The notes under the pieces: generated by a model
Database searches by the model: none
The model's input: the letters and a program-made list of their open reading frames with translations, nothing else
What the model was told of the DNA's origin: nothing
Shown here: one piece after another, positions 1 to 56,283 of the stretch
How the letters are laid out: the number at the start of each line of letters is the position of its first letter
Numbering within the stretch: position 1 is the stretch's first letter
Program-made: the position numbers and the translations under genes
IMG/VR virus record: IMGVR_UViG_3300030380_002510
Span: 1 to 56,283 of that record
Strand: one strand, 5' to 3'
DNA from: a virus
Taxonomy: Duplodnaviria; Caudoviricetes
Length of the DNA stretch: 56,283 nt

Positions 1-753
1 TTCAAAGAAATCTTCCGGTATAACAACTTTTTCTTCTACATCTTTTGGTTTAGAAAGTGTTTGACCTGCCGTTATTAAATTACCATCATTATAATCAACC
101 ACTGCTTGAAATGCTTTAGGATTAGCATGACCCATATCAGCAGGTGATGGGTGAGGGTCATCTGTAGTAATCATATCAGTAAATTTGAGTCTACCTCTTT
201 CATCGGGATTTTTTTCTTTGTAAATTTCATGTAATGCAGAAAGTATTTGACTAATAGTAAGACCTGTATCTTTATCCTTATAATTGAAAGTATGGTCGTC
301 AGTATATCTTGCATCTTCATGGTTTACTCCGTGTTTTCCCATTCTTTTGTTATAATGGTCTAATTTACCATGTTCTCTCATATTTTTAGCACGATTGAAT
401 ACTTCTTGCATAAAAGGCTCGTATTCTTCTTGTTCTAAATAATTAAAAAAGTTAAATGCTTTTTGAACAGTAGCATCTGCTTTTGCTTTATCAGCCATAT
501 CTTGAGCAGTACTCATTTGATTCTGTTGTTTTTGTTGATTCATTTGCGCTCTTTGATTATTGGCTTGCATAACACCTACTGCTAAATCTTTCTTACCCGT
601 ATTTGCTACTGCGGCTTTAGCACCTTCTTTTAAAGCACCTCCTACTCCTTTTTCAGCAACCTTAGTAGCAACTTTTGTTCCTACACCTCTTAATGCACCC
701 ATAGCCAAACCCGCAAAAGGTAGTGCTTTTCTTACGGCAACAGGTCGGCTCAT
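1..753 (-). CDS. Hypothetical protein, 3' end outside the window (>251 aa); possible head-associated protein
   Basis: Not in the ORF track. Hand-read from ATG at 753: MSRPVAVRKALPFAGLAMGALRGVGTKV...QKAFNFFNYLEQEEY...VIPEDFFE, open to position 1. Divergent from the gene at 816. Confidence 0.85.
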   Translation of the reverse strand, partial: MSRPVAVRKALPFAGLAMGALRGVGTKVATKVAEKGVGGALKEGAKAAVANTGKKDLAVGVMQANNQRAQMNQQKQQNQMSTAQDMADKAKADATVQKAFNFFNYLEQEEYEPFMQEVFNRAKNMREHGKLDHYNKRMGKHGVNHEDARYTDDHTFNYKDKDTGLTISQILSALHEIYKEKNPDERGRLKFTDMITTDDPHPSPADMGHANPKAFQAVVDYNDGNLITAGQTLSKPKDVEEKVVIPEDFFE

Positions 754-815
754 GGTTGGCGTAGAGGCCGAGCATTCTAAATGCTATCGCCACATCGCCC
801 GTAATAGGTGCGAGC

Positions 816-2480
816 GTGAGCAAGATATTGGTTAAACAACAACCAACTCTTGATGACTACGGTATGTCTATGCAACAACCTGTAAATTCCGAATATGAAC
901 ACCAACAATTGCTTAATAGTATACTAAATGAAAATTATCAAAAACCAATCACTGTACCAAAGTTCCTTCCACAAACAAGACCTGTAAACCAAGAAGCATT
1001 AAATCAAGAAATAACAGATGCTATACAAGATTATTATTTTTCTCCTTTGTATGGCGGCCAACCTACGGACAAAAACATACCAACTACAGGTCGGGAACTT
1101 ATAGACGATTATTATAATACTATACATGGTAAAAATAATGTTTTAGATACTTCCGATTTAAAAAATTTAAGATATACAAGAGATGAGATAGAGGCTAAAA
1201 TCCGTGATAAAGTAGCACAAAGTGAAGAAGGTAAAAATCTTGAAGCAAGATACCCCAATGCTTTATATCATGAAATAAGAGAACATAACCCTCTTATGAG
1301 GATTCATGGTAGACAATCTACTTTACCCGAACATATACCTGCATATCATACAGAAAATTGGCAAAACCCCGATGGTTCAATACGAGAAGGAGCAGTACCA
1401 CCAATTACTGCACTTAAAAGATTAGATATTAAAGATATAGAAAGATTGATGGCTAATTCGGGGTTATTACCCTCCAACCAAAGAACAGGTGTAGATAATG
1501 AACAGTATGAATCGGGAGTTGTAAAAGATTTAATACAAGCAATAATACATCAAGACTCGGAACAACAAAATATTTCTACCGGCGAAAAAATATATGATAA
1601 GTTTAAACACCGAGAACCATTTTTTATGGCTAAACCCGGTGAATCTCGTACAAGTGCAGGTTTTTTTGTTTCACCTACTGATAGATTAAATCTACAAAGG
1701 GCAGTAAGCATGTCGGATGGTAATGAAGGGTATGTTGGTATAAGAGGTTTAAATACAGTAGACGACCATTTACAAATGCGACCTGTTGCCGGTCAAAAAG
1801 AAAAAACCGCAGAAGGATATGTTAGTTCTCGTATACCTGCTGAAAGATTAGTTCCAATTAGAGTACCTACTTCATCACTTCCTAAAGAATTACAACCTTC
1901 TTACCCCGAACAAACAGATAAAGATGGATTAAAGTTTTCAAATCAATATGCTTATCCTAATTTAAAAAGAAGAGATATGAGAAGAGAGGCTGAATTAAAA
2001 CTTAGTCCACATAGGGTAGGAGTCGTAAGTCCAAAACAAATTAAAAATAGAGATTTACAAAATATACTCATATCTAATTTAACTAAACCATTTATGCAAT
2101 TTTCAACTGATAAATATACAGGACTAGACCATGATGGTTTACCATTATTACCAAGTGGTGAATCTATGACACCGGAAGAAAAAATAAAATATCTTGAAAA
2201 TGCTAGTAATCTTGAAAAATTAACAAGATTACAAGGTGGAATTAAGCGTAGCCCCGAAAGAAAAACTGAATTACCTCCCGATTGGGGAAGTAAACAAGCA
2301 AGTCTTGATAAATTAACATCAAAAGATTTACACGCATTGGCTAATAAATTAAGAGATATTCGTAAACCTGTAGAATTTATGGATGCTCCGGGTACTGAAC
2401 ATAGAATGGCTTTAAACAGATACATAGATAAGTTAAGAAACCATGCTTATGTTAAAGAACAACAGGAGAGAGGACTATGA
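816..2480 (+). CDS. Hypothetical protein, possible ADP-ribosyltransferase-like fold
   Basis: 554-aa ORF, GTG start after AGGTG. Spaced motifs LYHE...GLLPS...FFVSP...YVGIR...EGYVSSRIPAERL resemble ART/Tpt1-like folds. N-terminus MSKILVK. Confidence 0.6.
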   Translation: MSKILVKQQPTLDDYGMSMQQPVNSEYEHQQLLNSILNENYQKPITVPKFLPQTRPVNQEALNQEITDAIQDYYFSPLYGGQPTDKNIPTTGRELIDDYYNTIHGKNNVLDTSDLKNLRYTRDEIEAKIRDKVAQSEEGKNLEARYPNALYHEIREHNPLMRIHGRQSTLPEHIPAYHTENWQNPDGSIREGAVPPITALKRLDIKDIERLMANSGLLPSNQRTGVDNEQYESGVVKDLIQAIIHQDSEQQNISTGEKIYDKFKHREPFFMAKPGESRTSAGFFVSPTDRLNLQRAVSMSDGNEGYVGIRGLNTVDDHLQMRPVAGQKEKTAEGYVSSRIPAERLVPIRVPTSSLPKELQPSYPEQTDKDGLKFSNQYAYPNLKRRDMRREAELKLSPHRVGVVSPKQIKNRDLQNILISNLTKPFMQFSTDKYTGLDHDGLPLLPSGESMTPEEKIKYLENASNLEKLTRLQGGIKRSPERKTELPPDWGSKQASLDKLTSKDLHALANKLRDIRKPVEFMDAPGTEHRMALNRYIDKLRNHAYVKEQQERGL

Positions 2481-3721
2481 TGCGAAAAGCCACTTTACCT
2501 ACTATGCGAGAATTAGGTTTAAGTTTTGATGATTTAGTTAATCAAGGATATAACTTAAGACATATTCCCGAAGAAAGAGAAAGTACTTTTTATCAACCAC
2601 AATTACTAAACAAACCTGCTAACAGACAATATGAAATAAATTATGCTTCAAAAAAAGATGACTATAAAAAAATACCCGGATTACATACAGAACCCCAACT
2701 TGACATGACCTTACCACGAAATAGTATAGATTCTTATTTTGTAAGTCCTCCTACAAGAAGGGGAATTTTATCGGCAGATGTGACATTTCCCGGTAAAAGT
2801 ACATTAATAGGAGTTAAAAATAGAAATGACGACTATGGTGTAGATTTTTGGAGAACTGATAGACAAGGTGCAGGTAGTAGAGGTGGTGAAGGTTTAATTT
2901 ATGGTGAATTACCAAAAGAAAATTTTGTAAAAATACCTACTAATATGCTACCTATGGATGCTCTTTTAGCGAATCGGCAGTATGGTATAAACCGTTTTTC
3001 AAATGGAATGCCTATAGATGAGGCTTTTGATGCTTTAGAATATACTTACCCCGAAGTCCATAGTATAGCATCGCAATTTCCTAATGTAAGTACTGAATCT
3101 ACATCTTGGCAAGAACCTGCACAATACAGGGGTACTAATCCAATACTTTTAGATGAAATAGATAATAAAGTAGCAAGCGAACCAATGAACATCGCTATGC
3201 GGTTGTTGAAAAATGAACCCGCAGATTATGTTGATACTTTTCGGCGTGTTGATAACAACATCGGTGCTGATGGTAGATACATGACAGATGAAGAATTAGC
3301 GGAGATTGATGCTCGTTATACAAAATTGCATGACGACGAAGACCACTTTGAAGAGTATTACAATTTATTGGAAGCAATTGAACTTGAGCAAATGAGAAGG
3401 AAAAATGAATCGTTTGATGGTATAGGCTATAACGAAGAAACAGGCTTTACTCGTAGCGAACCAATGGAAATTGCTATGCAATTACTCAAAGAGCGTGTAA
3501 GCCCCGAAGCGAAGCGACACAAGTTAGAGTATGATAAGAAGTATGAATCTTCACCGGAGAGAGTAAAGTACCGTGAAGAGTTGAACCGTGAGCGTAGGCG
3601 TAGACACATTATGGGGCAGGGTGGACCGGATATGAGCCACACCAAAGACCATACCATTGTACCGGAAAGCCCTCATACCAATCGGGCAAGACATTTTAAA
3701 GACAAAGGAACTCTCTTGTAA
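2477..3721 (+). CDS. Modular protein: ART-like paralog domain, acidic module, C-terminal HNH-like basic module
   Basis: ATGA overlap with the upstream gene. YFVSP...LIGVK...EGLIYGELPKENF parallels 816..2480. Two SEPMxIAMxLLK linkers. C-terminal DMSH...ESPHTNRAR. Confidence 0.6.
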   Translation: MMRKATLPTMRELGLSFDDLVNQGYNLRHIPEERESTFYQPQLLNKPANRQYEINYASKKDDYKKIPGLHTEPQLDMTLPRNSIDSYFVSPPTRRGILSADVTFPGKSTLIGVKNRNDDYGVDFWRTDRQGAGSRGGEGLIYGELPKENFVKIPTNMLPMDALLANRQYGINRFSNGMPIDEAFDALEYTYPEVHSIASQFPNVSTESTSWQEPAQYRGTNPILLDEIDNKVASEPMNIAMRLLKNEPADYVDTFRRVDNNIGADGRYMTDEELAEIDARYTKLHDDEDHFEEYYNLLEAIELEQMRRKNESFDGIGYNEETGFTRSEPMEIAMQLLKERVSPEAKRHKLEYDKKYESSPERVKYREELNRERRRRHIMGQGGPDMSHTKDHTIVPESPHTNRARHFKDKGTLL

Positions 3722-3890
3722 TAGTCAAATATTCAAAATGTTCACTATGTTAGTCAATAAAATGACTATTCACTTTACTCATTACTCTCTAATAATAATA
3801 TAATATATTTGTATAGTCAAATAAATGAACATGAACATGAACATTTTGAATAATGAATGGAAATCTTTATATTGACTAAAAAATTGACTA
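3721..3890. repeat. Repeat-rich AT-rich intergenic element (inverted and direct repeats)
   Basis: 15-bp perfect inverted repeat TATTCAAAATGTTCA (3730-3744) / TGAACATTTTGAATA (3838-3852). Direct repeat ATAGTCAAATA at 3721 and 3813. TAGTCAA x3 and TTGACTA x2. (ATGAAC)x3 at 3825-3842. A/T-only core 3791-3810. Confidence 0.85.
3865..3873 (+). promoter_or_regulatory. Putative archaeal TATA box for a leaderless transcript of the GTPase cluster
   Basis: CTTTATATT about 18-26 nt upstream of ATG 3891, which has no SD. Confidence 0.5.
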
Positions 3891-4445
3891 ATGGTGAGCA
3901 AGATGCAAGGTACAGGACAAGACTCGGATGCAGAAATAAGATTGATGGGGCTAATTTTAGCCCAATCAGCGTTAGTAGGATTAGCAATAGGTGTGTTTGA
4001 TGCAGACTTATGGTTAGAAAGTGATACGGCTATGTTAAATGGATTTACATACGCTATGGCCGCTTTCTTTGTACAAGGTATTGCTTATTATTTCTTTAAA
4101 ATGTTCTTTGAACAAAACATGCAAGAAAGAGTAAGAGCAACAGGAATGCAAAGGTCAAGAGATGCAAGATACAAACAAATGCAAATGAATTTTGACAACA
4201 GAAGAGTTGAGATGGAGATGCGAATGCAAGAAGCGCAACTTGAGCGTGAATTGCGTTGGATGGAAGCAAACCCCGGTAAGATGCCTCCGAGTTGGGGTGT
4301 ACCGGGTGGTTCACAATCTATAGTTGCACAATATGATTCCGGTCAATTCAATCCCGGTATACCAAGTCATGAAGTTGAAGTAGACCAACCAATTAATTTA
4401 GGTATTAAAGAAGAGGAAGAAAAAGAAGAAAAGAAGAAAAAGTGA
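3891..4445 (+). CDS. Two-TM membrane protein with coiled coil
   Basis: Hydrophobic segments LMGLILAQSALVGLAIGVF and GFTYAMAAFFVQGIAYYFF, then a charged helical stretch (RRVEMEMRMQEAQLERELRWME) and an E/K tail. Confidence 0.8.
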   Translation: MVSKMQGTGQDSDAEIRLMGLILAQSALVGLAIGVFDADLWLESDTAMLNGFTYAMAAFFVQGIAYYFFKMFFEQNMQERVRATGMQRSRDARYKQMQMNFDNRRVEMEMRMQEAQLERELRWMEANPGKMPPSWGVPGGSQSIVAQYDSGQFNPGIPSHEVEVDQPINLGIKEEEEKEEKKKK

Positions 4446-4454
4446 GGTGGTTAG

Positions 4455-4697
4455 TTGGGTCGTATTTTCAAAACCCCTACTGATGATTCAACAGAAGCAA
4501 CATTACGGGCTATGCACACTCAAAATATGTTAGATACATATTATGAAAAAGGTGTAGGTTGGTTAAGAACTATTCTTTTTGTATTAATCGCAGTGCTTGT
4601 AACAAGTGCTTTTGAATTAAAAACCGGAGATTCAATATGGGAAAATACAGTTGAATGGTTTTGGAATAAAATAGAAAGTTGGGTAAGTGGTGATTAA
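4455..4697 (+). CDS. Small single-TM membrane protein with Trp-rich amphipathic C-terminus
   Basis: TTG start after GAGGTGG. TM ILFVLIAVLVTSAF. Tail SIWENTVEWFWNKIESWVS. Confidence 0.75.
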   Translation: MGRIFKTPTDDSTEATLRAMHTQNMLDTYYEKGVGWLRTILFVLIAVLVTSAFELKTGDSIWENTVEWFWNKIESWVSGD

Positions 4698-5414
4698 ATG
4701 GTTGAACCTGCCGGTACTGCTTTAGTTGGTGTTGCAGTATGGGGGCAGAATCTATATAATTCTTGGCGACCAAGAAAAGTAGGTATTTATGGTGCGGCTA
4801 TGGTAGGTAAAACTACACTAGACAGATATATGACTACACCCGGTGAAATGGAAGAAATACCCGATGAAGAAAGAACAAGCCACATGAGATTACTTGGAAA
4901 ATATCTATTACCAAAACCTACTAGAAAGCGTATATCATGGAAAGGAGATAGAAGAGTAGTTTTTTCTGCTGACTTAGGTGGACAAGAAAGATTTTGGTCG
5001 TTATGGATAGATGATATGGTAGCAAGACAAGTTGAAGCAGTGGTATACATGTTTGATGAAAGAGCATTTAACGGTGGAGATGAAGCACTACAACAAATAG
5101 CCGGATTCAAATATTTAGTAGACTGTTTAATCAATAAACAATATAGGTATCGTACATTAAAAAGTAGATGGAAAGGTAAAAAATACGCACCAAGACTTGT
5201 TATGCTTATAGCAAATAAGGCTGACAGATTTTTTGATGAAAATGCCGCTATGTTATGGCAACAAAACAGAATAGGAGAGCATAAAGTGTTTGACCCATTT
5301 AGAGATGATTTAGTTAGATTACAAAAAGCCGGTATACCCACAAGAAGGTCTTTTATGGCTACAAGAATAGGTTGGAATGTTGAAACTACATTAATAGATT
5401 TATTATCAACATAG
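4698..5414 (+). CDS. Ras-superfamily (Arf/Sar1-like) small GTPase
   Basis: G1 GAAMVGKTT, candidate G2 Thr (ERT or KPT), G3 DLGGQERF, G4 ANKAD, G5-like ATRIGWNV. Hydrophobic N-terminal segment. SD GGTGA upstream. Confidence 0.92.
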   Translation: MVEPAGTALVGVAVWGQNLYNSWRPRKVGIYGAAMVGKTTLDRYMTTPGEMEEIPDEERTSHMRLLGKYLLPKPTRKRISWKGDRRVVFSADLGGQERFWSLWIDDMVARQVEAVVYMFDERAFNGGDEALQQIAGFKYLVDCLINKQYRYRTLKSRWKGKKYAPRLVMLIANKADRFFDENAAMLWQQNRIGEHKVFDPFRDDLVRLQKAGIPTRRSFMATRIGWNVETTLIDLLST

Positions 5415-5422
5415 GTGATTAT

Positions 5423-5593
5423 ATGAAAAAAGAAACAAAAATTATAGCAGTAAATAAAAATACAAAATGTGTAAGAACAGTAATTCCTAATGCGATGGCT
5501 GAATTATTAAATATTAAAGCCGGAGATACAATTAATTGGGAATTAAAAACTAAAGATGGAGTATTTCATCTTGAAGTAAGAAAGGGGGCATGA
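5423..5593 (+). CDS. AbrB/SpoVT/MazE-type swapped-hairpin DNA-binding protein (56 aa)
   Basis: Below the track length cut-off. Hand-translated MKKETKIIAVNKNTKCVRTVIPNAMAELLNIKAGDTINWELKTKDGVFHLEVRKGA. The IP...LNIKAGD.I.W pattern is typical of AbrB domains. SD AGGTGA. Confidence 0.8.
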   Translation: MKKETKIIAVNKNTKCVRTVIPNAMAELLNIKAGDTINWELKTKDGVFHLEVRKGA

Positions 5594-5594
5594 C

Positions 5595-6533
5595 ATGTAT
5601 ACAGGTAATCAACCAAGTTTAGGTCAAGTAAACCAAGCGCATTTACTTGCTTTAAGTCAACAAGGAAATGACACTTTAACTCATAGAGCGTTAATAGAAC
5701 AAGCAACTGCACAAGCGGCTATGCAAGAAGCATCAAAGAAAACTGATTTACAAGTTCCTAAAGTAAACTTCTATCCAAGTCGTCATCCTAATCCAATAAA
5801 AGCAAGAAGAAAAGATATTAAACAGGCTTACAAATTACTTACACCTACTAAAAGAAGTATTTTAAATCCATTTAGATTGTTTTTTGGAAGAAAGTATCGC
5901 TACAATAAACAAAGTCATGTATGTGTAGTAGATGGTTGCGATTGTGCAAATTTAATTCAATATGATAATTTGTATGCTAAAATTACTGATGAAGATACAG
6001 GAGAATCTTTGTGGGATTTGTATTGGAAAAATCCGGTCACAGGAGAACCGGAAGCATTTGTCGCTCGTGAAAAAGTAACAAGTGGCCGTAAAATGCGTGG
6101 TACATACTGCCCCGAACACATGCACCTATACCATTTACTTTGTAAGTGGGAAGCAGAAGAAGATAAACTAAGTGAAGCAAATCCTAAAAGACTTAGAGAT
6201 AGAGTTAAAAAAGGAGTATCAATTGTCACAGTTCCTATCACTGCAATAAAGAAAAACGACCCTACACCGGAAATGTTGAAAAAATACGAGCCATTTTTTG
6301 CTGAATTAGAAAAAGATGCAAGAAAAACTAAAGGAATTAACATTCAGTATTATACTAATCCTATGACTAATCAAAATGATATTACTATTGTAAGTTTTGA
6401 TTTAAGAATATTTCAGCATGAGTTGGCTATGTTTAATCAACCTACACCTGCTTTTCAAGCCATGTTAAATCAACAAGTAGAAGAAGTAGTTAATCAAAAC
6501 ACAAATATGGTAGATACCCTTCCGAGTGAGTGA
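5595..6533 (+). CDS. Hypothetical protein with putative split Zn site
   Basis: 312 aa. CVVDGCDC and YCPEH motifs. Basic/aromatic patch ILNPFRLFFGRKYRY. Confidence 0.7.
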   Translation: MYTGNQPSLGQVNQAHLLALSQQGNDTLTHRALIEQATAQAAMQEASKKTDLQVPKVNFYPSRHPNPIKARRKDIKQAYKLLTPTKRSILNPFRLFFGRKYRYNKQSHVCVVDGCDCANLIQYDNLYAKITDEDTGESLWDLYWKNPVTGEPEAFVAREKVTSGRKMRGTYCPEHMHLYHLLCKWEAEEDKLSEANPKRLRDRVKKGVSIVTVPITAIKKNDPTPEMLKKYEPFFAELEKDARKTKGINIQYYTNPMTNQNDITIVSFDLRIFQHELAMFNQPTPAFQAMLNQQVEEVVNQNTNMVDTLPSE

Positions 6534-7162
6534 TAGAGATGTTAAGATTGAATGGAAATAACCAAAATACAGGTACATTAAACTTAGGTGTACCATCTCA
6601 ACAAGGACAAATGCCGGTGCAAAATGCTAATCCGTGGGGGCAACAACAACAATCTAATTCATTCGTGGCGGGTTTATTCGGTGGACAACAACAAGCCAAT
6701 CAATATACACAACAACCTATTCAACCACCAAGTGAAATAGAAATTCAAATGGAATTATTAAAACAACAAGCAATTATTGAAAGATATGTTGCTAGTAGTC
6801 AAATGGGAGTGCTAATTGAAATGATGAGTAGTGTTGTGACACTAAGTGTATTAGAAATATTAAGAGGTGCTACATTTGTTATAAATGAAGACGATGGTAC
6901 ATTAAAATTAGATACAACTACTTTACCTGCTAATTTACAAACTATGAGTGTAGAAAATATAGAAAGTCAATTTACTAATTTACAAGCATCAGCACAACAA
7001 GTAGTAAATCAAAGTGAAATGACTCAACATCAATTAGCCGCACTAGCCCAACAGTCTATGATGGGAGGGGCTATAGCGGCATTACAAAGTGAAGGAATGA
7101 TGGAAAAAGTTGGAGGCGGAGTAGGAAGTTTCGCTCGCTCAATAATAACAGGAGGAAGATAA
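6530..7162 (+). CDS. Gln-rich hypothetical protein
   Basis: 210 aa, GTGA overlap with the previous gene. Q/P-rich N-terminus, helical middle, Gly-rich amphipathic C-terminus. Confidence 0.75.
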   Translation: MIEMLRLNGNNQNTGTLNLGVPSQQGQMPVQNANPWGQQQQSNSFVAGLFGGQQQANQYTQQPIQPPSEIEIQMELLKQQAIIERYVASSQMGVLIEMMSSVVTLSVLEILRGATFVINEDDGTLKLDTTTLPANLQTMSVENIESQFTNLQASAQQVVNQSEMTQHQLAALAQQSMMGGAIAALQSEGMMEKVGGGVGSFARSIITGGR

Positions 7163-7163
7163 T

Positions 7164-7415
7164 ATGCTAGATAAAGATTATACAACATACATACCACAAT
7201 CTTTTGCCGCATCTACATTAGATGTACTTAATCCGAATAGAAGTGTAATTATTGATATGATTATGGTACAAATTATTTCTATGATTGTAGTTATGTGTAT
7301 GATTTTAGTTTTCAAAGGCGGCAGTATGCCTTCTTCAACAATATCATATTTCTTGGTTGGACTGTTTGCTAGTGTCCTTATGCTTAGTGGTGTCTATTCT
7401 CGTATTACTCGGTGA
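7164..7415 (+). CDS. Small two-TM membrane protein (holin-like topology)
   Basis: 83 aa. IIDMIMVQIISMIVVMCMILVF and YFLVGLFASVLMLSGVY, short basic C-terminus. Confidence 0.75.
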   Translation: MLDKDYTTYIPQSFAASTLDVLNPNRSVIIDMIMVQIISMIVVMCMILVFKGGSMPSSTISYFLVGLFASVLMLSGVYSRITR

Positions 7416-7679
7416 AGGCCATTTACCTATAGGACATGTTGAGTTTAACAAATTAATTTTAGTTTTAATAAAACAACCACATAAATCACATCTCTTACCA
7501 CCGTAAGGACATAATTCACATGCCTGTTTTCTTAAATCGTATAACATAGGTGGACACAAATCACCTTTTACTGTATCTTTTACTGCTTGAGTAAGACTCT
7601 TGAGAGTGTACATATTAAGAGGTACACCTGCAACTCTTTTAGCCTCCCACATATAACTTTCCAAGTTATTTTTAGTCAT
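7344..7679 (-). CDS. Small Cys-rich Zn-binding protein
   Basis: Start moved to ATG 7679 (MTKNNLES) to avoid overlap with the gene at 7714. Motif CELC...RCDLCGCFIKTK...CPIGKW, a pattern common in small viral proteins. Confidence 0.75.
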   Translation of the reverse strand: MTKNNLESYMWEAKRVAGVPLNMYTLKSLTQAVKDTVKGDLCPPMLYDLRKQACELCPYGGKRCDLCGCFIKTKINLLNSTCPIGKWPSPSNTRIDTTKHKDTSKQSNQEI

Positions 7680-7713
7680 AAGTATTTTGTAATGGGTACG
7701 CCTAAGCCCGTAT

Positions 7714-8394
7714 ATGCAGGGGGCGGAGCGTGTAGTGAAACGGTCCTGTAAACTGTGTACACATGAAGATAGAGATGAGTTAGAACAACAACTTCTCAAC
7801 GGTCATATTTCTCCAAAAGAATTAGACAAAACAATGAGTTGGCGAGCCAACACTACTGATAGACATTTCCGTAATCATATGGGAGAATACCATATGGCGG
7901 CTAACCCTTCATGTCCTGTATGCGCTAGTCCTAAAAGAGCCGAATATGAGAATGAATATTTTCAAGGTAGCGCAGATACAGAACTAATTGCTGATGAGGT
8001 AGGTTGTGCAGAAAGAACAGTATACAACCACATGAAACATCATTTCCAACCTTTAGTGCAAAAAACTGCGGCCTATGAAGTAGCATTAGCCGCAGGTCAA
8101 GAAATTCAAGTACTCCGTTCAAATGCAGAAAAACTTAATCATAAACTAAGTGAATTGTTAGATGAAGGTACAGTACATGAAGATGGATTTGTCCGTGATG
8201 CGGTGATACTACACAAAGAAGTAAGAGAAACAGTAAAAGATTTACTTCGTTTCCAAGACCAATGGGGGGCTAAAACAGATAATCAACAAGTCAATCAAAC
8301 AATCAATGTATTACAAATTGAACTTAGTAAAGAAAGCCCCGAAACTTGGACTAGAATTAAAAAACAGTTGGCTGAAAATATGGGGGTAGAATAA
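7714..8394 (+). CDS. Probable terminase small subunit (tandem Zn-HTH domains plus coiled coil)
   Basis: Two CxxC-HTH-HxxxH units (CKLC...RHFRNH; CPVC...NHMKHH), a helical oligomerisation region and C-terminal QVNQTINVLQI. First gene of the run leading to TerL. Confidence 0.55.
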   Translation: MQGAERVVKRSCKLCTHEDRDELEQQLLNGHISPKELDKTMSWRANTTDRHFRNHMGEYHMAANPSCPVCASPKRAEYENEYFQGSADTELIADEVGCAERTVYNHMKHHFQPLVQKTAAYEVALAAGQEIQVLRSNAEKLNHKLSELLDEGTVHEDGFVRDAVILHKEVRETVKDLLRFQDQWGAKTDNQQVNQTINVLQIELSKESPETWTRIKKQLAENMGVE

Positions 8395-9701
8395 TGCCAA
8401 TGATGGGTCGTGGTTCGGACACAAGAATGTACTCGCCAAGAAGCGAGTCATCTCACATGTATGGTTCGGCCAATGAAGACGGTGGTAAATACAGTCCTAC
8501 ATCTGCCGAAGACGCAGACAAGCGTAGAGAAGAAAAACAACTCAAAGAAGAAGAAAGAAAATTAAGACTAAAAGATATTAAACATATCAAAATAAAACCA
8601 TCACAGGGATTAAACAGTGGTCCATCATTACCTAGAGAAGAAGGATTAGATGATGGTAATAAGCGTGATGACGAGCGTGAAATTTCACTTCAAGGTGGAC
8701 CGGCAGGTAGTCGTGGACATTTACTTGATATGGCTACAGGTGCAAAAACAGGCACAGGTTCAGCGATGGGTACGGGTAATTCCGCAGTTAGAACAGGCGA
8801 ACCAATGGAAGATGCTTGGTCTACATTGTTGAAGCGTGATACTCCAAAGACAATACAGGCTCGCCGTCGCCGTGAAGCAAGGCAACAATTTAGACCATCT
8901 ACAGGGCAATTCAAAAAACCTCCCGGTGGACAATCGGGCGGTGCAGGTGCTACAATGAAACGGTTTAAAGCAAGAATGCGTGGTATCAAAAGCGGTAAAA
9001 GAACAGGTTTGATGAAACCTCACCTGTCTGTTGAAATGAGCCACCGTGGTATTGCTACTAAACAACCCATGAGTAAAGACCCACAAAAGTACCGTCAATA
9101 CATGGGGCAACAAGAAGCACAAAAAATTCTTGGTGGAGTAAGAAACACATTTTCACCACACGCTAGACACAGTGCTAGAAGTTTTACCGCCGGACCTACA
9201 GGTGGAGGTAGACTTACAGGACTACTACCCGGTCAATCGGGGCAAATGAGGCAACCATCTCTTAGAAGATTACGCAGACCTCGTATGCCTAGAATTAGAA
9301 GCGTAATGCCCCCTCCACCACCTATGACTCCACAAATAGCACCACCTATGAGTAGTGTACCGAGTATGCCTTCTCCTTCTTCATCAATTATGATGAGCGA
9401 AGAAAGAACAGAAAGTGATATACTCAAAAGAAATCGTTATGCGAGAAGAACTGAAATGTTAGAGTTGATGCGTAGATTAATAGATTTACAAAAGAAAAGA
9501 AACAAATTAATGAAGTATGTTCAAGGGGGAGGTTCAAGATTTGAAGACGGGCATGTTCCAAGCCACCCTGCCGGTGTACAACAAAATGAAGATGAAGATG
9601 AGAAAAACGATGGACCAACACAGAATTTAGAAACAAATTCAAGTCGTTTAGGTCTTGACCCTGCGGGGCATCTATCCGGTAAGAGGGGGCATTTCGGTTG
9701 A
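8394..9701 (+). CDS. Low-complexity basic protein (G/R/P/M-rich), candidate internal head protein
   Basis: 435 aa, mostly disordered-looking. Contains TGEPMEDAWSTLLKR, ILKR and LMKY. Confidence 0.7.
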   Translation: MPMMGRGSDTRMYSPRSESSHMYGSANEDGGKYSPTSAEDADKRREEKQLKEEERKLRLKDIKHIKIKPSQGLNSGPSLPREEGLDDGNKRDDEREISLQGGPAGSRGHLLDMATGAKTGTGSAMGTGNSAVRTGEPMEDAWSTLLKRDTPKTIQARRRREARQQFRPSTGQFKKPPGGQSGGAGATMKRFKARMRGIKSGKRTGLMKPHLSVEMSHRGIATKQPMSKDPQKYRQYMGQQEAQKILGGVRNTFSPHARHSARSFTAGPTGGGRLTGLLPGQSGQMRQPSLRRLRRPRMPRIRSVMPPPPPMTPQIAPPMSSVPSMPSPSSSIMMSEERTESDILKRNRYARRTEMLELMRRLIDLQKKRNKLMKYVQGGGSRFEDGHVPSHPAGVQQNEDEDEKNDGPTQNLETNSSRLGLDPAGHLSGKRGHFG

Positions 9702-11857
9702 TAGGAATAAAACCCTTAATACAGAAAGCATGGAGTATGGTAGGGTATACACCCGAAGGTCCAACAGTATTTCGTAATCCACCACCTACGCATTTTACTC
9801 CACCGAGTGAAAAAGACTTACCTTTGTTTGCACATGATGGTAGAGGTAAATCACTACCCGGTGAATGGATAAATGGTGAACACGGAGAACTACTTTACAA
9901 TACTCGTATTGGTGCATTTCAACACGGTATAGATGCTTTAGCAAGTCATTTAGGTACTTTTCTAGGTAGACAAGGAATTAATAGAAGCCCGGTAGAAGTA
10001 ATTAATCAAGCAATAAAACAATTTAATGCTACACATACTAATGATAAAGACCACCAATTACCTATGTTTGATAATATGGCTTGGAGGAAAATAAGAGCAG
10101 GTGTTTTACCACCCGGTAAAGGTACAAGAGAAGAAGCAATAAGACCTACTCGCACCAACAACGGTACACTTATCACTGCATATACTAACAAGAATTATCA
10201 AAATACACCTATGGGTAGATTTGTAGAATCTTATTCAATTCCTTTTCATGAACAATTACAACATGTACTTGAAGACCAACACGGTATGCCGGAAGAAATG
10301 TGGAAATCACTTCCATTCGTAAAGTACCCGTATATGTATGCTCATTATACTGCACCTATGGTGCAAGATGAAAGCGGTAATATTCGCTCCTATGTAAGAA
10401 GCCAACATAGAGAACACCCCGGTCAAGTTACCTCCGACATGATGGGTGGCGCACCGGAAGGATATTTCCCCGATACAACTAATGTACATACATGGGAAAC
10501 TCTACACCACTTACCCGATGCTTTCTTTTATCCTAAACTAAACAAAGCAGGGAATAAACCCGGTAAAATACCAACTAAACTATATCAAGCCGCACACGCT
10601 ATGATAGACCAAGCAATTGCTAATGGTATAGAACACATACCGGATATTAACATTACATACAATCAATCGGGTAAAATGAGTCAGCCCGATATGGTTCAAA
10701 GACCACTAAGAGAAGTATTACAAACACCGGACATGCGTGAGGCTTTGATTAAAGATATTGCACATGTACCGGCTATGATGTTTTTGTTTGGTAGAAGTTT
10801 TCAAGGTGATTTCAAAAACTTGTATAATCACATGATGGAAAAATATGGCGCACCCGAAGATGCTCTTTCTCATGACGACCATATGCGATTTTTCCAACCC
10901 GGAGAAAAAGGTGGTCAAGGTATGCACAGTACTGCGGGTAAGATAATGGCTCTTGCCCGTTCATCGGGTATGGGTGAAAATGAAGAAAGAAGTAAATTCG
11001 GTGAACATCAAATTACAAGTGATGAATTAGAAGCGATGGGTGTACCATATAGTGAAGGGGCTATGGGTCATGTAGACAGATTCCGTGGTATACTTGAAGC
11101 ACTTGCAGACCATCAAGCGGGAGCAAGAGGTCATAATGTGAAAATGGCTATCGGTGATATTCCTACAGAACCTATGCAAAATCTTGACATTCATGGTTAT
11201 CCACAAGAAGGGGCTAATGCCTCATTAGAAGAACACATGGATGGATATTTACACGGCATAGAAGATTATGCACCAAGCGACGGAATGCCCGTTCCTCCGC
11301 AAACAGTCCTACCGGAAGTTGGCATGTCTGCCACTCCCTCACCTAGAGAGGTCACTCAACCTCAACCTCCGGTATCTTTTCCTTCCGGTAGGACACCACC
11401 TGTAGCAGTTGGACAAGCACCGATACCTTTAGACCCTGCGTATCAACAACTAAGACCACAGATTGCTACTTTAAATCCCGATAGATTTAGACAATTAATC
11501 GGTGTTAGAGAAGGACCACCACAATTAACTGAATTTGAACAGGCTCAACAAAGAGCATTATCCGACCCAAGACAACAATTAATTACTCAATATATGAAAG
11601 CCGAAGATTCACATTTACCAATAATGGATAGGACATTAAAGGCTTTAGAAAGAATGCAACATCATGAAGCAAGTTTAGATACTGAAATAAATCATGGTGC
11701 ATTATTCAATGATGTAAATTATTTAGCAAAACATGTTGGGCTAACCACAGGCGAAGTAAGTAGTATTAGTGAAACAATGGGTGATTGGCATAAAATCGCT
11801 AAAGCCTACAATGTAAAACCAAAAGTAGTAAAGGTAATCAAATTAAATACAAGGTGA
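9698..11857 (+). CDS. Hypothetical protein (719 aa), C-terminal HTH-like segment
   Basis: Long ORF coupled to both neighbours. Pro-rich linker, then YMKA and LAKHVGLTTGEV...WHKIAKAYNVKPKVVKVIK. Confidence 0.75.
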   Translation: MIGIKPLIQKAWSMVGYTPEGPTVFRNPPPTHFTPPSEKDLPLFAHDGRGKSLPGEWINGEHGELLYNTRIGAFQHGIDALASHLGTFLGRQGINRSPVEVINQAIKQFNATHTNDKDHQLPMFDNMAWRKIRAGVLPPGKGTREEAIRPTRTNNGTLITAYTNKNYQNTPMGRFVESYSIPFHEQLQHVLEDQHGMPEEMWKSLPFVKYPYMYAHYTAPMVQDESGNIRSYVRSQHREHPGQVTSDMMGGAPEGYFPDTTNVHTWETLHHLPDAFFYPKLNKAGNKPGKIPTKLYQAAHAMIDQAIANGIEHIPDINITYNQSGKMSQPDMVQRPLREVLQTPDMREALIKDIAHVPAMMFLFGRSFQGDFKNLYNHMMEKYGAPEDALSHDDHMRFFQPGEKGGQGMHSTAGKIMALARSSGMGENEERSKFGEHQITSDELEAMGVPYSEGAMGHVDRFRGILEALADHQAGARGHNVKMAIGDIPTEPMQNLDIHGYPQEGANASLEEHMDGYLHGIEDYAPSDGMPVPPQTVLPEVGMSATPSPREVTQPQPPVSFPSGRTPPVAVGQAPIPLDPAYQQLRPQIATLNPDRFRQLIGVREGPPQLTEFEQAQQRALSDPRQQLITQYMKAEDSHLPIMDRTLKALERMQHHEASLDTEINHGALFNDVNYLAKHVGLTTGEVSSISETMGDWHKIAKAYNVKPKVVKVIKLNTR

Positions 11858-11861
11858 TTTT

Positions 11862-12803
11862 ATGGAACAAATATTAGTAGTAAAATCAAGAAAGAAAGAT
11901 GTGTTGGTAAAAAATGTAGGACCAACATTGTTTCAATCACCTACAGGAGAAGCACCAACAATGGGGCAATTGTTTAACGCAGTTAAACCAAAAAGAATAC
12001 CTAATTGGATTCCAAAAATAGGAGGTAAAAAACTTGGCGGAGGTGTAGGTACAAGTGGTAATCCTTTAACCGGAGGACAAAGACTTGCCGCCGGATTAGG
12101 TTTACTTGGTAAAGTTGGAGCATTAGCACAAACCACAAATCAAGTAGCACAACAGGCACAAGCGGGTAATCCTCTTGGTGCGGTTCTTGGTGCGGGTTAT
12201 ACTTATGAAGCAAATGACCCTACAGGAAAAAGAACTGCACGAGTAATTCAAGGACAACCTCAACAATTACCTCCATCTACTGTAGCCCATCAAAACACGG
12301 TAGGAGCGCAACCTAATACTACAATGGGTAGTAGTAATGTTGTACCATTAAGTGCAAATTATCAATATAATGTACAAAACCCTCAAACTACACCTGTAAA
12401 TGTTCCTTCAAGTCTACCACAAACAACTGCACCTCAAGCACCTCAAGCACCTGTAGGTCCTGTACCGGGTGATACTCAAGCAAGAGTAGATGCACTAAAC
12501 GCAAAAGTGAATAGGATGAACCAATTTGACCCTGCACTTAAACCACAACCTGTTCAACAAACAACACCTGCACCTGCCACACCTGCTCAACAATCAATGG
12601 TTCAACAACCTGTTGCTGATGGAACATTAAACCCTTATTTTAATATGAATGTTTTAGATGAACATAATAATTCAAATCAAATAACAAGGGCGGAGTTCTT
12701 TGCTTCTACACTTATGGAAAAACTAGGTGCAGATACCGTTTACAAGATGAGTCCTCATCAAGTAGCCGCATTATCGGCGTATACATTTTTAAAATTGAGT
12801 TGA
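11862..12803 (+). CDS. Pro/Gln-rich hypothetical protein
   Basis: 313 aa, SD AGGTGA. N-terminus MEQILVVKS. Gly/Ala-rich hydrophobic stretch and PQ-rich linker. Confidence 0.75.
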   Translation: MEQILVVKSRKKDVLVKNVGPTLFQSPTGEAPTMGQLFNAVKPKRIPNWIPKIGGKKLGGGVGTSGNPLTGGQRLAAGLGLLGKVGALAQTTNQVAQQAQAGNPLGAVLGAGYTYEANDPTGKRTARVIQGQPQQLPPSTVAHQNTVGAQPNTTMGSSNVVPLSANYQYNVQNPQTTPVNVPSSLPQTTAPQAPQAPVGPVPGDTQARVDALNAKVNRMNQFDPALKPQPVQQTTPAPATPAQQSMVQQPVADGTLNPYFNMNVLDEHNNSNQITRAEFFASTLMEKLGADTVYKMSPHQVAALSAYTFLKLS

Positions 12804-12807
12804 TAAT

Positions 12808-14295
12808 ATGAGCGAGAATATGAAAGAGTTTATCCTTGATATGGATAGGAAGATGGCTGAAAAGTCATTTAAGTTCTTTTTTACAGAAATACTTGGTTTT
12901 CATTACAGTCATCACCATAAAATGTGGGATGAAGGATTAAAGGGAAACAGATACTATTGTGTTAAAGCGAGCCGTGACCACGGTAAATCTACTTTGTTTA
13001 TGTCGTATGCTTTATGGATAGCCGCATTTAATCCCGGTACTCACATCATGATATTTTCACATTCATTAGAACAGACACTTGAACACATGAGATTTATCCG
13101 TAATAATATAGAAAGTGCCGATATTCTTAGAGGTCTAAAACCCGAACAAGGTAGACCGTGGGCTAAGTCTTACTTTGAGTTCACCAACGGTAGCCGTATA
13201 ATGGCTAAGTCTGTTGGTGGTGCTACTCGTGGTTTCCACCCCGATGTAGTAGTATGCGATGACATTTTGTGGGGTACTACGGGTGGAGAACTTCAAAGAG
13301 CCGCAGATTGGTTCTATGGTGTATTACTTCCGGTACTTCACCACACTGCACGATTAATGATGGTTGGTACACCGTTTAGTTATAATGACTTATATGCAGA
13401 ACTAGAAGAAAAAGAAACATTCCAAGTAGAAACTTATCCCGCTATCAATGGAGAAGGTATAGCCCTTTGGCCGGAAAGATGGAATCTTGAGGCTCTTGAA
13501 CAAAGACGATTATCAATGCCCGCTATACAATTTAGCCGTGAGTATCTTTGTGAACCTATTCACGATGTAGCGAGTATGTTCCCCGCTTCAATTCTTGAGG
13601 CGGCTCGTGATAAAGAGTTAGTGCTTCTTGATAGAGCAGATACCGAATATGATGAAGAAGGAAATCCGGCAGGTGTATTTGGACAACACTTTATCGGGTG
13701 GGACACCGCTATTGCATCGGATAAAAACGCTGACTTCACTGCTATGTTAGTATTAAGAACACCACCGGGTGATAATATCAAGGAAATAGTAGGTATCGTA
13801 CACGAGAAAGGGCTTGGCGGTGCGGCACAGAAAAAACAAATTTTACTGTTAAATAACAGATTTCAACCGGATTTAATAGAACTTGAAGGTAATAACTTTC
13901 AGCGTATGTTCGCCGCAGAACTTCAAGATATGAGAGGGGATATTCCTATTCGTACATTTATGACAACACGCCAAAGAAAAGAGAGTATGTTTATGTCGCT
14001 ACTCATGGCGTTTGAGCAAGGACAGATAAAAACTCCATACGGTGATGAGCGAAGTCGTGAATTTACACACAAGTTAGAATCCGAGTTAAACAGATTTGGT
14101 ATGCAAAAGAACGGCAAACTAGAATCTGTAGGTACTCATGATGACTTGGCTATGGCTTTGGCTTTGGCTAATTGGGGTACAAAAGAGTTCAAAGGTTCAG
14201 TGGTGCTTCTTGACGATATACTACCGGGCTTTGATGAATTTATTAGAGGGAAACCTCACAGAAATTATGGAAAAAATGATTGGGTGATACCGTGA
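12808..14295 (+). CDS. terL: Terminase large subunit
   Basis: Walker A ASRDHGKST, Walker B VVVCDDI, motif III VGTP, RNase H-like nuclease GWDTA...IELEGN...HDDLAMALALA. Confidence 0.97.
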   Translation: MSENMKEFILDMDRKMAEKSFKFFFTEILGFHYSHHHKMWDEGLKGNRYYCVKASRDHGKSTLFMSYALWIAAFNPGTHIMIFSHSLEQTLEHMRFIRNNIESADILRGLKPEQGRPWAKSYFEFTNGSRIMAKSVGGATRGFHPDVVVCDDILWGTTGGELQRAADWFYGVLLPVLHHTARLMMVGTPFSYNDLYAELEEKETFQVETYPAINGEGIALWPERWNLEALEQRRLSMPAIQFSREYLCEPIHDVASMFPASILEAARDKELVLLDRADTEYDEEGNPAGVFGQHFIGWDTAIASDKNADFTAMLVLRTPPGDNIKEIVGIVHEKGLGGAAQKKQILLLNNRFQPDLIELEGNNFQRMFAAELQDMRGDIPIRTFMTTRQRKESMFMSLLMAFEQGQIKTPYGDERSREFTHKLESELNRFGMQKNGKLESVGTHDDLAMALALANWGTKEFKGSVVLLDDILPGFDEFIRGKPHRNYGKNDWVIP

Positions 14296-14477
14296 GTTGT
14301 GATTGTGGACATTGTATTGGAATGGATAGTGCGTTTGATTTTTTAGAAAAGAAACTATGCCCCGCAGGTAAAGCGGCGGCAAAGCGTAAATTCAAAGTTT
14401 ATCCATCGGCTTATGCTAATGGTTGGGCGGTACAATACTGCCGTGGTAAATTTAAGAAAAAGGGGAAGAAGAAATGA
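14292..14477 (+). CDS. Small basic protein (YPSAYA motif)
   Basis: Likely GTG start at 14292 after GGTGA. CDCGHC leader, then AFDFLEKK, KFKVYPSAYANGWAVQYC and a Lys tail. Confidence 0.7.
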   Translation: MSCDCGHCIGMDSAFDFLEKKLCPAGKAAAKRKFKVYPSAYANGWAVQYCRGKFKKKGKKK

Positions 14478-14647
14478 AACTGAAAAAAGATAAATGTTGT
14501 TGTGGTGGAACTAAAAAAACACCATGTGTATGTATGATAGAAGGTAATCAATGTTCTATGTCTTCACCCAAATGTCCTTGTTATGCTTTATTAGATAAAC
14601 AAAAAAATGTGCAGAAAAATATCAAAAAAATGGTTGCAGTAAGGTGA
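14474..14647 (+). CDS. Small Cys-rich protein (57 aa, 8 Cys)
   Basis: Below the track cut-off. MKLKKDKCCCGGTKKTPCVCMIEGNQCSMSSPKCPCYALLDKQKNVQKNIKKMVAVR. ATGA overlap, fills the gap between neighbours. Confidence 0.7.
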   Translation: MKLKKDKCCCGGTKKTPCVCMIEGNQCSMSSPKCPCYALLDKQKNVQKNIKKMVAVR

Positions 14648-14651
14648 TTAA

Positions 14652-15383
14652 GTGACTAATAGATGCACTTGCCATGATGTTCTAATTGTTAAGAACTTGA
14701 ACCGATGGTTCAAAGAAAAGTGGGTTGATGTATCTCGTAAAAATAAAGATGGTTCTCACCCTCCTTGTGGTCGCTCAAAGGCTAAGAAAGGAAGTAAGGG
14801 TTATCCAAAGTGTAGACCGAGTGTAAAAGTATCAAGTAAAACTCCAAAGACCTCCGGCTCAATGTCCGAAGGACAAAAGCGAGCCGCTACAAAAAGAAAA
14901 CGAGCCAAAAAACAAGGAGTTGGCGGTAAGCCTACAATTGTAAAAGCACCTCGTATACCTCGTAAAAAAGGACAACCTGCGGGTTCAAAGAAGCATTCCG
15001 ACTTGTATACTGATGAAAACCCAAAAGGAACTATACATAATTTAGGATTTAAAAATCCACAAAAAGCAAGACAATCTGTTAGTAAAATCAAAAACAGTAG
15101 TAGAACTCATGCTCATAAAACTCAAGCGGCTATTGCTATGGAACAAAGAGCAAGAGAGATGGGTAAAAAACAAGAAGCAAGTATATATCGTACATTTATA
15201 GAACAACAAAAAAAGAAAACAAAGGAGATGAAGAAAATGAAAGATGAAGATAAAAAGAAAAAGAAAGGCATGGTAGTAGTAATAGCAGTTGGAGGCAAAC
15301 CCCCAAAAGCACCTACTAAGACTATGGATGCTGATGATAAGAAAAAAGCATTTGACGACGCATGGAATACATTAAATAGATAG
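14652..15383 (+). CDS. Highly basic two-module protein
   Basis: GTG start after AGGTGA. Module 1 LNRWFKEKWVDV...YPKCRP. Module 2 SDLYTDENPKGTI...HAHKTQAAIAMEQRA. Ends AFDDAWNTLNR. Confidence 0.75.
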   Translation: MTNRCTCHDVLIVKNLNRWFKEKWVDVSRKNKDGSHPPCGRSKAKKGSKGYPKCRPSVKVSSKTPKTSGSMSEGQKRAATKRKRAKKQGVGGKPTIVKAPRIPRKKGQPAGSKKHSDLYTDENPKGTIHNLGFKNPQKARQSVSKIKNSSRTHAHKTQAAIAMEQRAREMGKKQEASIYRTFIEQQKKKTKEMKKMKDEDKKKKKGMVVVIAVGGKPPKAPTKTMDADDKKKAFDDAWNTLNR

Positions 15384-15389
15384 GTCAAT

Positions 15390-16700
15390 TTGGTGGTCAA
15401 TATGTGGGGTAGTGCGTTGCTAGGCGATGAGTATGACCTAGCCATTTACCCTGCTGATAATTTAACTAAAAGTGTGTTGAGTAATCTTTCTCAACACCCC
15501 GATTTTGTTGTTCATAATGCACCAATAGAAAAGTCATCAAGTTTGTTTTCTAATGATGATATTAAGTCTTATAGTTTTGCTTCTAACGGAGATGGGTGGT
15601 TAGAAAGCACATACGGTAAAGATGCTAATTCAATAATTCGTATGTGTAGAAAAATGCGAAGAATAGATAAAAATAATCGTGAAAGTATTGATTTAATTAT
15701 AGATGATATTCGTACAATTAAGGCGATGGAAGTAGAGGCTACTATCAATAATTTATCGTGGAGTGATGGATTAGAAGATGTAATAAAAAATATAGGTCTT
15801 AATGATAGAAGCCTCAAAGCACTTCGCAAGTTTGGTGAATCCCGTTCATCATCTTTACAAAAAGCGTGTCAATTATATCTTAAGTCTATGACAGTATTAA
15901 ATTTATTAAATGATAAATTAGATTGGGGTATAGACGACCAAAAAGAATGGGCTAATGCTTTACAATTGAAAAAAGATGCTCGTAAAATGTGGTCTAGTAC
16001 TTTACATCAAATAGATAAATTATCTAAAACAGATAAATTAACACTTGATTTTGTTTCAAAACAATTAACTGAATCCGGTCCATTAAGTAGTCGTGAGTTA
16101 GTTCGTAGAGGGGTTGGGATGCTTCATAAATCTACTACGCCAAGTAAAGTTAGTAGTTTAATTAAAATGTATGGCGAAGAAGTAGATATTTACAAAAGTA
16201 GTAGCCGTGGCAATTTTGTAAAATTAGATACTCACGGTTTAATCATAAAAGATATATGGGCTTATGCGGCAGGTTTTCTTGATGCTGACGGAAGTATATT
16301 CATAACAGAAAGAGGCGAGCCGAGAGCGACTTTTATCGCTACAGGTGATAGAGGCCGTATGCAGTGTGAAGAACTACACAAAGCATTAGGTTGTGGTCGT
16401 TTAGTTCTCAATCAAAGAATACACAAAAATAGCGTAAGAAGCCAACATAGACTCATATTTTCATCAAAAGATGATTTAAGACAATTATTAAAAGGTATTT
16501 TACCCCATCTAAAAATGAAATCGCTACAAGCAAAAGCGGTTTTATCTTTTGTAGATGAAAAAGATAGAATGAGAAAAGACGAGTTATATCGTTTAGTCAC
16601 ATTTAACAATTGGAAAGATGATAAAAAGAAAGCCGATAGTTTCTTGAGTAAATGGGGCGTGGATGCAGATACAATAGGTAAGTATGCGGAGAGTTTGTAA
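15390..16700 (+). CDS. LAGLIDADG endonuclease-domain protein with long N-terminal extension
   Basis: WAYAAGFLDADGSIFI motif, followed by LGCGRL and ILPHLKMK..QA typical of single-motif LAGLIDADG domains. Start may be ATG 15402. Confidence 0.85.
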   Translation: MVVNMWGSALLGDEYDLAIYPADNLTKSVLSNLSQHPDFVVHNAPIEKSSSLFSNDDIKSYSFASNGDGWLESTYGKDANSIIRMCRKMRRIDKNNRESIDLIIDDIRTIKAMEVEATINNLSWSDGLEDVIKNIGLNDRSLKALRKFGESRSSSLQKACQLYLKSMTVLNLLNDKLDWGIDDQKEWANALQLKKDARKMWSSTLHQIDKLSKTDKLTLDFVSKQLTESGPLSSRELVRRGVGMLHKSTTPSKVSSLIKMYGEEVDIYKSSSRGNFVKLDTHGLIIKDIWAYAAGFLDADGSIFITERGEPRATFIATGDRGRMQCEELHKALGCGRLVLNQRIHKNSVRSQHRLIFSSKDDLRQLLKGILPHLKMKSLQAKAVLSFVDEKDRMRKDELYRLVTFNNWKDDKKKADSFLSKWGVDADTIGKYAESL

Positions 16701-18451
16701 TGGCTGATGATGAAAGTAGAATTAGTAGGTTTTTATCAACCTTAAGTAAACCGTTTAAGCGTAAGTCATCACCAACTCCAACTATGCCACTTTGGACAAG
16801 TGGTATACAAGAACCTGTTATGGCACAGGGAATTACTATCCCTGCTTTGTACGCAGTAAGTACAGAATGTTTAATTCTTAGAACTGTATTATCTAAATTA
16901 AGACAAGAAATGTTTAGACGAGGTTATTATTGGGAGAAGCAATTTCATAAGAAGTGTGTACAATGTGATGAGGAATTTCAACATAATGTAGAGTCTTGTG
17001 AAACATGTGGTGGTGAAGTTAGAGGACCGGATAATGATGAATTAGTTTATGCTAAGTGGTTATTGAAACAAGAAAACAGTATGGAGCAACAGTTTTTACA
17101 TATATTGCATGAACTTGAAAATGACCTAAATATAGTAGATGATGCTTTCTTATTATTTGTAAAAGAATACTATATAGACCCCGAAACCAAAGAAGTAGCA
17201 TTTTATCGTGTAAAAGAAATGATTAGAGGCGACCCAATATTCATGAGAATAGTTGCTGATAAAAGAGGTGTAAGAGGTGGCCGATACAAAACTTGTTTAA
17301 TTCACCGGGACCAAGTTAAAACACATGCCGAAGACGACAAGTGTGAAGTATGCGGTAGTGATTTACACGATGTACATTATGTAAATATGGCGGGTAGTGG
17401 TAAAACACAATACTTTGTTGAGGGTGAAGTTCTCCATGTAAGTAAGTACAATCCATCTAAATTGTATGGTCGCTCTCCTGTAAATACTATGTGGAGGCAA
17501 GCCATGACTCTAACTGCTATGGATAACTACATGTACACTGCATATCAAAAGCGTAGAATGCCTAAAGGTATTATATCTGTGACAACCGATAATCTTGAAT
17601 CTATGAAATCATTTTGGAAATCAGTAGATGAAAAAATGGAGCGTGACCCGCACTATGTACCTAAAGTTGGTATTGAATCTAGCACAGGTAGAGGTGGGGT
17701 TAATTGGATTAAATTTATGGACACACTAGAAGAAATGCAGTATATTGCAGTTCGTGATGAGATTCGTAATCGTATAGCCGCATATTTTGGCGTATCAAGT
17801 ATTTTTATGGTAGATAACGGTAAATCGGGTGGACTCAACAATGAAGGTCTACAAATTCTTGTGACAAATCGTGCAGTAGAGTTTGGACAAAAAATCTATA
17901 CAGATGTACTATTTCCTAAAATTCTAAAACAAATGGGAGTGTTTGATTGGAAATTAACTCTTTATCCGAATGAAGAAGAAGATGAAATAACAAGACTACG
18001 CCGTGATGAACAAGAGTTGAATGTAGCACAAAGAATGGCTCAATTAGGATTTGTACCGGAATTAATTAGTGGTGATACAAGTAGCGATATTAAATTTGTA
18101 TATCGTAAACCCGAACCTCAAGCACAACAAGCACCACCACCCGGAGGCGCACCACCAATGATGCCACCAAGAGGTATGCCACCGGGTATGCCTATGGGTG
18201 GTATGCCTCAAGGTATGCCGATGGGAGGATTACCACCGGGTATGCCGATGGGTAGTATGCCGATGCCACCTCCACAACCGGGCGGTGAAGGTATGGGAAT
18301 ACGCAATCGTGGACCTGCCGCACCGCAAAGAAGAACATCGCCGGGAAGTGGTGCGCCTGTAACAAGTGTTCAACAAAGAGGACCAACATCATCATTAGGA
18401 CAACAAAATGTAAATGCTCTTCAAAATGCTAGAAGATTTAGGGGTGCTTAA
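16700..18451 (+). CDS. Portal protein
   Basis: Lies between TerL and the protease. Portal-like motifs DLNIVDDAFL, LYGRSPV, MPKGII, IAAYFGVS. Two Cys-rich inserts and a P/M/G-rich tail. Confidence 0.9.
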   Translation: MADDESRISRFLSTLSKPFKRKSSPTPTMPLWTSGIQEPVMAQGITIPALYAVSTECLILRTVLSKLRQEMFRRGYYWEKQFHKKCVQCDEEFQHNVESCETCGGEVRGPDNDELVYAKWLLKQENSMEQQFLHILHELENDLNIVDDAFLLFVKEYYIDPETKEVAFYRVKEMIRGDPIFMRIVADKRGVRGGRYKTCLIHRDQVKTHAEDDKCEVCGSDLHDVHYVNMAGSGKTQYFVEGEVLHVSKYNPSKLYGRSPVNTMWRQAMTLTAMDNYMYTAYQKRRMPKGIISVTTDNLESMKSFWKSVDEKMERDPHYVPKVGIESSTGRGGVNWIKFMDTLEEMQYIAVRDEIRNRIAAYFGVSSIFMVDNGKSGGLNNEGLQILVTNRAVEFGQKIYTDVLFPKILKQMGVFDWKLTLYPNEEEDEITRLRRDEQELNVAQRMAQLGFVPELISGDTSSDIKFVYRKPEPQAQQAPPPGGAPPMMPPRGMPPGMPMGGMPQGMPMGGLPPGMPMGSMPMPPPQPGGEGMGIRNRGPAAPQRRTSPGSGAPVTSVQQRGPTSSLGQQNVNALQNARRFRGA

Positions 18452-18457
18452 GAAACG

Positions 18458-18467
18458 CTTTTATTAT
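18458..18467 (+). promoter_or_regulatory. Possible TATA box
   Basis: CTTTTATTAT in the 46-bp gap after the portal gene, about 30-40 nt before ATG 18498. Confidence 0.35.
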
Positions 18468-18497
18468 AGGAGTGTGTGAGATAGGGCAGGGAAGACG

Positions 18498-18848
18498 ATG
18501 GATTTAATTAAAATGCACCCAATGGCGAGAAAATTAGAACAGGCTCAAAAAGGGTTTTTGACGGCTCTTGAAGGTGATGATGCCGAAGTAGCGAAGCAAC
18601 ATTTAACCGAAGTTCAAAAGTTAGCAGATTTTCTTGCAGATGATTTAACAACTATAATTGCTAAATCCGAATCCGCAAAAGGAATTAATGATATATATGC
18701 GGGTGGAGTTCCTGTAATCAAATTTACCGAGGGAAGAGGTAGAGCAGGTTCTATTGAAGGTAAAAGATTACCCGGTTCTATTACCACAGGTGTTAAGAAA
18801 TCTAATTATTCTCGCACCGCAGGTACTTATGGTCGCTATACTAATTGA
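18498..18848 (+). CDS. Hypothetical head-module protein
   Basis: 116 aa. Helical hairpin N-terminus, IAKS and SAKG sites, basic Gly-rich tail. Confidence 0.75.
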   Translation: MDLIKMHPMARKLEQAQKGFLTALEGDDAEVAKQHLTEVQKLADFLADDLTTIIAKSESAKGINDIYAGGVPVIKFTEGRGRAGSIEGKRLPGSITTGVKKSNYSRTAGTYGRYTN

Positions 18849-18857
18849 GGTCATAAT

Positions 18858-19196
18858 ATGACAGAAGATAACTCCGAGCGTTTGGTTAATGCTTTGATTA
18901 CCAAAATGGAAGTCATGGATAATAGTATAGAACTATTAAAGCAAGAAAATCAGCGTTTAAAAAAATTAATTAATAATCCTCAATCTTTGTTAAAGAAAAT
19001 GGGTATGGTAAAGACATCTACTCCATTTGCAGAAGATATGCAAGATGACCCTTTTAGAAATGATTTAAATGATGACAGTATACTAAAGGGTATTAATTCT
19101 GCAATTCCACAAACTAATGAAGATTTCCACAACATGTCGTGGGAAGATATACATGAGTTAGCCAACAATTCTAAAGAAAAAGAGATGATACAATGA
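18858..19196 (+). CDS. Scaffold-like coiled-coil protein
   Basis: N-terminal coiled coil. C-terminal NMSWEDIHELAN nearly matches the protease/scaffold C-terminus NMSWDEVHSLAN. Confidence 0.7.
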   Translation: MTEDNSERLVNALITKMEVMDNSIELLKQENQRLKKLINNPQSLLKKMGMVKTSTPFAEDMQDDPFRNDLNDDSILKGINSAIPQTNEDFHNMSWEDIHELANNSKEKEMIQ

Positions 19197-19852
19197 AACC
19201 AAGATATGAAGAAATGAGTTATGAAACTACAGTTTTATTTGAAAAAGCACATCAATTAAGTTCAAGATTAAATTTATTAGAAAAGGCTAGTATGGCTGAA
19301 AAAGATAAATATTGCATGAAGAATTTTGGTAAGAAATACTCCGAATGTTCGGAAAAGCAAAAGGCTCAATGTGACAAGGCTCACGGTAAAGTCGAGAAGG
19401 GTAAAGATTGTCCCGATTGTAAAAACAATGATTGTCCTACTTGTAAAATGGAAAAGGCTGAAAAATGTCCGTCGTGTGGTGAAAAAATGGAAAAAGGTGC
19501 TTGCATGAAGATGGGTTGTGGAGGTAAAATGGAAAAGGCTGAAAAATGTCCGTCGTGTGGAGGTAAAATGGAAAAAGGTGCTTGCATGAAGATGGGTTGT
19601 GGAGGTAAAATGGCTAAAGCCCAACCGGGATTTAAACCGGAAAAAATTACTGATGTAAACCCGCATTTTGTGGCAGAATCGGGTGGTCAAACAAAATCGG
19701 GTTATTTTACTACTAACGGTAGAACCATTGAAACCGAAGATGCTAAACCCAAAAAGAAAAAGTTAGAGTCTAAATTTAATATGGAAAGACTTTCATCAAG
19801 ACAAAATCCACATTCCGATACAGGGGTAGTAAGAGAAGAACAGTTTGATTGA
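19193..19852 (+). CDS. Cys/Lys-rich repeat protein
   Basis: Repeated MEKAEKCPSCG(E/G)KMEKGACMKMGCGGK units. Confidence 0.8.
   Translation: MKPRYEEMSYETTVLFEKAHQLSSRLNLLEKASMAEKDKYCMKNFGKKYSECSEKQKAQCDKAHGKVEKGKDCPDCKNNDCPTCKMEKAEKCPSCGEKMEKGACMKMGCGGKMEKAEKCPSCGGKMEKGACMKMGCGGKMAKAQPGFKPEKITDVNPHFVAESGGQTKSGYFTTNGRTIETEDAKPKKKKLESKFNMERLSSRQNPHSDTGVVREEQFD
19443..19613 (+). repeat. Coding tandem repeat, 81-bp period, about 2.1 copies
   Basis: Units start at 19443, 19524 and 19605 (gtaaaatggaaaaggctgaaaaatgtccgtcgtgtgg...) and are near-identical. Confidence 0.95.
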
Positions 19853-19862
19853 AGGTGATATT

Positions 19863-20033
19863 GTGAAACCTGTAGCAATCAAAAAAACTAATATTAATTC
19901 TCGATTTAGAGAAGCGGGAGAAGCAGGTTTACCTATTATTTGTAGAAAATGCGGCGGTGTTAATACATCGGGTTGTAATTTATATAGAGGTATGGATATA
20001 CACGCATGTCCACAGTTTGAGCCGCTATCATAG
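19863..20033 (+). CDS. Small Cys4 protein
   Basis: Likely GTG start at 19863 after AGGTGA (MKPVAIKK...). CRKC...C...C. Confidence 0.65.
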   Translation: MKPVAIKKTNINSRFREAGEAGLPIICRKCGGVNTSGCNLYRGMDIHACPQFEPLS

Positions 20034-20044
20034 GCGGTGAATAA

Positions 20045-23000
20045 ATGATAGATGAATTTAACATTTGTAAAAATGACTTTCTAATATCATTATACGATGG
20101 TTTAGATTTATCTCGTAATGCGGCTGAATATGTAATGGCTTGGGAGTCATTAGAAAAAGCCCCGCTAGATAATATTTCTTTAAGTCTTAAAGATACTGCT
20201 GAATTAATACTAAAGAATGAAAGTAATTTCGTAAGAGGTGAAAATAAAATATTTGATTTACCTAAAAAAGAAGGACCGGGTTATCTTCTTGCATCTAAAA
20301 CAACTTTTGGAGAACCCACTAATCATGTATGGGCTGACGGATTAGCAATAGATGAAGGTAGAAAGTATGGTATGTACCCTAAATACATAGCAAAACCCAC
20401 ATCTTCATACAAAGACCATCATTTTCCTTATCATGAGTTTAATCACCCACTTAGACAAATAAATAGTCATAGTGGATTACCTAACATGTTTGAATTACTT
20501 AGAGCGTTAGGTCCGGGTGGTTATGGAAAAGATGAAAGAGATATGGAGCGAGCATGGTTTAAAGAAATGACCGAGGCTAATAGTCCACTAATTACAGGAT
20601 ATAAGGCAGGTAAAAAGTCTATACCGATATTAGGCGACATAAACACATTCGGTACAATTGGTAATCACCAATACGATTTGTATGAAAGAGATTTTAGAAG
20701 ATGGCAAAAAGAAAACCCATTAGAATACGGTTTGACAGAAAATGAATTAAGGGATATGCACTTTAACGATAAAGTCAAAGAATGGTCTTCACCTATTGAT
20801 GGGTTAAGTCATGATGGATTTATGTTTGGGCTTGAATGGTTTTCACCCGAAGAAAGAGAAGGTTTGGAATCACAAATAAGTAAAGGTATAGATGACAAAA
20901 CTACACTTACATTACCTAATGGACAAAAAATCCCATCAGCAAGAATAGCATATAACAACTTAATGAGAAGAACACCGGAAATGAATTTTATGATTAGGTC
21001 TAACGGTCATTTTGGAAGAAACTCTCACTATAGACAACAATCAAATGAAGAAGATTATAGTCAAGGTGAAAACAGATTTATTCAATCAGCAGTGGCAGAT
21101 ACAATGCACACTTATAATTCATATTTAGATGAACCTGTAGCAAAATATATCTTAGATGAAATAAACGATAAGTATGTTGAAGAAGGTAAAAAACCATTTG
21201 AAAGATTACCTGCATTAAACTTACACAAAGAAAAATACAAAGATGAGTACGGGTTAAAAGACTTGAGAGCAGGTGCTAGAAAAGAAAGAATGTCTATGGA
21301 AGATGTATTATTTTTAGCAGGTTTTGACCCCGAAACTAAACAACTAATTGGAAATCACCCTATACACGGTAAAATGGAAGGACCAATTATAGGTTTAGAT
21401 ATTTTAAGTGCTTTAGAAAATGAGGCAAAAAGCAATAGTACTTTACAACAAAAAGCCAAAGATATGTTAAATCATCGTGCTTTTTTTACTTCTCCACATG
21501 GACCTCACCCCGATGAAACCAAACCTAAATATTGGCGTATTGACGATGATGGTTTTACCTATGGACCAAGTAAATTCTATGAAAGAATGTACTCTAACAT
21601 ACCGGGTATGAATCTATCACCTGCTACTTGGATGGAATTTAATCATTCAATGTCGCCGGATAAAGACTCATCTTATTTATTTGAAACAGACCCTACCGGA
21701 AGACAATTTTTCAAACCTCATTCTAATAACAAAATATTAGGTATGCACTTTGGTCCTAATGAAACAAAGGAATTAGGTTATTTATCACCGGAAACTAATA
21801 GATTTACATACTCAAATTTACCTAATCCGATGGTAAATATATTTTCACCATTTGGTACAAGTAGAAGCACTAACTTAACTGATAAAACTAATTATACAGA
21901 ACATAAATCTGCAATAAATCCTATATATGAATATTTTATGAGAAATGCTAGTTCTCAAGATAAAAAAGATTTAGGCACTGCAAATAAACACATGGCTCTC
22001 CATAAAGTGCATAATCCTACTTTACTAAATACTCCCGAAGCATATTATGGTTCTAATCCTACAGATACTCGTTTACATGAAAAAGCAGTTAAATCACATA
22101 TTCTTAACACATTCTTAGGTAGGAGAGAACACCCTTTTACACCACCTAAAAAAGCAGTTGCACAGTTGAAAGATTTGTTAAATGGTGATTTAGCAATAAG
22201 TGGTGGGTTAGATTTACAGGAGTTCAAAGATTACATAAATTGGGATTCTAAACCTATTACATATAGTAATGTAAAAAATATTATGGAAATGGGAGATTAT
22301 TCGGCAGTTCGCTTAGTAAACGCCGTTAGTGATATATTAGGTACAAAAAGAGCAGATAAAATTAACGAGTTCATAGGTAAATTAGACGGTGATAAAAATA
22401 ATGAAGAACATAAGAAATTACATGATTACTATATGGAAAATCATGACTTTCAACCATTTGATAAAATTAATATTAATGAAGCAACATCGGGAATACGAGA
22501 TATTGTGAATAAAGTACATCAGCAAAAAATGAAGCAAAGTAAATCTAAGAAAATACTTACTAATGAACATGATGCTATTAATGCTATTCTAAGTTTTGGA
22601 GGTAATCAAAAGTCTACTGAACAAGAAAAAAGATTTAGAGAAACTATAGATTCAATTAATCAAATGTTGTTAAATCCTAATTTATCTCAAGCAGATGTAA
22701 TGGGTCTAAGAGATGACATGAAAGAAGCAGTTAAAGGACTTAATGCAGTTCAATCAAAAAGTAAACCCGATAACTTTTGGAAAATAGGGGCAAATCAAAA
22801 ACTACAGGCTCTAAAAGGTCATCACGATACAATTGTAGACTATGCTAAAAATACCATCATGCCCTTAGTGCTTGAACAACAACCCGATGCTTTTGACCCC
22901 AACAATCCTGTACAGTTTATACACAATGCACAAAAAATGTTATCCGATACTCAAAAACATATACTAAGCACTAACAATCATAACCTAACCACTACTAACT

Positions 23001-25600
23001 ATGGTAGAAGTTTTGAAATAAAACAAAACAAACAACTTACTCAACATAATGAAATAGCAAGTCATTTACTAAACAATGGTAAACAAATAGACGGTAATAT
23101 GACAGTAGATGAAGTAATAGAAATGTTAAATCTAACTAAAACACCTACTATGAAAGAACATGTAAGAAATATTATTGATGAGTCTAGTAAAAGACAAGTT
23201 CCTCTTATTGTAGATACAATAAGTAATATGTTAGTGAACGGGCCTATATCTCAAATTGGTAATACAGATATATCCCATTTACAAGAACCTAACAATGAAA
23301 TAATAAATTCTAATTATGATGAATTAAGTAGTGCTGATAAGTTTCATCATGATACTCACAATCTAGGTTTACATCAAGCGATAGACTTAGCACAAAAAAG
23401 AGCAGGTAAAGAAAAAGAAAATTGGAAAGCGCATAAAATACATGCAATATCTCAAGTATTACCTAGATTATTGAATAGACAACAATACGGAGCATCTATG
23501 CAAAATAGCGGTTTAGAATTTTTCCATGCAAACGATTTTGATGTACACGGTGTAAAATCTGCCGGTAAAGGAATTAAAAGAAATACTTTTGCTACTAAAA
23601 ATAATCTTGACTCATTAGCGGTATTAGATGAAAGAATGCTATATGATGAACAGGGTAATGTTATTGATAGTGCTTTTATGCCCGAAGAAAATGAAGTTGT
23701 TACATCGGCAGGTATGACAAAGACAAAAATTGGAAAAGTAAATCCTTCTAATGCTAGTATGTATAACATATTTGGTGGTGGAGCAATACATGAAGGTACT
23801 TTAGCAAAACCTAGTTTTGGTATTGAAACAAATATGAATGGTGAACCTATAGTTGGACAATACGGCCAAGAAGGATTATATCACACAGTAAGTGAAGAAG
23901 CATTAAATAATTTATTTGGAAAAGACATTACTCAACAAGTTCTTACAACACTACCACCACCACAAAACCCATTGTCTGCTCATCAAGGTTTAGATATGGA
24001 AACATATACATCACCTTCCGACGACCCATCAAGTATCGCTATGAGCGAAATTTCAACATATATTACATCACTTCTTAATCCCGATGTATTATTAATGAAA
24101 AATGATGATGTAAAGTGGTCGCCTCCGATTAGACCCATGCACCGTATATTTGAATTAAATGACCTTGAACACATGAGAGGTTTTAGTGGTTCATGGGTAG
24201 TAAGTAAATGGTATGATGGTAAAAGAGTAATAATAGTAAACGAGGATGACACTATTACTGTTTATGATGAAAACGGTAAGAAAGTAGGTCTTAGAAAATC
24301 ATTCAAAGAAAATTTATCAAAACTTAACAAAAGAGATTATGTTATTGATGGTATATTAGGTGAAGATGAATTAAATATAGTTGATATTTTAAATTATGAT
24401 GCTAACAATGTAAGCGACATGTTGTTGCATGAAAGAATGAAATTATTAAGGAGTCAATTTGATAGCCATGAAAATATCATTATACCCGGACCACATGATA
24501 CTAAAATGACTGACGATGAGGGTTTAGATGACGCAGTAAAAAGCCTTCAAGAAGAACATGGTGTATTATTACTTAGAGATAATAAATCTACTTATATGAA
24601 AGGAGAGCGTAGACACCCTAAGTGGTTAATTCTTAGAAAAACTAAAGATTACAACTTTATTATTTTAAATGTAAAAGGAAAGAACACCCACACATATCAG
24701 TTAGGTGCAGGTCCGATACTTGACGGTTCTAAGTTAGGTAATAGAGCAGTAGAAGTAAATGGGAATTATTACATGGACATAGGAACTATACATAATCAAA
24801 AAACTGAATATAAAGTTGGTGATATAGTTAGAGTATCTATTACAGGTATTACAAAGAAAACTCGTGGTGGTAGAGATGTTTTCAATGTACAAATGAAAGA
24901 AATCATAGGTGAGGGTGAGGGTGAGGGTGCGGCTAGTGCAGAATCTTTAAATTTACTAACTAAGTCATTTAACCCTATACTTGTACCTCATGATATAGAA
25001 TTTGAAGATAATAAATTAAAAGTAATTTTAAAAGATATTGATACTGTAGAGTATAATGTAGTTGAGCATGACAATATGTGGTACTTAGAAAATCCACATA
25101 CCGCTTTAAGTGATTTAAGAAAAACAAGTTATCCTATTACACTTGCTGAAAGTATGCTTCCTTATTGGAGTTCAGTTGCACCACTTATGTTTAGTGGACA
25201 TATAATAAAAGATGATGTGTTAAGTCAAAAACCACCAAGCCGTAAAAAACAAGAAAAACAATCAGCAGGTGTATTAGAAGCAGATGATGAAAATAGATTA
25301 CTCAAACCTACTACTAAGAAAGCCTTAGAAATTATATCTCGTGCATTAGACCAATTACAAAAAGAACGCACTACATGGACAGGTCCGAAGGGTCTAGGTA
25401 TAGATATGGCTACACCTATTGAATCCCCAAGTGGCCCTACTCGTTTGGCTAATGAAGAAACTATGCCGGACTATGATGGTAGAAAGAGAAGCGATGAAGA
25501 AGAAATTCAGCCTAAAAGTAATGACAAAAAGAAAAAACCAATAAAACATATAGAGATGAGTAATGATGCTTCGCAGTTGTCCGATTTTAATAAAATCTAA
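20045..25600 (+). CDS. 1851-aa head-module protein with a degenerate ATP-dependent DNA ligase (NTase plus OB) module
   Basis: About 24100-24960: VVSKWYDGKRV (motif I), VIDGIL (III), IVDIL (IIIa), LHERMKLL, HGVLLLRDNKSTYMKGERRHPKWLILRK (IV/V), then an OB-like region. N-terminal ~1350 aa unrecognised. Confidence 0.8.
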   Translation: MIDEFNICKNDFLISLYDGLDLSRNAAEYVMAWESLEKAPLDNISLSLKDTAELILKNESNFVRGENKIFDLPKKEGPGYLLASKTTFGEPTNHVWADGLAIDEGRKYGMYPKYIAKPTSSYKDHHFPYHEFNHPLRQINSHSGLPNMFELLRALGPGGYGKDERDMERAWFKEMTEANSPLITGYKAGKKSIPILGDINTFGTIGNHQYDLYERDFRRWQKENPLEYGLTENELRDMHFNDKVKEWSSPIDGLSHDGFMFGLEWFSPEEREGLESQISKGIDDKTTLTLPNGQKIPSARIAYNNLMRRTPEMNFMIRSNGHFGRNSHYRQQSNEEDYSQGENRFIQSAVADTMHTYNSYLDEPVAKYILDEINDKYVEEGKKPFERLPALNLHKEKYKDEYGLKDLRAGARKERMSMEDVLFLAGFDPETKQLIGNHPIHGKMEGPIIGLDILSALENEAKSNSTLQQKAKDMLNHRAFFTSPHGPHPDETKPKYWRIDDDGFTYGPSKFYERMYSNIPGMNLSPATWMEFNHSMSPDKDSSYLFETDPTGRQFFKPHSNNKILGMHFGPNETKELGYLSPETNRFTYSNLPNPMVNIFSPFGTSRSTNLTDKTNYTEHKSAINPIYEYFMRNASSQDKKDLGTANKHMALHKVHNPTLLNTPEAYYGSNPTDTRLHEKAVKSHILNTFLGRREHPFTPPKKAVAQLKDLLNGDLAISGGLDLQEFKDYINWDSKPITYSNVKNIMEMGDYSAVRLVNAVSDILGTKRADKINEFIGKLDGDKNNEEHKKLHDYYMENHDFQPFDKININEATSGIRDIVNKVHQQKMKQSKSKKILTNEHDAINAILSFGGNQKSTEQEKRFRETIDSINQMLLNPNLSQADVMGLRDDMKEAVKGLNAVQSKSKPDNFWKIGANQKLQALKGHHDTIVDYAKNTIMPLVLEQQPDAFDPNNPVQFIHNAQKMLSDTQKHILSTNNHNLTTTNYGRSFEIKQNKQLTQHNEIASHLLNNGKQIDGNMTVDEVIEMLNLTKTPTMKEHVRNIIDESSKRQVPLIVDTISNMLVNGPISQIGNTDISHLQEPNNEIINSNYDELSSADKFHHDTHNLGLHQAIDLAQKRAGKEKENWKAHKIHAISQVLPRLLNRQQYGASMQNSGLEFFHANDFDVHGVKSAGKGIKRNTFATKNNLDSLAVLDERMLYDEQGNVIDSAFMPEENEVVTSAGMTKTKIGKVNPSNASMYNIFGGGAIHEGTLAKPSFGIETNMNGEPIVGQYGQEGLYHTVSEEALNNLFGKDITQQVLTTLPPPQNPLSAHQGLDMETYTSPSDDPSSIAMSEISTYITSLLNPDVLLMKNDDVKWSPPIRPMHRIFELNDLEHMRGFSGSWVVSKWYDGKRVIIVNEDDTITVYDENGKKVGLRKSFKENLSKLNKRDYVIDGILGEDELNIVDILNYDANNVSDMLLHERMKLLRSQFDSHENIIIPGPHDTKMTDDEGLDDAVKSLQEEHGVLLLRDNKSTYMKGERRHPKWLILRKTKDYNFIILNVKGKNTHTYQLGAGPILDGSKLGNRAVEVNGNYYMDIGTIHNQKTEYKVGDIVRVSITGITKKTRGGRDVFNVQMKEIIGEGEGEGAASAESLNLLTKSFNPILVPHDIEFEDNKLKVILKDIDTVEYNVVEHDNMWYLENPHTALSDLRKTSYPITLAESMLPYWSSVAPLMFSGHIIKDDVLSQKPPSRKKQEKQSAGVLEADDENRLLKPTTKKALEIISRALDQLQKERTTWTGPKGLGIDMATPIESPSGPTRLANEETMPDYDGRKRSDEEEIQPKSNDKKKKPIKHIEMSNDASQLSDFNKI

Positions 25601-25640
25601 TACTTTCTTTAACAGGGAAAGTATGCGAGTAGTTAATATA
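25583..25640 (+). promoter_or_regulatory. Two small inverted repeats and a putative TATA box upstream of the protease/capsid genes
   Basis: GATTTTA-A-TAAAATC (25583-25597). TACTTTC...GAAAGTA (25601-25623). TTAATATA about 26-33 nt upstream of the SD-less ATG 25666. Confidence 0.45.
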
Positions 25641-25665
25641 CCATGACAAGATGTTCTACTGATTA

Positions 25666-27075
25666 ATGCTTACGATTCAGCGACCATCTACAGGGCTATC
25701 AGTCCTAAAGAGTGGAACTGATTTAGTTGTTGCCGGATATGCTTCGGTAGAACTCGTAGATAAGCAAGGAGATTTGATTACTAGAGGCGCACTTAAAGAT
25801 GCGTTTGATGGTTTTATGAAGTCCGACAGATACAGAAATGTACAGTTGGCTCATTCTAATATACAAGTTGGAGAAGTAATTGATAGTTATGTAGACTCCA
25901 ACGGTAGAATGTGGAAGTCCGAAGTAGACGACACAGGAATGTTCGTAGTTTGTAAACTGCGAAACGATATTGAAAAGGCTCGTGAAGTAGCCGCAGAAAT
26001 ACGCAAAGGTAACTTGCAGGGATTCTCCATTGGTGGACAGGCTTTTAAGCGTGTTAGGAAGGCTGATGGTGAACACGGAGAATACCAAGAAATAAGTAAA
26101 ATGGAACTCCATGAAATTACGATTTGTGAAAAGGGTATCAATCCCGAAGCACAATTTAGAATTTTAAAGGAAGATGTGAATAATATGACAGACATAGATA
26201 ATGACCTAAACGCAGTAATGAACAGGCTAGAAGCAAGACTTGACGCTATGGAGAAAGGTGAAATTCCACCTCAACTCCGAGAGCATATCAAGGGTAAGAA
26301 AGATGATTCCGACGATAAAAAAGAAATGAAGGATGATAAAATGAAGGCCGAAGAAGAAATGAAAGAGAAAAAGAAAGATGAGGACAAAGATGACAAAATG
26401 TACATGAAAGGTAACGAGTACAGTGATGTTATTAGTGCTGAATATCTAAATTGGATGGAAGACACTCTAAAGTCTGCCGGTGTAGATACCGCAGGTGCAA
26501 GACTACATTTCGACCAAATGGAGAAAGCGCAACTTGGAGGATTCGATAACCCGGATGCAGTAGATGGTGCAGATTATTTCGGTGGACAAGTTAGAGGCCG
26601 AGGACAAACCGCAGGTAGTCCATCAACAGGTGCTATTAGTGCAGTAAGTCAAAGTGGCGGAAAGCAACCGGCAGGTGCTATGGGTGCGGCTGAACTTTCA
26701 AAGTCCTACATTAATCCAAATGAAGTTTCCTCAAGTGATATTGAAGCGGCTTATGAAGTTTACAAAGCGGCGGCTATGGAACAACAATTCCGAGGCGACC
26801 TAGAAGGACACTTTGCTTCAAGATTTGCTAATGAACAAGCAGTTGCTAAATCCGAAGCAGAAAAAGCACAATTTGACGCTCGTGAACCAATTAGTGAAGT
26901 TATGAAGGCTCTTGAAGGACTATCCGAAAGAATTGACAACCTAACCACAGAAGGAACTACTATCGCTAAGGCTGACACCTCCACAAATGTAAGTGTACCA
27001 AGTACACAAGATTTGAACAATATGTCATGGGATGAAGTACATTCTTTGGCTAACAGTGTTTACAGGAGAACATGA
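25666..27075 (+). CDS. Prohead (maturation) protease, HK97-type, fused to scaffold
   Basis: VVAGYASVELVDKQGDLI, QLAHSN (catalytic His), LQGFSIGG (catalytic Ser), LHEITICEKGINPEA, followed by a charged coiled-coil scaffold region. Confidence 0.93.
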   Translation: MLTIQRPSTGLSVLKSGTDLVVAGYASVELVDKQGDLITRGALKDAFDGFMKSDRYRNVQLAHSNIQVGEVIDSYVDSNGRMWKSEVDDTGMFVVCKLRNDIEKAREVAAEIRKGNLQGFSIGGQAFKRVRKADGEHGEYQEISKMELHEITICEKGINPEAQFRILKEDVNNMTDIDNDLNAVMNRLEARLDAMEKGEIPPQLREHIKGKKDDSDDKKEMKDDKMKAEEEMKEKKKDEDKDDKMYMKGNEYSDVISAEYLNWMEDTLKSAGVDTAGARLHFDQMEKAQLGGFDNPDAVDGADYFGGQVRGRGQTAGSPSTGAISAVSQSGGKQPAGAMGAAELSKSYINPNEVSSSDIEAAYEVYKAAAMEQQFRGDLEGHFASRFANEQAVAKSEAEKAQFDAREPISEVMKALEGLSERIDNLTTEGTTIAKADTSTNVSVPSTQDLNNMSWDEVHSLANSVYRRT

Positions 27076-27107
27076 GGATATAAAATATAAAATTAGGAGA
27101 TGAAAAT

Positions 27108-28292
27108 ATGGCAAGAGATTACATAAGAAACATAACAGATATGGAAAGATACTTCTACGGAGCAGGTAACGCTATGGGCTATTCCTACTCCGGTAGTGAG
27201 TTATTGAAGGCTGACGCACCAATGCTAAGTACTACCGCAGGTACATACCAAGCAATTTACGGTAGAAAAGTTTGGTCGCAGTTAAACCAAGAATTTAACG
27301 CATTCTCAATACTACCTAAGAGGCCGTGGGAAAGAAGTGGTTGGAGAGTTATTACTGAAAGACCATCTTTCACAGTTGGTGGCGGTGTAGCAGAAAACGC
27401 TACTCTACCGGACACAACCAAACCTACCTTCCAACACATAGCCGCAAAACCAAAGACAGTTGTTCATACATTTGACATGAGCGAAACTGCTATGTTTTTG
27501 GCTGACAAAGATGACGGTCTAGGTGACATTCGTGCAGTATTAAAAGAAGAAATGGGTAAGCATCACGCAGAACACATTAACAAAATGCTTACACAAGACA
27601 CTGATACTGTAGCAGGTAATGACTTTGAATCACTAGATAGAATTACTGCTTCTTCAACTATGGACAGTACAGGTACAGGATATGCCGCTACTGTAGCAAG
27701 TGGAGCATCTACTACTCACACTGCTCACATTGACAGTGCGGCTGACCTTGATATTTACAGCATCAACCGAGCCGCAAACTCTTGGTCTAACGCAGAAGTA
27801 AATATTGCTACTGATGCAGGTCTTACTGAAAGAACCCTATCTTTAGACCACCTAGATACCCTATTCCAACAGATATGGGTTCGTGGTGGTAATCCAAAGG
27901 TTATTCTAACAGGATATGATACTCTAATGAGATTACAACAACTACTACAAAGCCAACAAAGATTCATGGAAGAAAAGAGAGTCACACCAACCTACAACGG
28001 TGTTAAAGGTGTACCGGGTATTGAAGCCGGTTTCATCGTAGCAACTTACAACGGTGTACCTATCATTCCATCTAAAGATGTAGCAAAAGATGGTCTAAGT
28101 CGTATGTACTTCTTGGACACAGATTATATCTACTTCTCAACTGCTATACCTACACAGTACTTTGAGTCCGGTATTGAAACCGGCGACCCATTCGCTATTA
28201 ACCGTCTTGGACAAGAGGGTATGTACCGTTCAATGGGAGAAGTTTGGACAACTTTCTTTGGTGGACATGGTTCAATCCGTGATTTGGCTTGA
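27108..28292 (+). CDS. Major capsid protein (HK97 fold)
   Basis: Directly after protease/scaffold, SD AGGAGA. Motifs IYGRKVWSQLNQE.NAFSILPK.PW..SGWRV and VATYNGVPIIPS...MYFLDTD recall magrovirus/halovirus capsid proteins. Confidence 0.93.
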   Translation: MARDYIRNITDMERYFYGAGNAMGYSYSGSELLKADAPMLSTTAGTYQAIYGRKVWSQLNQEFNAFSILPKRPWERSGWRVITERPSFTVGGGVAENATLPDTTKPTFQHIAAKPKTVVHTFDMSETAMFLADKDDGLGDIRAVLKEEMGKHHAEHINKMLTQDTDTVAGNDFESLDRITASSTMDSTGTGYAATVASGASTTHTAHIDSAADLDIYSINRAANSWSNAEVNIATDAGLTERTLSLDHLDTLFQQIWVRGGNPKVILTGYDTLMRLQQLLQSQQRFMEEKRVTPTYNGVKGVPGIEAGFIVATYNGVPIIPSKDVAKDGLSRMYFLDTDYIYFSTAIPTQYFESGIETGDPFAINRLGQEGMYRSMGEVWTTFFGGHGSIRDLA

Positions 28293-28330
28293 GGTTAATG
28301 GAGAAAAAAATATTAAGGAGATGATTAAAT

Positions 28331-28801
28331 ATGGCAATAGAAACAAAAACACAAAAAGGATTGACAATATCTTTTGATGATGGAGATTTTAGTACCGGAA
28401 CTGTATCAGTTCTACTAGACCTTGACTTGAGAACAGGAACACCTGTAGATGAAACAGGTTGGTTAGATGGAAACGCAGGTGGCGCATATCCGGGTACACT
28501 AGCAGGTTTTAACGCCGCTAATAGTGACGGAAATGCAGTTGGAAGTATGCGATTGGTGACAATTGCTTTTACTCTAGCAGATGCGGCTGAACAAGTATTA
28601 GTTCTAACCGCAGGTGCATCAAAAATGATTGGAATTATCGGTACTACTTTTGCAGTAGCAGACAAAGTACTTTCTGCATCTTTCACTAACACAGGTCTAG
28701 CGGGTTCTGCCGCTAAGACAGGTGGAACTGACCCTGCAATTGTTCTTCACAGTGAAACTGCCGGTGGAGCAGGTACAGTCACAGTAGTTCTATTGAACTG
28801 A
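28331..28801 (+). CDS. Putative minor capsid/decoration protein
   Basis: G/A/T-rich beta-type protein right after the MCP, with a similar SD (AAGGAGATGA). Confidence 0.55.
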   Translation: MAIETKTQKGLTISFDDGDFSTGTVSVLLDLDLRTGTPVDETGWLDGNAGGAYPGTLAGFNAANSDGNAVGSMRLVTIAFTLADAAEQVLVLTAGASKMIGIIGTTFAVADKVLSASFTNTGLAGSAAKTGGTDPAIVLHSETAGGAGTVTVVLLN

Positions 28802-28810
28802 GGTGGCTAA

Positions 28811-29185
28811 ATGCCTACCGTAACCTACATAGGGGTTTACTATGAATCCCGAAGAAAAGACAGTTGTGAATCTTGGGTTAGAGGTAAACCTGTAGAAGTT
28901 TCTCAAGAATGGCTTGAGGCAAACAGGAAAGCCCTAAGAAGAGATTTCAAGATTGAAGGTGATGAACCTGCTACTGTGGATTTAAGAGATGATGGTATAC
29001 CCGATGAGGGTTGGAATCGTAAAGATATTCTAAAGTGGCTTAAAGGTAATGGAGTCAAAACAGGCGCAGGTTATCTAACCAAAACGGCGGCTTTAGTATT
29101 AGTAGAATCTTATCTAAATCCACCTGTAGTTGAGGAAGTTTTAAGTGAAGCAGAAGATACCACAGAAACAGGAAGTGATGAATAA
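28811..29185 (+). CDS. Hypothetical protein with HeH/SAP-like helical motif
   Basis: WNRKDILKWLKGNGV...TKTAALVLV, acidic tail. Confidence 0.6.
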   Translation: MPTVTYIGVYYESRRKDSCESWVRGKPVEVSQEWLEANRKALRRDFKIEGDEPATVDLRDDGIPDEGWNRKDILKWLKGNGVKTGAGYLTKTAALVLVESYLNPPVVEEVLSEAEDTTETGSDE

Positions 29186-29466
29186 TGGCATTTGAAAGTA
29201 CAATAGACACAAGACCGCATTATATTGGCGACCTTTTTATGGTGACAGGTACATTTACTAATCCCGGTAGCGAAACAGGCGGAAGTATTGACCTCTCTAC
29301 TTTGCTCGCAACTATAGTAGGAGCAGGTGCAAATGCTGATAATGCAACTGACGGTACAGGAGCAGGTGTTGATGGAGTATTCGCACTTATCAATGGTAAT
29401 ACCTTAGTTATACAATGTGTAGCAGGGCAAGATGGTACATGGTTTGCATTTGGTCGCCGTTCTTGA
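29185..29466 (+). CDS. Small beta-rich virion protein, paralog 1
   Basis: IDTRPHYIGDLFMVTG...WFAFGRRS. Confidence 0.7.
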   Translation: MAFESTIDTRPHYIGDLFMVTGTFTNPGSETGGSIDLSTLLATIVGAGANADNATDGTGAGVDGVFALINGNTLVIQCVAGQDGTWFAFGRRS

Positions 29467-29478
29467 GGCGGTGATTAA

Positions 29479-30111
29479 ATGGCTAGATTAACACACCCAC
29501 AAGTATTAGAAACAGTACCAATAGGTAATTTAGTATATGTCGTTGTAGATGTACCGGCAGATTCTTTTACAATATCTCAAGGTGAAATTGGATTAAATGC
29601 ACTTCTTAGTGAACTAGGTATTGTAGAACTATTCGGTGTAAGTATGATATTGAATAGTGTTGGTGCGAATGGTTTCGGAAAAAATGATTTTAATAATGGA
29701 AGTGATGCGGGAAAAGTTATGTCTTTTAGACCTCTTATAACTTCTACTCTAGGAAATTATCCTTTAAGTCCACATCAAAATAGTAAATTCATAGTAGGAA
29801 ATATTACAAATAATGATGGTAGAGTTTTAATTACTTCCGGCTCGGAAAATATACTACCCACCGGAGGGCAGTTTGTTTCAAGTACAGAATATAACGGTAC
29901 AGGTGAAGCGGTATTAATGCGACAGTTTAGTGTATTTCAGCAAAGAGCCTTTTTTGCATCAAACGCAACTCAAACTAAAAATGCCGTAGTATTCCAAATA
30001 GGAGATAGAATAGACCAAACAAACATATTAAAAATACAATCAAACGCATTAACCCCCATTACTTTAGACGGTGTTAGTGGGATTTTAACCTTAATAGGGA
30101 GGCGTGGATAA
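29479..30111 (+). CDS. Beta-rich virion protein, paralog 2 (large insert)
   Basis: VPIGNLVYVVVD...LTLIGRRG. Confidence 0.7.
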   Translation: MARLTHPQVLETVPIGNLVYVVVDVPADSFTISQGEIGLNALLSELGIVELFGVSMILNSVGANGFGKNDFNNGSDAGKVMSFRPLITSTLGNYPLSPHQNSKFIVGNITNNDGRVLITSGSENILPTGGQFVSSTEYNGTGEAVLMRQFSVFQQRAFFASNATQTKNAVVFQIGDRIDQTNILKIQSNALTPITLDGVSGILTLIGRRG

Positions 30112-30434
30112 TGGCAGTAGTAATAGACAGTAGAATGACTACTATTGGTAATTTAGTTTTCCTTAAAGGTACAATGGCGGGTAATGACATATTTGATTTT
30201 AAAGACCATGTTAAAAAGATATTTTCATTCAATATTTCACCAAATAATTTTGACCCTTCAAGCCCACCAACCGGCACATTAGGTATGTGGGATTATGAAA
30301 ATGAGCAAAGAGTAAATCTAAATATTTTAGATACACCACAAGCATTTGTAAATGGTACAACAATAAATATTAGAGGTGGTTTTACAAGTACATATAGTGA
30401 TTCTGTAAGTTTTTTATTAATAGGGAGGCGATAG
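30111..30434 (+). CDS. Beta-rich virion protein, paralog 3
   Basis: IDSRMTTIGNLVFLKG...FLLIGRR. Confidence 0.7.
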   Translation: MAVVIDSRMTTIGNLVFLKGTMAGNDIFDFKDHVKKIFSFNISPNNFDPSSPPTGTLGMWDYENEQRVNLNILDTPQAFVNGTTINIRGGFTSTYSDSVSFLLIGRR

Positions 30435-30435
30435 T

Positions 30436-30795
30436 ATGCCTATAACTTTTAATAGACCCGAAGTTACATCTAATTTAATTTTTATGACAGGTAAATATGA
30501 TGTACAAGATGGAGAAAATTTAGACATAGATGTATCACCTTACATGAATGTAATAGATAGTGTAATGACAATACCCACAAGCGTTAACACTCTATCACAA
30601 TTTGTACCTGCTAATCAAGCGGGAAATGCCCCACATGCTATTAGTAGTATATCTTCACCTTCACAATTTGTTATAAACGGTACAACTGTATCAATATATC
30701 ATGATAGTATTAATCAAGATAATATGAGTACTCTAGCACTTGTTAAAAATAGCGGTGCTAGAAGTGGTAATTTCTGTATAATAGGTAGGAAGTGA
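30436..30795 (+). CDS. Beta-rich virion protein, paralog 4
   Basis: FNRPEVTSNLIFMTG...FCIIGRK. Confidence 0.7.
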   Translation: MPITFNRPEVTSNLIFMTGKYDVQDGENLDIDVSPYMNVIDSVMTIPTSVNTLSQFVPANQAGNAPHAISSISSPSQFVINGTTVSIYHDSINQDNMSTLALVKNSGARSGNFCIIGRK

Positions 30796-30799
30796 TTTA

Positions 30800-31003
30800 A
30801 TGGCGAGTTTATCAAAAGTAGCATCAAAAGTAGTAGGACCACTATCACCAAAAGAATTTAGCGATGCGTCAGCATTAGAAACTACAATTAATACCGGTAT
30901 ACAAGCAGTTAGTGATGCAAGTGCTACTAACGCTATACTTGGTGCAGAAATAATTACAGTACTAGGAAATAATTTCTTAGTTATACTTTATCAATTAGCA
31001 TGA
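30800..31003 (+). CDS. Small hypothetical virion protein
   Basis: 67 aa, tightly packed with neighbours, SD-like AGTGA. Confidence 0.65.
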   Translation: MASLSKVASKVVGPLSPKEFSDASALETTINTGIQAVSDASATNAILGAEIITVLGNNFLVILYQLA

Positions 31004-31006
31004 GGG

Positions 31007-31306
31007 GTGATGATGGGTTTTGATTTGCGCTCTTTGGATTTGTCGGATTTAGTTCGTGCAAATAAACAAGGCGTAAAACTAGATACTGATTCAGCAGTTG
31101 TAGCAGATGAAGAACACCCGTTGAAGGGTATCACTACTCAACAAAGAAACAGGAATAAAGATATAGGAGATATTCTTAACATTGGTTCGGGTACAAGGTG
31201 TACTCACTGTGGTTTTCTACATTTTATGTGGAGGGCCACATGTGCTACTTGTGATAAACCAATGGAATATAACTTAGGACATAGAGATGAAGAAAACAGG
31301 TTGTGA
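31007..31306 (+). CDS. Zinc-ribbon protein
   Basis: RCTHCGFLHFMWRATCATCDKP (C-x2-C-x10-C-x2-C spacing, RanBP2-like). Confidence 0.75.
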   Translation: MMMGFDLRSLDLSDLVRANKQGVKLDTDSAVVADEEHPLKGITTQQRNRNKDIGDILNIGSGTRCTHCGFLHFMWRATCATCDKPMEYNLGHRDEENRL

Positions 31307-31310
31307 TACT

Positions 31311-31757
31311 ATGAGTAAAATTTTAATTAAAATGCCAATGAAACCACATAGACAAAAAGTACTTACAGAAGCCGGAGAAGAAAAGCGTTTACAACAACTT
31401 GCTAATCAAATGGCGGCAAGAGAACTTAGAGGCGCAGGTGGAGATGCACAAGGTGACCAATTTACTACTGCTCGTGACGCTTTAATGCGAGATATGGTAG
31501 CCAACCCCGAAGCACATAATATCAAATTCATGGGTGAAAGAGTACCCTTTGAAGGGCAAACTTTGGAAGAGTCGTTAAGTGAACCCGATGTAGCAGGTGA
31601 GCGAGCCGCTATTGATAGTGAGTTTGCAGATGAAGAAGAACCTAAGAAAGAAGAAGAGTTCAATCCCGATAGAGAGGCTGAACATATGCGTCGTATCATG
31701 ACTTCTCGTAATGTAATTATGAGAGATGCTTGGAGTGTATTGAAACAATCTTGGTGA
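31311..31757 (+). CDS. Acidic hypothetical protein, candidate head cargo
   Basis: Start moved to ATG 31311 (after GTGA), giving MSKILIKM, like MSKILVKQ of the gene at 816. Ends MRDAWSVLKQSW. Confidence 0.7.
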   Translation: MSKILIKMPMKPHRQKVLTEAGEEKRLQQLANQMAARELRGAGGDAQGDQFTTARDALMRDMVANPEAHNIKFMGERVPFEGQTLEESLSEPDVAGERAAIDSEFADEEEPKKEEEFNPDREAEHMRRIMTSRNVIMRDAWSVLKQSW

Positions 31758-31770
31758 GGGGGGTCTATGA

Positions 31771-33378
31771 ATGCCAAAAGTATTTTCACCGGGCGAGGTA
31801 GAAACCCGACCTCTTGACCCTACTGCAACGGTGTATACTACGGCTCAAAAAGTAGCAGACCTCTTAGATATTGGACCAAGTGAAGCAGTACTTGTAAGTG
31901 CTGATAGTACAACAAATGCAGTATATATTACAGGTGCAGACTATAGAAATGATGGGTTTGCCGTAGGAGATACTATACTTATTTATTCCGATGCAGACCC
32001 ATTAGGTGTAGAAAAAACAATTACAGGTATATCATCTTCTGCTAGTGGTGTAGCATTAGAATTTTCAACATCTGTCCTTCAATCACATGCTAATTATCAA
32101 GTTGCTGATAATACTTATGTACAGAATCAAGCATCTTTTACTAATGGTAGAAATAGAGGATTAACTAAAGACAAAGTGGATAAAGTAATCTTAAAAATGC
32201 AAGATAAAATAGATAACATTACTCATAATGCTTGGCGACCATATCTTGTAGTAGCAGAATATATTAATTTTGATACTTACAAACCATACCGTAGAAGATA
32301 TTATACAGATTATGTAGGAACTGCACCATTACTTTTCCGTAATGTACAACAAATATTACGGCTTGAATTATGGCAAGGTGATGATTATAGGGAGATAGGT
32401 GGAGCAGAAGCAAGAATAAAATTACCCGATAATGTTAGAGCATTACAAAATAAAAATATCGTAGTATCTCCGGGTAATGGTAGTGCGGCAAAATTACAAG
32501 CAATACAACTTGAAAGTTCTACTACTTGGAATGTAGCATTTGATAAAATTACATCTGCTCAAAGTCTTGCTAATTTAATTAATAAAGATGCTAGAACAAA
32601 TAGAGGTGGAGTACAATTTCATCCCGGTTTTACCGTACCGGGTTCTTCAAGTTTGTTTGATTATGTAAATATAAATGAAGAATTTTTAGCAAGTGCTAAT
32701 GCTGATTACGGTACAGGTACAGTGAAAATAACAAGTATGAGGCCGACTAAAGCGGGAGAAACTTGTACTATTGCTACTGACTCAAGTGATATTGAAATAG
32801 ACCAAACTCAAACTCGCACTGCTACTGTTAGTGGACAAACAGGGGCTTTTGGAGTTGGTGGTAATGGTGTAATAACCGTAGATAGTACCGCCGGTTTTGT
32901 TGAAGCGGGAGTTATAGAGTATAGTGGACATATCGTAGCCTATACAGGTAAAACAAGTACAACTTTTACAGGTTGTTATAATGTCACACCCGGAGGTAGC
33001 CCCCCTGCTAGTGGTACTGCTACTCAAAATATACTTCAAATTGATTTACAGGGTGGAAGTAGTAGTGGCGACCAAGCAAGACTTCGTGATTGGTGGTTTG
33101 ACTCGGAAATGGGTATAATTTACTTTAACAATTCTTACCCCTTCTTTGAATGGAATGCAATAAAAGTTGCGTACATTTATGGTGAAAGATATTTAGAAAA
33201 AGCAATAGAAGATGTATGTACAAAGATGGTTGCTATTGAATTATTAATGGCTGATGACCGTTCTATACTGATACCCGAAGGTACGCAAAATATAGATTTA
33301 GCAAGTAAAGTACAATTGTATCAAGCAGATGTAGACCGTACATTACCTCGTTATGTAGAGATGGTGTTGTTTGAATGA
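31771..33378 (+). CDS. Head-tail adaptor/neck protein with inserted beta domains
   Basis: N-terminal YTTAQKVADLL and C-terminal IKVAYIYG...AIEDVCTKMVAIELL frame a gp6/gp15-like adaptor. G/S/T-rich inserts (ITVDSTAGF). Confidence 0.7.
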   Translation: MPKVFSPGEVETRPLDPTATVYTTAQKVADLLDIGPSEAVLVSADSTTNAVYITGADYRNDGFAVGDTILIYSDADPLGVEKTITGISSSASGVALEFSTSVLQSHANYQVADNTYVQNQASFTNGRNRGLTKDKVDKVILKMQDKIDNITHNAWRPYLVVAEYINFDTYKPYRRRYYTDYVGTAPLLFRNVQQILRLELWQGDDYREIGGAEARIKLPDNVRALQNKNIVVSPGNGSAAKLQAIQLESSTTWNVAFDKITSAQSLANLINKDARTNRGGVQFHPGFTVPGSSSLFDYVNINEEFLASANADYGTGTVKITSMRPTKAGETCTIATDSSDIEIDQTQTRTATVSGQTGAFGVGGNGVITVDSTAGFVEAGVIEYSGHIVAYTGKTSTTFTGCYNVTPGGSPPASGTATQNILQIDLQGGSSSGDQARLRDWWFDSEMGIIYFNNSYPFFEWNAIKVAYIYGERYLEKAIEDVCTKMVAIELLMADDRSILIPEGTQNIDLASKVQLYQADVDRTLPRYVEMVLFE

Positions 33379-33740
33379 AGGGTGATAGAGAGTTCAATAA
33401 GATGGGTGAAACTACTCACGCCGGAGTTATTGAAATGTTTGAAAAAGATAATCAATTTCAAGCCCAACACAAAGAGTATTTTTCTAAATTTCCTATGACA
33501 TTGAGAGCGAGATATAAACAAATAGAAGCGGGAGCATTAGGTTTGAAAGAAGAAGACGATGGTAGTTATACCGACTTTAACAATCAAACACCTGCTACAG
33601 AAAAACAACTGTCAAAGTTAGATGAGCAAACTAATGAAGCCATGCTACGCAATAATCCCGATATAGATAAAGAAGGTTTTAGATATAGAAACGGGTTTAT
33701 TATTCCTAAGTCTACCAAAGAAATGAGAAAGGAAAGGTGA
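33375..33740 (+). CDS. Hypothetical neck-region protein
   Basis: 121 aa, ATGA overlap with the upstream gene. Confidence 0.65.
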   Translation: MKGDREFNKMGETTHAGVIEMFEKDNQFQAQHKEYFSKFPMTLRARYKQIEAGALGLKEEDDGSYTDFNNQTPATEKQLSKLDEQTNEAMLRNNPDIDKEGFRYRNGFIIPKSTKEMRKER

Positions 33741-33744
33741 TACA

Positions 33745-34194
33745 ATGGTAGCAACATTCACAGAAGGTTTAGATGTAGTCATCAACCTGTTTAAGACTCA
33801 ATGGAATAGAGGTAATACAGGTAGTTTAAGACCTATAGTAATTGATATTGCAGAAGTTCAACCGGAAAGAGGAAAGCGTCTTGACCTACAACGCCATGAT
33901 TATGTTCTTTGTTATGAAACTGCACACAATGAAGAAGCACCGGATTTACTCTATGACTTTGTGACAACACGCATAAATATAACCGTAGACATGCGAACAA
34001 TTAAGGGGAGAAAGCATCTGCAACTACTTGAGAACGAGATTCGTAGGGTAATTCACGACAGTCGTAAAGGAGATGGAACAAATTTTGACAGGCTCGTATT
34101 CAAGACAAGAACCGATTTAAGCGACAGAAGTAAGCAACTTTTCCGAATGACATTCCAAATAGAAGTAGTAATATTAGCAGAACTAATACCGTGA
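33745..34194 (+). CDS. Putative tail terminator/completion protein
   Basis: 149 aa just upstream of the tail tube. Pattern ITVDMRT...LENEIRRVI...RMTFQIEV. Confidence 0.65.
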   Translation: MVATFTEGLDVVINLFKTQWNRGNTGSLRPIVIDIAEVQPERGKRLDLQRHDYVLCYETAHNEEAPDLLYDFVTTRINITVDMRTIKGRKHLQLLENEIRRVIHDSRKGDGTNFDRLVFKTRTDLSDRSKQLFRMTFQIEVVILAELIP

Positions 34195-34203
34195 GATGAT
34201 AAA

Positions 34204-36108
34204 ATGCCAAGTACAGTATACAAAGGAGATATAGCAGAAGTATCTTTTGCACCCGAAACAGGTCTTGTGATTAGAGGCGCAGATGTGACAATGACACTTA
34301 GCCATAGTGATGATATAACTACAATTACTTTTTCTGTTCAAAATAATACTTCTTTGTTTGATGGCGGCTCAAATAAATTACGATACCCAAGAAATATGCT
34401 TGTTGGTTCACAAGTGGTATGGGAAAAAGGAACTACAGGAAATGTAGTGGCTGATGCTGATTTACCTAACTCCGGCACAGGTGGTAAAACATTTACTATT
34501 GTAGAAAATATCGGTACTACAATTAAAATTACTCCGGCTATGACAACAGGTGCGGTGGCTTTACATTCAAGTAATGCTTTACATATTCTTCCTTACAAAA
34601 CACCACCAATTGATGTGTCTTCTTCCGAAGCAATCGGCGGAACACCCGCTACTGAAAGTTGTAAAATAGACCAATTTTTAGGTATTGCTTCTACAATTAC
34701 ACTACCGGAAACTAAAGTAGACTTGAAAAGATTTCATGTAGTTGGATTGGGTAGAGATACTACAATACAAGTACCCGGTAAAATGATTACCGAAGGTGGC
34801 TCTTTTGAAGTAAATATGCACACGGCAAGATGGCTTAAGTATTGTCTTGGTAATGAATTAATTAATGCTCCCGATAATAGTTCTGTGGCTACTACATTAA
34901 GTGCGGCATCTAAAGCCGGAGATTCTAAAATAACTCTAACAAGTAAATCAAGCATTAGTGTAGGAGATTATGTAGATATTAGAGATGATTCTCCCGTTGT
35001 TTCTATTGTTAGCGACCATGAACCCGATGCAGGGGATTGGGATGGTACTTTTACTCAAGCAAAGTTTGATACGGCTAAACCTCATGAGTGTAGGAGAGTT
35101 ATAGGTATAAGTTCAAATGATAATAACATATACTTAGATGAACCGTTAAAATACCCTCATGCTAATGGTACTGATGTAGAAGTGAGAGATTTATCTACAC
35201 CGGGTACAAATCCTGTGACAATCTCAAGTAATACAATTAATAATCCTGTGACACACTTATTATTTTCACGCTCAACTTTACCATCATTTTGCATGGAAGT
35301 ATCTCAAAGAAGAAGGGATTTAGATTCCGATGAATCCGCTACAGATGGTGGAGTAGGAGATACTAAAGAACTAACTCGTGTGTATAGAGGTTGTAAAGTC
35401 ACAGACTTTAGTATGACAGTAGACAATGATGCGGCATTAAGATTATCAGTTAATTTTAATTCAGCACTTTGTTATACAGATACGGGCCGTTTAGAAGGCA
35501 CACCACTTACACGATATGGCGCACACCGTATGTTTGATGATACTGCTAATACCGATGAAAAAAGACTTGAATCGGGTATTGGTGTAGGAACTCAAAAACC
35601 GTTTATGTTTTACAATGGTAGTGTACAACTTGGTGGTGTACAAGTCGCTCAAATATTCACATTTACACTTACAGGTACTACAGGAGTAGTTTCTCATCAC
35701 ACTATCGCAGGTTCATCTCAAGCGGCGGCAAGCACTATTACAGACCAAGTACCGTTTGCCGGTTCTCGTAATGCTAACCTAATGGTAGAGGGTCAAACCA
35801 CTTATGAAATGACTATGGAGATAGCAGTTGATGACCCTATCTTTTTCCATAAGATGCGAACAGGTGCAGAATTTAGCACTAATGTAGATGGTACAGGCGG
35901 AAATAGAGTTCTTATAGAGTTTGAAAAGAACCGTATTGGTAGTACTAGCGCAGGTAATAGTGAAAAGATGTTGCTAATTATTGATGACTTTTACATTACA
36001 GAAGCACCTATACAAATACCGGAAGACAAAGGTATCGTAAAATCTAACTTGAAGATTATGGCTAAAGCAGTAAAGGTTATTGCTCGTGATACTTTGCATA
36101 AATATTGA
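34204..36108 (+). CDS. Major tail (tube) protein with inserted accessory domains
   Basis: VYKGDIAEVSF, EGGSFEV, LPSFCME...RVYRGCKVTDFSM...LRLSVNF, PFMFYNG. Lies upstream of chaperones and TMP. No sheath gene recognised. Confidence 0.75.
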   Translation: MPSTVYKGDIAEVSFAPETGLVIRGADVTMTLSHSDDITTITFSVQNNTSLFDGGSNKLRYPRNMLVGSQVVWEKGTTGNVVADADLPNSGTGGKTFTIVENIGTTIKITPAMTTGAVALHSSNALHILPYKTPPIDVSSSEAIGGTPATESCKIDQFLGIASTITLPETKVDLKRFHVVGLGRDTTIQVPGKMITEGGSFEVNMHTARWLKYCLGNELINAPDNSSVATTLSAASKAGDSKITLTSKSSISVGDYVDIRDDSPVVSIVSDHEPDAGDWDGTFTQAKFDTAKPHECRRVIGISSNDNNIYLDEPLKYPHANGTDVEVRDLSTPGTNPVTISSNTINNPVTHLLFSRSTLPSFCMEVSQRRRDLDSDESATDGGVGDTKELTRVYRGCKVTDFSMTVDNDAALRLSVNFNSALCYTDTGRLEGTPLTRYGAHRMFDDTANTDEKRLESGIGVGTQKPFMFYNGSVQLGGVQVAQIFTFTLTGTTGVVSHHTIAGSSQAAASTITDQVPFAGSRNANLMVEGQTTYEMTMEIAVDDPIFFHKMRTGAEFSTNVDGTGGNRVLIEFEKNRIGSTSAGNSEKMLLIIDDFYITEAPIQIPEDKGIVKSNLKIMAKAVKVIARDTLHKY

Positions 36109-36114
36109 GGTGGT

Positions 36115-36627
36115 ATGATGAAGAAGTCGCTTATCAAATTCCGAAGACTTGGACCAATAGTATATGCCCGTTGGGTATGTGAAACCAATGGAGTAGAGTT
36201 TGATGATAAGATGCTTGAACTTATGACTAGACATGAAATAGAATCTTATGTTCAAGATAAGTTAGACAATCCACCTGTAGAAACTACAGAAGAAAAAATA
36301 AATCCTCTTGTACAAGAAGAGGTAATTACCCCATTCCCTACTGATGTTCAGCAGTATGACTCATTAAAGGTCGCTGAACTAAAGGAACTATGCAAAGAGA
36401 GAAGCCTCCCTGTGTATGGTACTAAAGCAGAACTCGTTTTGAGATTAAGACAAAACGATGAAGGGATAACAACCGAAACAGGCGAAACTGACGGCCTCGC
36501 AGATGCGACCCCCGATGTAGAGCCGGAAGCCCCTACCGTAGAGGTAGCCGCTACCGAAGGAAGTGAATTAGATGAACAAACAGAAGAAGTTAGTGAACAA
36601 CAAGAGCCTATTATTGAAGAAGAATGA
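36115..36627 (+). CDS. SAP-domain protein
   Basis: YDSLKVAELKELCKERSLPVYGTKAELVLRL is a canonical SAP motif. Acidic flanks. Confidence 0.85.
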   Translation: MMKKSLIKFRRLGPIVYARWVCETNGVEFDDKMLELMTRHEIESYVQDKLDNPPVETTEEKINPLVQEEVITPFPTDVQQYDSLKVAELKELCKERSLPVYGTKAELVLRLRQNDEGITTETGETDGLADATPDVEPEAPTVEVAATEGSELDEQTEEVSEQQEPIIEEE

Positions 36628-36949
36628 TATAACTAAACATGAAATTAGCATAGACCCTAATGATGAAAATTTAGTTATGGAAGTATATGTAAGAGATGTA
36701 TCTTTCTTAGATATACAAGCCGCCGCCCAAGAAATGTTTGTAATAACAAACGGCGATGTATCTATGAATTTGAAGGGATATTGGAAGTTTGCTTTTTCTA
36801 ATTGGATTACTAATACAACTCCATCGTTAAGCACAGATGAATTATTATCCCTTAGTGGTTATGTCGGAGAGCAAATCTCTAAAGTCCTACCACAACCTAA
36901 CGAGATTGCGGAGGCACTGCAAGGGGGGTTTACAACACCGGCACAGTGA
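36572..36949 (+). CDS. Tail assembly chaperone (G-like)
   Basis: Position two genes before the TMP. G6T3 run near the 3' end. Confidence 0.65.
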   Translation: MNKQKKLVNNKSLLLKKNDITKHEISIDPNDENLVMEVYVRDVSFLDIQAAAQEMFVITNGDVSMNLKGYWKFAFSNWITNTTPSLSTDELLSLSGYVGEQISKVLPQPNEIAEALQGGFTTPAQ

Positions 36950-37221
36950 ATGTTCAAAAGTTTCTACAGAAAAAAGAATTTGAAACTGTAGAAGATTTTG
37001 AATATCAAGCGGAATATCTCGCTTATGTTGTAGCAAAACACTACAATATTTCACTGTACGAGGTTTACAAAATGCCTTTACCAATATTCAAACAATCACT
37101 AATATGGGCTATGGCGATACAAGAAGAACAGGAAAAAGAAAATAAAAGAGCAGAACAAGAGGCAAAAGCAGGGGATAGAGAAGTGGTATCACTAGATTAT
37201 TCGTTTTTAGATTGGGAGTGA
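36946..37221 (+). CDS. Tail assembly chaperone (T-like; possibly the C-terminal part of a -1 frameshift product)
   Basis: In the -1 frame relative to the upstream gene. YVVAKHYNISLYEVYKMP resembles T-type chaperone segments. Confidence 0.65.
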   Translation: MNVQKFLQKKEFETVEDFEYQAEYLAYVVAKHYNISLYEVYKMPLPIFKQSLIWAMAIQEEQEKENKRAEQEAKAGDREVVSLDYSFLDWE

Positions 37222-37225
37222 AAGT

Positions 37226-38257
37226 ATGGCATTATTAGCAACACTATCCTCTATGTCATCACTTGTTAGTGGTATTGGTCCGGCTTTTCAAATGATAGGT
37301 GATGTAGCAGGTAAAATATTCAAAGGTATAGGAGATTTTTTCAATAAGTTTTTTGTTGAACCTGCTAAGGCAGTATTTGATTGGTTAAAAGGTGCTTTTG
37401 AAACTCTAGGAGAACTAGCCGGTACTGCATTTGGTATCGTAGGAGATATATGGAATGCGGTAGTGGTAGAACCGATAAAATTTTTATTTGATTTAATAGA
37501 AACAGGGTTTGGGGTATTAGGTAGTATAGCCGAAGTAGCATTTACCGCAGTAGGAGTATTATGGGAAGAAAAAGTATTAGCCCCTGTAAAAACTATATTA
37601 GATGTAATATCTACTATTGCGGGTTTCTTAAAAGATGTATTTGTAGGTACTTTACAAATACTGTATGAAAATGTAGTCTTAAAAATGCTTGACCCGTTTA
37701 AGATTGTATTCGGAGTTTTAGGTGATATAAAAGATACAGTGAGTAATGTTTTTGATGGATTTAAACTTGGAGATGTATTTACATTAAAGTTTTGGAAAAA
37801 ACTCTTTGGTGGTATACTTAACATAGGTAAATCTATTCTTGGTGGCCTTATTGATTTGATTAAAGCACCTTTCAATATGTTAATTGGTGTTATCAATAGT
37901 ATTCTAAGTAAAATAAAATTTAAAATTAAAATACCTAAATGGGTTCCAAAAGTAGGAGGTAAATCTTTTGGTATAGACTTAGGTAAGATACAAATTCCTA
38001 TGTTAGCAAAAGGTGGTATAGTGAACAAACCAACTCTTGCTATGATTGGTGAAGATGGACCGGAAGCCGTTGTACCTCTCAATAAGAAAAATAACCCTAG
38101 CGGTGTAGGTATGGGTAGTACATTCAACATTACTGTAAATGCCGGAGGTATTACAGATAGAACAGACAAGAGAGCATTGGCTCGTGAAATAGGTAATATG
38201 ATTCAACAAGAAGTCGCTCGCTCTATTGGTGGTAGTACTCATAGGGGTAGGTTCTAA
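37226..38257 (+). CDS. Tape measure protein (short)
   Basis: Amphipathic helical repeats with periodic F/W. C-terminal LAKGGIVNKPTLAMIGEDGPEAVVPL, a common TMP C-terminal motif. Confidence 0.85.
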   Translation: MALLATLSSMSSLVSGIGPAFQMIGDVAGKIFKGIGDFFNKFFVEPAKAVFDWLKGAFETLGELAGTAFGIVGDIWNAVVVEPIKFLFDLIETGFGVLGSIAEVAFTAVGVLWEEKVLAPVKTILDVISTIAGFLKDVFVGTLQILYENVVLKMLDPFKIVFGVLGDIKDTVSNVFDGFKLGDVFTLKFWKKLFGGILNIGKSILGGLIDLIKAPFNMLIGVINSILSKIKFKIKIPKWVPKVGGKSFGIDLGKIQIPMLAKGGIVNKPTLAMIGEDGPEAVVPLNKKNNPSGVGMGSTFNITVNAGGITDRTDKRALAREIGNMIQQEVARSIGGSTHRGRF

Positions 38258-39687
38258 TGGCTAATATTCCTGTTAGGTTTGTTAGAGCCGATGGTAGAAC
38301 TATTCAATTACCTGTGACAACACTTACTTTAGATGTTGATAGAGGTACTATGGCTATGCCTTTACCGTTTTTAGGTAGTAGCAGACTTGGTGTAGATTTG
38401 AATTTATCTAAAGCAGTGATTTTGTTAGAAGGTGTATTTACTGATGATGATTTATTTAACATTGGTACACCGACAAGTTCAACCGCATTAATTGATTTTT
38501 CAAGAGCAGAAGAAGTACCCGGAAGTGGTATAAATGAAAACACAAGATTTGACAGTGAACGAGAAATAGAGATTATTTTAGATGGTAGAACTGTAGATGA
38601 TTTAACAGGTGTAAATACAGGTATAGTATTGAAAAGCACTGATGGAACTATTAAAACAATATATGGTACTAAAAGTAGTGTATCGCATAGTCTATCTACA
38701 TTCTTGGGTGTACCTGTATATCAATTTTCTATAGGCACTACAGACGGTATTCAAGAAGGTAATTTAGCGGCGGGTGGTAGTGGATATTCTATAGGAAATA
38801 ATATTGCTACCTCCGGTGGTGCAGGTTCAAATTGTAAAGTAAATATCACAGGTGTAAGTGGTAGTGGTGCAGTAACAAGTTTTACTATTGCTCACCCCGG
38901 TAAAAACTTTGCAGTGGGAAACACAATTACCATTAGCGGAGGTGGTGGTAATGCAACTTTTACTGTATCACAAATAGGCACTGCTTTAACTGCTACTCAA
39001 ATGGCTAAAAATTTAGTTGCTCTAATTAATGATGGTGCATTGAGTACACCTATTAATGAATACTCCGCATCTTTAGTATCTTCTCCGAGTAGTGGAGAAA
39101 GCGATGTAGCAGTAAAAATTACTCAAACTGTAGCAGGGGAAGATGGTGATACTGATACACCGGGTTTTTATGGTAATGCTTCCGGTTGGCCGTGGGTGTT
39201 TAAACCGAGGTTTGATACATTTGATGGTGGGTCAAGTGCAGAAGGTGTGTTTAGTGGTATGAGTGCAGGTGATAAAGTAATGTCTTTGTATGCTACACTT
39301 AACAATTCAAACAATCCGGGTATAGGTGCGGCTCTAACTGCTATGACAGGCGGTGGTATGACTAAAACGGGAATAGAAAAAGCAAATAACAAATATGGTG
39401 ATTATATCATGGGTATACAAGTACCATTTAATTCTAGTATAAATGCTACAGACGGTAGTAAATACAAACCTGTAAATTTCTTTATGCCTACAGGAGCATT
39501 TGAAACACAGGAAAGTAAAAGTGTAGATAATGCAGTATCGGCTTCTACTAAAGTAGACGACGCTAGTGATGGTGATAGTAGGGCTTTCATTAAAGGATTT
39601 GTCACTAAAGCAACATTTGTTCAAATAGGAGGTGAACCTGTATACACATTCAATATACAGTTTACACCTGCGAATATAATTCTATGA
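38257..39687 (+). CDS. Distal tail/hub-like protein with Gly-rich beta inserts
   Basis: Directly after the TMP. GVDLNLSKAVILLEGVFTDD N-terminal part, FIKGFVTKATF...YTFNIQF C-terminal part, GGSGYSIG insert. Confidence 0.6.
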   Translation: MANIPVRFVRADGRTIQLPVTTLTLDVDRGTMAMPLPFLGSSRLGVDLNLSKAVILLEGVFTDDDLFNIGTPTSSTALIDFSRAEEVPGSGINENTRFDSEREIEIILDGRTVDDLTGVNTGIVLKSTDGTIKTIYGTKSSVSHSLSTFLGVPVYQFSIGTTDGIQEGNLAAGGSGYSIGNNIATSGGAGSNCKVNITGVSGSGAVTSFTIAHPGKNFAVGNTITISGGGGNATFTVSQIGTALTATQMAKNLVALINDGALSTPINEYSASLVSSPSSGESDVAVKITQTVAGEDGDTDTPGFYGNASGWPWVFKPRFDTFDGGSSAEGVFSGMSAGDKVMSLYATLNNSNNPGIGAALTAMTGGGMTKTGIEKANNKYGDYIMGIQVPFNSSINATDGSKYKPVNFFMPTGAFETQESKSVDNAVSASTKVDDASDGDSRAFIKGFVTKATFVQIGGEPVYTFNIQFTPANIIL

Positions 39688-39696
39688 GGTGATTAA

Positions 39697-42600
39697 GTGG
39701 TAGCAATAGGTAGGTCAAGCCACGCTTTCTTTTTTGATGGCGTAAGTGATTCTATCATAATCCCTCAAGGTAGATTTACTAAACTCGGTGATACTACATC
39801 AGTAGGAACTAATCAAAACATAAGAAATCCATCGGAAATACTTAGTAAAACAGGTAAAGGTAAAGATGAAACTACATTAATCAATAGTCGTTTTGATGAG
39901 GCTTTTGCTATTGAAACATGGGTTGTACCGGACTGCGGTGGAGTAATTGCTGAAAGAGAAGGACAATTTAAATTAGAAATAGGTACTGTAGACACACCCG
40001 GACCTGCTAAATTTACCGTACATTTAGATACTAAAAACGGTACTAAAGTGTATACATTGACTACGGCTACTGCGTTAAACACTAGATGGAAGGGTATCGT
40101 TTTCCCCGAACAAGAAGTTGGGAGTATACATGACTCTTACAATAGATATGATTTATCTAATTATAATGATGCTACTAATTTAAATTTTAATCATAGGCCA
40201 CTTTATCATGTAGTAGGAGCAATAACACAAAATAGAATTAATCTTTATGTAAACGGTCAATTACTCGTATCTAACTATAAGCCTAAAAATTCTAAGATTA
40301 CTGATTCTACTGCTCATGTATATGTTGGTGGTAAGGGTGGTGATTTTAGAGGGGCAGTAGAATCTATTCACTTTGCTAACAGATTTGATGAACAAATTAT
40401 AACTCCTAATGTACCAATGGATAACGGTACTTCTACTACGGCTTTATATCGTTTTGAAGAACCTATAGATGTAATCAATAAAGAATATACAATTACTGCT
40501 TTAGGTAGTGATTCCGCCTCTCCTTATTCTGCGGCAACAGATGGTAGCACTACTACACTTACCATAGCCGCTACTGATGCTCAAAATTTAATTGCTAGAC
40601 TTACGGGTAAAGCGTTTGATAGTTCTAATGCCACAATAGATTTTACTAAACAACCCTACAGTATGGGTAATTATAACACATTCAATGATACTACTGATAC
40701 AACAAAATATGTTCCTCATGTACCGTATAATCTAATAATAAATCCCGGTGCAATAAATAGAGATACGCAAAAACCTAATCAATCTCCACCGGAAAGATTG
40801 CGTATACTTTCTATAAACGGAACTACAGGAGTAATAACCGTTAATAGTATTCATCTTGACTATGTAGTAGGCGATGCTTCCGGTTTAAGAGGTATCATAC
40901 ATTCAAGAACAGTAGATGTTGATGATTATTTTATCATAGTACCTGCGGATATATTGATTGATGTTGCTACAGGAAAACCCTTCCAACCACCACACATCAG
41001 TTCACAAATAATAGATAAAACCGGACAAATGATATTAGATGAAACTCTCAATGAACAACACGGTTTAGTTTACTCATCTCAAATGGCTACTACTGCTTCA
41101 CACCCTAACAACCCATTCGCAGTAATTTGGCCTACAGGTATTAATGAAAAATATCAAATCGGTCATAGCGGTAGACACAAGTTTTCTCATATTGAGGGTC
41201 ATGAATATATGAGAAGATTCCCAAAACCTACATCTCTTAAAATAGACCAAAAGATTACAGGTTCAGCAGATATAGTTGAAATGGATTATAGCAATACTGC
41301 TAAGGGTGTAGACCGACTATTTGTAAAAAATCAACTTGCTGATTTTTATGAGGAAAATGCTCAAACACCTGTGTCTGCTATAGTAAATAGTAGCACTGCT
41401 TCTCTAGTTATTACAAACGGATTAGTAGCAAATAAAGAAGAAATTATAGCAATAGATGTAGAAGACCATAGACCGTTTATGTTAAAAGGTCCAATACCGG
41501 AAATATATGACAGAACTACATTGTCTAAAGATGAAAGATATTATCATCTAAAACCGGAAACTGAAAGTAGAGTAGCACTTTTACATGTACCTACTTTGAG
41601 AACTACATATAATCTCGCTCCTTATGTAGAAGTATATTACAACGCTATAGACTTAACCGGAGATTCTATGCAAGCACAATCTACAAATCCTACTCCTATG
41701 TTAATGGTTGAAAAAACAGTTCCTAAAGGTAGTCTTGCATTATCTTCAACTGTTAAAGTATTAGATGTAATTAAAGCAGATTTAGCAAATGCTAATAAAG
41801 ATAGTACAATATTTTCACCGGGTGGTTTTATTGAACTATCTAGTGCAGTAGTAAACAATAATGAATATTTTTCTAAGACTAATAGTTTAATTGGTGATAA
41901 TACAGGTGGGGCAGAATATGACCTTGAGTTAAATTTCAATACAACTCCTAGAAAAGAAGACTTTAGCGCAGGTTATACACCACCGGCTAATGCAAATGCT
42001 CAACCTGCTACTCCACCACAAGTAGTCGCTTCTTCGCATAACAAAAGCACCCACCCATCTGTATATCACAAATTATGTATTGAGCCTACTTCCGTAGATT
42101 CTATTTCTTCGTTAAGTGATTTAGGAAATAAACAGTTTAAGAAAACGGTTGAAACATCTAATAGCGGTGCGGGTGTATTTGATAAAGGAGGGGTGAATCA
42201 AGGTAGCCCTATATTTGAAATGTTTGATATTATAGACAACATTTACATCGGGTCAAAACAAACATCAGCAAGAATATACATTCAACCATCAAACAAAAGT
42301 AGAACAAATCAACTTCAAAAAATGCGTGATGGTGTTATAAAAGGTAAAACGCCTAACATCATGTCATTGTATTTCTTAATGAGTAGAACAAGAATAAGGT
42401 CTGTAAAACAAATAGATGACACTGAAAGTAATTCTGTAATTACACAAATTACTGCTACAGGAATAGCAGAAGAAGCGATAAATGAAAATGTATCTTTGGT
42501 AGGTAGCGGTTCTCCCGATTCTCATATTGTAAAAGAAATAGAACCTAACGCACCTGTAGTTTCTGTCACATTAGGCGGTCCGGGTCAAGGTGCTATCAAC

Positions 42601-45600
42601 ACTAAACCTACATACGACCCAAGCCCATTAATGCGTTTACCGGGTTCTACAAGAAGAAATTGTGCCGTAAAAGCGGTATCGGTATGTACCCTTGATACTG
42701 CTAAAACAATGTCTGTACAACCGTTGAATAATAACTCGGAGGACATAAAATCTTGGGGTACATACGCATTTGCTAAGAAAGGTAGGATATTTTTGTCCGA
42801 TGGGGCTAACGCTGAATATAGCGGTAAAGTTGGAGCAGGGTTTTTCTTTGATGATGCAAATGCTATTTCACAAAGAAAATATGTTTCAAGTAGCGGAGAT
42901 TTATTCTCATCATTTAACGATTGGTGTTTAGGTGTAGATTTAATTTCTAATCAAACTAAAGGTACACATAGTGTTAATGAAACTATCTTTAATGATTTAG
43001 ACTTTGGTTATGAAAACTTATGTGAAGATGGAAGTACAGTAAACGATAGATTATTTCAAACTGTAGAAGATGTAGTGCATGATTATCAATTAGGTACTCA
43101 ATATGCAAGTACTCGTGCGATGGTAGAGATACCTGTATTCCCACAACAATTCTTTGACTCACAAGCAGATGGTATATTCCCCGGACCGGATAACAGTATG
43201 AAGTTGCACTTAGATGCTACTTATACCGCACATACATGGAATCCTTCACCTGTAGGTAGGAGAGTAGATGATATACCACCTAATGATAGAGAAGCAAATT
43301 CAGCATATAGTGACAATGTTGAAGATAAAAAGTATTTTACAAGTACATATATTACTCAAATTATAGAAGATGGTAATTTCTTACAATTACATGTAGAAGA
43401 TGTAAATATATTTCCTAAAACTTTAGGACCATTAGATATGAATAATTTTAAGAATGTGGTTTCTAATCATAGATTATTTATTGAAGATGAATGGGTTTAC
43501 TATACTAATAACCCTATTACTGATGGTTATGTTAAAATCTACAACAAACCTTCTACTATAGGTAATGGTGGTTTTCATGGATTTAACACAAAAGAACTAT
43601 TTGAAAAACTAACAGTAGGTTGTAAGGTTTCAGTAGGTGTATCTAATCCTTCACTTAAGTCAATTAATTCCGATATTACTACTCAATCTTCGGATTATGA
43701 AAACCGTTCAGCCTATTACCACGACACCGGAAATGTACAAACTCAAGGTGGTAATCTTGACTACGGACTACGCCAATATGTAAGTGCAGTAGAGTTCAAA
43801 GCCGGTCCACTTTCTAATCCACACGCCCCTCGTACTAAAAATAAAAGAGCCAAAGCAACTATCATACAAGGTAAACAAATGACAGGACAGATTTATGCTT
43901 TAGAATTAGATGATGTAGAACATTTTATTGATACTAATTATACTTTAGATAATAGCGGTAATCCCATTGTAGGTACAGGTGATTTGTTAGTAATTGGTAA
44001 AGTTTTATCACCAACACCTGTAGAAGTATTGTACTTAGGTACTCAATTTAACAGTCAATTTTCTTTGAATACAACTAATAATAATACAATTTTAGTGCAG
44101 TTTGGTACAGGTGTCACAGTACCAAGTTTAGCAGGTGTAGAGTTTAGATTAGAAAAAGTTGGTAGAAGCCATCTTGCTCTATCTAATATAGCACAAGTCA
44201 CAACAAATGAATTAACCGTAAGTACATTTAGACCTACTGTTACTAATGAAATATGGTCTTTTGTAGGAACTACATCTGCTACTTCTACTACAAGATTAGA
44301 GATAGACTGTGCTAGTGCTACTCGTTCTCCTGTTGCTAATACTATAGGACTTAATTTAAGACCCGGTGATATGATTTACAGGGAAAGAGGAAACAGTATT
44401 GATTATGTAGGAACAGTAGCACTTGTACAATCACATCATAATAAATTGTTTCAAGATGATACTTGTGATACTACCAATGCTGATGCTACTATATCAATGG
44501 ATTCTACTGCATTATTACAAATAGGTATGGGGGTAAGCGGTGCGGGTATACCCGGAGGGGCTACTGTATTATCCATTACTACTCCTACTACTTTTGAATT
44601 ATCCGCTAATGCAACTGCAAATAATATAGATACTTCTCTTACATTTACTTATAATAACAATAAAACTACTGTACTTTTAGCCGCCAATAACGCAGTAGCA
44701 TTAGCCGCTACTGATAAAGTAAGAATAGGTATAAACTCAATAGTTGCTAATGATGGAGATGCAATACTCAACAAGTCTTGGTGCAATCCTTATGCCGCAG
44801 GTGGACTAAGAAACGGAGATACCATTTGGTGTAATATGACTATGAATAACGCCCATGCAGTAGAGGGATTATTTGCTAAAAGCCGTGGTGTGTTTAATGA
44901 AGCACAGGTATACAAAGCATTCAACGGTGGAGAAGGTCAATTAACAAATAGACCTCGTGATTCTATACCACTTGAAAACTTTTTGATTGGTGATAACTGT
45001 TTAGAAACCGCAATTAACTTTGCTCAACATGTAAACAAAACTGTAGAGTTAAATTATGAAGCGATGGGATTAACAGGTAATGGATTACACAATACACCTA
45101 TTGCTCCTACAGTTGCTTACATTGACCCATATCTTTCTTCCGATGGACACGCTCGTGTTTTGTTATACGATGTAGCACACGATAGAGAATTTATTTCATT
45201 CCATGATATACACATGCAAGTGCAAACTAGCCCTGCTACACCTGTAATTGGACACACAAGAAACCTTGCTACAAAAGATGGATATTATCAATTAGATAAT
45301 GTATTATCACAAATAAACGGTGGTGCGCCTCATTATCTTACAACTCAAATAGATGTAGCAAATGGCTTCCCATCGGAAAACAGATACCTAAGAAGCACCC
45401 AACAATCTAAATTTATTGAAAGTGCTTATGCACATAATATTGCTAATCAAACTTCTAATGATTTATACCCCGCCGCAGTTACGGATAATCCTGTAGCCGA
45501 TTTTATTATGGAAAATCCATTGAAAAATTTTAGTGGTGCTTCTATCACTGACATAGAAAATGAACACTACATGGGTAAAGGACACGGACATATAGTACAC

Positions 45601-48600
45601 AGTGGTCTTTATCATGAATCTGTAGGTACTAACTTTCACATAGCCGACAGTGTGTTACCTCGTGTAGAACCTGCTACTCAATCCTCGTTTTATGCTAATA
45701 AAAAACATAATCAATTAAGAGTAAACAAAGGAGATACAAGAATACTTCCTATGGTAAGAGTACTCAAAGCACATAGAAGGGCGCAAGGGTTTAGTACTTT
45801 TACATTTAAAGATAGTAGCACATTCTTTGATACACCCGATGGTACAAGAGTAATTTCAGCATTTTTGTGTTTGAAGGGTATTCGTAATGAAGAATTAAAT
45901 TTAATTAATCATAAAGAGTTTAGATTACATGTATTACCTCAATGGAAAAACATGGATTATATTCGCCGTCAAACAATTGACTTTGGTGAAGTTGGAGTTA
46001 AAGAGGGTGTTACAGATATTGAGGCGGCGGCAAGAGAAATTGTCCGTATGATAAATCAAGGCGGAGCAAAGAATGGTAGAACACACGCTCGTAGACCATC
46101 TCATCAATATCCCGGTGAAAGTGAAAGAATGGACTTAACTCGTATTGGTGTAAGAGAAGATATAAACAATCCTAACAAAGACCCTGCGAGCGCACATATA
46201 AACGCTGATTTTGCCGCTACAGGTTCAACACACGACCCTGCTCCGTTTTGGTCTGTAGAACACGCTACTACATCTCAAGATAGAGGTAGCCACATGGGTT
46301 ATATTAGAGCGCATATTGGTAGAGTTGTAGAGGATATTAACGGTGTTGAAGGTTTTACTGTAGTTATACATTCTACTGTACCCGGTGCTAGTGGTCGCAA
46401 TTTCTGTGCTTGGTTAGATAACAGTAAGGGTCAATCATCATATCAACCACAATTCTTAGTAGGTCATGGTGGCCGATTTAGAAACTTTTGGTGTCAGCAA
46501 GATGAAGTAATGGGTGAAAATATGCACCCTGCACCTATGCCTCTTAATAAACACGGTAGGCCGTTTGCACCTATTACTACGCTTAGAGAAATGGTGAAAT
46601 CGGAAAACAGTATTGATGATGTAAAAAGTAATCACGATTATATTTCAAGATTAAATGATGATGATAAAGCAAGAGTTTTATCTTCTCATGTTGGTAGTGG
46701 TGGTTTTAGTAATACAATATTTGATGAATCATTTGAAGCACAAAGTCAATCTTTGACTCTTGTAGAAGGACTTAGAGTAGGTACAAGACCTGTAGGTAGA
46801 ATTAACTTTGGTGGTTTAGTTGCTACAGGTATACCCGGTTTCTCACCTATAGTGGGGCAGTTTGGTTGTGGTGCAAAAGGCGATAGTTCATTTGACAGTC
46901 TTTACGGTAAAACTACTCATAGTTATGGTGGATATATAGATGGTTCTTTAATCAATGCAAGTAAGATAGGTGATTCTAATTTATACGGAGTTAAACTTAC
47001 AGACCATAGAGGTAAGTCGTATGGTGTAAGATATGTTTACAAGAGAATAGGAGATAACTTTACCAATGATAATACTTTAATTCCCAATTCTTTAGATAAT
47101 GAAATAGGTATTTTCTTTGATGATAGAGATGTTTCACAAGGTGGATTCTCATTAGGAAATCACATAATAGGTAGTGGAGATACTACAGGGCAAATTACAG
47201 ATACATCAATATTGTCTAAAGTGAATTACAAAGGCAACCGTTGGAGAGGTGTATATGCTCCCGATTCTTTGATTAACGCATCTGTAAAATGGGAGTCTAC
47301 AACAGATACTTTAACTGTTAAATTTTATACAGATAGTATTTTTGGTAATACTTTTTCCGGCACAGGTTTAGAAAGTGTTGAAGATATACTAGGGTATTTA
47401 GGATTTCCAAAAGAAAACGGAGTTATACAACTTAACGATACATTTACCGGCACTACTGCTAAAGGTAGTTTAGGTAATACATTATCATATACAACTCGTA
47501 CACAAGAAAACGCTCATGCTTCAAGAACACATGTGTTTTATGGGGTTAAAGGTAGTGCTTTTACTGCTTCTCATACAGTAGCGGGTACGGGTATAGTATC
47601 TACAAGTGCGGGTATAACAGATACGGCTAATGCACACCCTAACCCTACAGGTGAATACGCTTATGTGTTAATATCATCTCGTATGAATTGGACTACATTA
47701 CTTACTGATGAGGTAATGGCGGCGGCTACAGAAGCGGCAATAAATTTAGTTGATGTAAACAAAGAGGAAGGGGTATCATTTGATTGTACAGATATGCTTG
47801 CCGCCGATGGTCGTACATTGGGAGAATGGGGAGTAAGCCCCGATGCAATTAAATTAAGAGCGTTTAATCCTAATCAAAATATTATGCCTATTTCTACTAT
47901 GTTTAATGCTACACTTCACAAAGATAAAGGAATTGAAGCCGCACATGCTGAATACGGTTTATACAGTTCATTTAATCAAGGTGGTACTATAACCGGATTA
48001 TCAATTAAAACTGCCGGTAGTGGGTATTTTCCGTCTACAGGTGTTGCTGAAAATGTTGTAGCGAGCATACCTGCTATAAGTAGTGGATTTTTCGGTAGTA
48101 GTAGTTCTGCTAGTACAGGCGCAATAGATATTGTATCTGTGGGTGGCGGTGGTAATGTCACAAGTGTTGTAATAGTAAATGGTGGTCAAGGTTTCCGTGT
48201 AGGAGATGAAATTGATTTAACACAACAACCTTTTGGTAGTAATGGTAATGATGATTGTACTGTGGTTGTGACAAGCGTTAGTGGGTCTTTAGGTGGACAA
48301 ATTTTCAGCACTAATGCAGATAATAAACCACTTAGTGATGCTGATTTATTACTCAACAAGCAAGTATTCTGTGGTTATGTACCTAAGACTGTATTACAAA
48401 TAGAATCTAAAGGTCGTGGATTTCATGCTAATACTCCTACCCCTGTGCTTGTGGATTCTACAAACGCACCAATTGATACTTCTGTTTGGGCTAAAAATTT
48501 GAAGGGGGTAAATTATACAAGAAGTAGAGGCGACCATATTATACCTTGTATAAATGAATTAAGTTTTGGTTCTAATACAAATTTACAAAGAAAAAGTAGT

Positions 48601-51600
48601 ATAGCCACTATATCTACTACTACTAATAATGTAGTAGCCGGTACAGGATTTGTTAAAAATGCTATTTACTCTACAGGTGCTAAAGGTGCAGTGCTAAGTG
48701 CTAATGCCGCAACACAAGCCGGTAGTGGTTTTAATGCGGGAGGTGTGTTTAATGTATTTGGTGGTTCGGGTAAAGGAATGAAATTAAATCTCCCTAGTGG
48801 TGGTCCTAGTATACCGGCAGACATAGGTACTGCTTCTAATTTCACTGCATATAAATTAGACTTCGGAGAAGGGTATGTAGTAGGTGATGCTTTACACATA
48901 GAAAACGATAATACATTTAATGCAGGTAGTCCTACAGGTAGTGCTACTGCTATGAAATTTACCGTAGCAAGTGTAAGTTCCGGTGAAGGGGCAAAAATTA
49001 AAGTCACAGTTGTTAATGGTGAAGGTGGTATTACCGGCGCACAAGCCGTTGATAGAGGGAAAAACTTTGTAGATGAAGATTACATAAGAGTATTACCTGT
49101 TGAAGATGGTAAAGAAGTAGCGATGATACGAGTTAGTAATATAGCCAATGCTTCTATTTCTACAGATTTTGTATTTACACATGATAGAAGATTACATGCT
49201 ACATTAGTACCTCAATCTCTTGATGATAATACACAATTTACTCGCTTTAAATCTGTAGGAGAAAGAGGTACTTTTTACATTGGTAAGGATAAATCGGCAG
49301 TATTTAGAAGTGATGGTACAAATCTTTTACCGATAGTGCAAAATGAAGAATTTATAAATTTCTTTGAAAGTAATAATTTTAAAGATAGAACTGTCATGAT
49401 GACAAGAAACCCTAATCATCAAATCAACGGAAGAAGATTCTATGGTAGCGTAGACTCCGAGCCTATAGTTTTCTTTAGAGGTGCTAAAGATAGCGTAGAC
49501 CACACCGTACCACTTTACTTCGGTGGTGGTTTTAGTGGTGTGACAATAGACATTAACGATGGTACACAAAATGATTATTCTTCATTTTATACTCATCCTT
49601 ACTCAAATGGTCCTACGGGTACTACGGGTATACAACATGCAAATGAGATAAGCACATCGTTTGCTACAATAGACTGTAATGCTCTATTCGCTTTCTTCCC
49701 CGGTGCGGCGTTAGTAAATCAAAATAGAGGTTCTTTAAATCCACCTGCTTACAACAAAGATAACATACTTAGCCCCGATGTAATGGCCGGTGCTTTAGGA
49801 AATAACGGTAGTGTATTCAGTTGGATTAATAGTAAATATTCGGCAGGTGTAGTAAGACAAAAACCTACACCTTTAATTTTACAATTTGCTCATCCCACTG
49901 CTCGTTATGAAGATTATTCAAATCAAACTGATGTAAATAATCCTAGTGCATTGAGGCATCAAGATGTACCTAAAGTAGAAAACAAAACAATGTACATAAT
50001 CTATGGTCCGGGTCAAGCGATACCATTTTCCGAGAGTACACATAATATAGCCGGTGGTTCTTTCCCTACCAATACACAAGAACCACACCCCGGTACTGTT
50101 GTCACAGTAGGTAATACATGGAGTAAAGTTCCTTACAATATGAATTTACCAAATGCGCTTACTAACGATGTAAATGTATTTGCGCCCCCAACTAAAACAT
50201 TTCAAGTAAACAGACATGCGTATCATTACAAAGTACCTACAGGTCATGCTCTTAATTGGTCCCCACCTGCCGGTATACCTAATGTTGGTAGACTAGAACA
50301 AAGACCGGAGCATGGTTATCATTTTGGTGAACATTTTAACAATCCAAGAAGCGGTAAAATTACTGCTACAAACTCAAGTGAATATTTCAAAGCGCACCCA
50401 TACAAACATTCTGCTATGATGTATTTCGGTATTGCTATGTCTGCTGATATGACATGGCACATGGATGGAGGTTATCACCCCGGAGGTCATTGGTTAGACA
50501 ATCAAGTAGCGGTTAATTTCAAAAATCATACATCGGGTGCATTTGTAGCAAAATGGGGTAGTACACCCGTACACCCAACTGCCTTCCGAGTTTCTTCTAA
50601 ATTGTGTAAAGAAAATATAGATAGGGGTAGATTAACCGGAGCGTTAGGTAATCCTGTAGATGGTAGCACTACTAGGGCGGCTGATGATTATATTATTGTA
50701 GATGCTACAAGGTGTCAAAACGGAGAAGAGTTAGCGACTATCATCGGTCAAGCAATTAACGAAAATCCCGGTAAAGGCGCACTAAAGGCTCTTGGTGGCA
50801 CATTTATGCCGTCTATGGGTAATGCAAACCGTCAAGATAGGTACGGTTGGACTGAATTGACATATGAAAGTTATCAAGTTAATGGTGATATTGTCGGAGA
50901 TGGGTTTAGTAATTTACCAATTAATCACGGAGAATATTTTGGAGATGGTACTCATTCTCATCTTAGTGATTTAGTAGTTTCAGTCACGGCATCAATAAGT
51001 GGAAATGCTCAAAGTGTGTTAGAACAATTACCCGCTTGTGGTTGGATAAGAACAGACACAGGTGGTAGGGATTTCTTTGCTACAGGTGGTAATATGGGTC
51101 AAATACCCGCCTTTGCACCTTATCATTCTCGTGAAGTATATCTTCATTCAGCAGGTAATTATAGAGTAAGATTTTATCTTGCACCAAATAGAATAAGCGG
51201 TTTACCTTTCTTTGAAGATGGTTATTCTTTCTATAATAAATGTCAAGGCGCATCGGGTATATCATTCCCTCCTATTCAACACAGTTCAATAGGAGGTGCA
51301 ATTGTCACAGTAAACGGTGGTACAAAAGCAACACAAGAATGTACTAAGATATTTGTATGGAGTAAAGCCGGTGTACATCGTTTCAACAATGAAAATGAGG
51401 CAACTCGTGACCACATGACACAGGTACACTTTAGCGGTCTTGTAGATGCAATAGACAGAACAAGACCTGTAGGTGCAGTAGGTTGGGCGGGAGAAAGATA
51501 TTCTTATCTCAATTCATTAAAAGTAGAAACAGATGGTGGAGGGAATAAACTCTACGCCGCAGGTTTAGGTGCTTGGTATCAAAAGTTAGGTTTCTCACCA

Positions 51601-54600
51601 TACGGTTCATCTAACTCTTGTATGGGTGCATTAGGTCATTTCCCACACATACGCCCTATGCCTCATAGCCCCGAAGCAAGCCCAAGAATTAACGGTAGGG
51701 CTAATAGTGCGAGTACATCTATCCAAGTTCCTTATCAATGGAATATGGGATTAGGTACTAACGACAGTTGGCATACATCGTATATACATAACAATTCCGA
51801 AGGTAGTCCTTACGGTTCTCATATTAGTGCTTCTGCTAATGCTAATGATACAGATGTAGAAGAAGCACTTAACTCCTTTGAAGGTATCTACAGTCGTGCT
51901 TTCTTAGTAGTAAGTTATGAAAGTGAATTACCTTTAGTAGCCAAAGCCGATAGAGATAACATTAGTGCAACAGGTGATTGGTTATCTGTAGTATCAGCGA
52001 CTAAAGCGGGTACTGCCGCCGCTACTGCTCTTAGATACGCAGGTACAACAACATGGGATGAGCGAATAGCAGGTTATGATAGGTTTACTGCCCCTGCAAA
52101 TGCCGGACCACATGTTGAAGCATTGATAACACCTAACATGAATATTCCGACTAGAGATGGTAATTTCCCAACAGAAGGTGTATATGAAAAATTAAAATTA
52201 CTTGCACAAACTACAAATGACTCAATACAGGGTAATATTACAAATGGAAGTCCAAATATAACAAGTATAAGTTCTACAAGTGGAATAAAAGTAGGTATGT
52301 ACATTCATCATGCCTCATTCCCTGTAAATACTCAAGTGATTAGAATTACAAGTGGTACAGAAATTGAAGTAAGTAATAATGCTACTGCAACTCCGTCAAA
52401 TCCATCGGAGTTTCACTATATTACACTTGGAGATAACAGGACTTCAAATGCTACTCCTTGTTTAAATCCTACAGGAGATTTAATTACAGACCTTAATGTT
52501 AGCCCTGCCGCAGAAAATTTAGATTTACTTACAGGAACAATAAATCACACTAAAAATAAATTTTTATCTAATCACGGTGAGAGTACATTTAGCCCAATAT
52601 ATGCTCAAGACGATAGTTGGATTGGAGATACTAACGCATTCGCTATGGGTGCAAATTCACCTTCACAAAACTTTACAATTGAAAATATTGTATGGAAGCG
52701 TATGGATGGTGGCAATCTAAGTTTACCTGCCGTAAATGCAAGAGGACTTGGTGCGATACCGTTTATTACTCATTATGACCAAGATGGAGAAGTTTACACT
52801 AGGGGAGAAACCATATACGGTAATAATCGTTTTACTTTTGAAACCACAAATAGTGCTATGTTTCCTATTATACAAGCACAAGAACTTATGCACCCTCAAA
52901 TGGCTACTAAGAATCCCGATGAACTAAGAAATGTATTAGTCATACCGAATGAAGAAATGCAATTTAAGTCTGTAAGTGTAGAAGATGATACGGGTCAAAT
53001 ACACACTATAGAAGGCGGCTCTCCGTTTGGTACTATAATTAGAGGTTTTAGAAAAGTGTCTAATAGAGCAAGTGAAGGTTTAGCACCTGCGGTAGATAAT
53101 GGAGATAATTTAGAACCTAATTTAGAAATTCAATTACCCGATGCAAACGCTATACCCGGTAATATTTTAGTTAGGTCCGGCTTCGATAATGTACAAGCAT
53201 ATCAACATGAAACAATAGGTAGTGGTGGTATAATGAGGCCATCACATCAAGGTCATAATGGAGCAGGTGAATTATTTGATGAAAACTTTGCTAAGTTAAG
53301 CGGTTTAAGTAATAATATAAATGAAGGACCAAAATTAGGACCGACTTATGATGATTACGGGTGGGAGCATATAAGTCAAGACTTACACGGTGATATAAAA
53401 TTCCCCGATAGTACTAAATCGGGTTGGGTAAATACTACTAATAATAGCCCTCTAAATACTGCCTATAAACCACATGACAGAAGTTTATATTTCCATATAA
53501 CTAAATCTAATGTTGGACATACAGATAGACACCCTGTACGATATGTTCATTTTGCTAATGCCGGACAAACACCTATTGAAAATAATTTAACAATAACAAA
53601 TATTAATCTTGGTGTATTAACTATCAACACTTCATTAGATTATAACATTTGGGCGGGTATATCAAGTACTTTTGCTACACCACTAACGATAAATCATTTT
53701 GAGCAACATCATAATGCTTACAATACTCAAACAAAATTCTATGCTAAATTTATCAATCAAAGAACAGGAGAATCGGCTATAGGGGTAATACAATGGAGTA
53801 ATAAAACCCCTACTACAATATCACTTAGAGAAAATACCACTAAGTTATTCAAAGTGCTTTGGGGTTTAACTGATGAAGAACACTTTAAGTTAAAACAAAG
53901 TGGATTAGATAGTAATTTTTATAATCAACTTCTTACAGAAAATCAAGGTACACCAAGTGATACTATTACTATACGCCCTTCATATCCTATGCCCGCAGGT
54001 ACAACACGATTTTTTGCGGCAAGAAGAATGCGTGACCACGCAGAAGTAAGCGGTAATAGTCCCGATGCTAAACATCAAATATTGTCTATAGATAGTGGCG
54101 AAGATGAGGAAGATATTAGACTCCCTTATTTTCAACAATTTGGTAATCATAATATTTCTCCTATGGCTATACCAAGAATGGGTCATCACTTTGTAAATGC
54201 TACAATGGCAGTTATGCCGGGTCATTGGGCGCACCCTGCCTATCAAGGACTTTATCACAAACATAGAGCGTGTAGGTCGGCTACTTTAGCAGTTAAAGAA
54301 AAAACTTTAATTGAGGGTCTTACTTCTATTACATCTACTCAAAAAGACCAATTCGCAGTTTATGACCCATTGTTGGTTATCGGTAGTATGACCGCTACAC
54401 CAAGTGGACCAAGTGATATACACGGCGGAGCATTTACGCTTATGTTTGAAAGTAAAATTAAACATGACGGATATGGAATATTAGCATCGCATGGTGAAGC
54501 CGGTAATATCAATAAAGCAGGTGGACATACTATTGTACTTAGAGCGAATGCGGCATATACTTTCAACAATCATTTCCCCGACCCAAGTGTAGTAGGTGCT

Positions 54601-56283
54601 TATCAAATTATTATACAACCTAATGTATTTTCAAATACACTTATTGGTTATCACGCAAATGGACCTGCTAACAATTTACCCGATGGTTCTTCCGTAGGAT
54701 TAACAAGCCAACAAACTGCTTTGGTAGTAGGTATTAGAGAATTAGATACTACTACAGGTGGTTTGGCTTTGATACTTGCTAACGCTACTATGGCCGATGT
54801 AAGAGGTTGTGAAATTATGATTAATGAGGTTATGTTAGACCATGACCCCGACCACGGTAGCCAATTTACTAACATACCACCTTTGATGACATATAATTCA
54901 TTTGGGGTACAAGCAACAGAAGCACCCGCATTTACTCGTCAATCATTACCTTATCACCCTCAAATGTTTGTAGACTCTACACCGGGTATGACTACTAACA
55001 TACCGTGGTGGTCTATAGTACACCCATCTAAACCAACTACACTTACAGGTTCTACAAGCGCAAGAGGATTCCGATTCTTAAGCCATCATCGTTTAGATAA
55101 TTTTTACTTGTTCATAAGAGCGAATGCGGGTAGTATAGGCGCACAACTTACACTCGCAGGTTATCCAAGTTTACATCCTAATGTATATGATTCAGTAATA
55201 AGGAACATCAGTTTAAATCCTCATTGTACATTGGTAAGTAATACTACAACTGTACTCACAGTAGATGATGCAAGCGGTTTTCCTATAGAACCATTATACG
55301 GAGAAGTATTGTCTTACATAGATGTAAACGGTATTAGAAGAACTGCTACTTGGACTTCAAGAAGCGGTAATGATGCTACCAATATGAATAAACCTAAACT
55401 CATCACTCTTACAGGCGCACAAGCAGACTTTACAAATAACTTAGTTGCCGGTACAACAATTATTCGCTTATCAAAACAAAATGATACATTTAGAGATGCG
55501 GCTGAAATATTTACAGATTCGGAAAGAAGTATACTTACAAGAACTTTACCACAGACATTACAAGGAAGTAGAGATACAAACAGTTTACATGTACCCGATG
55601 CTTACATTTGTTTATGGTCGCCTAATTTGGGTAGACCTAATGCTAAATATTTAGAAGGCGGTATATCCCCTACCGATGGTTTCCATGCTCTAGGTACATC
55701 TACAAGTGTAATACCGTTAAACCACATGCCGCAACATTTTGAAACGGTGCATTATCACGATAGTACTTATTATGCAAGTCTTGGTCCTTTCACATTAAAC
55801 ATAGAAACTCCTTCTCCTATTGCCACTAATCCTAGTATCTTTGTTAGTGATGACCGTAAAGTATCAAGTAAAGGTGCTAACACTATTGTCACAAATTCTA
55901 CTACTACAAATGCAGGTGTAACAGTGACATATTCTCAAGGTACAAGAATAAGCGTAGACGGACACATCTACACGGTTGATTCGGATAATGGAACTACTAT
56001 AACAGTGTTTGAAAATACCGCTAATGAAATACCAACAGGAACTACTGTCTTTTTATTCGGTGATGGCTCACCAATTACAGGTTTATCTTTACAAACATTA
56101 AGAGATAGTGAAGGTGGATTATATGATAGCCAAGCCGGTAATCCGTTTAATTTTGCTAATAAACTACAAGCAAAACAAGCAGGGCAAATTGCTAGTGATT
56201 TATATTTTGGTGCATCTATGTTAAACAACTTTTGGCCTTGTGGTAGTAGAGGTGGACCGTTAGTAAGCAGACTTGACGGATAT
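39697..56283 (+). CDS. Giant tail/adsorption protein with N-terminal LamG (concanavalin A-like) domain, >5,529 aa, 3' end outside the window
   Basis: Not in the track because there is no stop. GTG 39697 after GAGGTGA. MVAIGRSSHAFFFDGVSDSIIIP...FAIETWV...LYHVVG...LYVNGQL...VGG...FRGAVE is LamG-like. Frame +1 is open in spot checks, and the track lists no closed ORF in that frame. Confidence 0.88.
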   Translation, partial: MVAIGRSSHAFFFDGVSDSIIIPQGRFTKLGDTTSVGTNQNIRNPSEILSKTGKGKDETTLINSRFDEAFAIETWVVPDCGGVIAEREGQFKLEIGTVDTPGPAKFTVHLDTKNGTKVYTLTTATALNTRWKGIVFPEQEVGSIHDSYNRYDLSNYNDATNLNFNHRPLYHVVGAITQNRINLYVNGQLLVSNYKPKNSKITDSTAHVYVGGKGGDFRGAVESIHFANRFDEQIITPNVPMDNGTSTTALYRFEEPIDVINKEYTITALGSDSASPYSAATDGSTTTLTIAATDAQNLIARLTGKAFDSSNATIDFTKQPYSMGNYNTFNDTTDTTKYVPHVPYNLIINPGAINRDTQKPNQSPPERLRILSINGTTGVITVNSIHLDYVVGDASGLRGIIHSRTVDVDDYFIIVPADILIDVATGKPFQPPHISSQIIDKTGQMILDETLNEQHGLVYSSQMATTASHPNNPFAVIWPTGINEKYQIGHSGRHKFSHIEGHEYMRRFPKPTSLKIDQKITGSADIVEMDYSNTAKGVDRLFVKNQLADFYEENAQTPVSAIVNSSTASLVITNGLVANKEEIIAIDVEDHRPFMLKGPIPEIYDRTTLSKDERYYHLKPETESRVALLHVPTLRTTYNLAPYVEVYYNAIDLTGDSMQAQSTNPTPMLMVEKTVPKGSLALSSTVKVLDVIKADLANANKDSTIFSPGGFIELSSAVVNNNEYFSKTNSLIGDNTGGAEYDLELNFNTTPRKEDFSAGYTPPANANAQPATPPQVVASSHNKSTHPSVYHKLCIEPTSVDSISSLSDLGNKQFKKTVETSNSGAGVFDKGGVNQGSPIFEMFDIIDNIYIGSKQTSARIYIQPSNKSRTNQLQKMRDGVIKGKTPNIMSLYFLMSRTRIRSVKQIDDTESNSVITQITATGIAEEAINENVSLVGSGSPDSHIVKEIEPNAPVVSVTLGGPGQGAINTKPTYDPSPLMRLPGSTRRNCAVKAVSVCTLDTAKTMSVQPLNNNSEDIKSWGTYAFAKKGRIFLSDGANAEYSGKVGAGFFFDDANAISQRKYVSSSGDLFSSFNDWCLGVDLISNQTKGTHSVNETIFNDLDFGYENLCEDGSTVNDRLFQTVEDVVHDYQLGTQYASTRAMVEIPVFPQQFFDSQADGIFPGPDNSMKLHLDATYTAHTWNPSPVGRRVDDIPPNDREANSAYSDNVEDKKYFTSTYITQIIEDGNFLQLHVEDVNIFPKTLGPLDMNNFKNVVSNHRLFIEDEWVYYTNNPITDGYVKIYNKPSTIGNGGFHGFNTKELFEKLTVGCKVSVGVSNPSLKSINSDITTQSSDYENRSAYYHDTGNVQTQGGNLDYGLRQYVSAVEFKAGPLSNPHAPRTKNKRAKATIIQGKQMTGQIYALELDDVEHFIDTNYTLDNSGNPIVGTGDLLVIGKVLSPTPVEVLYLGTQFNSQFSLNTTNNNTILVQFGTGVTVPSLAGVEFRLEKVGRSHLALSNIAQVTTNELTVSTFRPTVTNEIWSFVGTTSATSTTRLEIDCASATRSPVANTIGLNLRPGDMIYRERGNSIDYVGTVALVQSHHNKLFQDDTCDTTNADATISMDSTALLQIGMGVSGAGIPGGATVLSITTPTTFELSANATANNIDTSLTFTYNNNKTTVLLAANNAVALAATDKVRIGINSIVANDGDAILNKSWCNPYAAGGLRNGDTIWCNMTMNNAHAVEGLFAKSRGVFNEAQVYKAFNGGEGQLTNRPRDSIPLENFLIGDNCLETAINFAQHVNKTVELNYEAMGLTGNGLHNTPIAPTVAYIDPYLSSDGHARVLLYDVAHDREFISFHDIHMQVQTSPATPVIGHTRNLATKDGYYQLDNVLSQINGGAPHYLTTQIDVANGFPSENRYLRSTQQSKFIESAYAHNIANQTSNDLYPAAVTDNPVADFIMENPLKNFSGASITDIENEHYMGKGHGHIVHSGLYHESVGTNFHIADSVLPRVEPATQSSFYANKKHNQLRVNKGDTRILPMVRVLKAHRRAQGFSTFTFKDSSTFFDTPDGTRVISAFLCLKGIRNEELNLINHKEFRLHVLPQWKNMDYIRRQTIDFGEVGVKEGVTDIEAAAREIVRMINQGGAKNGRTHARRPSHQYPGESERMDLTRIGVREDINNPNKDPASAHINADFAATGSTHDPAPFWSVEHATTSQDRGSHMGYIRAHIGRVVEDINGVEGFTVVIHSTVPGASGRNFCAWLDNSKGQSSYQPQFLVGHGGRFRNFWCQQDEVMGENMHPAPMPLNKHGRPFAPITTLREMVKSENSIDDVKSNHDYISRLNDDDKARVLSSHVGSGGFSNTIFDESFEAQSQSLTLVEGLRVGTRPVGRINFGGLVATGIPGFSPIVGQFGCGAKGDSSFDSLYGKTTHSYGGYIDGSLINASKIGDSNLYGVKLTDHRGKSYGVRYVYKRIGDNFTNDNTLIPNSLDNEIGIFFDDRDVSQGGFSLGNHIIGSGDTTGQITDTSILSKVNYKGNRWRGVYAPDSLINASVKWESTTDTLTVKFYTDSIFGNTFSGTGLESVEDILGYLGFPKENGVIQLNDTFTGTTAKGSLGNTLSYTTRTQENAHASRTHVFYGVKGSAFTASHTVAGTGIVSTSAGITDTANAHPNPTGEYAYVLISSRMNWTTLLTDEVMAAATEAAINLVDVNKEEGVSFDCTDMLAADGRTLGEWGVSPDAIKLRAFNPNQNIMPISTMFNATLHKDKGIEAAHAEYGLYSSFNQGGTITGLSIKTAGSGYFPSTGVAENVVASIPAISSGFFGSSSSASTGAIDIVSVGGGGNVTSVVIVNGGQGFRVGDEIDLTQQPFGSNGNDDCTVVVTSVSGSLGGQIFSTNADNKPLSDADLLLNKQVFCGYVPKTVLQIESKGRGFHANTPTPVLVDSTNAPIDTSVWAKNLKGVNYTRSRGDHIIPCINELSFGSNTNLQRKSSIATISTTTNNVVAGTGFVKNAIYSTGAKGAVLSANAATQAGSGFNAGGVFNVFGGSGKGMKLNLPSGGPSIPADIGTASNFTAYKLDFGEGYVVGDALHIENDNTFNAGSPTGSATAMKFTVASVSSGEGAKIKVTVVNGEGGITGAQAVDRGKNFVDEDYIRVLPVEDGKEVAMIRVSNIANASISTDFVFTHDRRLHATLVPQSLDDNTQFTRFKSVGERGTFYIGKDKSAVFRSDGTNLLPIVQNEEFINFFESNNFKDRTVMMTRNPNHQINGRRFYGSVDSEPIVFFRGAKDSVDHTVPLYFGGGFSGVTIDINDGTQNDYSSFYTHPYSNGPTGTTGIQHANEISTSFATIDCNALFAFFPGAALVNQNRGSLNPPAYNKDNILSPDVMAGALGNNGSVFSWINSKYSAGVVRQKPTPLILQFAHPTARYEDYSNQTDVNNPSALRHQDVPKVENKTMYIIYGPGQAIPFSESTHNIAGGSFPTNTQEPHPGTVVTVGNTWSKVPYNMNLPNALTNDVNVFAPPTKTFQVNRHAYHYKVPTGHALNWSPPAGIPNVGRLEQRPEHGYHFGEHFNNPRSGKITATNSSEYFKAHPYKHSAMMYFGIAMSADMTWHMDGGYHPGGHWLDNQVAVNFKNHTSGAFVAKWGSTPVHPTAFRVSSKLCKENIDRGRLTGALGNPVDGSTTRAADDYIIVDATRCQNGEELATIIGQAINENPGKGALKALGGTFMPSMGNANRQDRYGWTELTYESYQVNGDIVGDGFSNLPINHGEYFGDGTHSHLSDLVVSVTASISGNAQSVLEQLPACGWIRTDTGGRDFFATGGNMGQIPAFAPYHSREVYLHSAGNYRVRFYLAPNRISGLPFFEDGYSFYNKCQGASGISFPPIQHSSIGGAIVTVNGGTKATQECTKIFVWSKAGVHRFNNENEATRDHMTQVHFSGLVDAIDRTRPVGAVGWAGERYSYLNSLKVETDGGGNKLYAAGLGAWYQKLGFSPYGSSNSCMGALGHFPHIRPMPHSPEASPRINGRANSASTSIQVPYQWNMGLGTNDSWHTSYIHNNSEGSPYGSHISASANANDTDVEEALNSFEGIYSRAFLVVSYESELPLVAKADRDNISATGDWLSVVSATKAGTAAATALRYAGTTTWDERIAGYDRFTAPANAGPHVEALITPNMNIPTRDGNFPTEGVYEKLKLLAQTTNDSIQGNITNGSPNITSISSTSGIKVGMYIHHASFPVNTQVIRITSGTEIEVSNNATATPSNPSEFHYITLGDNRTSNATPCLNPTGDLITDLNVSPAAENLDLLTGTINHTKNKFLSNHGESTFSPIYAQDDSWIGDTNAFAMGANSPSQNFTIENIVWKRMDGGNLSLPAVNARGLGAIPFITHYDQDGEVYTRGETIYGNNRFTFETTNSAMFPIIQAQELMHPQMATKNPDELRNVLVIPNEEMQFKSVSVEDDTGQIHTIEGGSPFGTIIRGFRKVSNRASEGLAPAVDNGDNLEPNLEIQLPDANAIPGNILVRSGFDNVQAYQHETIGSGGIMRPSHQGHNGAGELFDENFAKLSGLSNNINEGPKLGPTYDDYGWEHISQDLHGDIKFPDSTKSGWVNTTNNSPLNTAYKPHDRSLYFHITKSNVGHTDRHPVRYVHFANAGQTPIENNLTITNINLGVLTINTSLDYNIWAGISSTFATPLTINHFEQHHNAYNTQTKFYAKFINQRTGESAIGVIQWSNKTPTTISLRENTTKLFKVLWGLTDEEHFKLKQSGLDSNFYNQLLTENQGTPSDTITIRPSYPMPAGTTRFFAARRMRDHAEVSGNSPDAKHQILSIDSGEDEEDIRLPYFQQFGNHNISPMAIPRMGHHFVNATMAVMPGHWAHPAYQGLYHKHRACRSATLAVKEKTLIEGLTSITSTQKDQFAVYDPLLVIGSMTATPSGPSDIHGGAFTLMFESKIKHDGYGILASHGEAGNINKAGGHTIVLRANAAYTFNNHFPDPSVVGAYQIIIQPNVFSNTLIGYHANGPANNLPDGSSVGLTSQQTALVVGIRELDTTTGGLALILANATMADVRGCEIMINEVMLDHDPDHGSQFTNIPPLMTYNSFGVQATEAPAFTRQSLPYHPQMFVDSTPGMTTNIPWWSIVHPSKPTTLTGSTSARGFRFLSHHRLDNFYLFIRANAGSIGAQLTLAGYPSLHPNVYDSVIRNISLNPHCTLVSNTTTVLTVDDASGFPIEPLYGEVLSYIDVNGIRRTATWTSRSGNDATNMNKPKLITLTGAQADFTNNLVAGTTIIRLSKQNDTFRDAAEIFTDSERSILTRTLPQTLQGSRDTNSLHVPDAYICLWSPNLGRPNAKYLEGGISPTDGFHALGTSTSVIPLNHMPQHFETVHYHDSTYYASLGPFTLNIETPSPIATNPSIFVSDDRKVSSKGANTIVTNSTTTNAGVTVTYSQGTRISVDGHIYTVDSDNGTTITVFENTANEIPTGTTVFLFGDGSPITGLSLQTLRDSEGGLYDSQAGNPFNFANKLQAKQAGQIASDLYFGASMLNNFWPCGSRGGPLVSRLDGY

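Follow-up and report, generated by a model that had tools for sequence, protein, structure and literature searches.

A conserved gene block for a divergent small GTPase and membrane proteins in marine head-tailed viruses: a candidate membrane-associated switch

Among the described systems that come closest to the gene block reported here is that of ArvA, a small GTPase of archaea that has a helix at its N-terminus, drives vesicle formation and works with two partners encoded in its operon, one of them a zinc protein (PMC10927574). For viruses of the order Magrovirales the main text of PMC11706807 describes no egress system. No paper on the present gene module was found in the literature, which agrees with a preliminary description of the present locus, according to which no such system has been characterised in a head-tailed virus.

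The locus lies in a stretch of viral DNA of 56,283 nucleotides (IMG/VR record IMGVR_UViG_3300030380_002510), referred to below as the window. The window encodes TerL, a portal protein, an S78 protease and SU10-type capsid genes, and an ORF of 1851 aa contains a weak ligase domain (E 2.5e-4). A complete relative carries PolB, a clamp-loader-like AAA protein and an SNF2 helicase. In the genomes of one related lineage, clade B, PolB is split, one ORF is TFIIB-like (22 bits), and the structural module includes a second ATP-dependent ligase; these are described as magrovirus features (PMC5434244; PMC10768690). Affiliation was judged by gene signature against these published descriptions, and the full magrovirus signature was seen in the clade B genomes. 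It is plausible that the window is part of a head-tailed marine virus of about 105 kb and of the magrovirus kind. The host is probably a member of the Poseidoniales archaea; the genome matches obtained for a host were only short, evidently mis-binned contigs.

Genes of the locus

Seven ORFs, g1 to g7, were called at positions 3891-7415, all on the + strand and tightly packed, with spacings from g1 to g7 of 9, 0, 8, 1, -4 and 1 bases; stop and start codons abut or overlap within the block. The pairwise dN/dS against five relatives was 0.06-0.30 for six of the genes and 0.21-0.72 for g4, and these values are rough because dS exceeded 1. Taken together, the sequence comparisons indicate that g1-g7 are genuine coding genes, all under purifying selection. 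The block shares its strand and arm with the terminase, portal, protease and capsid genes, and g9, g10 and the terminase gene follow downstream of it. The tight, co-oriented arrangement given in the preliminary description (spacings of -4 to 9 bases, + strand throughout) was confirmed, and its characterisation of the seven products as a 2-TM protein, a 1-TM protein, a GTPase, an AbrB protein, a Zn-site protein, a Gln-rich protein and a second 2-TM protein held on checks of segments, motifs and composition.

Three of the genes encode membrane proteins. The product of g1 (3891-4445, + strand; 184 aa), which belongs to the conserved core, contains two hydrophobic segments, a strong 19-mer (Kyte-Doolittle 2.16) and a weaker one (1.37) that reached at least 1.0 in 67 of 69 orthologues. 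These segments are followed by a charged helix with 11 K+R and 9 D+E in 51 residues, and the C-terminal part is a disordered acidic tail. The small core protein g2 (4455-4697, + strand; 80 aa) has a conserved soluble N-terminal part, a single TM segment and an amphipathic tail rich in Trp, and its stop codon abuts the start of g3. The small protein g7 (7164-7415, + strand; 83 aa) has two TM segments and was present in three of five lineages. None of the three proteins had a match in Pfam, PHROG or NCBIfam, where no known holin family was hit either.

The soluble neighbours of the GTPase are g4, g5 and g6. The accessory gene g4 (5423-5593, + strand; 56 aa) encodes an AbrB/MazE-like small DNA-binding protein, which matched Pfam PF04014 (MazE/AbrB) with E 3.1e-5 and 24.3 bits, just under the cut-off of 24.7 bits, and the NCBIfam AbrB domain with E 0.0043. 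It was found by blastp in 67 of 80 loci of the window lineage and was not detected in the four other lineages. The core gene g5 (5595-6533, + strand; 312 aa) encodes a Cys/His-site protein with a putative Zn site, in which C110, C172 and H175 are invariant and C115 is present in at least 90% of the sequences. Its model is of modest confidence (pLDDT 67.8), and no family, PDB or fold match was obtained. The gene always directly follows the GTPase gene or, in the window lineage, the AbrB gene g4. The product of the core gene g6 (6530-7162, + strand; 210 aa) contains 14.8% Gln and is composed of a short hydrophobic N-terminal motif, a low-complexity part rich in Gln, Asn, Gly and Met, a conserved central domain, a Gln-rich helix and a Gly-rich tail; it had no family or PDB match.

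The preliminary description placed the block behind a putative promoter of its own and closed it with a convergent gene, and both claims stood in part. A promoter-like element at 3860-3889 (+ strand) ends 1 base before the ATG of g1 and consists of a BRE-like GAAA, a TATA-like TTTATAT (3866-3872) and two copies of TTGACT (3872-3877 and 3884-3889). It has a single exact match in the window. Of 78 related loci, 30 have a related element with TTGACY repeats ahead of g1, against three occurrences in the 874,748 other bases of those loci. The element at 3860-3889 may serve as a promoter or operator of the BRE/TATA-like kind, whereas a scan for sigma-70 sites gave a result at chance level (18 observed vs 19.2 expected). 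The convergent, Cys-rich gene g8 (7344-7799, - strand) does exist and corresponds to DUF6171/phrog_13558 (Pfam E 0.0018, PHROG E 1.2e-8), with a dN/dS of 0.33-0.66; an internal ATG at 7679 would abolish its overlap with g9. However, g8 was found in only 49 of 80 relatives and is thus not a conserved boundary of the module, and where it is lacking, the genes on the + strand continue directly to g9. It is regarded as an accessory insert outside the module.

A divergent small GTPase

The core gene g3 (4698-5414, + strand; 238 aa) encodes a divergent small GTPase of the Ras superfamily and is the best-conserved gene of the region, with 70-96% identity over 80 loci and a dN/dS of 0.06-0.10. The motifs GAAMVGKT (G1), DLGGQ (G3) and NKAD (G4) are all intact. 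G32, G37, K38, D92, G95, N173 and K174 show no variation across 26 diverse members of the family, and D176 is kept in at least 90% of them. Many members carry E, D, H, A or another residue in place of the catalytic Gln of DxxGQ, so GTP hydrolysis may be slow or dependent on a partner.

The AlphaFold2 model of g3 (pLDDT 75.9) matched Rab27B in Foldseek with E 1.2e-7, and Rab, Rac and Ras proteins were matched at E 1.2e-7 and below. When the model was compared with re-aligned chains, 1000 of 1000 gave a Z score of at least 5. The best match in VIA-align was Arl8B with Z 13.6, the top value, followed among others by Arl3 (13.2), Arf1 on membrane tubules (12.8) and an Asgard Arf (12.6). Rag-type GTPases gave Z 12.2-12.8, level with the Arf-type matches, and Rab and Ras about 10.7-11.7. 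Relative to Ras, g3 has two long inserts. A hydrophobic N-terminal helix comprises residues 4-23 in the model, and in all 26 members 29-45 residues precede the P-loop, including an 18-mer with a mean Eisenberg hydrophobicity of 0.38-0.73. The hydrophobic moment of this helix is low (0.05-0.41 in the 26 members), and the helix is less clearly amphipathic than that of Arf. Motifs and modelled fold together identify g3 as a genuine, though highly divergent, small GTPase with the Ras-superfamily fold, for which nucleotide binding and hydrolysis are predicted.

The preliminary description drew a comparison with Arf/Sar1 GTPases, but an affiliation with them was not firmly supported. Pfam Arf was matched by 15 of the 26 members at E<=1 (best 4.2e-9), and the window protein itself scored 11 bits, below the gathering cut-off of 22.3 bits. 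These matches and the structural ones are only suggestive of Arf, and in a tree of 65 rows, from which proteins of more than 290 aa were left out and in which the relations between groups were unresolved, the viral proteins formed a clade of their own (SH-aLRT 96), apart from three Asgard Arf proteins and from the ArvA clade (98). A profile search among 1.84 billion entries yielded 84 representatives at E<=0.001, and no cellular counterpart of the viral family was detected among these. The representatives P0126, P0127, P0129 and P0144 led to viral IMG/VR contigs or marine metagenome contigs, while no loci were found for P0157 and P0158.

A five-gene core kept in five viral lineages

In the window lineage g1, g2, g3, g5, g6 and g7 were each present in 80 of 80 loci. 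As the flanking genes g9 and g10 were likewise present in all 80, synteny within this lineage alone proves little. The GTPases of four further lineages have 38-41% (P0126), 30-36% (P0127), 35% (P0129) and 28-32% (clade B, P0144) identity to that of the window. The 13 loci of the P0126 lineage keep the order of the window, with g2, g3, g5 and g6 in all of them and g1 in 12; in the remaining locus its place falls at a cut end. In this lineage g1, g5 and g6 were matched by HMM and g2 weakly so, g7 is present, and a small RHH-like ORF was seen. The same HMM results, including the weak match of g2, and the presence of g7 were recorded for the P0129 lineage, where g5 directly follows g3 in 9 of 11 loci and the other two are cut before g3. 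All four loci of the P0127 lineage contain g1, g3 and g5 by HMM, and a small TM gene and a Gln-rich gene were seen in one of them (L091).

In clade B a TM protein of 129-165 aa, with the architecture and position of g1, is encoded at position -2 from the GTPase gene in all 77 loci long enough to include that position. At position -1, 79 loci encode a small protein of 53-77 aa, which is hydrophobic at a threshold of 1.5 in 69 of them. These TM proteins resemble g1 and g2 in architecture only (hhalign 0.2-0.4%). The gene at +1 matches g5 (hhalign 81.5%, E 1.1e-5) and that at +2 matches g6 (87.7%, E 3.4e-6). The clade B block lies directly after the prohead protease gene, the capsid gene and two small genes, and this different genomic place argues for a functional unit.

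All 80 close relatives, and also four further lineages at 28-41% identity, thus have the GTPase together with the membrane genes, a co-occurrence on which the preliminary description had made its proposal depend. Its self-contained unit of seven genes, by comparison, is reduced to five: the AbrB gene is absent from the other lineages, and g7 was not found in clade B or in the P0127 lineage. As judged by gene order and sequence matches, g1, g2, g3, g5 and g6 form a conserved core in five viral lineages.

Possible function and comparison with known systems

It is likely that the core block is one functional, membrane-associated GTPase unit. That the genes form no such unit and are adjacent only through the collinearity of related genomes is very improbable: the retention of g9 and g10 in 80 of 80 window-lineage loci would fit collinearity, but the five genes stay together in unchanged order even with other flanking genes and at another place in the genome, and their stop and start codons abut or overlap. 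For the action of this unit our tentative preference is a late-acting, membrane-anchored GTP switch at the host membrane, with virion release as its most likely role; virion release as the output of the block, taken by itself, is possible and is put forward with somewhat more reserve. Since the position of the block differs between lineages, 'late' is read here from strand and neighbours only. We infer membrane location, partner binding, timing and a release function along the following lines. The block would be expressed along with the late, morphogenetic arm, using a BRE/TATA-type promoter of its own. At the host membrane the GTPase would be on the cytoplasmic side, held by its N-terminal helix and probably also by two neighbours, g2 through its conserved cytoplasmic part and g1 through its charged helix, and would cycle between GDP and GTP states with g5 and g6 as regulator and effector. 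The GTP state would set off the assembly or opening of the membrane proteins, and virions would leave by a timed disruption of the membrane or by another form of exit. Membrane remodelling, lysis timing and GEF, GAP or coat roles of the neighbours, as put forward in the preliminary description, are likewise candidate functions.

The same conservation and membrane features would also suit a block that builds or marks a membrane platform for virion assembly, packaging or replication, on which the GTPase recruits viral proteins and g6 is a disordered scaffold. Half of g6 is low-complexity sequence of Gln, Asn, Gly and Met accompanied by a small conserved domain, which suits a scaffold, and the block is near the capsid gene in clade B and near the packaging genes in the window. 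We nevertheless consider a platform unlikely, as searches with g1-g7 brought up nothing similar among scaffolding, portal-associated or replication proteins, and head assembly in tailed viruses is not known to depend on a membrane. In tailed phages, ejection proteins frequently have TM segments and are encoded among structural genes, and the clade B block is embedded in the structural module; its products might accordingly be internal virion proteins that are packaged with the DNA and, once inserted into the host envelope during infection, form or gate a DNA-entry channel. This is rather improbable, because the window lineage has its block a long way from the head genes and behind a separate promoter-like element, a comparison with PHROGs gave no likeness to known ejection proteins, and we know of no precedent for a nucleotide switch inside a virion. 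Membrane proteins beside a small regulator (AbrB/MazE-like here, RHH-like in the P0126 lineage) and variable accessory genes around the block could point to a membrane device for host takeover, superinfection exclusion or counter-defence, unrelated to morphogenesis. Such systems are usually patchy and fast-evolving, whereas five deep lineages have retained this core and no gene of the region is better conserved than that of the GTPase; no PADLOC matches were obtained either, and this explanation is quite improbable.

A late membrane-anchored switch can be set beside four known systems. The Rab proteins of giant eukaryotic viruses, such as that of mimivirus (PDB 5xc5; Z 10.7 with g3), are likewise virus-encoded GTPases of the Ras superfamily, but they are clear captures of host Rabs in eukaryotic viruses, while the g3 family is without a detectable cellular counterpart. 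Holin lysis cassettes of tailed phages share with the block the small membrane proteins encoded with late genes, and a role in timing is plausible for both. They differ in that the viral block matches no holin family and has no endolysin nearby; no lytic, cell-wall or S-layer enzyme was found within 2477-9701 in Pfam, PHROG and NCBIfam. To our knowledge no lysis cassette includes a GTPase, and none was found in the literature.

The Arf, Arl and Sar1 proteins of eukaryotes and Asgard archaea provide the best structural matches, share the N-terminal helix and are the best Pfam family across the members, and the window protein has the motif DLGGQ..FWSLW, a likeness to Arl8. In contrast to Arf, g3 is under the Pfam cut-off, its Gln is not conserved in the family, it has two long inserts, and it is not nested in the Asgard Arf proteins. 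According to a more far-reaching reading, which is doubtful, magrovirus-type tailed viruses have an Arf-like GTPase machine of their own, with dedicated membrane receptors, a regulating Zn protein and a disordered effector, and this machine remodels the membrane of the archaeal cell or opens it for virion exit when a GTP-timed signal is given.

The parallel to the vesicle GTPase of haloarchaea, drawn in the preliminary description, applies to the design. The ArvABC system of Euryarchaeota also comprises a small GTPase with an N-terminal membrane-seeking helix and two conserved soluble partners, one of them Zn-binding, and is described as acting on the archaeal cytoplasmic membrane; ArvA and the viral GTPases share the Pfam pattern of Arf plus MMR_HSR1. 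However, the viral GTPases form a separate clade, and the hhalign probability of 96% with ArvA covers only 75 N-terminal columns. No ArvA-like protein was present among the 84 representatives (profile A1 search). Neither g5 nor g6 gave a Pfam hit to ArvB (PF09846) or ArvC (PF09845) at E<=1, and hhalign gave 0.1% for g6-ArvB, g5-ArvC and g5-ArvB, with limited sensitivity since single ArvB and ArvC sequences were used. With a separate clade and with partners that show no similarity in these comparisons, the module is not a copy of haloarchaeal ArvABC. The viral block differs further in having two extra integral membrane proteins, encoded by the virus itself. Such a GTPase-membrane system has not yet been described for tailed viruses, and its carriers are abundant marine head-tailed viruses. 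If the more far-reaching reading given above is true, the block would be the first egress or membrane-remodelling system controlled by a nucleotide switch in any virus of prokaryotes, and its GTPase family would have evolved in viruses independently of Arf and ArvA.

Coding capacity of the block and affiliation of its GTPase

Seven open reading frames were called on the + strand between 3891 and 7415, with the coordinates and order of the preliminary description: g1 (3891-4445), g2 (4455-4697), g3 (4698-5414), g4 (5423-5593), g5 (5595-6533), g6 (6530-7162) and g7 (7164-7415). The spacings between successive genes from g1 to g7 were 9, 0, 8, 1, -4 and 1 bases. Against five relatives the dN/dS ratios were 0.06-0.30 for g1, g2, g3, g5, g6 and g7, and 0.21-0.72 for g4, values that are rough as dS was saturated. 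Judged from their sequences, all seven are genuine genes. The features ascribed earlier to the single proteins were found again. The g1 product had two hydrophobic segments, one strong and a second, weaker one, and then a charged helix, and g2 a single transmembrane (TM) segment with an amphipathic, Trp-rich tail. The g4 product was AbrB/MazE-like, slightly below the Pfam cut-off, g5 had a conserved Cys/His site (C110, C115, C172, H175), g6 was Gln-rich with a low-complexity first half, and g7 had two TM segments.

The product of g5 gave no match in Pfam, PHROGs, NCBIfam, PADLOC or a PDB profile search. When 48,161 chains were searched for a similar fold, the top Z was 5.2, at the level of noise; the top match in BFVD was an unnamed protein (E 1.0e-3, TM-score 0.25), and nothing was found in the ESM Atlas. 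For g6 the top PDB profile match had an E of 0.31 and the Atlas also gave nothing. No holin, lytic-enzyme or defence family was matched by the block in Pfam, PHROG, NCBIfam and PADLOC searches. A complex predicted for g5 and g3, the latter with GTP and Mg, reached a median score of 0.19 against a mark of 0.32, and nothing was inferred from it.

The g3 product carried the motifs GAAMVGKT, DLGGQ and NKAD. Residues G32, G37, K38, D92, G95, N173 and K174 were invariant in 26 aligned members from all lineages, while the Gln of DxxGQ was not conserved in the family. By sequence comparison g3 is very divergent. The window protein, labelled "GTPase SAR1 family protein" by JGI, matched Roc (E 0.0054) and Arf (E 0.3) in Pfam, and no PDB sequence matched the GTPase family profile A1 at E<=0.1. 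Among 1.84 billion representatives searched exhaustively with a profile, no more than 84 proteins scored at E<=0.001, and many of these were fragments; tblastn of the GenBank phage collection, which may lack near records, with the window GTPase and two distant family members (P0144 and P0127) gave no match. Over the 26 members Arf ranked first among the Pfam families (matched by 15, lowest E 4.2e-9), followed by Roc (15), MMR_HSR1 (15) and SR-beta (9).

The AlphaFold2 model of g3 (pLDDT 75.9) showed a small-G-domain fold with a helix at residues 4-23. Foldseek placed Rab27B first (E 1.2e-7), then Rac, Ras and further Rab proteins. After re-alignment the top Z values were those of Arl8B (13.6), Arl3 (13.2) and Arf1 on membrane tubules (12.8), with a Lokiarchaeal RagA-like protein at 12.8, an Asgard Arf at 12.6, and Rab and Ras chains at about 10.7-11.7. 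All 26 members had 29-45 residues ahead of the P-loop, including a hydrophobic 18-mer with a mean Eisenberg hydrophobicity of 0.38-0.73 and a moment of 0.05-0.41.

A quick maximum-likelihood tree was calculated from 65 rows (26 viral GTPases, 16 ArvA, 3 Asgard Arf and 20 other Asgard small GTPases), excluding proteins of more than 290 aa. The viral GTPases formed one clade (SH-aLRT 96), as did ArvA (98) and Arf (99); the branching order among the groups was not settled. Profile-profile scores of the viral GTPase were 65 with ArvA (75 columns), 84 with Asgard Arf (169) and 100 with mixed Asgard GTPases (171), and thus picked out no single family. On this basis g3 is placed in the Ras superfamily, as a GTPase with Arf-like traits that constitutes a family of its own.

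Conservation, upstream element and boundaries

Co-occurrence of the GTPase with the membrane genes in relatives, a check set beforehand, was found in five lineages. The window lineage comprised 80 IMG/VR loci with GTPases 70-96% identical, and g1, g2, g3, g5, g6 and g7 were each present in all of them. The AbrB gene g4 was present in 56 loci by tblastn and in 67 by blastp on ORFs. The downstream genes g9 (7714-8394, +) and g10 (8394-9701, +) occurred in 80/80 loci by tblastn, g10 in 78/80 by blastp on called ORFs. As such co-occurrence alone could reflect plain collinearity, distant members of the GTPase family, naming four further lineages, were followed.

The P0126 lineage (13 loci, GTPase identity 38-41%) had the order g1-g2-g3-g5-g6-g7-x-g9, and no AbrB gene was found in these loci. 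A 48-aa ORF, ribbon-helix-helix-like by eye, was seen directly upstream of g1 (L176 7167-7313; L177 7165-7311), where the window lineage has a promoter-like element, with its AbrB gene further on. The small regulator of the block seems to be exchangeable between lineages. In the P0127 lineage (30-36%), g1, g3 and g5 were detected by HMM in all four loci; in one of them, L091, the GTPase was preceded by a 72-aa TM protein, and g5 was followed by a Gln-rich protein of 246 aa. The P0129 lineage, 11 metagenome loci with a GTPase identity of 35%, had g1, g2, an extra gene, g3, g5, g6 and g7, with g5 right behind g3 in nine loci and the other two cut before g3. The extra gene between g2 and the GTPase encoded 248-260 aa of no known family (L221 5229-5999, L226 5253-5999, L230 5217-5999). 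IMG/VR searches with P0129, P0157 and P0158 as queries gave no loci.

For clade B (P0144; GTPase identity 28-32%), 80 loci were kept from 140 found. The HMM search recovered g3 alone from these loci, but its neighbours were nevertheless constant. Position -2 was taken by a TM protein of 129-165 aa in all 77 loci extending that far, and position -1 by a protein of 53-77 aa in 79 loci, 69 of these being hydrophobic at a threshold of 1.5. The +1 protein (about 226 aa) matched g5 (profile-profile 81.5%, E 1.1e-5) and the +2 protein (about 234 aa) matched g6 (87.7%, E 3.4e-6), while the remaining 78 pairings of eight clade B neighbour positions with ten window profiles were all below 10%. The clade B TM proteins had no significant profile similarity to g1 and g2 (0.2-0.4%); the architecture was common to both, and by eye the -1 protein and g2 had an N-terminal D-[DE]-S-T...L-x-x-x-H motif in common.

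In clade B the block was located right behind the prohead protease, the capsid gene and two small genes, while in the window it stands at the head of the arm, ahead of g9, g10 and the terminase. Since the gene order is kept while flanks and genomic position change, there is good comparative evidence that the block is a functional unit, and it is unlikely that the genes are neighbours through plain collinearity only. Of the seven-gene cluster originally proposed, a five-gene core (g1, g2, g3, g5 and g6) stood, while g4 and g7 were lost as universal members, g7 occurring in three of the five lineages and g4 being restricted to that of the window.

The cluster had also been credited with its own putative promoter. 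A sigma-70 scan of the window gave sites at chance level. Directly upstream of g1, in GAAATCTTTATATTGACTaaaaaaTTGACTa-ATG, a BRE-like GAAA is combined with two TTGACT repeats and with a TATA-like box whose centre lies 22 bases ahead of the ATG. This was the sole exact copy in the window; a related element was present near the g1 start in 30/78 loci, chiefly of closer relatives, and the rest of those loci, 874,748 bases, contained the pattern three times. The element would fit an archaeal-type promoter with an operator, and one may speculate that AbrB (g4) binds to the TTGACT repeats. Closure of the unit by a convergent gene at 7415 did not hold up. The convergent gene g8 (7344-7799, -) was an accessory insert present in 49/80 loci, and in loci without it g9 directly followed g7, so the + strand unit is not closed at 7415.

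The window virus and its host

The window is an entire viral contig of 56,283 bases whose + strand encodes the morphogenetic arm of a tailed virus, including the large terminase (12808-14295), the portal (16700-18451), an S78 prohead protease (25666-27075) and an SU10-type major capsid protein (27108-28292). A relative of 107,203 bases, G001, was rated 100% complete. Its right arm was collinear with the window, and its left arm encoded an SNF2 helicase, a clamp-loader-like AAA protein, PolB and a PD-(D/E)XK nuclease. Among GenBank phages, haloarchaeal tailed viruses had the PolB proteins closest to that of G001 (23-24% identity). The clade B genomes had a split PolB, a TFIIB-like ORF at 22 bits, slightly below the cut-off, and two ATP-dependent ligases, one of them within the structural module. 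The PolB, TFIIB-like and two-ligase traits have been described in magroviruses (PMC5434244, in the part available; PMC10768690). A search for MCM (PF00493) in five related genomes gave no match. Between portal and prohead protease, a 1851-aa ORF (20045-25600, +; 1834 aa in G001) had a weak ATP-dependent DNA ligase domain (E 2.5e-4), reminiscent of the magrovirus "second ligase inside the structural module". From the gene content of G001 and clade B and from this ligase domain, the magrovirus setting suggested earlier is plausible, and we infer an archaeal host.

Genome contigs did not lead to a host. Three short contigs with the complete module (L172, L173 and L174) belonged to MAGs of unrelated taxa, whose labels were Asgard archaeon, Maricaulis and Parvibaculum. 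Most probably these contigs are viral and were wrongly binned, and they are a caution against inferring hosts from bins. Marine metagenome runs carrying window DNA came from five named studies and from five further rows without a study name; four of the rows, all belonging to one study, may be where the window DNA originated, and no RNA run was among those listed.

Several other genes of the window were also inspected. The gene at 2477-3721 (+), just upstream of the module, matched phrog_6437 with its C-terminal 70 residues (E 4.3e-17); matching ORFs of relatives ranged from 72 to 1226 aa, and it looks like a hypervariable gene. The g9 product, whose gene follows the module in the P0126 lineage as well, had two CxxC pairs, a helix-turn-helix-like stretch and weak PHROG matches to DNA-binding proteins and small terminase, and is a candidate small terminase or late regulator. 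The g10 product was basic, of low complexity and rich in Pro, Gly, Ser and Arg (385-770 aa in relatives), and had no match in family-database searches. A 170-aa protein in the structural arm (36115-36627, +) contained a SAP DNA-binding domain (E 1.7e-12). A giant ORF at 39697-56283 (+), open at the contig end, encoded at least 5529 aa (5976 aa in G001); its sole Pfam match was a weak concanavalin-like lectin (E 0.003), and its product may be a giant protein of the tail or an adhesin.

Function of the module and comparison with known systems

According to the best-supported reading, the module would be a membrane-anchored GTP switch with two membrane and two soluble partners. It would be expressed with the late genes and act on the host cytoplasmic membrane. 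Its output may be virion release, a proposal made tentatively. Release is favoured because the one archaeal small GTPase of this build that has been characterised causes the membrane to bud outwards, and because small late membrane proteins are usually the release effectors of tailed viruses. A further reason is that no egress system is known for Magrovirales, none being described in the main text of PMC11706807 as far as available. As rivals to release, the same genes could provide an assembly platform, encode ejection proteins or form a takeover or exclusion device. As a virus-specific conserved GTPase module, the block is a concrete candidate that is testable by heterologous expression, and g1, g2, g5 and g6 represent four families without a known fold that now have a defined partner.

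Full-text literature searches found nothing on a GTPase in magroviruses or tailed viruses of prokaryotes. The word GTPase was absent from the main text of the magrovirus papers examined, whose supplementary tables may list the gene. Arf-type GTPases in an integrated, mobile-like region were described in an Asgard study (PMC11529989, in the part available), which is a different case from the viral module. The module is a real feature and, within the literature searched, has not been reported before.

By analogy, the ArvABC operon comes closest in function. Its small GTPase ArvA, which has an N-terminal helix, brings about the formation of extracellular vesicles in Haloferax; the other two products are a SepF-like protein, ArvB, and a Zn-ribbon protein, ArvC (PMC10927574, in the part available). 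An ArvA-ArvB pair and one ArvC from a MAG were used for comparison. In this Asgard-labelled MAG (G006), which had 39 Arf-family matches, ArvA and ArvB were adjacent on contig 93, with the ArvC (OapC) gene about 4 kb upstream (L188 840-1809, L189 1366-1731). The viral GTPase aligned with ArvA only over its own N-terminal third, and profile comparison with the single ArvB and ArvC sequences gave no similarity to viral g5 or g6. The viral module is similar in plan to ArvABC but does not belong to it, and is best regarded as a previously undescribed variant of GTPase-switch membrane systems. Beside eukaryotic Arf/Sar1 and archaeal ArvABC it would be a third, independent small-GTPase membrane system of the archaeal world, which bears on the origin of such switches.

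Follow-up and report, generated by a model that had tools for sequence, protein, structure and literature searches.

The window analysed here, a 56,283-nucleotide stretch of viral DNA, is about half of the genome of a tailed archaeal virus, and carries TerL, portal, protease, major capsid protein and tape-measure genes. An open reading frame near one end encodes a small GTPase, P0001, which is flanked by conserved genes in the following arrangement.

3722..3890, plus strand: AT-rich intergenic region upstream of the module, containing five copies of TAGTCAAW and, roughly 20 nt ahead of the start codon at 3891, a TATA-like TTTATATT
3891..4445, plus strand: first module gene, 184-aa membrane protein (KD19 maximum 2.16), found in 80/80 close loci
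4455..4697, plus strand: second module gene, 80-aa single-pass membrane protein (KD19 maximum 2.08, residues 37-55), found in 80/80 close loci
4698..5414, plus strand: small GTPase P0001, ATG start, 238 aa, end coordinate including the stop codon
5423..5593, plus strand: AbrB/MazE-like (SpoVT-AbrB) 56-aa ORF between the GTPase gene and the next gene (PF04014, E 3.1e-5)
5595..6533, plus strand: 312-aa downstream neighbour with no recognised fold, found in 80/80 close loci
6530..7162, plus strand: 210-aa Gln-rich protein with one hydrophobic segment (KD19 maximum 1.81), found in 80/80 close loci

The module, i.e., the two-TM protein, the one-TM protein, the GTPase and two more genes, is tightly packed and is kept in all 80 close loci, and the stop codon of the 80-aa gene directly abuts the GTPase ATG. 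The GTPase is the most conserved module gene in these loci, with a median identity of 75% compared with 44–67% for its neighbours, and at the loci read, the same gene order is present in three diverged lineages whose GTPases are 29–41% identical. The 184-aa protein clearly has a TM segment at residues 18-36, as well as another hydrophobic segment of aromatic character, and ends in a charged tail. At L083, L084, L104 and L112, it has positional counterparts of 148–260 aa, the position of the 80-aa gene is occupied by small hydrophobic ORFs of 72–75 aa, and the 210-aa protein has counterparts as well. Contig scans for four further family members (P0167, P0160, P0197 and P0132), whose only contigs are 9–59 kb, returned no confirmed loci. 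No Pfam or PHROG match was obtained for the 312-aa neighbour, in which Cys110, Cys172 and Pro173 are invariant and His175 and His180 nearly invariant in the alignment; tblastn places it at L083, L084, L101–L104, and at three of the four loci of the P0150 lineage. The match of the 56-aa ORF to PF04014 lies just below the cut-off (24.3 versus 24.7 bits). Also downstream of the GTPase gene are a gene for an HTH protein (GerE, E 0.0068; phrog_867 ‘DNA binding domain’, E 0.0016) and the terminase gene.

The AT-rich region at 3722..3890 may act as promoter of the module. TAGTCAAW has eight matches window-wide, five of them within this region, and was considered as an operator array; clusters of at least two copies recur in only 4/78 related loci, so the cluster is lineage-specific at best and the candidate was rejected. 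A sigma-70 promoter and terminator scan, the model of which does not apply to archaea, gave nothing above shuffled sequences. A search for RNA sequencing runs covering 3700-6600 listed none.

Within the GTPase, the following elements can be assigned.

4707..4766, plus strand: N-terminal helix, residues 4-23 (helix in the model)
4791..4814, plus strand: G1/P-loop GAAMVGKT, residues 32-39
4836..4919, plus strand: insertion after α1, into switch I, residues 47-74, bearing a conserved PGE..IP..RT.H
4920..4967, plus strand: probable G2 Thr75 and β2-β3 interswitch hairpin with the basic/aromatic tip WKGDRR (model strands 75-81 and 84-90)
4971..5006, plus strand: G3/switch II DLGGQERFWSLW with Trp103 at D+11, aligned to Arl8 and GerdArfR1
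5136..5195, plus strand: Lys/Arg/aromatic insertion α3-β5, residues 147-166 (secondary structure from the model)
5214..5225, plus strand: G4 NKAD, residues 173-176, for guanine specificity
5355..5366, plus strand: G5 region M-A-T-R (SAK-like; ATR = 221-223), read from the sequence

The ORF and every sequence string on which the original prediction relied are present: the hydrophobic N-terminal segment ALVGVAVWGQNLYNSW at residues 8-23, the switch II segment DLGGQERFWSLW at 92-103, and the two Lys/Arg/aromatic stretches RLLGKYLLPKPTRKRISWK and KQYRYRTLKSRWKGKKY at 64-82 and 147-163. P0001 displays the sequence and fold characteristics of the Ras superfamily (TRAFAC small GTPases), with GxxxxGK[ST], DxxG and [NT]KxD in order and a six-stranded Rossmann-like G domain, and the motifs G1, G3, G4 and G5-like as read from the sequence follow the canonical order. 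An AlphaFold2 model based on a 33-row alignment shows the G domain with confidence (pLDDT 89.1, pTM 0.86), and was used in place of the single-sequence model, which was unusable (pLDDT 34.9). The model, which represents one state, superposes best on GTP-bound forms, and features an extra helix after G4 and a chain that ends directly after α5 at residue 238. Among 132 stored family proteins of 200–310 aa, G1 is retained in 130, DxxG in 130, and G4 [NT]KxD in 129 (NKxD in 128, plus one TKED), and distant members have SA(K/R)xGxNVE as G5. Given the canonical order, the G-domain model and this family-wide retention, the motif set is not due to chance, and the product of ORF 4698-5414 is predicted from its sequence to be a functional, guanine-specific small GTPase that should bind and hydrolyse GTP.

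The switch regions are less uniform. Thr75 is probably the G2 (switch-I) threonine, judging from its position, and the nearby Lys77 is nearly invariant across the aligned family. In switch II, the tryptophan downstream of DxGGQ is conserved as proposed (Asp92 to Trp103 in P0001; Trp at D+11 in 129/130 family proteins). The catalytic glutamine that had been postulated along with it is present in P0001, but is not invariant, since the residue after DxGG is Gln in 93 of the 132 proteins, Glu in 30, Asp in 3, His in 2, Ala in 1 and Phe in 1, with the motif absent in 2. Because 37 of the 130 motif-bearing proteins have a residue other than Gln here, the catalytic mechanism may differ between family members. 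The two basic stretches had both been described as insertions; this holds for the second, a true insertion between α3 and β5, but the first is not simply an insertion, as it comprises the end of a post-α1 insertion of ~15–18 residues, the probable switch-I Thr75, and strand β2 (75-81).

The N-terminal helix has a Gly/Ala/Val-rich first half, followed by an aromatic/basic amphipathic half, WGQNLYNSWRP. Model confidence is low here (mean pLDDT 52 for residues 1-10 and 69 for 11-20), and the helix superposes in VIA-align on the N-terminal helices of yeast Arf1 (2ksq) and Arl2. The hydrophobic moment is 0.54 over residues 15-25 of P0001, and the amphipathic half has μH values of 0.44–0.78 in 23/24 aligned members. 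The proposal of an Arf/Sar1-like helix is borne out as regards predicted helicity and overlay. Compared with a typical Arf helix, the first half is richer in Gly/Ala and has a more hydrophobic character. With a KD19 maximum of 0.88 compared with the TM threshold of 1.6, hydropathy rules out a transmembrane anchor, and suggests that the protein is peripheral; the products of the two preceding genes do have clearly hydrophobic segments by the same measure (2.16 and 2.08). The protein is strongly basic, with a pI of 9.3–10.2 in all 24 aligned members (~9.7 in P0001), and segment 144-166 contains nine Lys/Arg and no Asp/Glu in P0001; the 15 closest aligned members have 8–11 Lys/Arg in this segment, and more distant ones 4–9. 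Membrane insertion of the N-terminal helix and lipid binding by the basic stretches would be compatible with these properties. DNA or RNA binding would be equally consistent with a pI close to 10 and an insertion rich in Lys, Arg and Tyr.

P0001 belongs to a divergent and virus-restricted family, the nearest known relatives of which appear, on the basis of sequence profiles and the model, to be those of the Arf group: Asgard ArfR, Arl8, Arf, Sar1 and SRβ. The best PDB match of a 24-row family profile is GerdArfR1 (8oun_A; E 6.9e-8, profile positions 14-123), followed by Arl8A/B (1.1e-4 to 1.6e-3), Rab33B (3.5e-4) and KRas (~3e-3), and profile positions 14-26 align with the region of the GerdArfR1 N-terminal helix. 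A profile built from the 13 divergent members only gives the order GerdArfR1 (2.7e-6), Arl8 (1.5e-4) and Rab33B (5.8e-3), and the best single-sequence PDB matches of P0001 are Arl8 chains. In these alignments, DLGGQERFWSLW of P0001 is matched to DIGGQPRFRSMW of Arl8 and DLGGQLHFRNLW of GerdArfR1. To our knowledge, Arf, Sar1 and Gα have the DxGGQ...W signature in common, and Rab, Ras, Roc and MglA lack it; P0001 has this Arf/ArfR switch II signature, and in the model also an Arf/ArfR-type amphipathic helix ahead of β1, albeit at low pLDDT. The switch-II tryptophan could be convergent.

One of two structural comparisons points in the same direction. When the model was ranked by VIA-align against 48,161 representative chains, Arf6 (17.4), Sar1 (17.1) and SRβ (16.4) came out on top, rows within 1 Z being regarded as tied, with the LRRK1 Roc domain at 12.9 and a margin of Arf chains over Rab5 of ~2 Z, and no MglA chain is among the matches listed in either VIA-align ranking; Foldseek alone places Rab and Ras on top. 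The nearest named ESM-Atlas clusters bear PF00025 on 17–67% of their members. P0001 itself reaches no Pfam or NCBIfam cut-off (Roc 17.4 versus 27 bits; Arf, PF00025, 11 versus 22.3 bits, E 0.3; small_GTP 12 versus 42.5 bits), and PF00025 matches 15/24 members at E <= 1 (best E 0.0048), the match tabulated for member 1 lying below the cut-off. The profile comparison thus favours the Arf group insofar as GerdArfR1 and Arl8 outrank Rab and Ras, but no Pfam cut-off is reached, and the support is partial, concerning relative proximity and not membership. Matches of the family profiles to RecA concatemers are repeated P-loop matches and not homology. A search with the region of residues 84-135 (E <= 10) yielded 180 candidates, and the 120 matches listed all looked like the family itself. 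No match was found by tblastn of P0001 against a phage collection, which may lack near relatives of the window.

The virus is probably a magrovirus-like virus of Poseidoniales, which are abundant marine archaea. Its capsid protein is 31–34% identical to those of haloarchaeal tailed viruses (nearest HVTV-1 and HCTV-5), and a single-cell assembly of Poseidoniales includes a 106-kb contig with a relative. Four related viral genomes are 98–110 kb long, one with terminal repeats and three 100% complete by CheckV, and each has a single copy of the GTPase gene. Family-B DNA polymerase is present in all four of these and Pfam MCM in none; magroviruses are described as having a halovirus-related morphogenesis module, a genome of ~65–100 kb, and archaeal-type replication genes including DNAP and MCM (PMC5434244), and the magrovirus papers count them among the most abundant viruses of the surface ocean. 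In IMG/VR, 259 contigs match the profile of the main GTPase lineage and 140 match that of a second lineage, two sets that may overlap. Searching 201 Poseidoniales genomes with the family profile returned only the viral contig and three P-loop matches of 30–34 residues. PF00025 has no match in 101 Poseidoniales genomes, and ArvB (PF09846) was found in 0/61 genomes of this order compared with 123/301 across the phylum. Hence, the family appears from these searches to be closed and virus-borne, and the host order has no homologue of the GTPase, no Arf match and no ArvB in the genomes searched. The original prediction had missed this context, i.e., a virus gene positioned behind two small membrane-protein genes, in a host order lacking a counterpart in those genomes.

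Based on these observations, we favour, at a probability of about 0.5, a virus-made, membrane-peripheral GTP switch of an Arf-nearest family that works with the two viral membrane proteins. In its GTP state, the protein would lie on the inside of the host membrane, contacting it through the N-terminal hydrophobic/amphipathic helix and a cationic face formed by the tip of the β2-β3 hairpin and the Lys/Arg-rich α3-β5 insertion. Together with the two membrane proteins, the GTPase could constitute a timed switch that reorganises the host membrane for the virus, for instance by vesiculation or by setting up a platform for assembly or egress. That the virus supplies its own switch would be explained by the host order, which seems to lack an Arf-like or ArvA/ArvB system. 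Both the membrane binding and the biological role of the GTPase are what we infer from the helix, the basic surface and the gene order, and its partnership with the neighbouring genes is likewise suggested by their conserved arrangement. A predicted complex of the GTPase with residues 50-285 of the 312-aa neighbour, with GTP and Mg included, scored 0.04 against a mark of 0.32, which counts neither for nor against an interaction.

Asgard ArfR proteins (GerdArfR1 and HodArfR1; 8OUN, 8OUM and 8OUK) provide the closest comparison. The N-terminal helix, P-loop, interswitch and DLGGQ..F.NLW all align, and both are proteins of the archaeal world that lack a myristoylation site. The viral GTPase differs in being ~50–60 residues longer, with the post-α1 insertion, the basic α3-β5 insertion and the helix after G4, in its pI of ~9.7, and in its origin from a virus whose host is not an Asgard archaeon; Vargová et al. 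describe ArfR as almost exclusive to Asgardarchaeota, with Korarchaeia as an exception (bioRxiv 10.1101/2024.02.28.582541). Arl8 (Arl8A, Arl8B, ARL10B/C) shares the switch II alignment given above, and is stated in the same preprint, with reference to 4ILE, to also use a non-myristoylated N-terminal helix (bioRxiv 10.1101/2024.02.28.582541). The similarity to Arl8 is confined roughly to residues 85-129, and of the eukaryotic effectors and regulators, Sec7 is absent and no ArfGAP scores above cut-off in the four related viral genomes. Rab, Ras and Ran GTPases of giant viruses (e.g., mimivirus Rab, 5XC5) are recent captures from eukaryotes by viruses of eukaryotes, whereas the present family is deeply divergent, is found in tailed archaeal viruses, and has no detectable host donor.

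A rather unlikely alternative, though the strongest of those considered, is that P0001 is a divergent Ras-superfamily GTPase without specific Arf kinship, acting in the cytoplasm on nucleic acid or in virion assembly or packaging, with basic patches that bind DNA or RNA. The uniformly high pI, the segments rich in Lys, Arg and aromatic residues, the AbrB-like ORF directly after the GTPase gene, and the HTH-protein and terminase genes further downstream would all fit such a role, as would the Foldseek preference for Rab and Ras and the weak and mixed Pfam matches. It accounts less well for the agreement between the profile and VIA rankings on Arf-family chains, for the two membrane-protein genes that always precede the GTPase gene, and for an N-terminal helix that superposes on those of Arf proteins and retains its character family-wide.

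It is improbable that the family is a viral offshoot of euryarchaeal ArvA that drives extracellular-vesicle-like budding and replaces an arvABC system absent from the host. Mills et al. (2024, PMC10927574) present ArvA (HVO_3014) of Haloferax as an Arf-like GTPase that has an N-terminal amphipathic helix, is required for vesicle formation, is proposed to bind the membrane in the GTP state, and shares an operon with partner genes. P0001 resembles it as a small archaeal-world GTPase with such a helix and with putative partner genes alongside, and hhalign against nine ArvA sequences, whose genes lie upstream of ArvB genes in the phylum of the host, gives a probability of 95.9% (E 5.8e-9). In both, the N-terminal helix directly precedes (R/K)(V/I)GIYG..GKTTL, and an ‘EIP’ motif occurs in switch I; the absence of ArvB from the Poseidoniales genomes would agree with replacement. 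Rather than extending over the full length with arvB downstream, however, the match spans only 51 columns, covering the N-terminal helix, the P-loop, and the post-α1 segment (47-74) that runs into switch I. The G3 motif of ArvA is DTPG(I) instead of DxGGQ, with no Trp at D+11, and the solved structures closest to ArvA are EngA, Der and Era, unlike those closest to the viral family. ArvA is cellular and has ArvB and ArvC as partners, whereas at the viral locus there are two TM proteins and unknown proteins, and the ten neighbouring proteins scanned contain no Pfam match to ArvB (DUF2073) or ArvC (DUF2072).

Slightly less probable still is an SRβ-like function, in which a membrane-anchored Arf-type GTPase tethers a partner, for example a ribosome, translocon or viral membrane protein, without remodelling the membrane. 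The layout is the same, with the G domain starting directly after a hydrophobic N-terminal segment, there are membrane-protein genes alongside, and Pfam SRPRB matches 2/24 members. SRβ has a true TM anchor, however, which the sub-threshold N-terminal segment of P0001 does not provide, and the scanned neighbours include no recognisable SRX-like partner.

Membership in a Roc, MglA or translation-type GTPase family is highly improbable: although the top Pfam match of a single sequence is to Roc (E 0.0054 for P0001; 17/24 members, slightly more than the 15/24 for Arf, with a best E of 3.3e-4) and GTP_EFTU matches 4/24 members, every such match is below the curated cut-off, the G domain makes up the whole protein so that it is neither a Roc-COR protein nor a translation factor, the chain ending after α5 with no COR or translation-factor domain, no Roc or MglA chain occurs among the 60 matches listed for the 24-row profile or all 31 for the divergent-only profile, and Roadblock/MglB (PF03259), the partner that the original prediction had also failed to recognise, is not matched at E <= 1 in the window or the four related viral genomes. 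The Arf-like reading thus withstands the check proposed for it at the outset, the groupings with Roc, MglA or translation-type GTPases having failed or found no support.

The assignment as a GTPase is in itself not new, as automatic IMG annotation labels some members ‘GTPase SAR1 family protein’. No mention of the family was found in the article texts searched. Small GTPases of the Arf group have been regarded as essentially confined to eukaryotes and Asgard archaea, and most small GTPases known to be encoded by viruses come from giant viruses that infect eukaryotes. We consider it unlikely, although worth stating, that the family represents an Arf-type membrane switch outside Asgard archaea and eukaryotes, i.e., a viral sister or early offshoot of ArfR/Arf that forms a self-contained remodelling system with the two membrane proteins. 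If so, the system would build vesicles or an assembly or egress compartment in a host with no Arf, ArvA or ESCRT-like counterpart, and viruses would be both a reservoir and a vehicle for ‘eukaryote-like’ trafficking GTPases.

For the biology of these viruses, a deeply divergent Arf-like GTPase emerges as a conserved, single-copy and strongly constrained gene. With its fixed position after two small membrane-protein genes, this GTPase is a concrete, testable candidate for the step in which a tailed archaeal virus interacts with the membrane of its host and leaves the cell. The suggested relevance to the origin and spread of eukaryote-like GTPases is upheld by a virus-borne family to which the Arf group appears nearest, and this lineage would have to be placed in any account of how Arf-type GTPases arose and spread.

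The ORF at 4698–5414 (+) encodes a protein of 238 residues (P0001) that is very probably a genuine small GTPase. The sequence strings quoted in the original prediction are all present in it at their assigned places, and AlphaFold2, run with a 33-row family alignment, gave a G domain of six strands and five helices (pLDDT 89.1, pTM 0.86) with an N-terminal helix at residues 4–23; the single-sequence fold reached a pLDDT of only 34.9. The motifs, and the additions to the G domain in the model, are:

Residues 32–39, G1, GAAMVGKT
Residues 92–96, G3, DLGGQ
Residues 173–176, G4, NKAD
Residues 221–223, G5-like, ATR
Residues 47–74, addition of ~28 residues between α1 and β2
Residues 147–166, added basic segment between α3 and β5
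Residues 181–188, added extra helix after G4

Two basic insertions had been claimed. The second is a true α3–β5 insertion, whereas the first is made up of an insertion tail, the probable switch-I Thr75, and strand β2.

A word-indexed search gave 729 candidates, 453 of them at E ≤ 0.01. The 120 matches listed are 76–96% identical, nearly all exactly 238 residues long, and derive from marine metagenomes including Tara, with contigs often of ~100 kb; some members carry the automatic JGI/IMG name "GTPase SAR1 family protein". HMMER, run exhaustively over 1.84 billion cluster representatives, returned only 78 at E ≤ 0.001, and the full-length members aligned from these all have the family's own motifs and length. 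IMG/VR contigs encoding relatives number 259 with the main-lineage profile, 140 with that of the second lineage (P0150-type), and 4 with that of the third (P0131-type), in sets that may overlap. Among 132 stored family proteins of 200–310 residues, a set biased to close relatives, 130 retain G1 and 128 retain NKxD (plus one TKED), and a Trp at D+11 is found in 129 of the 130 that have DxxG. DxGG is followed by Gln in 93 proteins, Glu in 30, Asp in 3, His in 2, and Ala and Phe in one each. At this position in P0001, the "catalytic" Gln96, Glu occurs even in close relatives, and His, Asp, and Ala in divergent lineages. A His after DxGG is reminiscent of Sar1. Given Gln, Glu, Asp, or His at this site, the hydrolysis chemistry may vary within the family.

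Single-sequence searches with P0001 give a weak and mixed signal: Pfam matches to Roc (E 0.0054) and Arf (E 0.3) that fall short of the cut-offs, NCBIfam small_GTP (E 0.13), and, in the PDB, only Arl8-type chains (E ~0.3). Over 24 members, Pfam matches are to Roc (17), Arf (15), MMR_HSR1 (7), and Gtr1_RagA (6). The 24-row family profile matches PDB chain 8oun_A best (E 6.9e-8, profile positions 14–123, from the N-terminal helix through β4), followed by Arl8A/B (1.1e-4 to 1.6e-3), Rab33B (3.5e-4), and KRas (~3e-3). Entry 8OUN is GerdArfR1, which the cited preprint describes as an Asgard "Arf-related" GTPase (bioRxiv 10.1101/2024.02.28.582541). A second profile, built from 13 divergent members and none of the close group around P0001 (≥76% identity), repeated this order: GerdArfR1 (2.7e-6), Arl8 (1.5e-4 to 3e-3), Arl5, and Rab33B (5.8e-3). 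In a Foldseek-independent scan of 48,161 representative chains, the lead is taken by Arf6 (17.4 and 17.1), Sar1 (17.1), and SRβ (16.4), and LRRK1 Roc scores 12.9. Structure comparisons of the model agree with the profiles on the Arf group, with the exception of Foldseek alone, which places Rab and Ras on top (E ~1e-9). An ESM-Atlas feature search ranks the protein's own virus clusters first and then bacterial clusters (scores 0.94–0.95), where PF00025 is the commonest family (17–67% of members). Profile, structure, and ESM-Atlas tests together favour Arf/ArfR/Sar/SRβ over Rab, Ras, Roc, MglA, and translation factors by a modest margin, and the nearest kin of the viral GTPase is probably the Arf group. 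The Arf-like reading of the original prediction is partly supported, by the profiles and the chain scan rather than by single-sequence Pfam or Foldseek; among the profile hits listed there was no Roc or MglA chain.

The GTPase gene is the third in a tight gene string, 5' of which lies an AT-rich gap of 169 bp with a TATA-like box:

3891–4445, 184-aa membrane protein (KD19 2.16)
4455–4697, 80-aa single-pass membrane protein (KD19 2.08), stop codon abutting the GTPase ATG
4698–5414 (+), GTPase
5423–5593 (+), AbrB/MazE-like ORF of 56 aa (PF04014, E 3.1e-5, 24.3 bits against a cut-off of 24.7)
5595–6533, 312-aa protein with no family assigned, Cys invariant at two positions and His nearly so at two others
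6530–7162, Gln-rich protein

The order two-TM protein, one-TM protein, GTPase, 312-aa protein, and Gln-rich protein is kept in 80 of the 80 closest loci (GTPase 70–96% identical), and the GTPase is the most conserved member across these loci (median identity 75%, against 44–67% for its neighbours). The same order recurs at 29–41% GTPase identity in four diverged loci (L083, L084, L104, and L112), where the identification of the small membrane proteins relies on gene position and hydrophobicity, not on BLAST. As the original prediction had noted for Roadblock/MglB, no partner was recognised: the 10 neighbours scanned have no match to known GAP, GEF, Roadblock, ArvB, or ArvC families, and the related complete viral genomes have no Sec7, Roadblock, or above-cut-off ArfGAP.

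Several further features of these loci were noted. The 56-aa ORF, flanked by the GTPase and the following gene of the module and under the default ORF length limit, encodes a protein of the swapped-hairpin type. Five of the eight TAGTCAAW copies in the window (three + and two −) cluster in the intergenic region 3722–3890; across the matching 250 nt of 78 related loci, two or more copies occur in only 4, so an operator function, if there is one, would be confined to this sub-lineage. In L112, of the P0150-type lineage, an ORF two genes upstream of the module (3487–3978) has by eye a SAP-like C-terminal motif (...YTVKQLKEMLEEKGLSTDGKKADLVERM...). Two ~8-kb contigs in alphaproteobacterial MAGs (L082 and L083; Maricaulis sp. 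and Parvibaculum sp.) carry the viral module, and are apparently viral fragments that were binned with bacterial genomes by mistake.

The window (56,283 bases, estimated completeness 52%) has its long ORFs on the + strand, except for a left-end ORF and a handful of short candidates. PHROG profiles identify the following morphogenesis genes:

12808–14295, large terminase
16700–18451, portal
25666–27075, head maturation protease
27108–28292, HK97-type major capsid protein
37226–38257, tape-measure-like protein

In a phage collection, the capsid protein matches archaeal tailed viruses solely, best the Haloarcula viruses HVTV-1, HCTV-5, and HCTV-1 (31–34% identity, E ~1e-47). Four related contigs of 98–110 kb (CheckV 100% complete in three, direct terminal repeats in one) each encode a single copy of the GTPase and a family-B DNA polymerase, and a single-cell assembly of an uncultured Poseidoniales archaeon has a 37%-identical GTPase on a contig of 106,262 bp. 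Because of these features, we infer that the window is from a magrovirus-like tailed virus of Marine Group II archaea. Pfam MCM was found in none of the four related genomes, and MCM is given as universal in magroviruses by Philosof et al. (PMC5434244); the Pfam model may miss a strongly diverged helicase, or these may be a different group of Poseidoniales viruses.

Elsewhere in the window, an ORF of >5,529 aa (39697–56283, +) continues past the end, directly 3' of the tape-measure-like gene and a 476-aa ORF; its residues 1–4,900 have no Pfam family at E ≤ 0.01, and it possibly encodes a giant tail or adhesin protein. A 1,851-aa ORF (20045–25600, +) between the portal and head-protease genes has no PHROG match and a weak, below-cut-off match to an ATP-dependent DNA ligase domain (PF01068, E 2.5e-4, residues 1444–1528). 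The ORF at 15390–16700 (+), between terminase and portal, has an HNH endonuclease domain (phrog_5046, E 2e-7, residues 291–394). Among the few minus-strand candidates, a Cys-rich ORF (7344–7679, −) occupies the 7415–7714 gap, with a match to DUF6171 that is weak (E 0.0011) and does not reach the cut-off.

The GTPase is strongly basic, with a pI of 9.3–10.2 in 24 of 24 aligned members, an unusual property in a small GTPase. Over residues 144–166, which include the α3–β5 insert, the 15 closest aligned members have 8–11 Lys/Arg and no acidic residues, and more distant members 4–9 Lys/Arg. From the topology of the Ras fold, the α3–β5 loop, the tip of the β2–β3 hairpin (WKGDRR), and the N-terminus should lie on the face opposite the nucleotide, the same face on which Arf proteins keep their membrane helix. 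In every lineage, the N-terminal segment has a stretch rich in Gly/Ala/Val and an amphipathic, aromatic/basic one. VIA-align places it, in the model, over the N-terminal helix of membrane-bound yeast Arf1 and over that of Arl2. Its hydrophobicity (KD19 0.88) is too weak for a TM helix. Because of the basic charge, the placement of the cationic face, the amphipathic non-TM N-terminal segment, and the Arf1/Arl2 superposition, we propose that the GTPase would be a peripheral, GTP-dependent membrane switch, which would act on the host membrane jointly with the two co-encoded membrane proteins. We give this whole statement a probability of roughly 0.5. The main rival is a nucleic-acid-binding or assembly-related role, with which the protein's basic charge and its DNA-binding neighbours are consistent.

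As for the membrane switch, the functionally closest archaeal precedent is ArvA, described in the cited study as a vesiculating GTPase of Haloferax with an N-terminal amphipathic helix and with ArvB (DUF2073) and ArvC (a Zn-ribbon protein) as operon partners (PMC10927574). Comparison by hhalign of the viral family with nine ArvA-type proteins encoded upstream of ArvB genes in the host's phylum gave 95.9% probability (E 5.8e-9) over only 51 columns, which comprise the helix end, the P-loop, and an "EIP" switch-I motif. Because of this short match, a G3 of DTPG in ArvA in contrast to DxGGQ, and EngA, Der, and Era as the best solved relatives of ArvA, the viral protein is, judged by its sequence, not an ArvA; by analogy, it may have an ArvA-like working mode.

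A recent host donor, or a virus that merely duplicates a host system, left no sign in the sampled and incomplete genomes that were searched: in 201 Poseidoniales genomes, the family profile picked out the viral contig of the single-cell assembly alone (three other matches cover 30–34 residues around the P-loop, inside 547–584-aa frames), PF00025 was found in 0 of 101, and ArvB in 0 of 61, compared with 123 of 301 genomes of the phylum.

The GTPase label itself is already known from the IMG "SAR1" naming. No paper describing a GTPase in magroviruses or other viruses of prokaryotes was found, with the provision that supplementary gene tables may list the gene; the main text of the magrovirus papers searched has no GTPase terms, and the only structural relatives in BFVD are giant-virus Rab, Ras, and Ran proteins. 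What appears to be new is an Arf-like GTPase that is divergent, basic, and enlarged by insertions, and that abundant archaeal viruses keep as a fixed part of a membrane-protein module.
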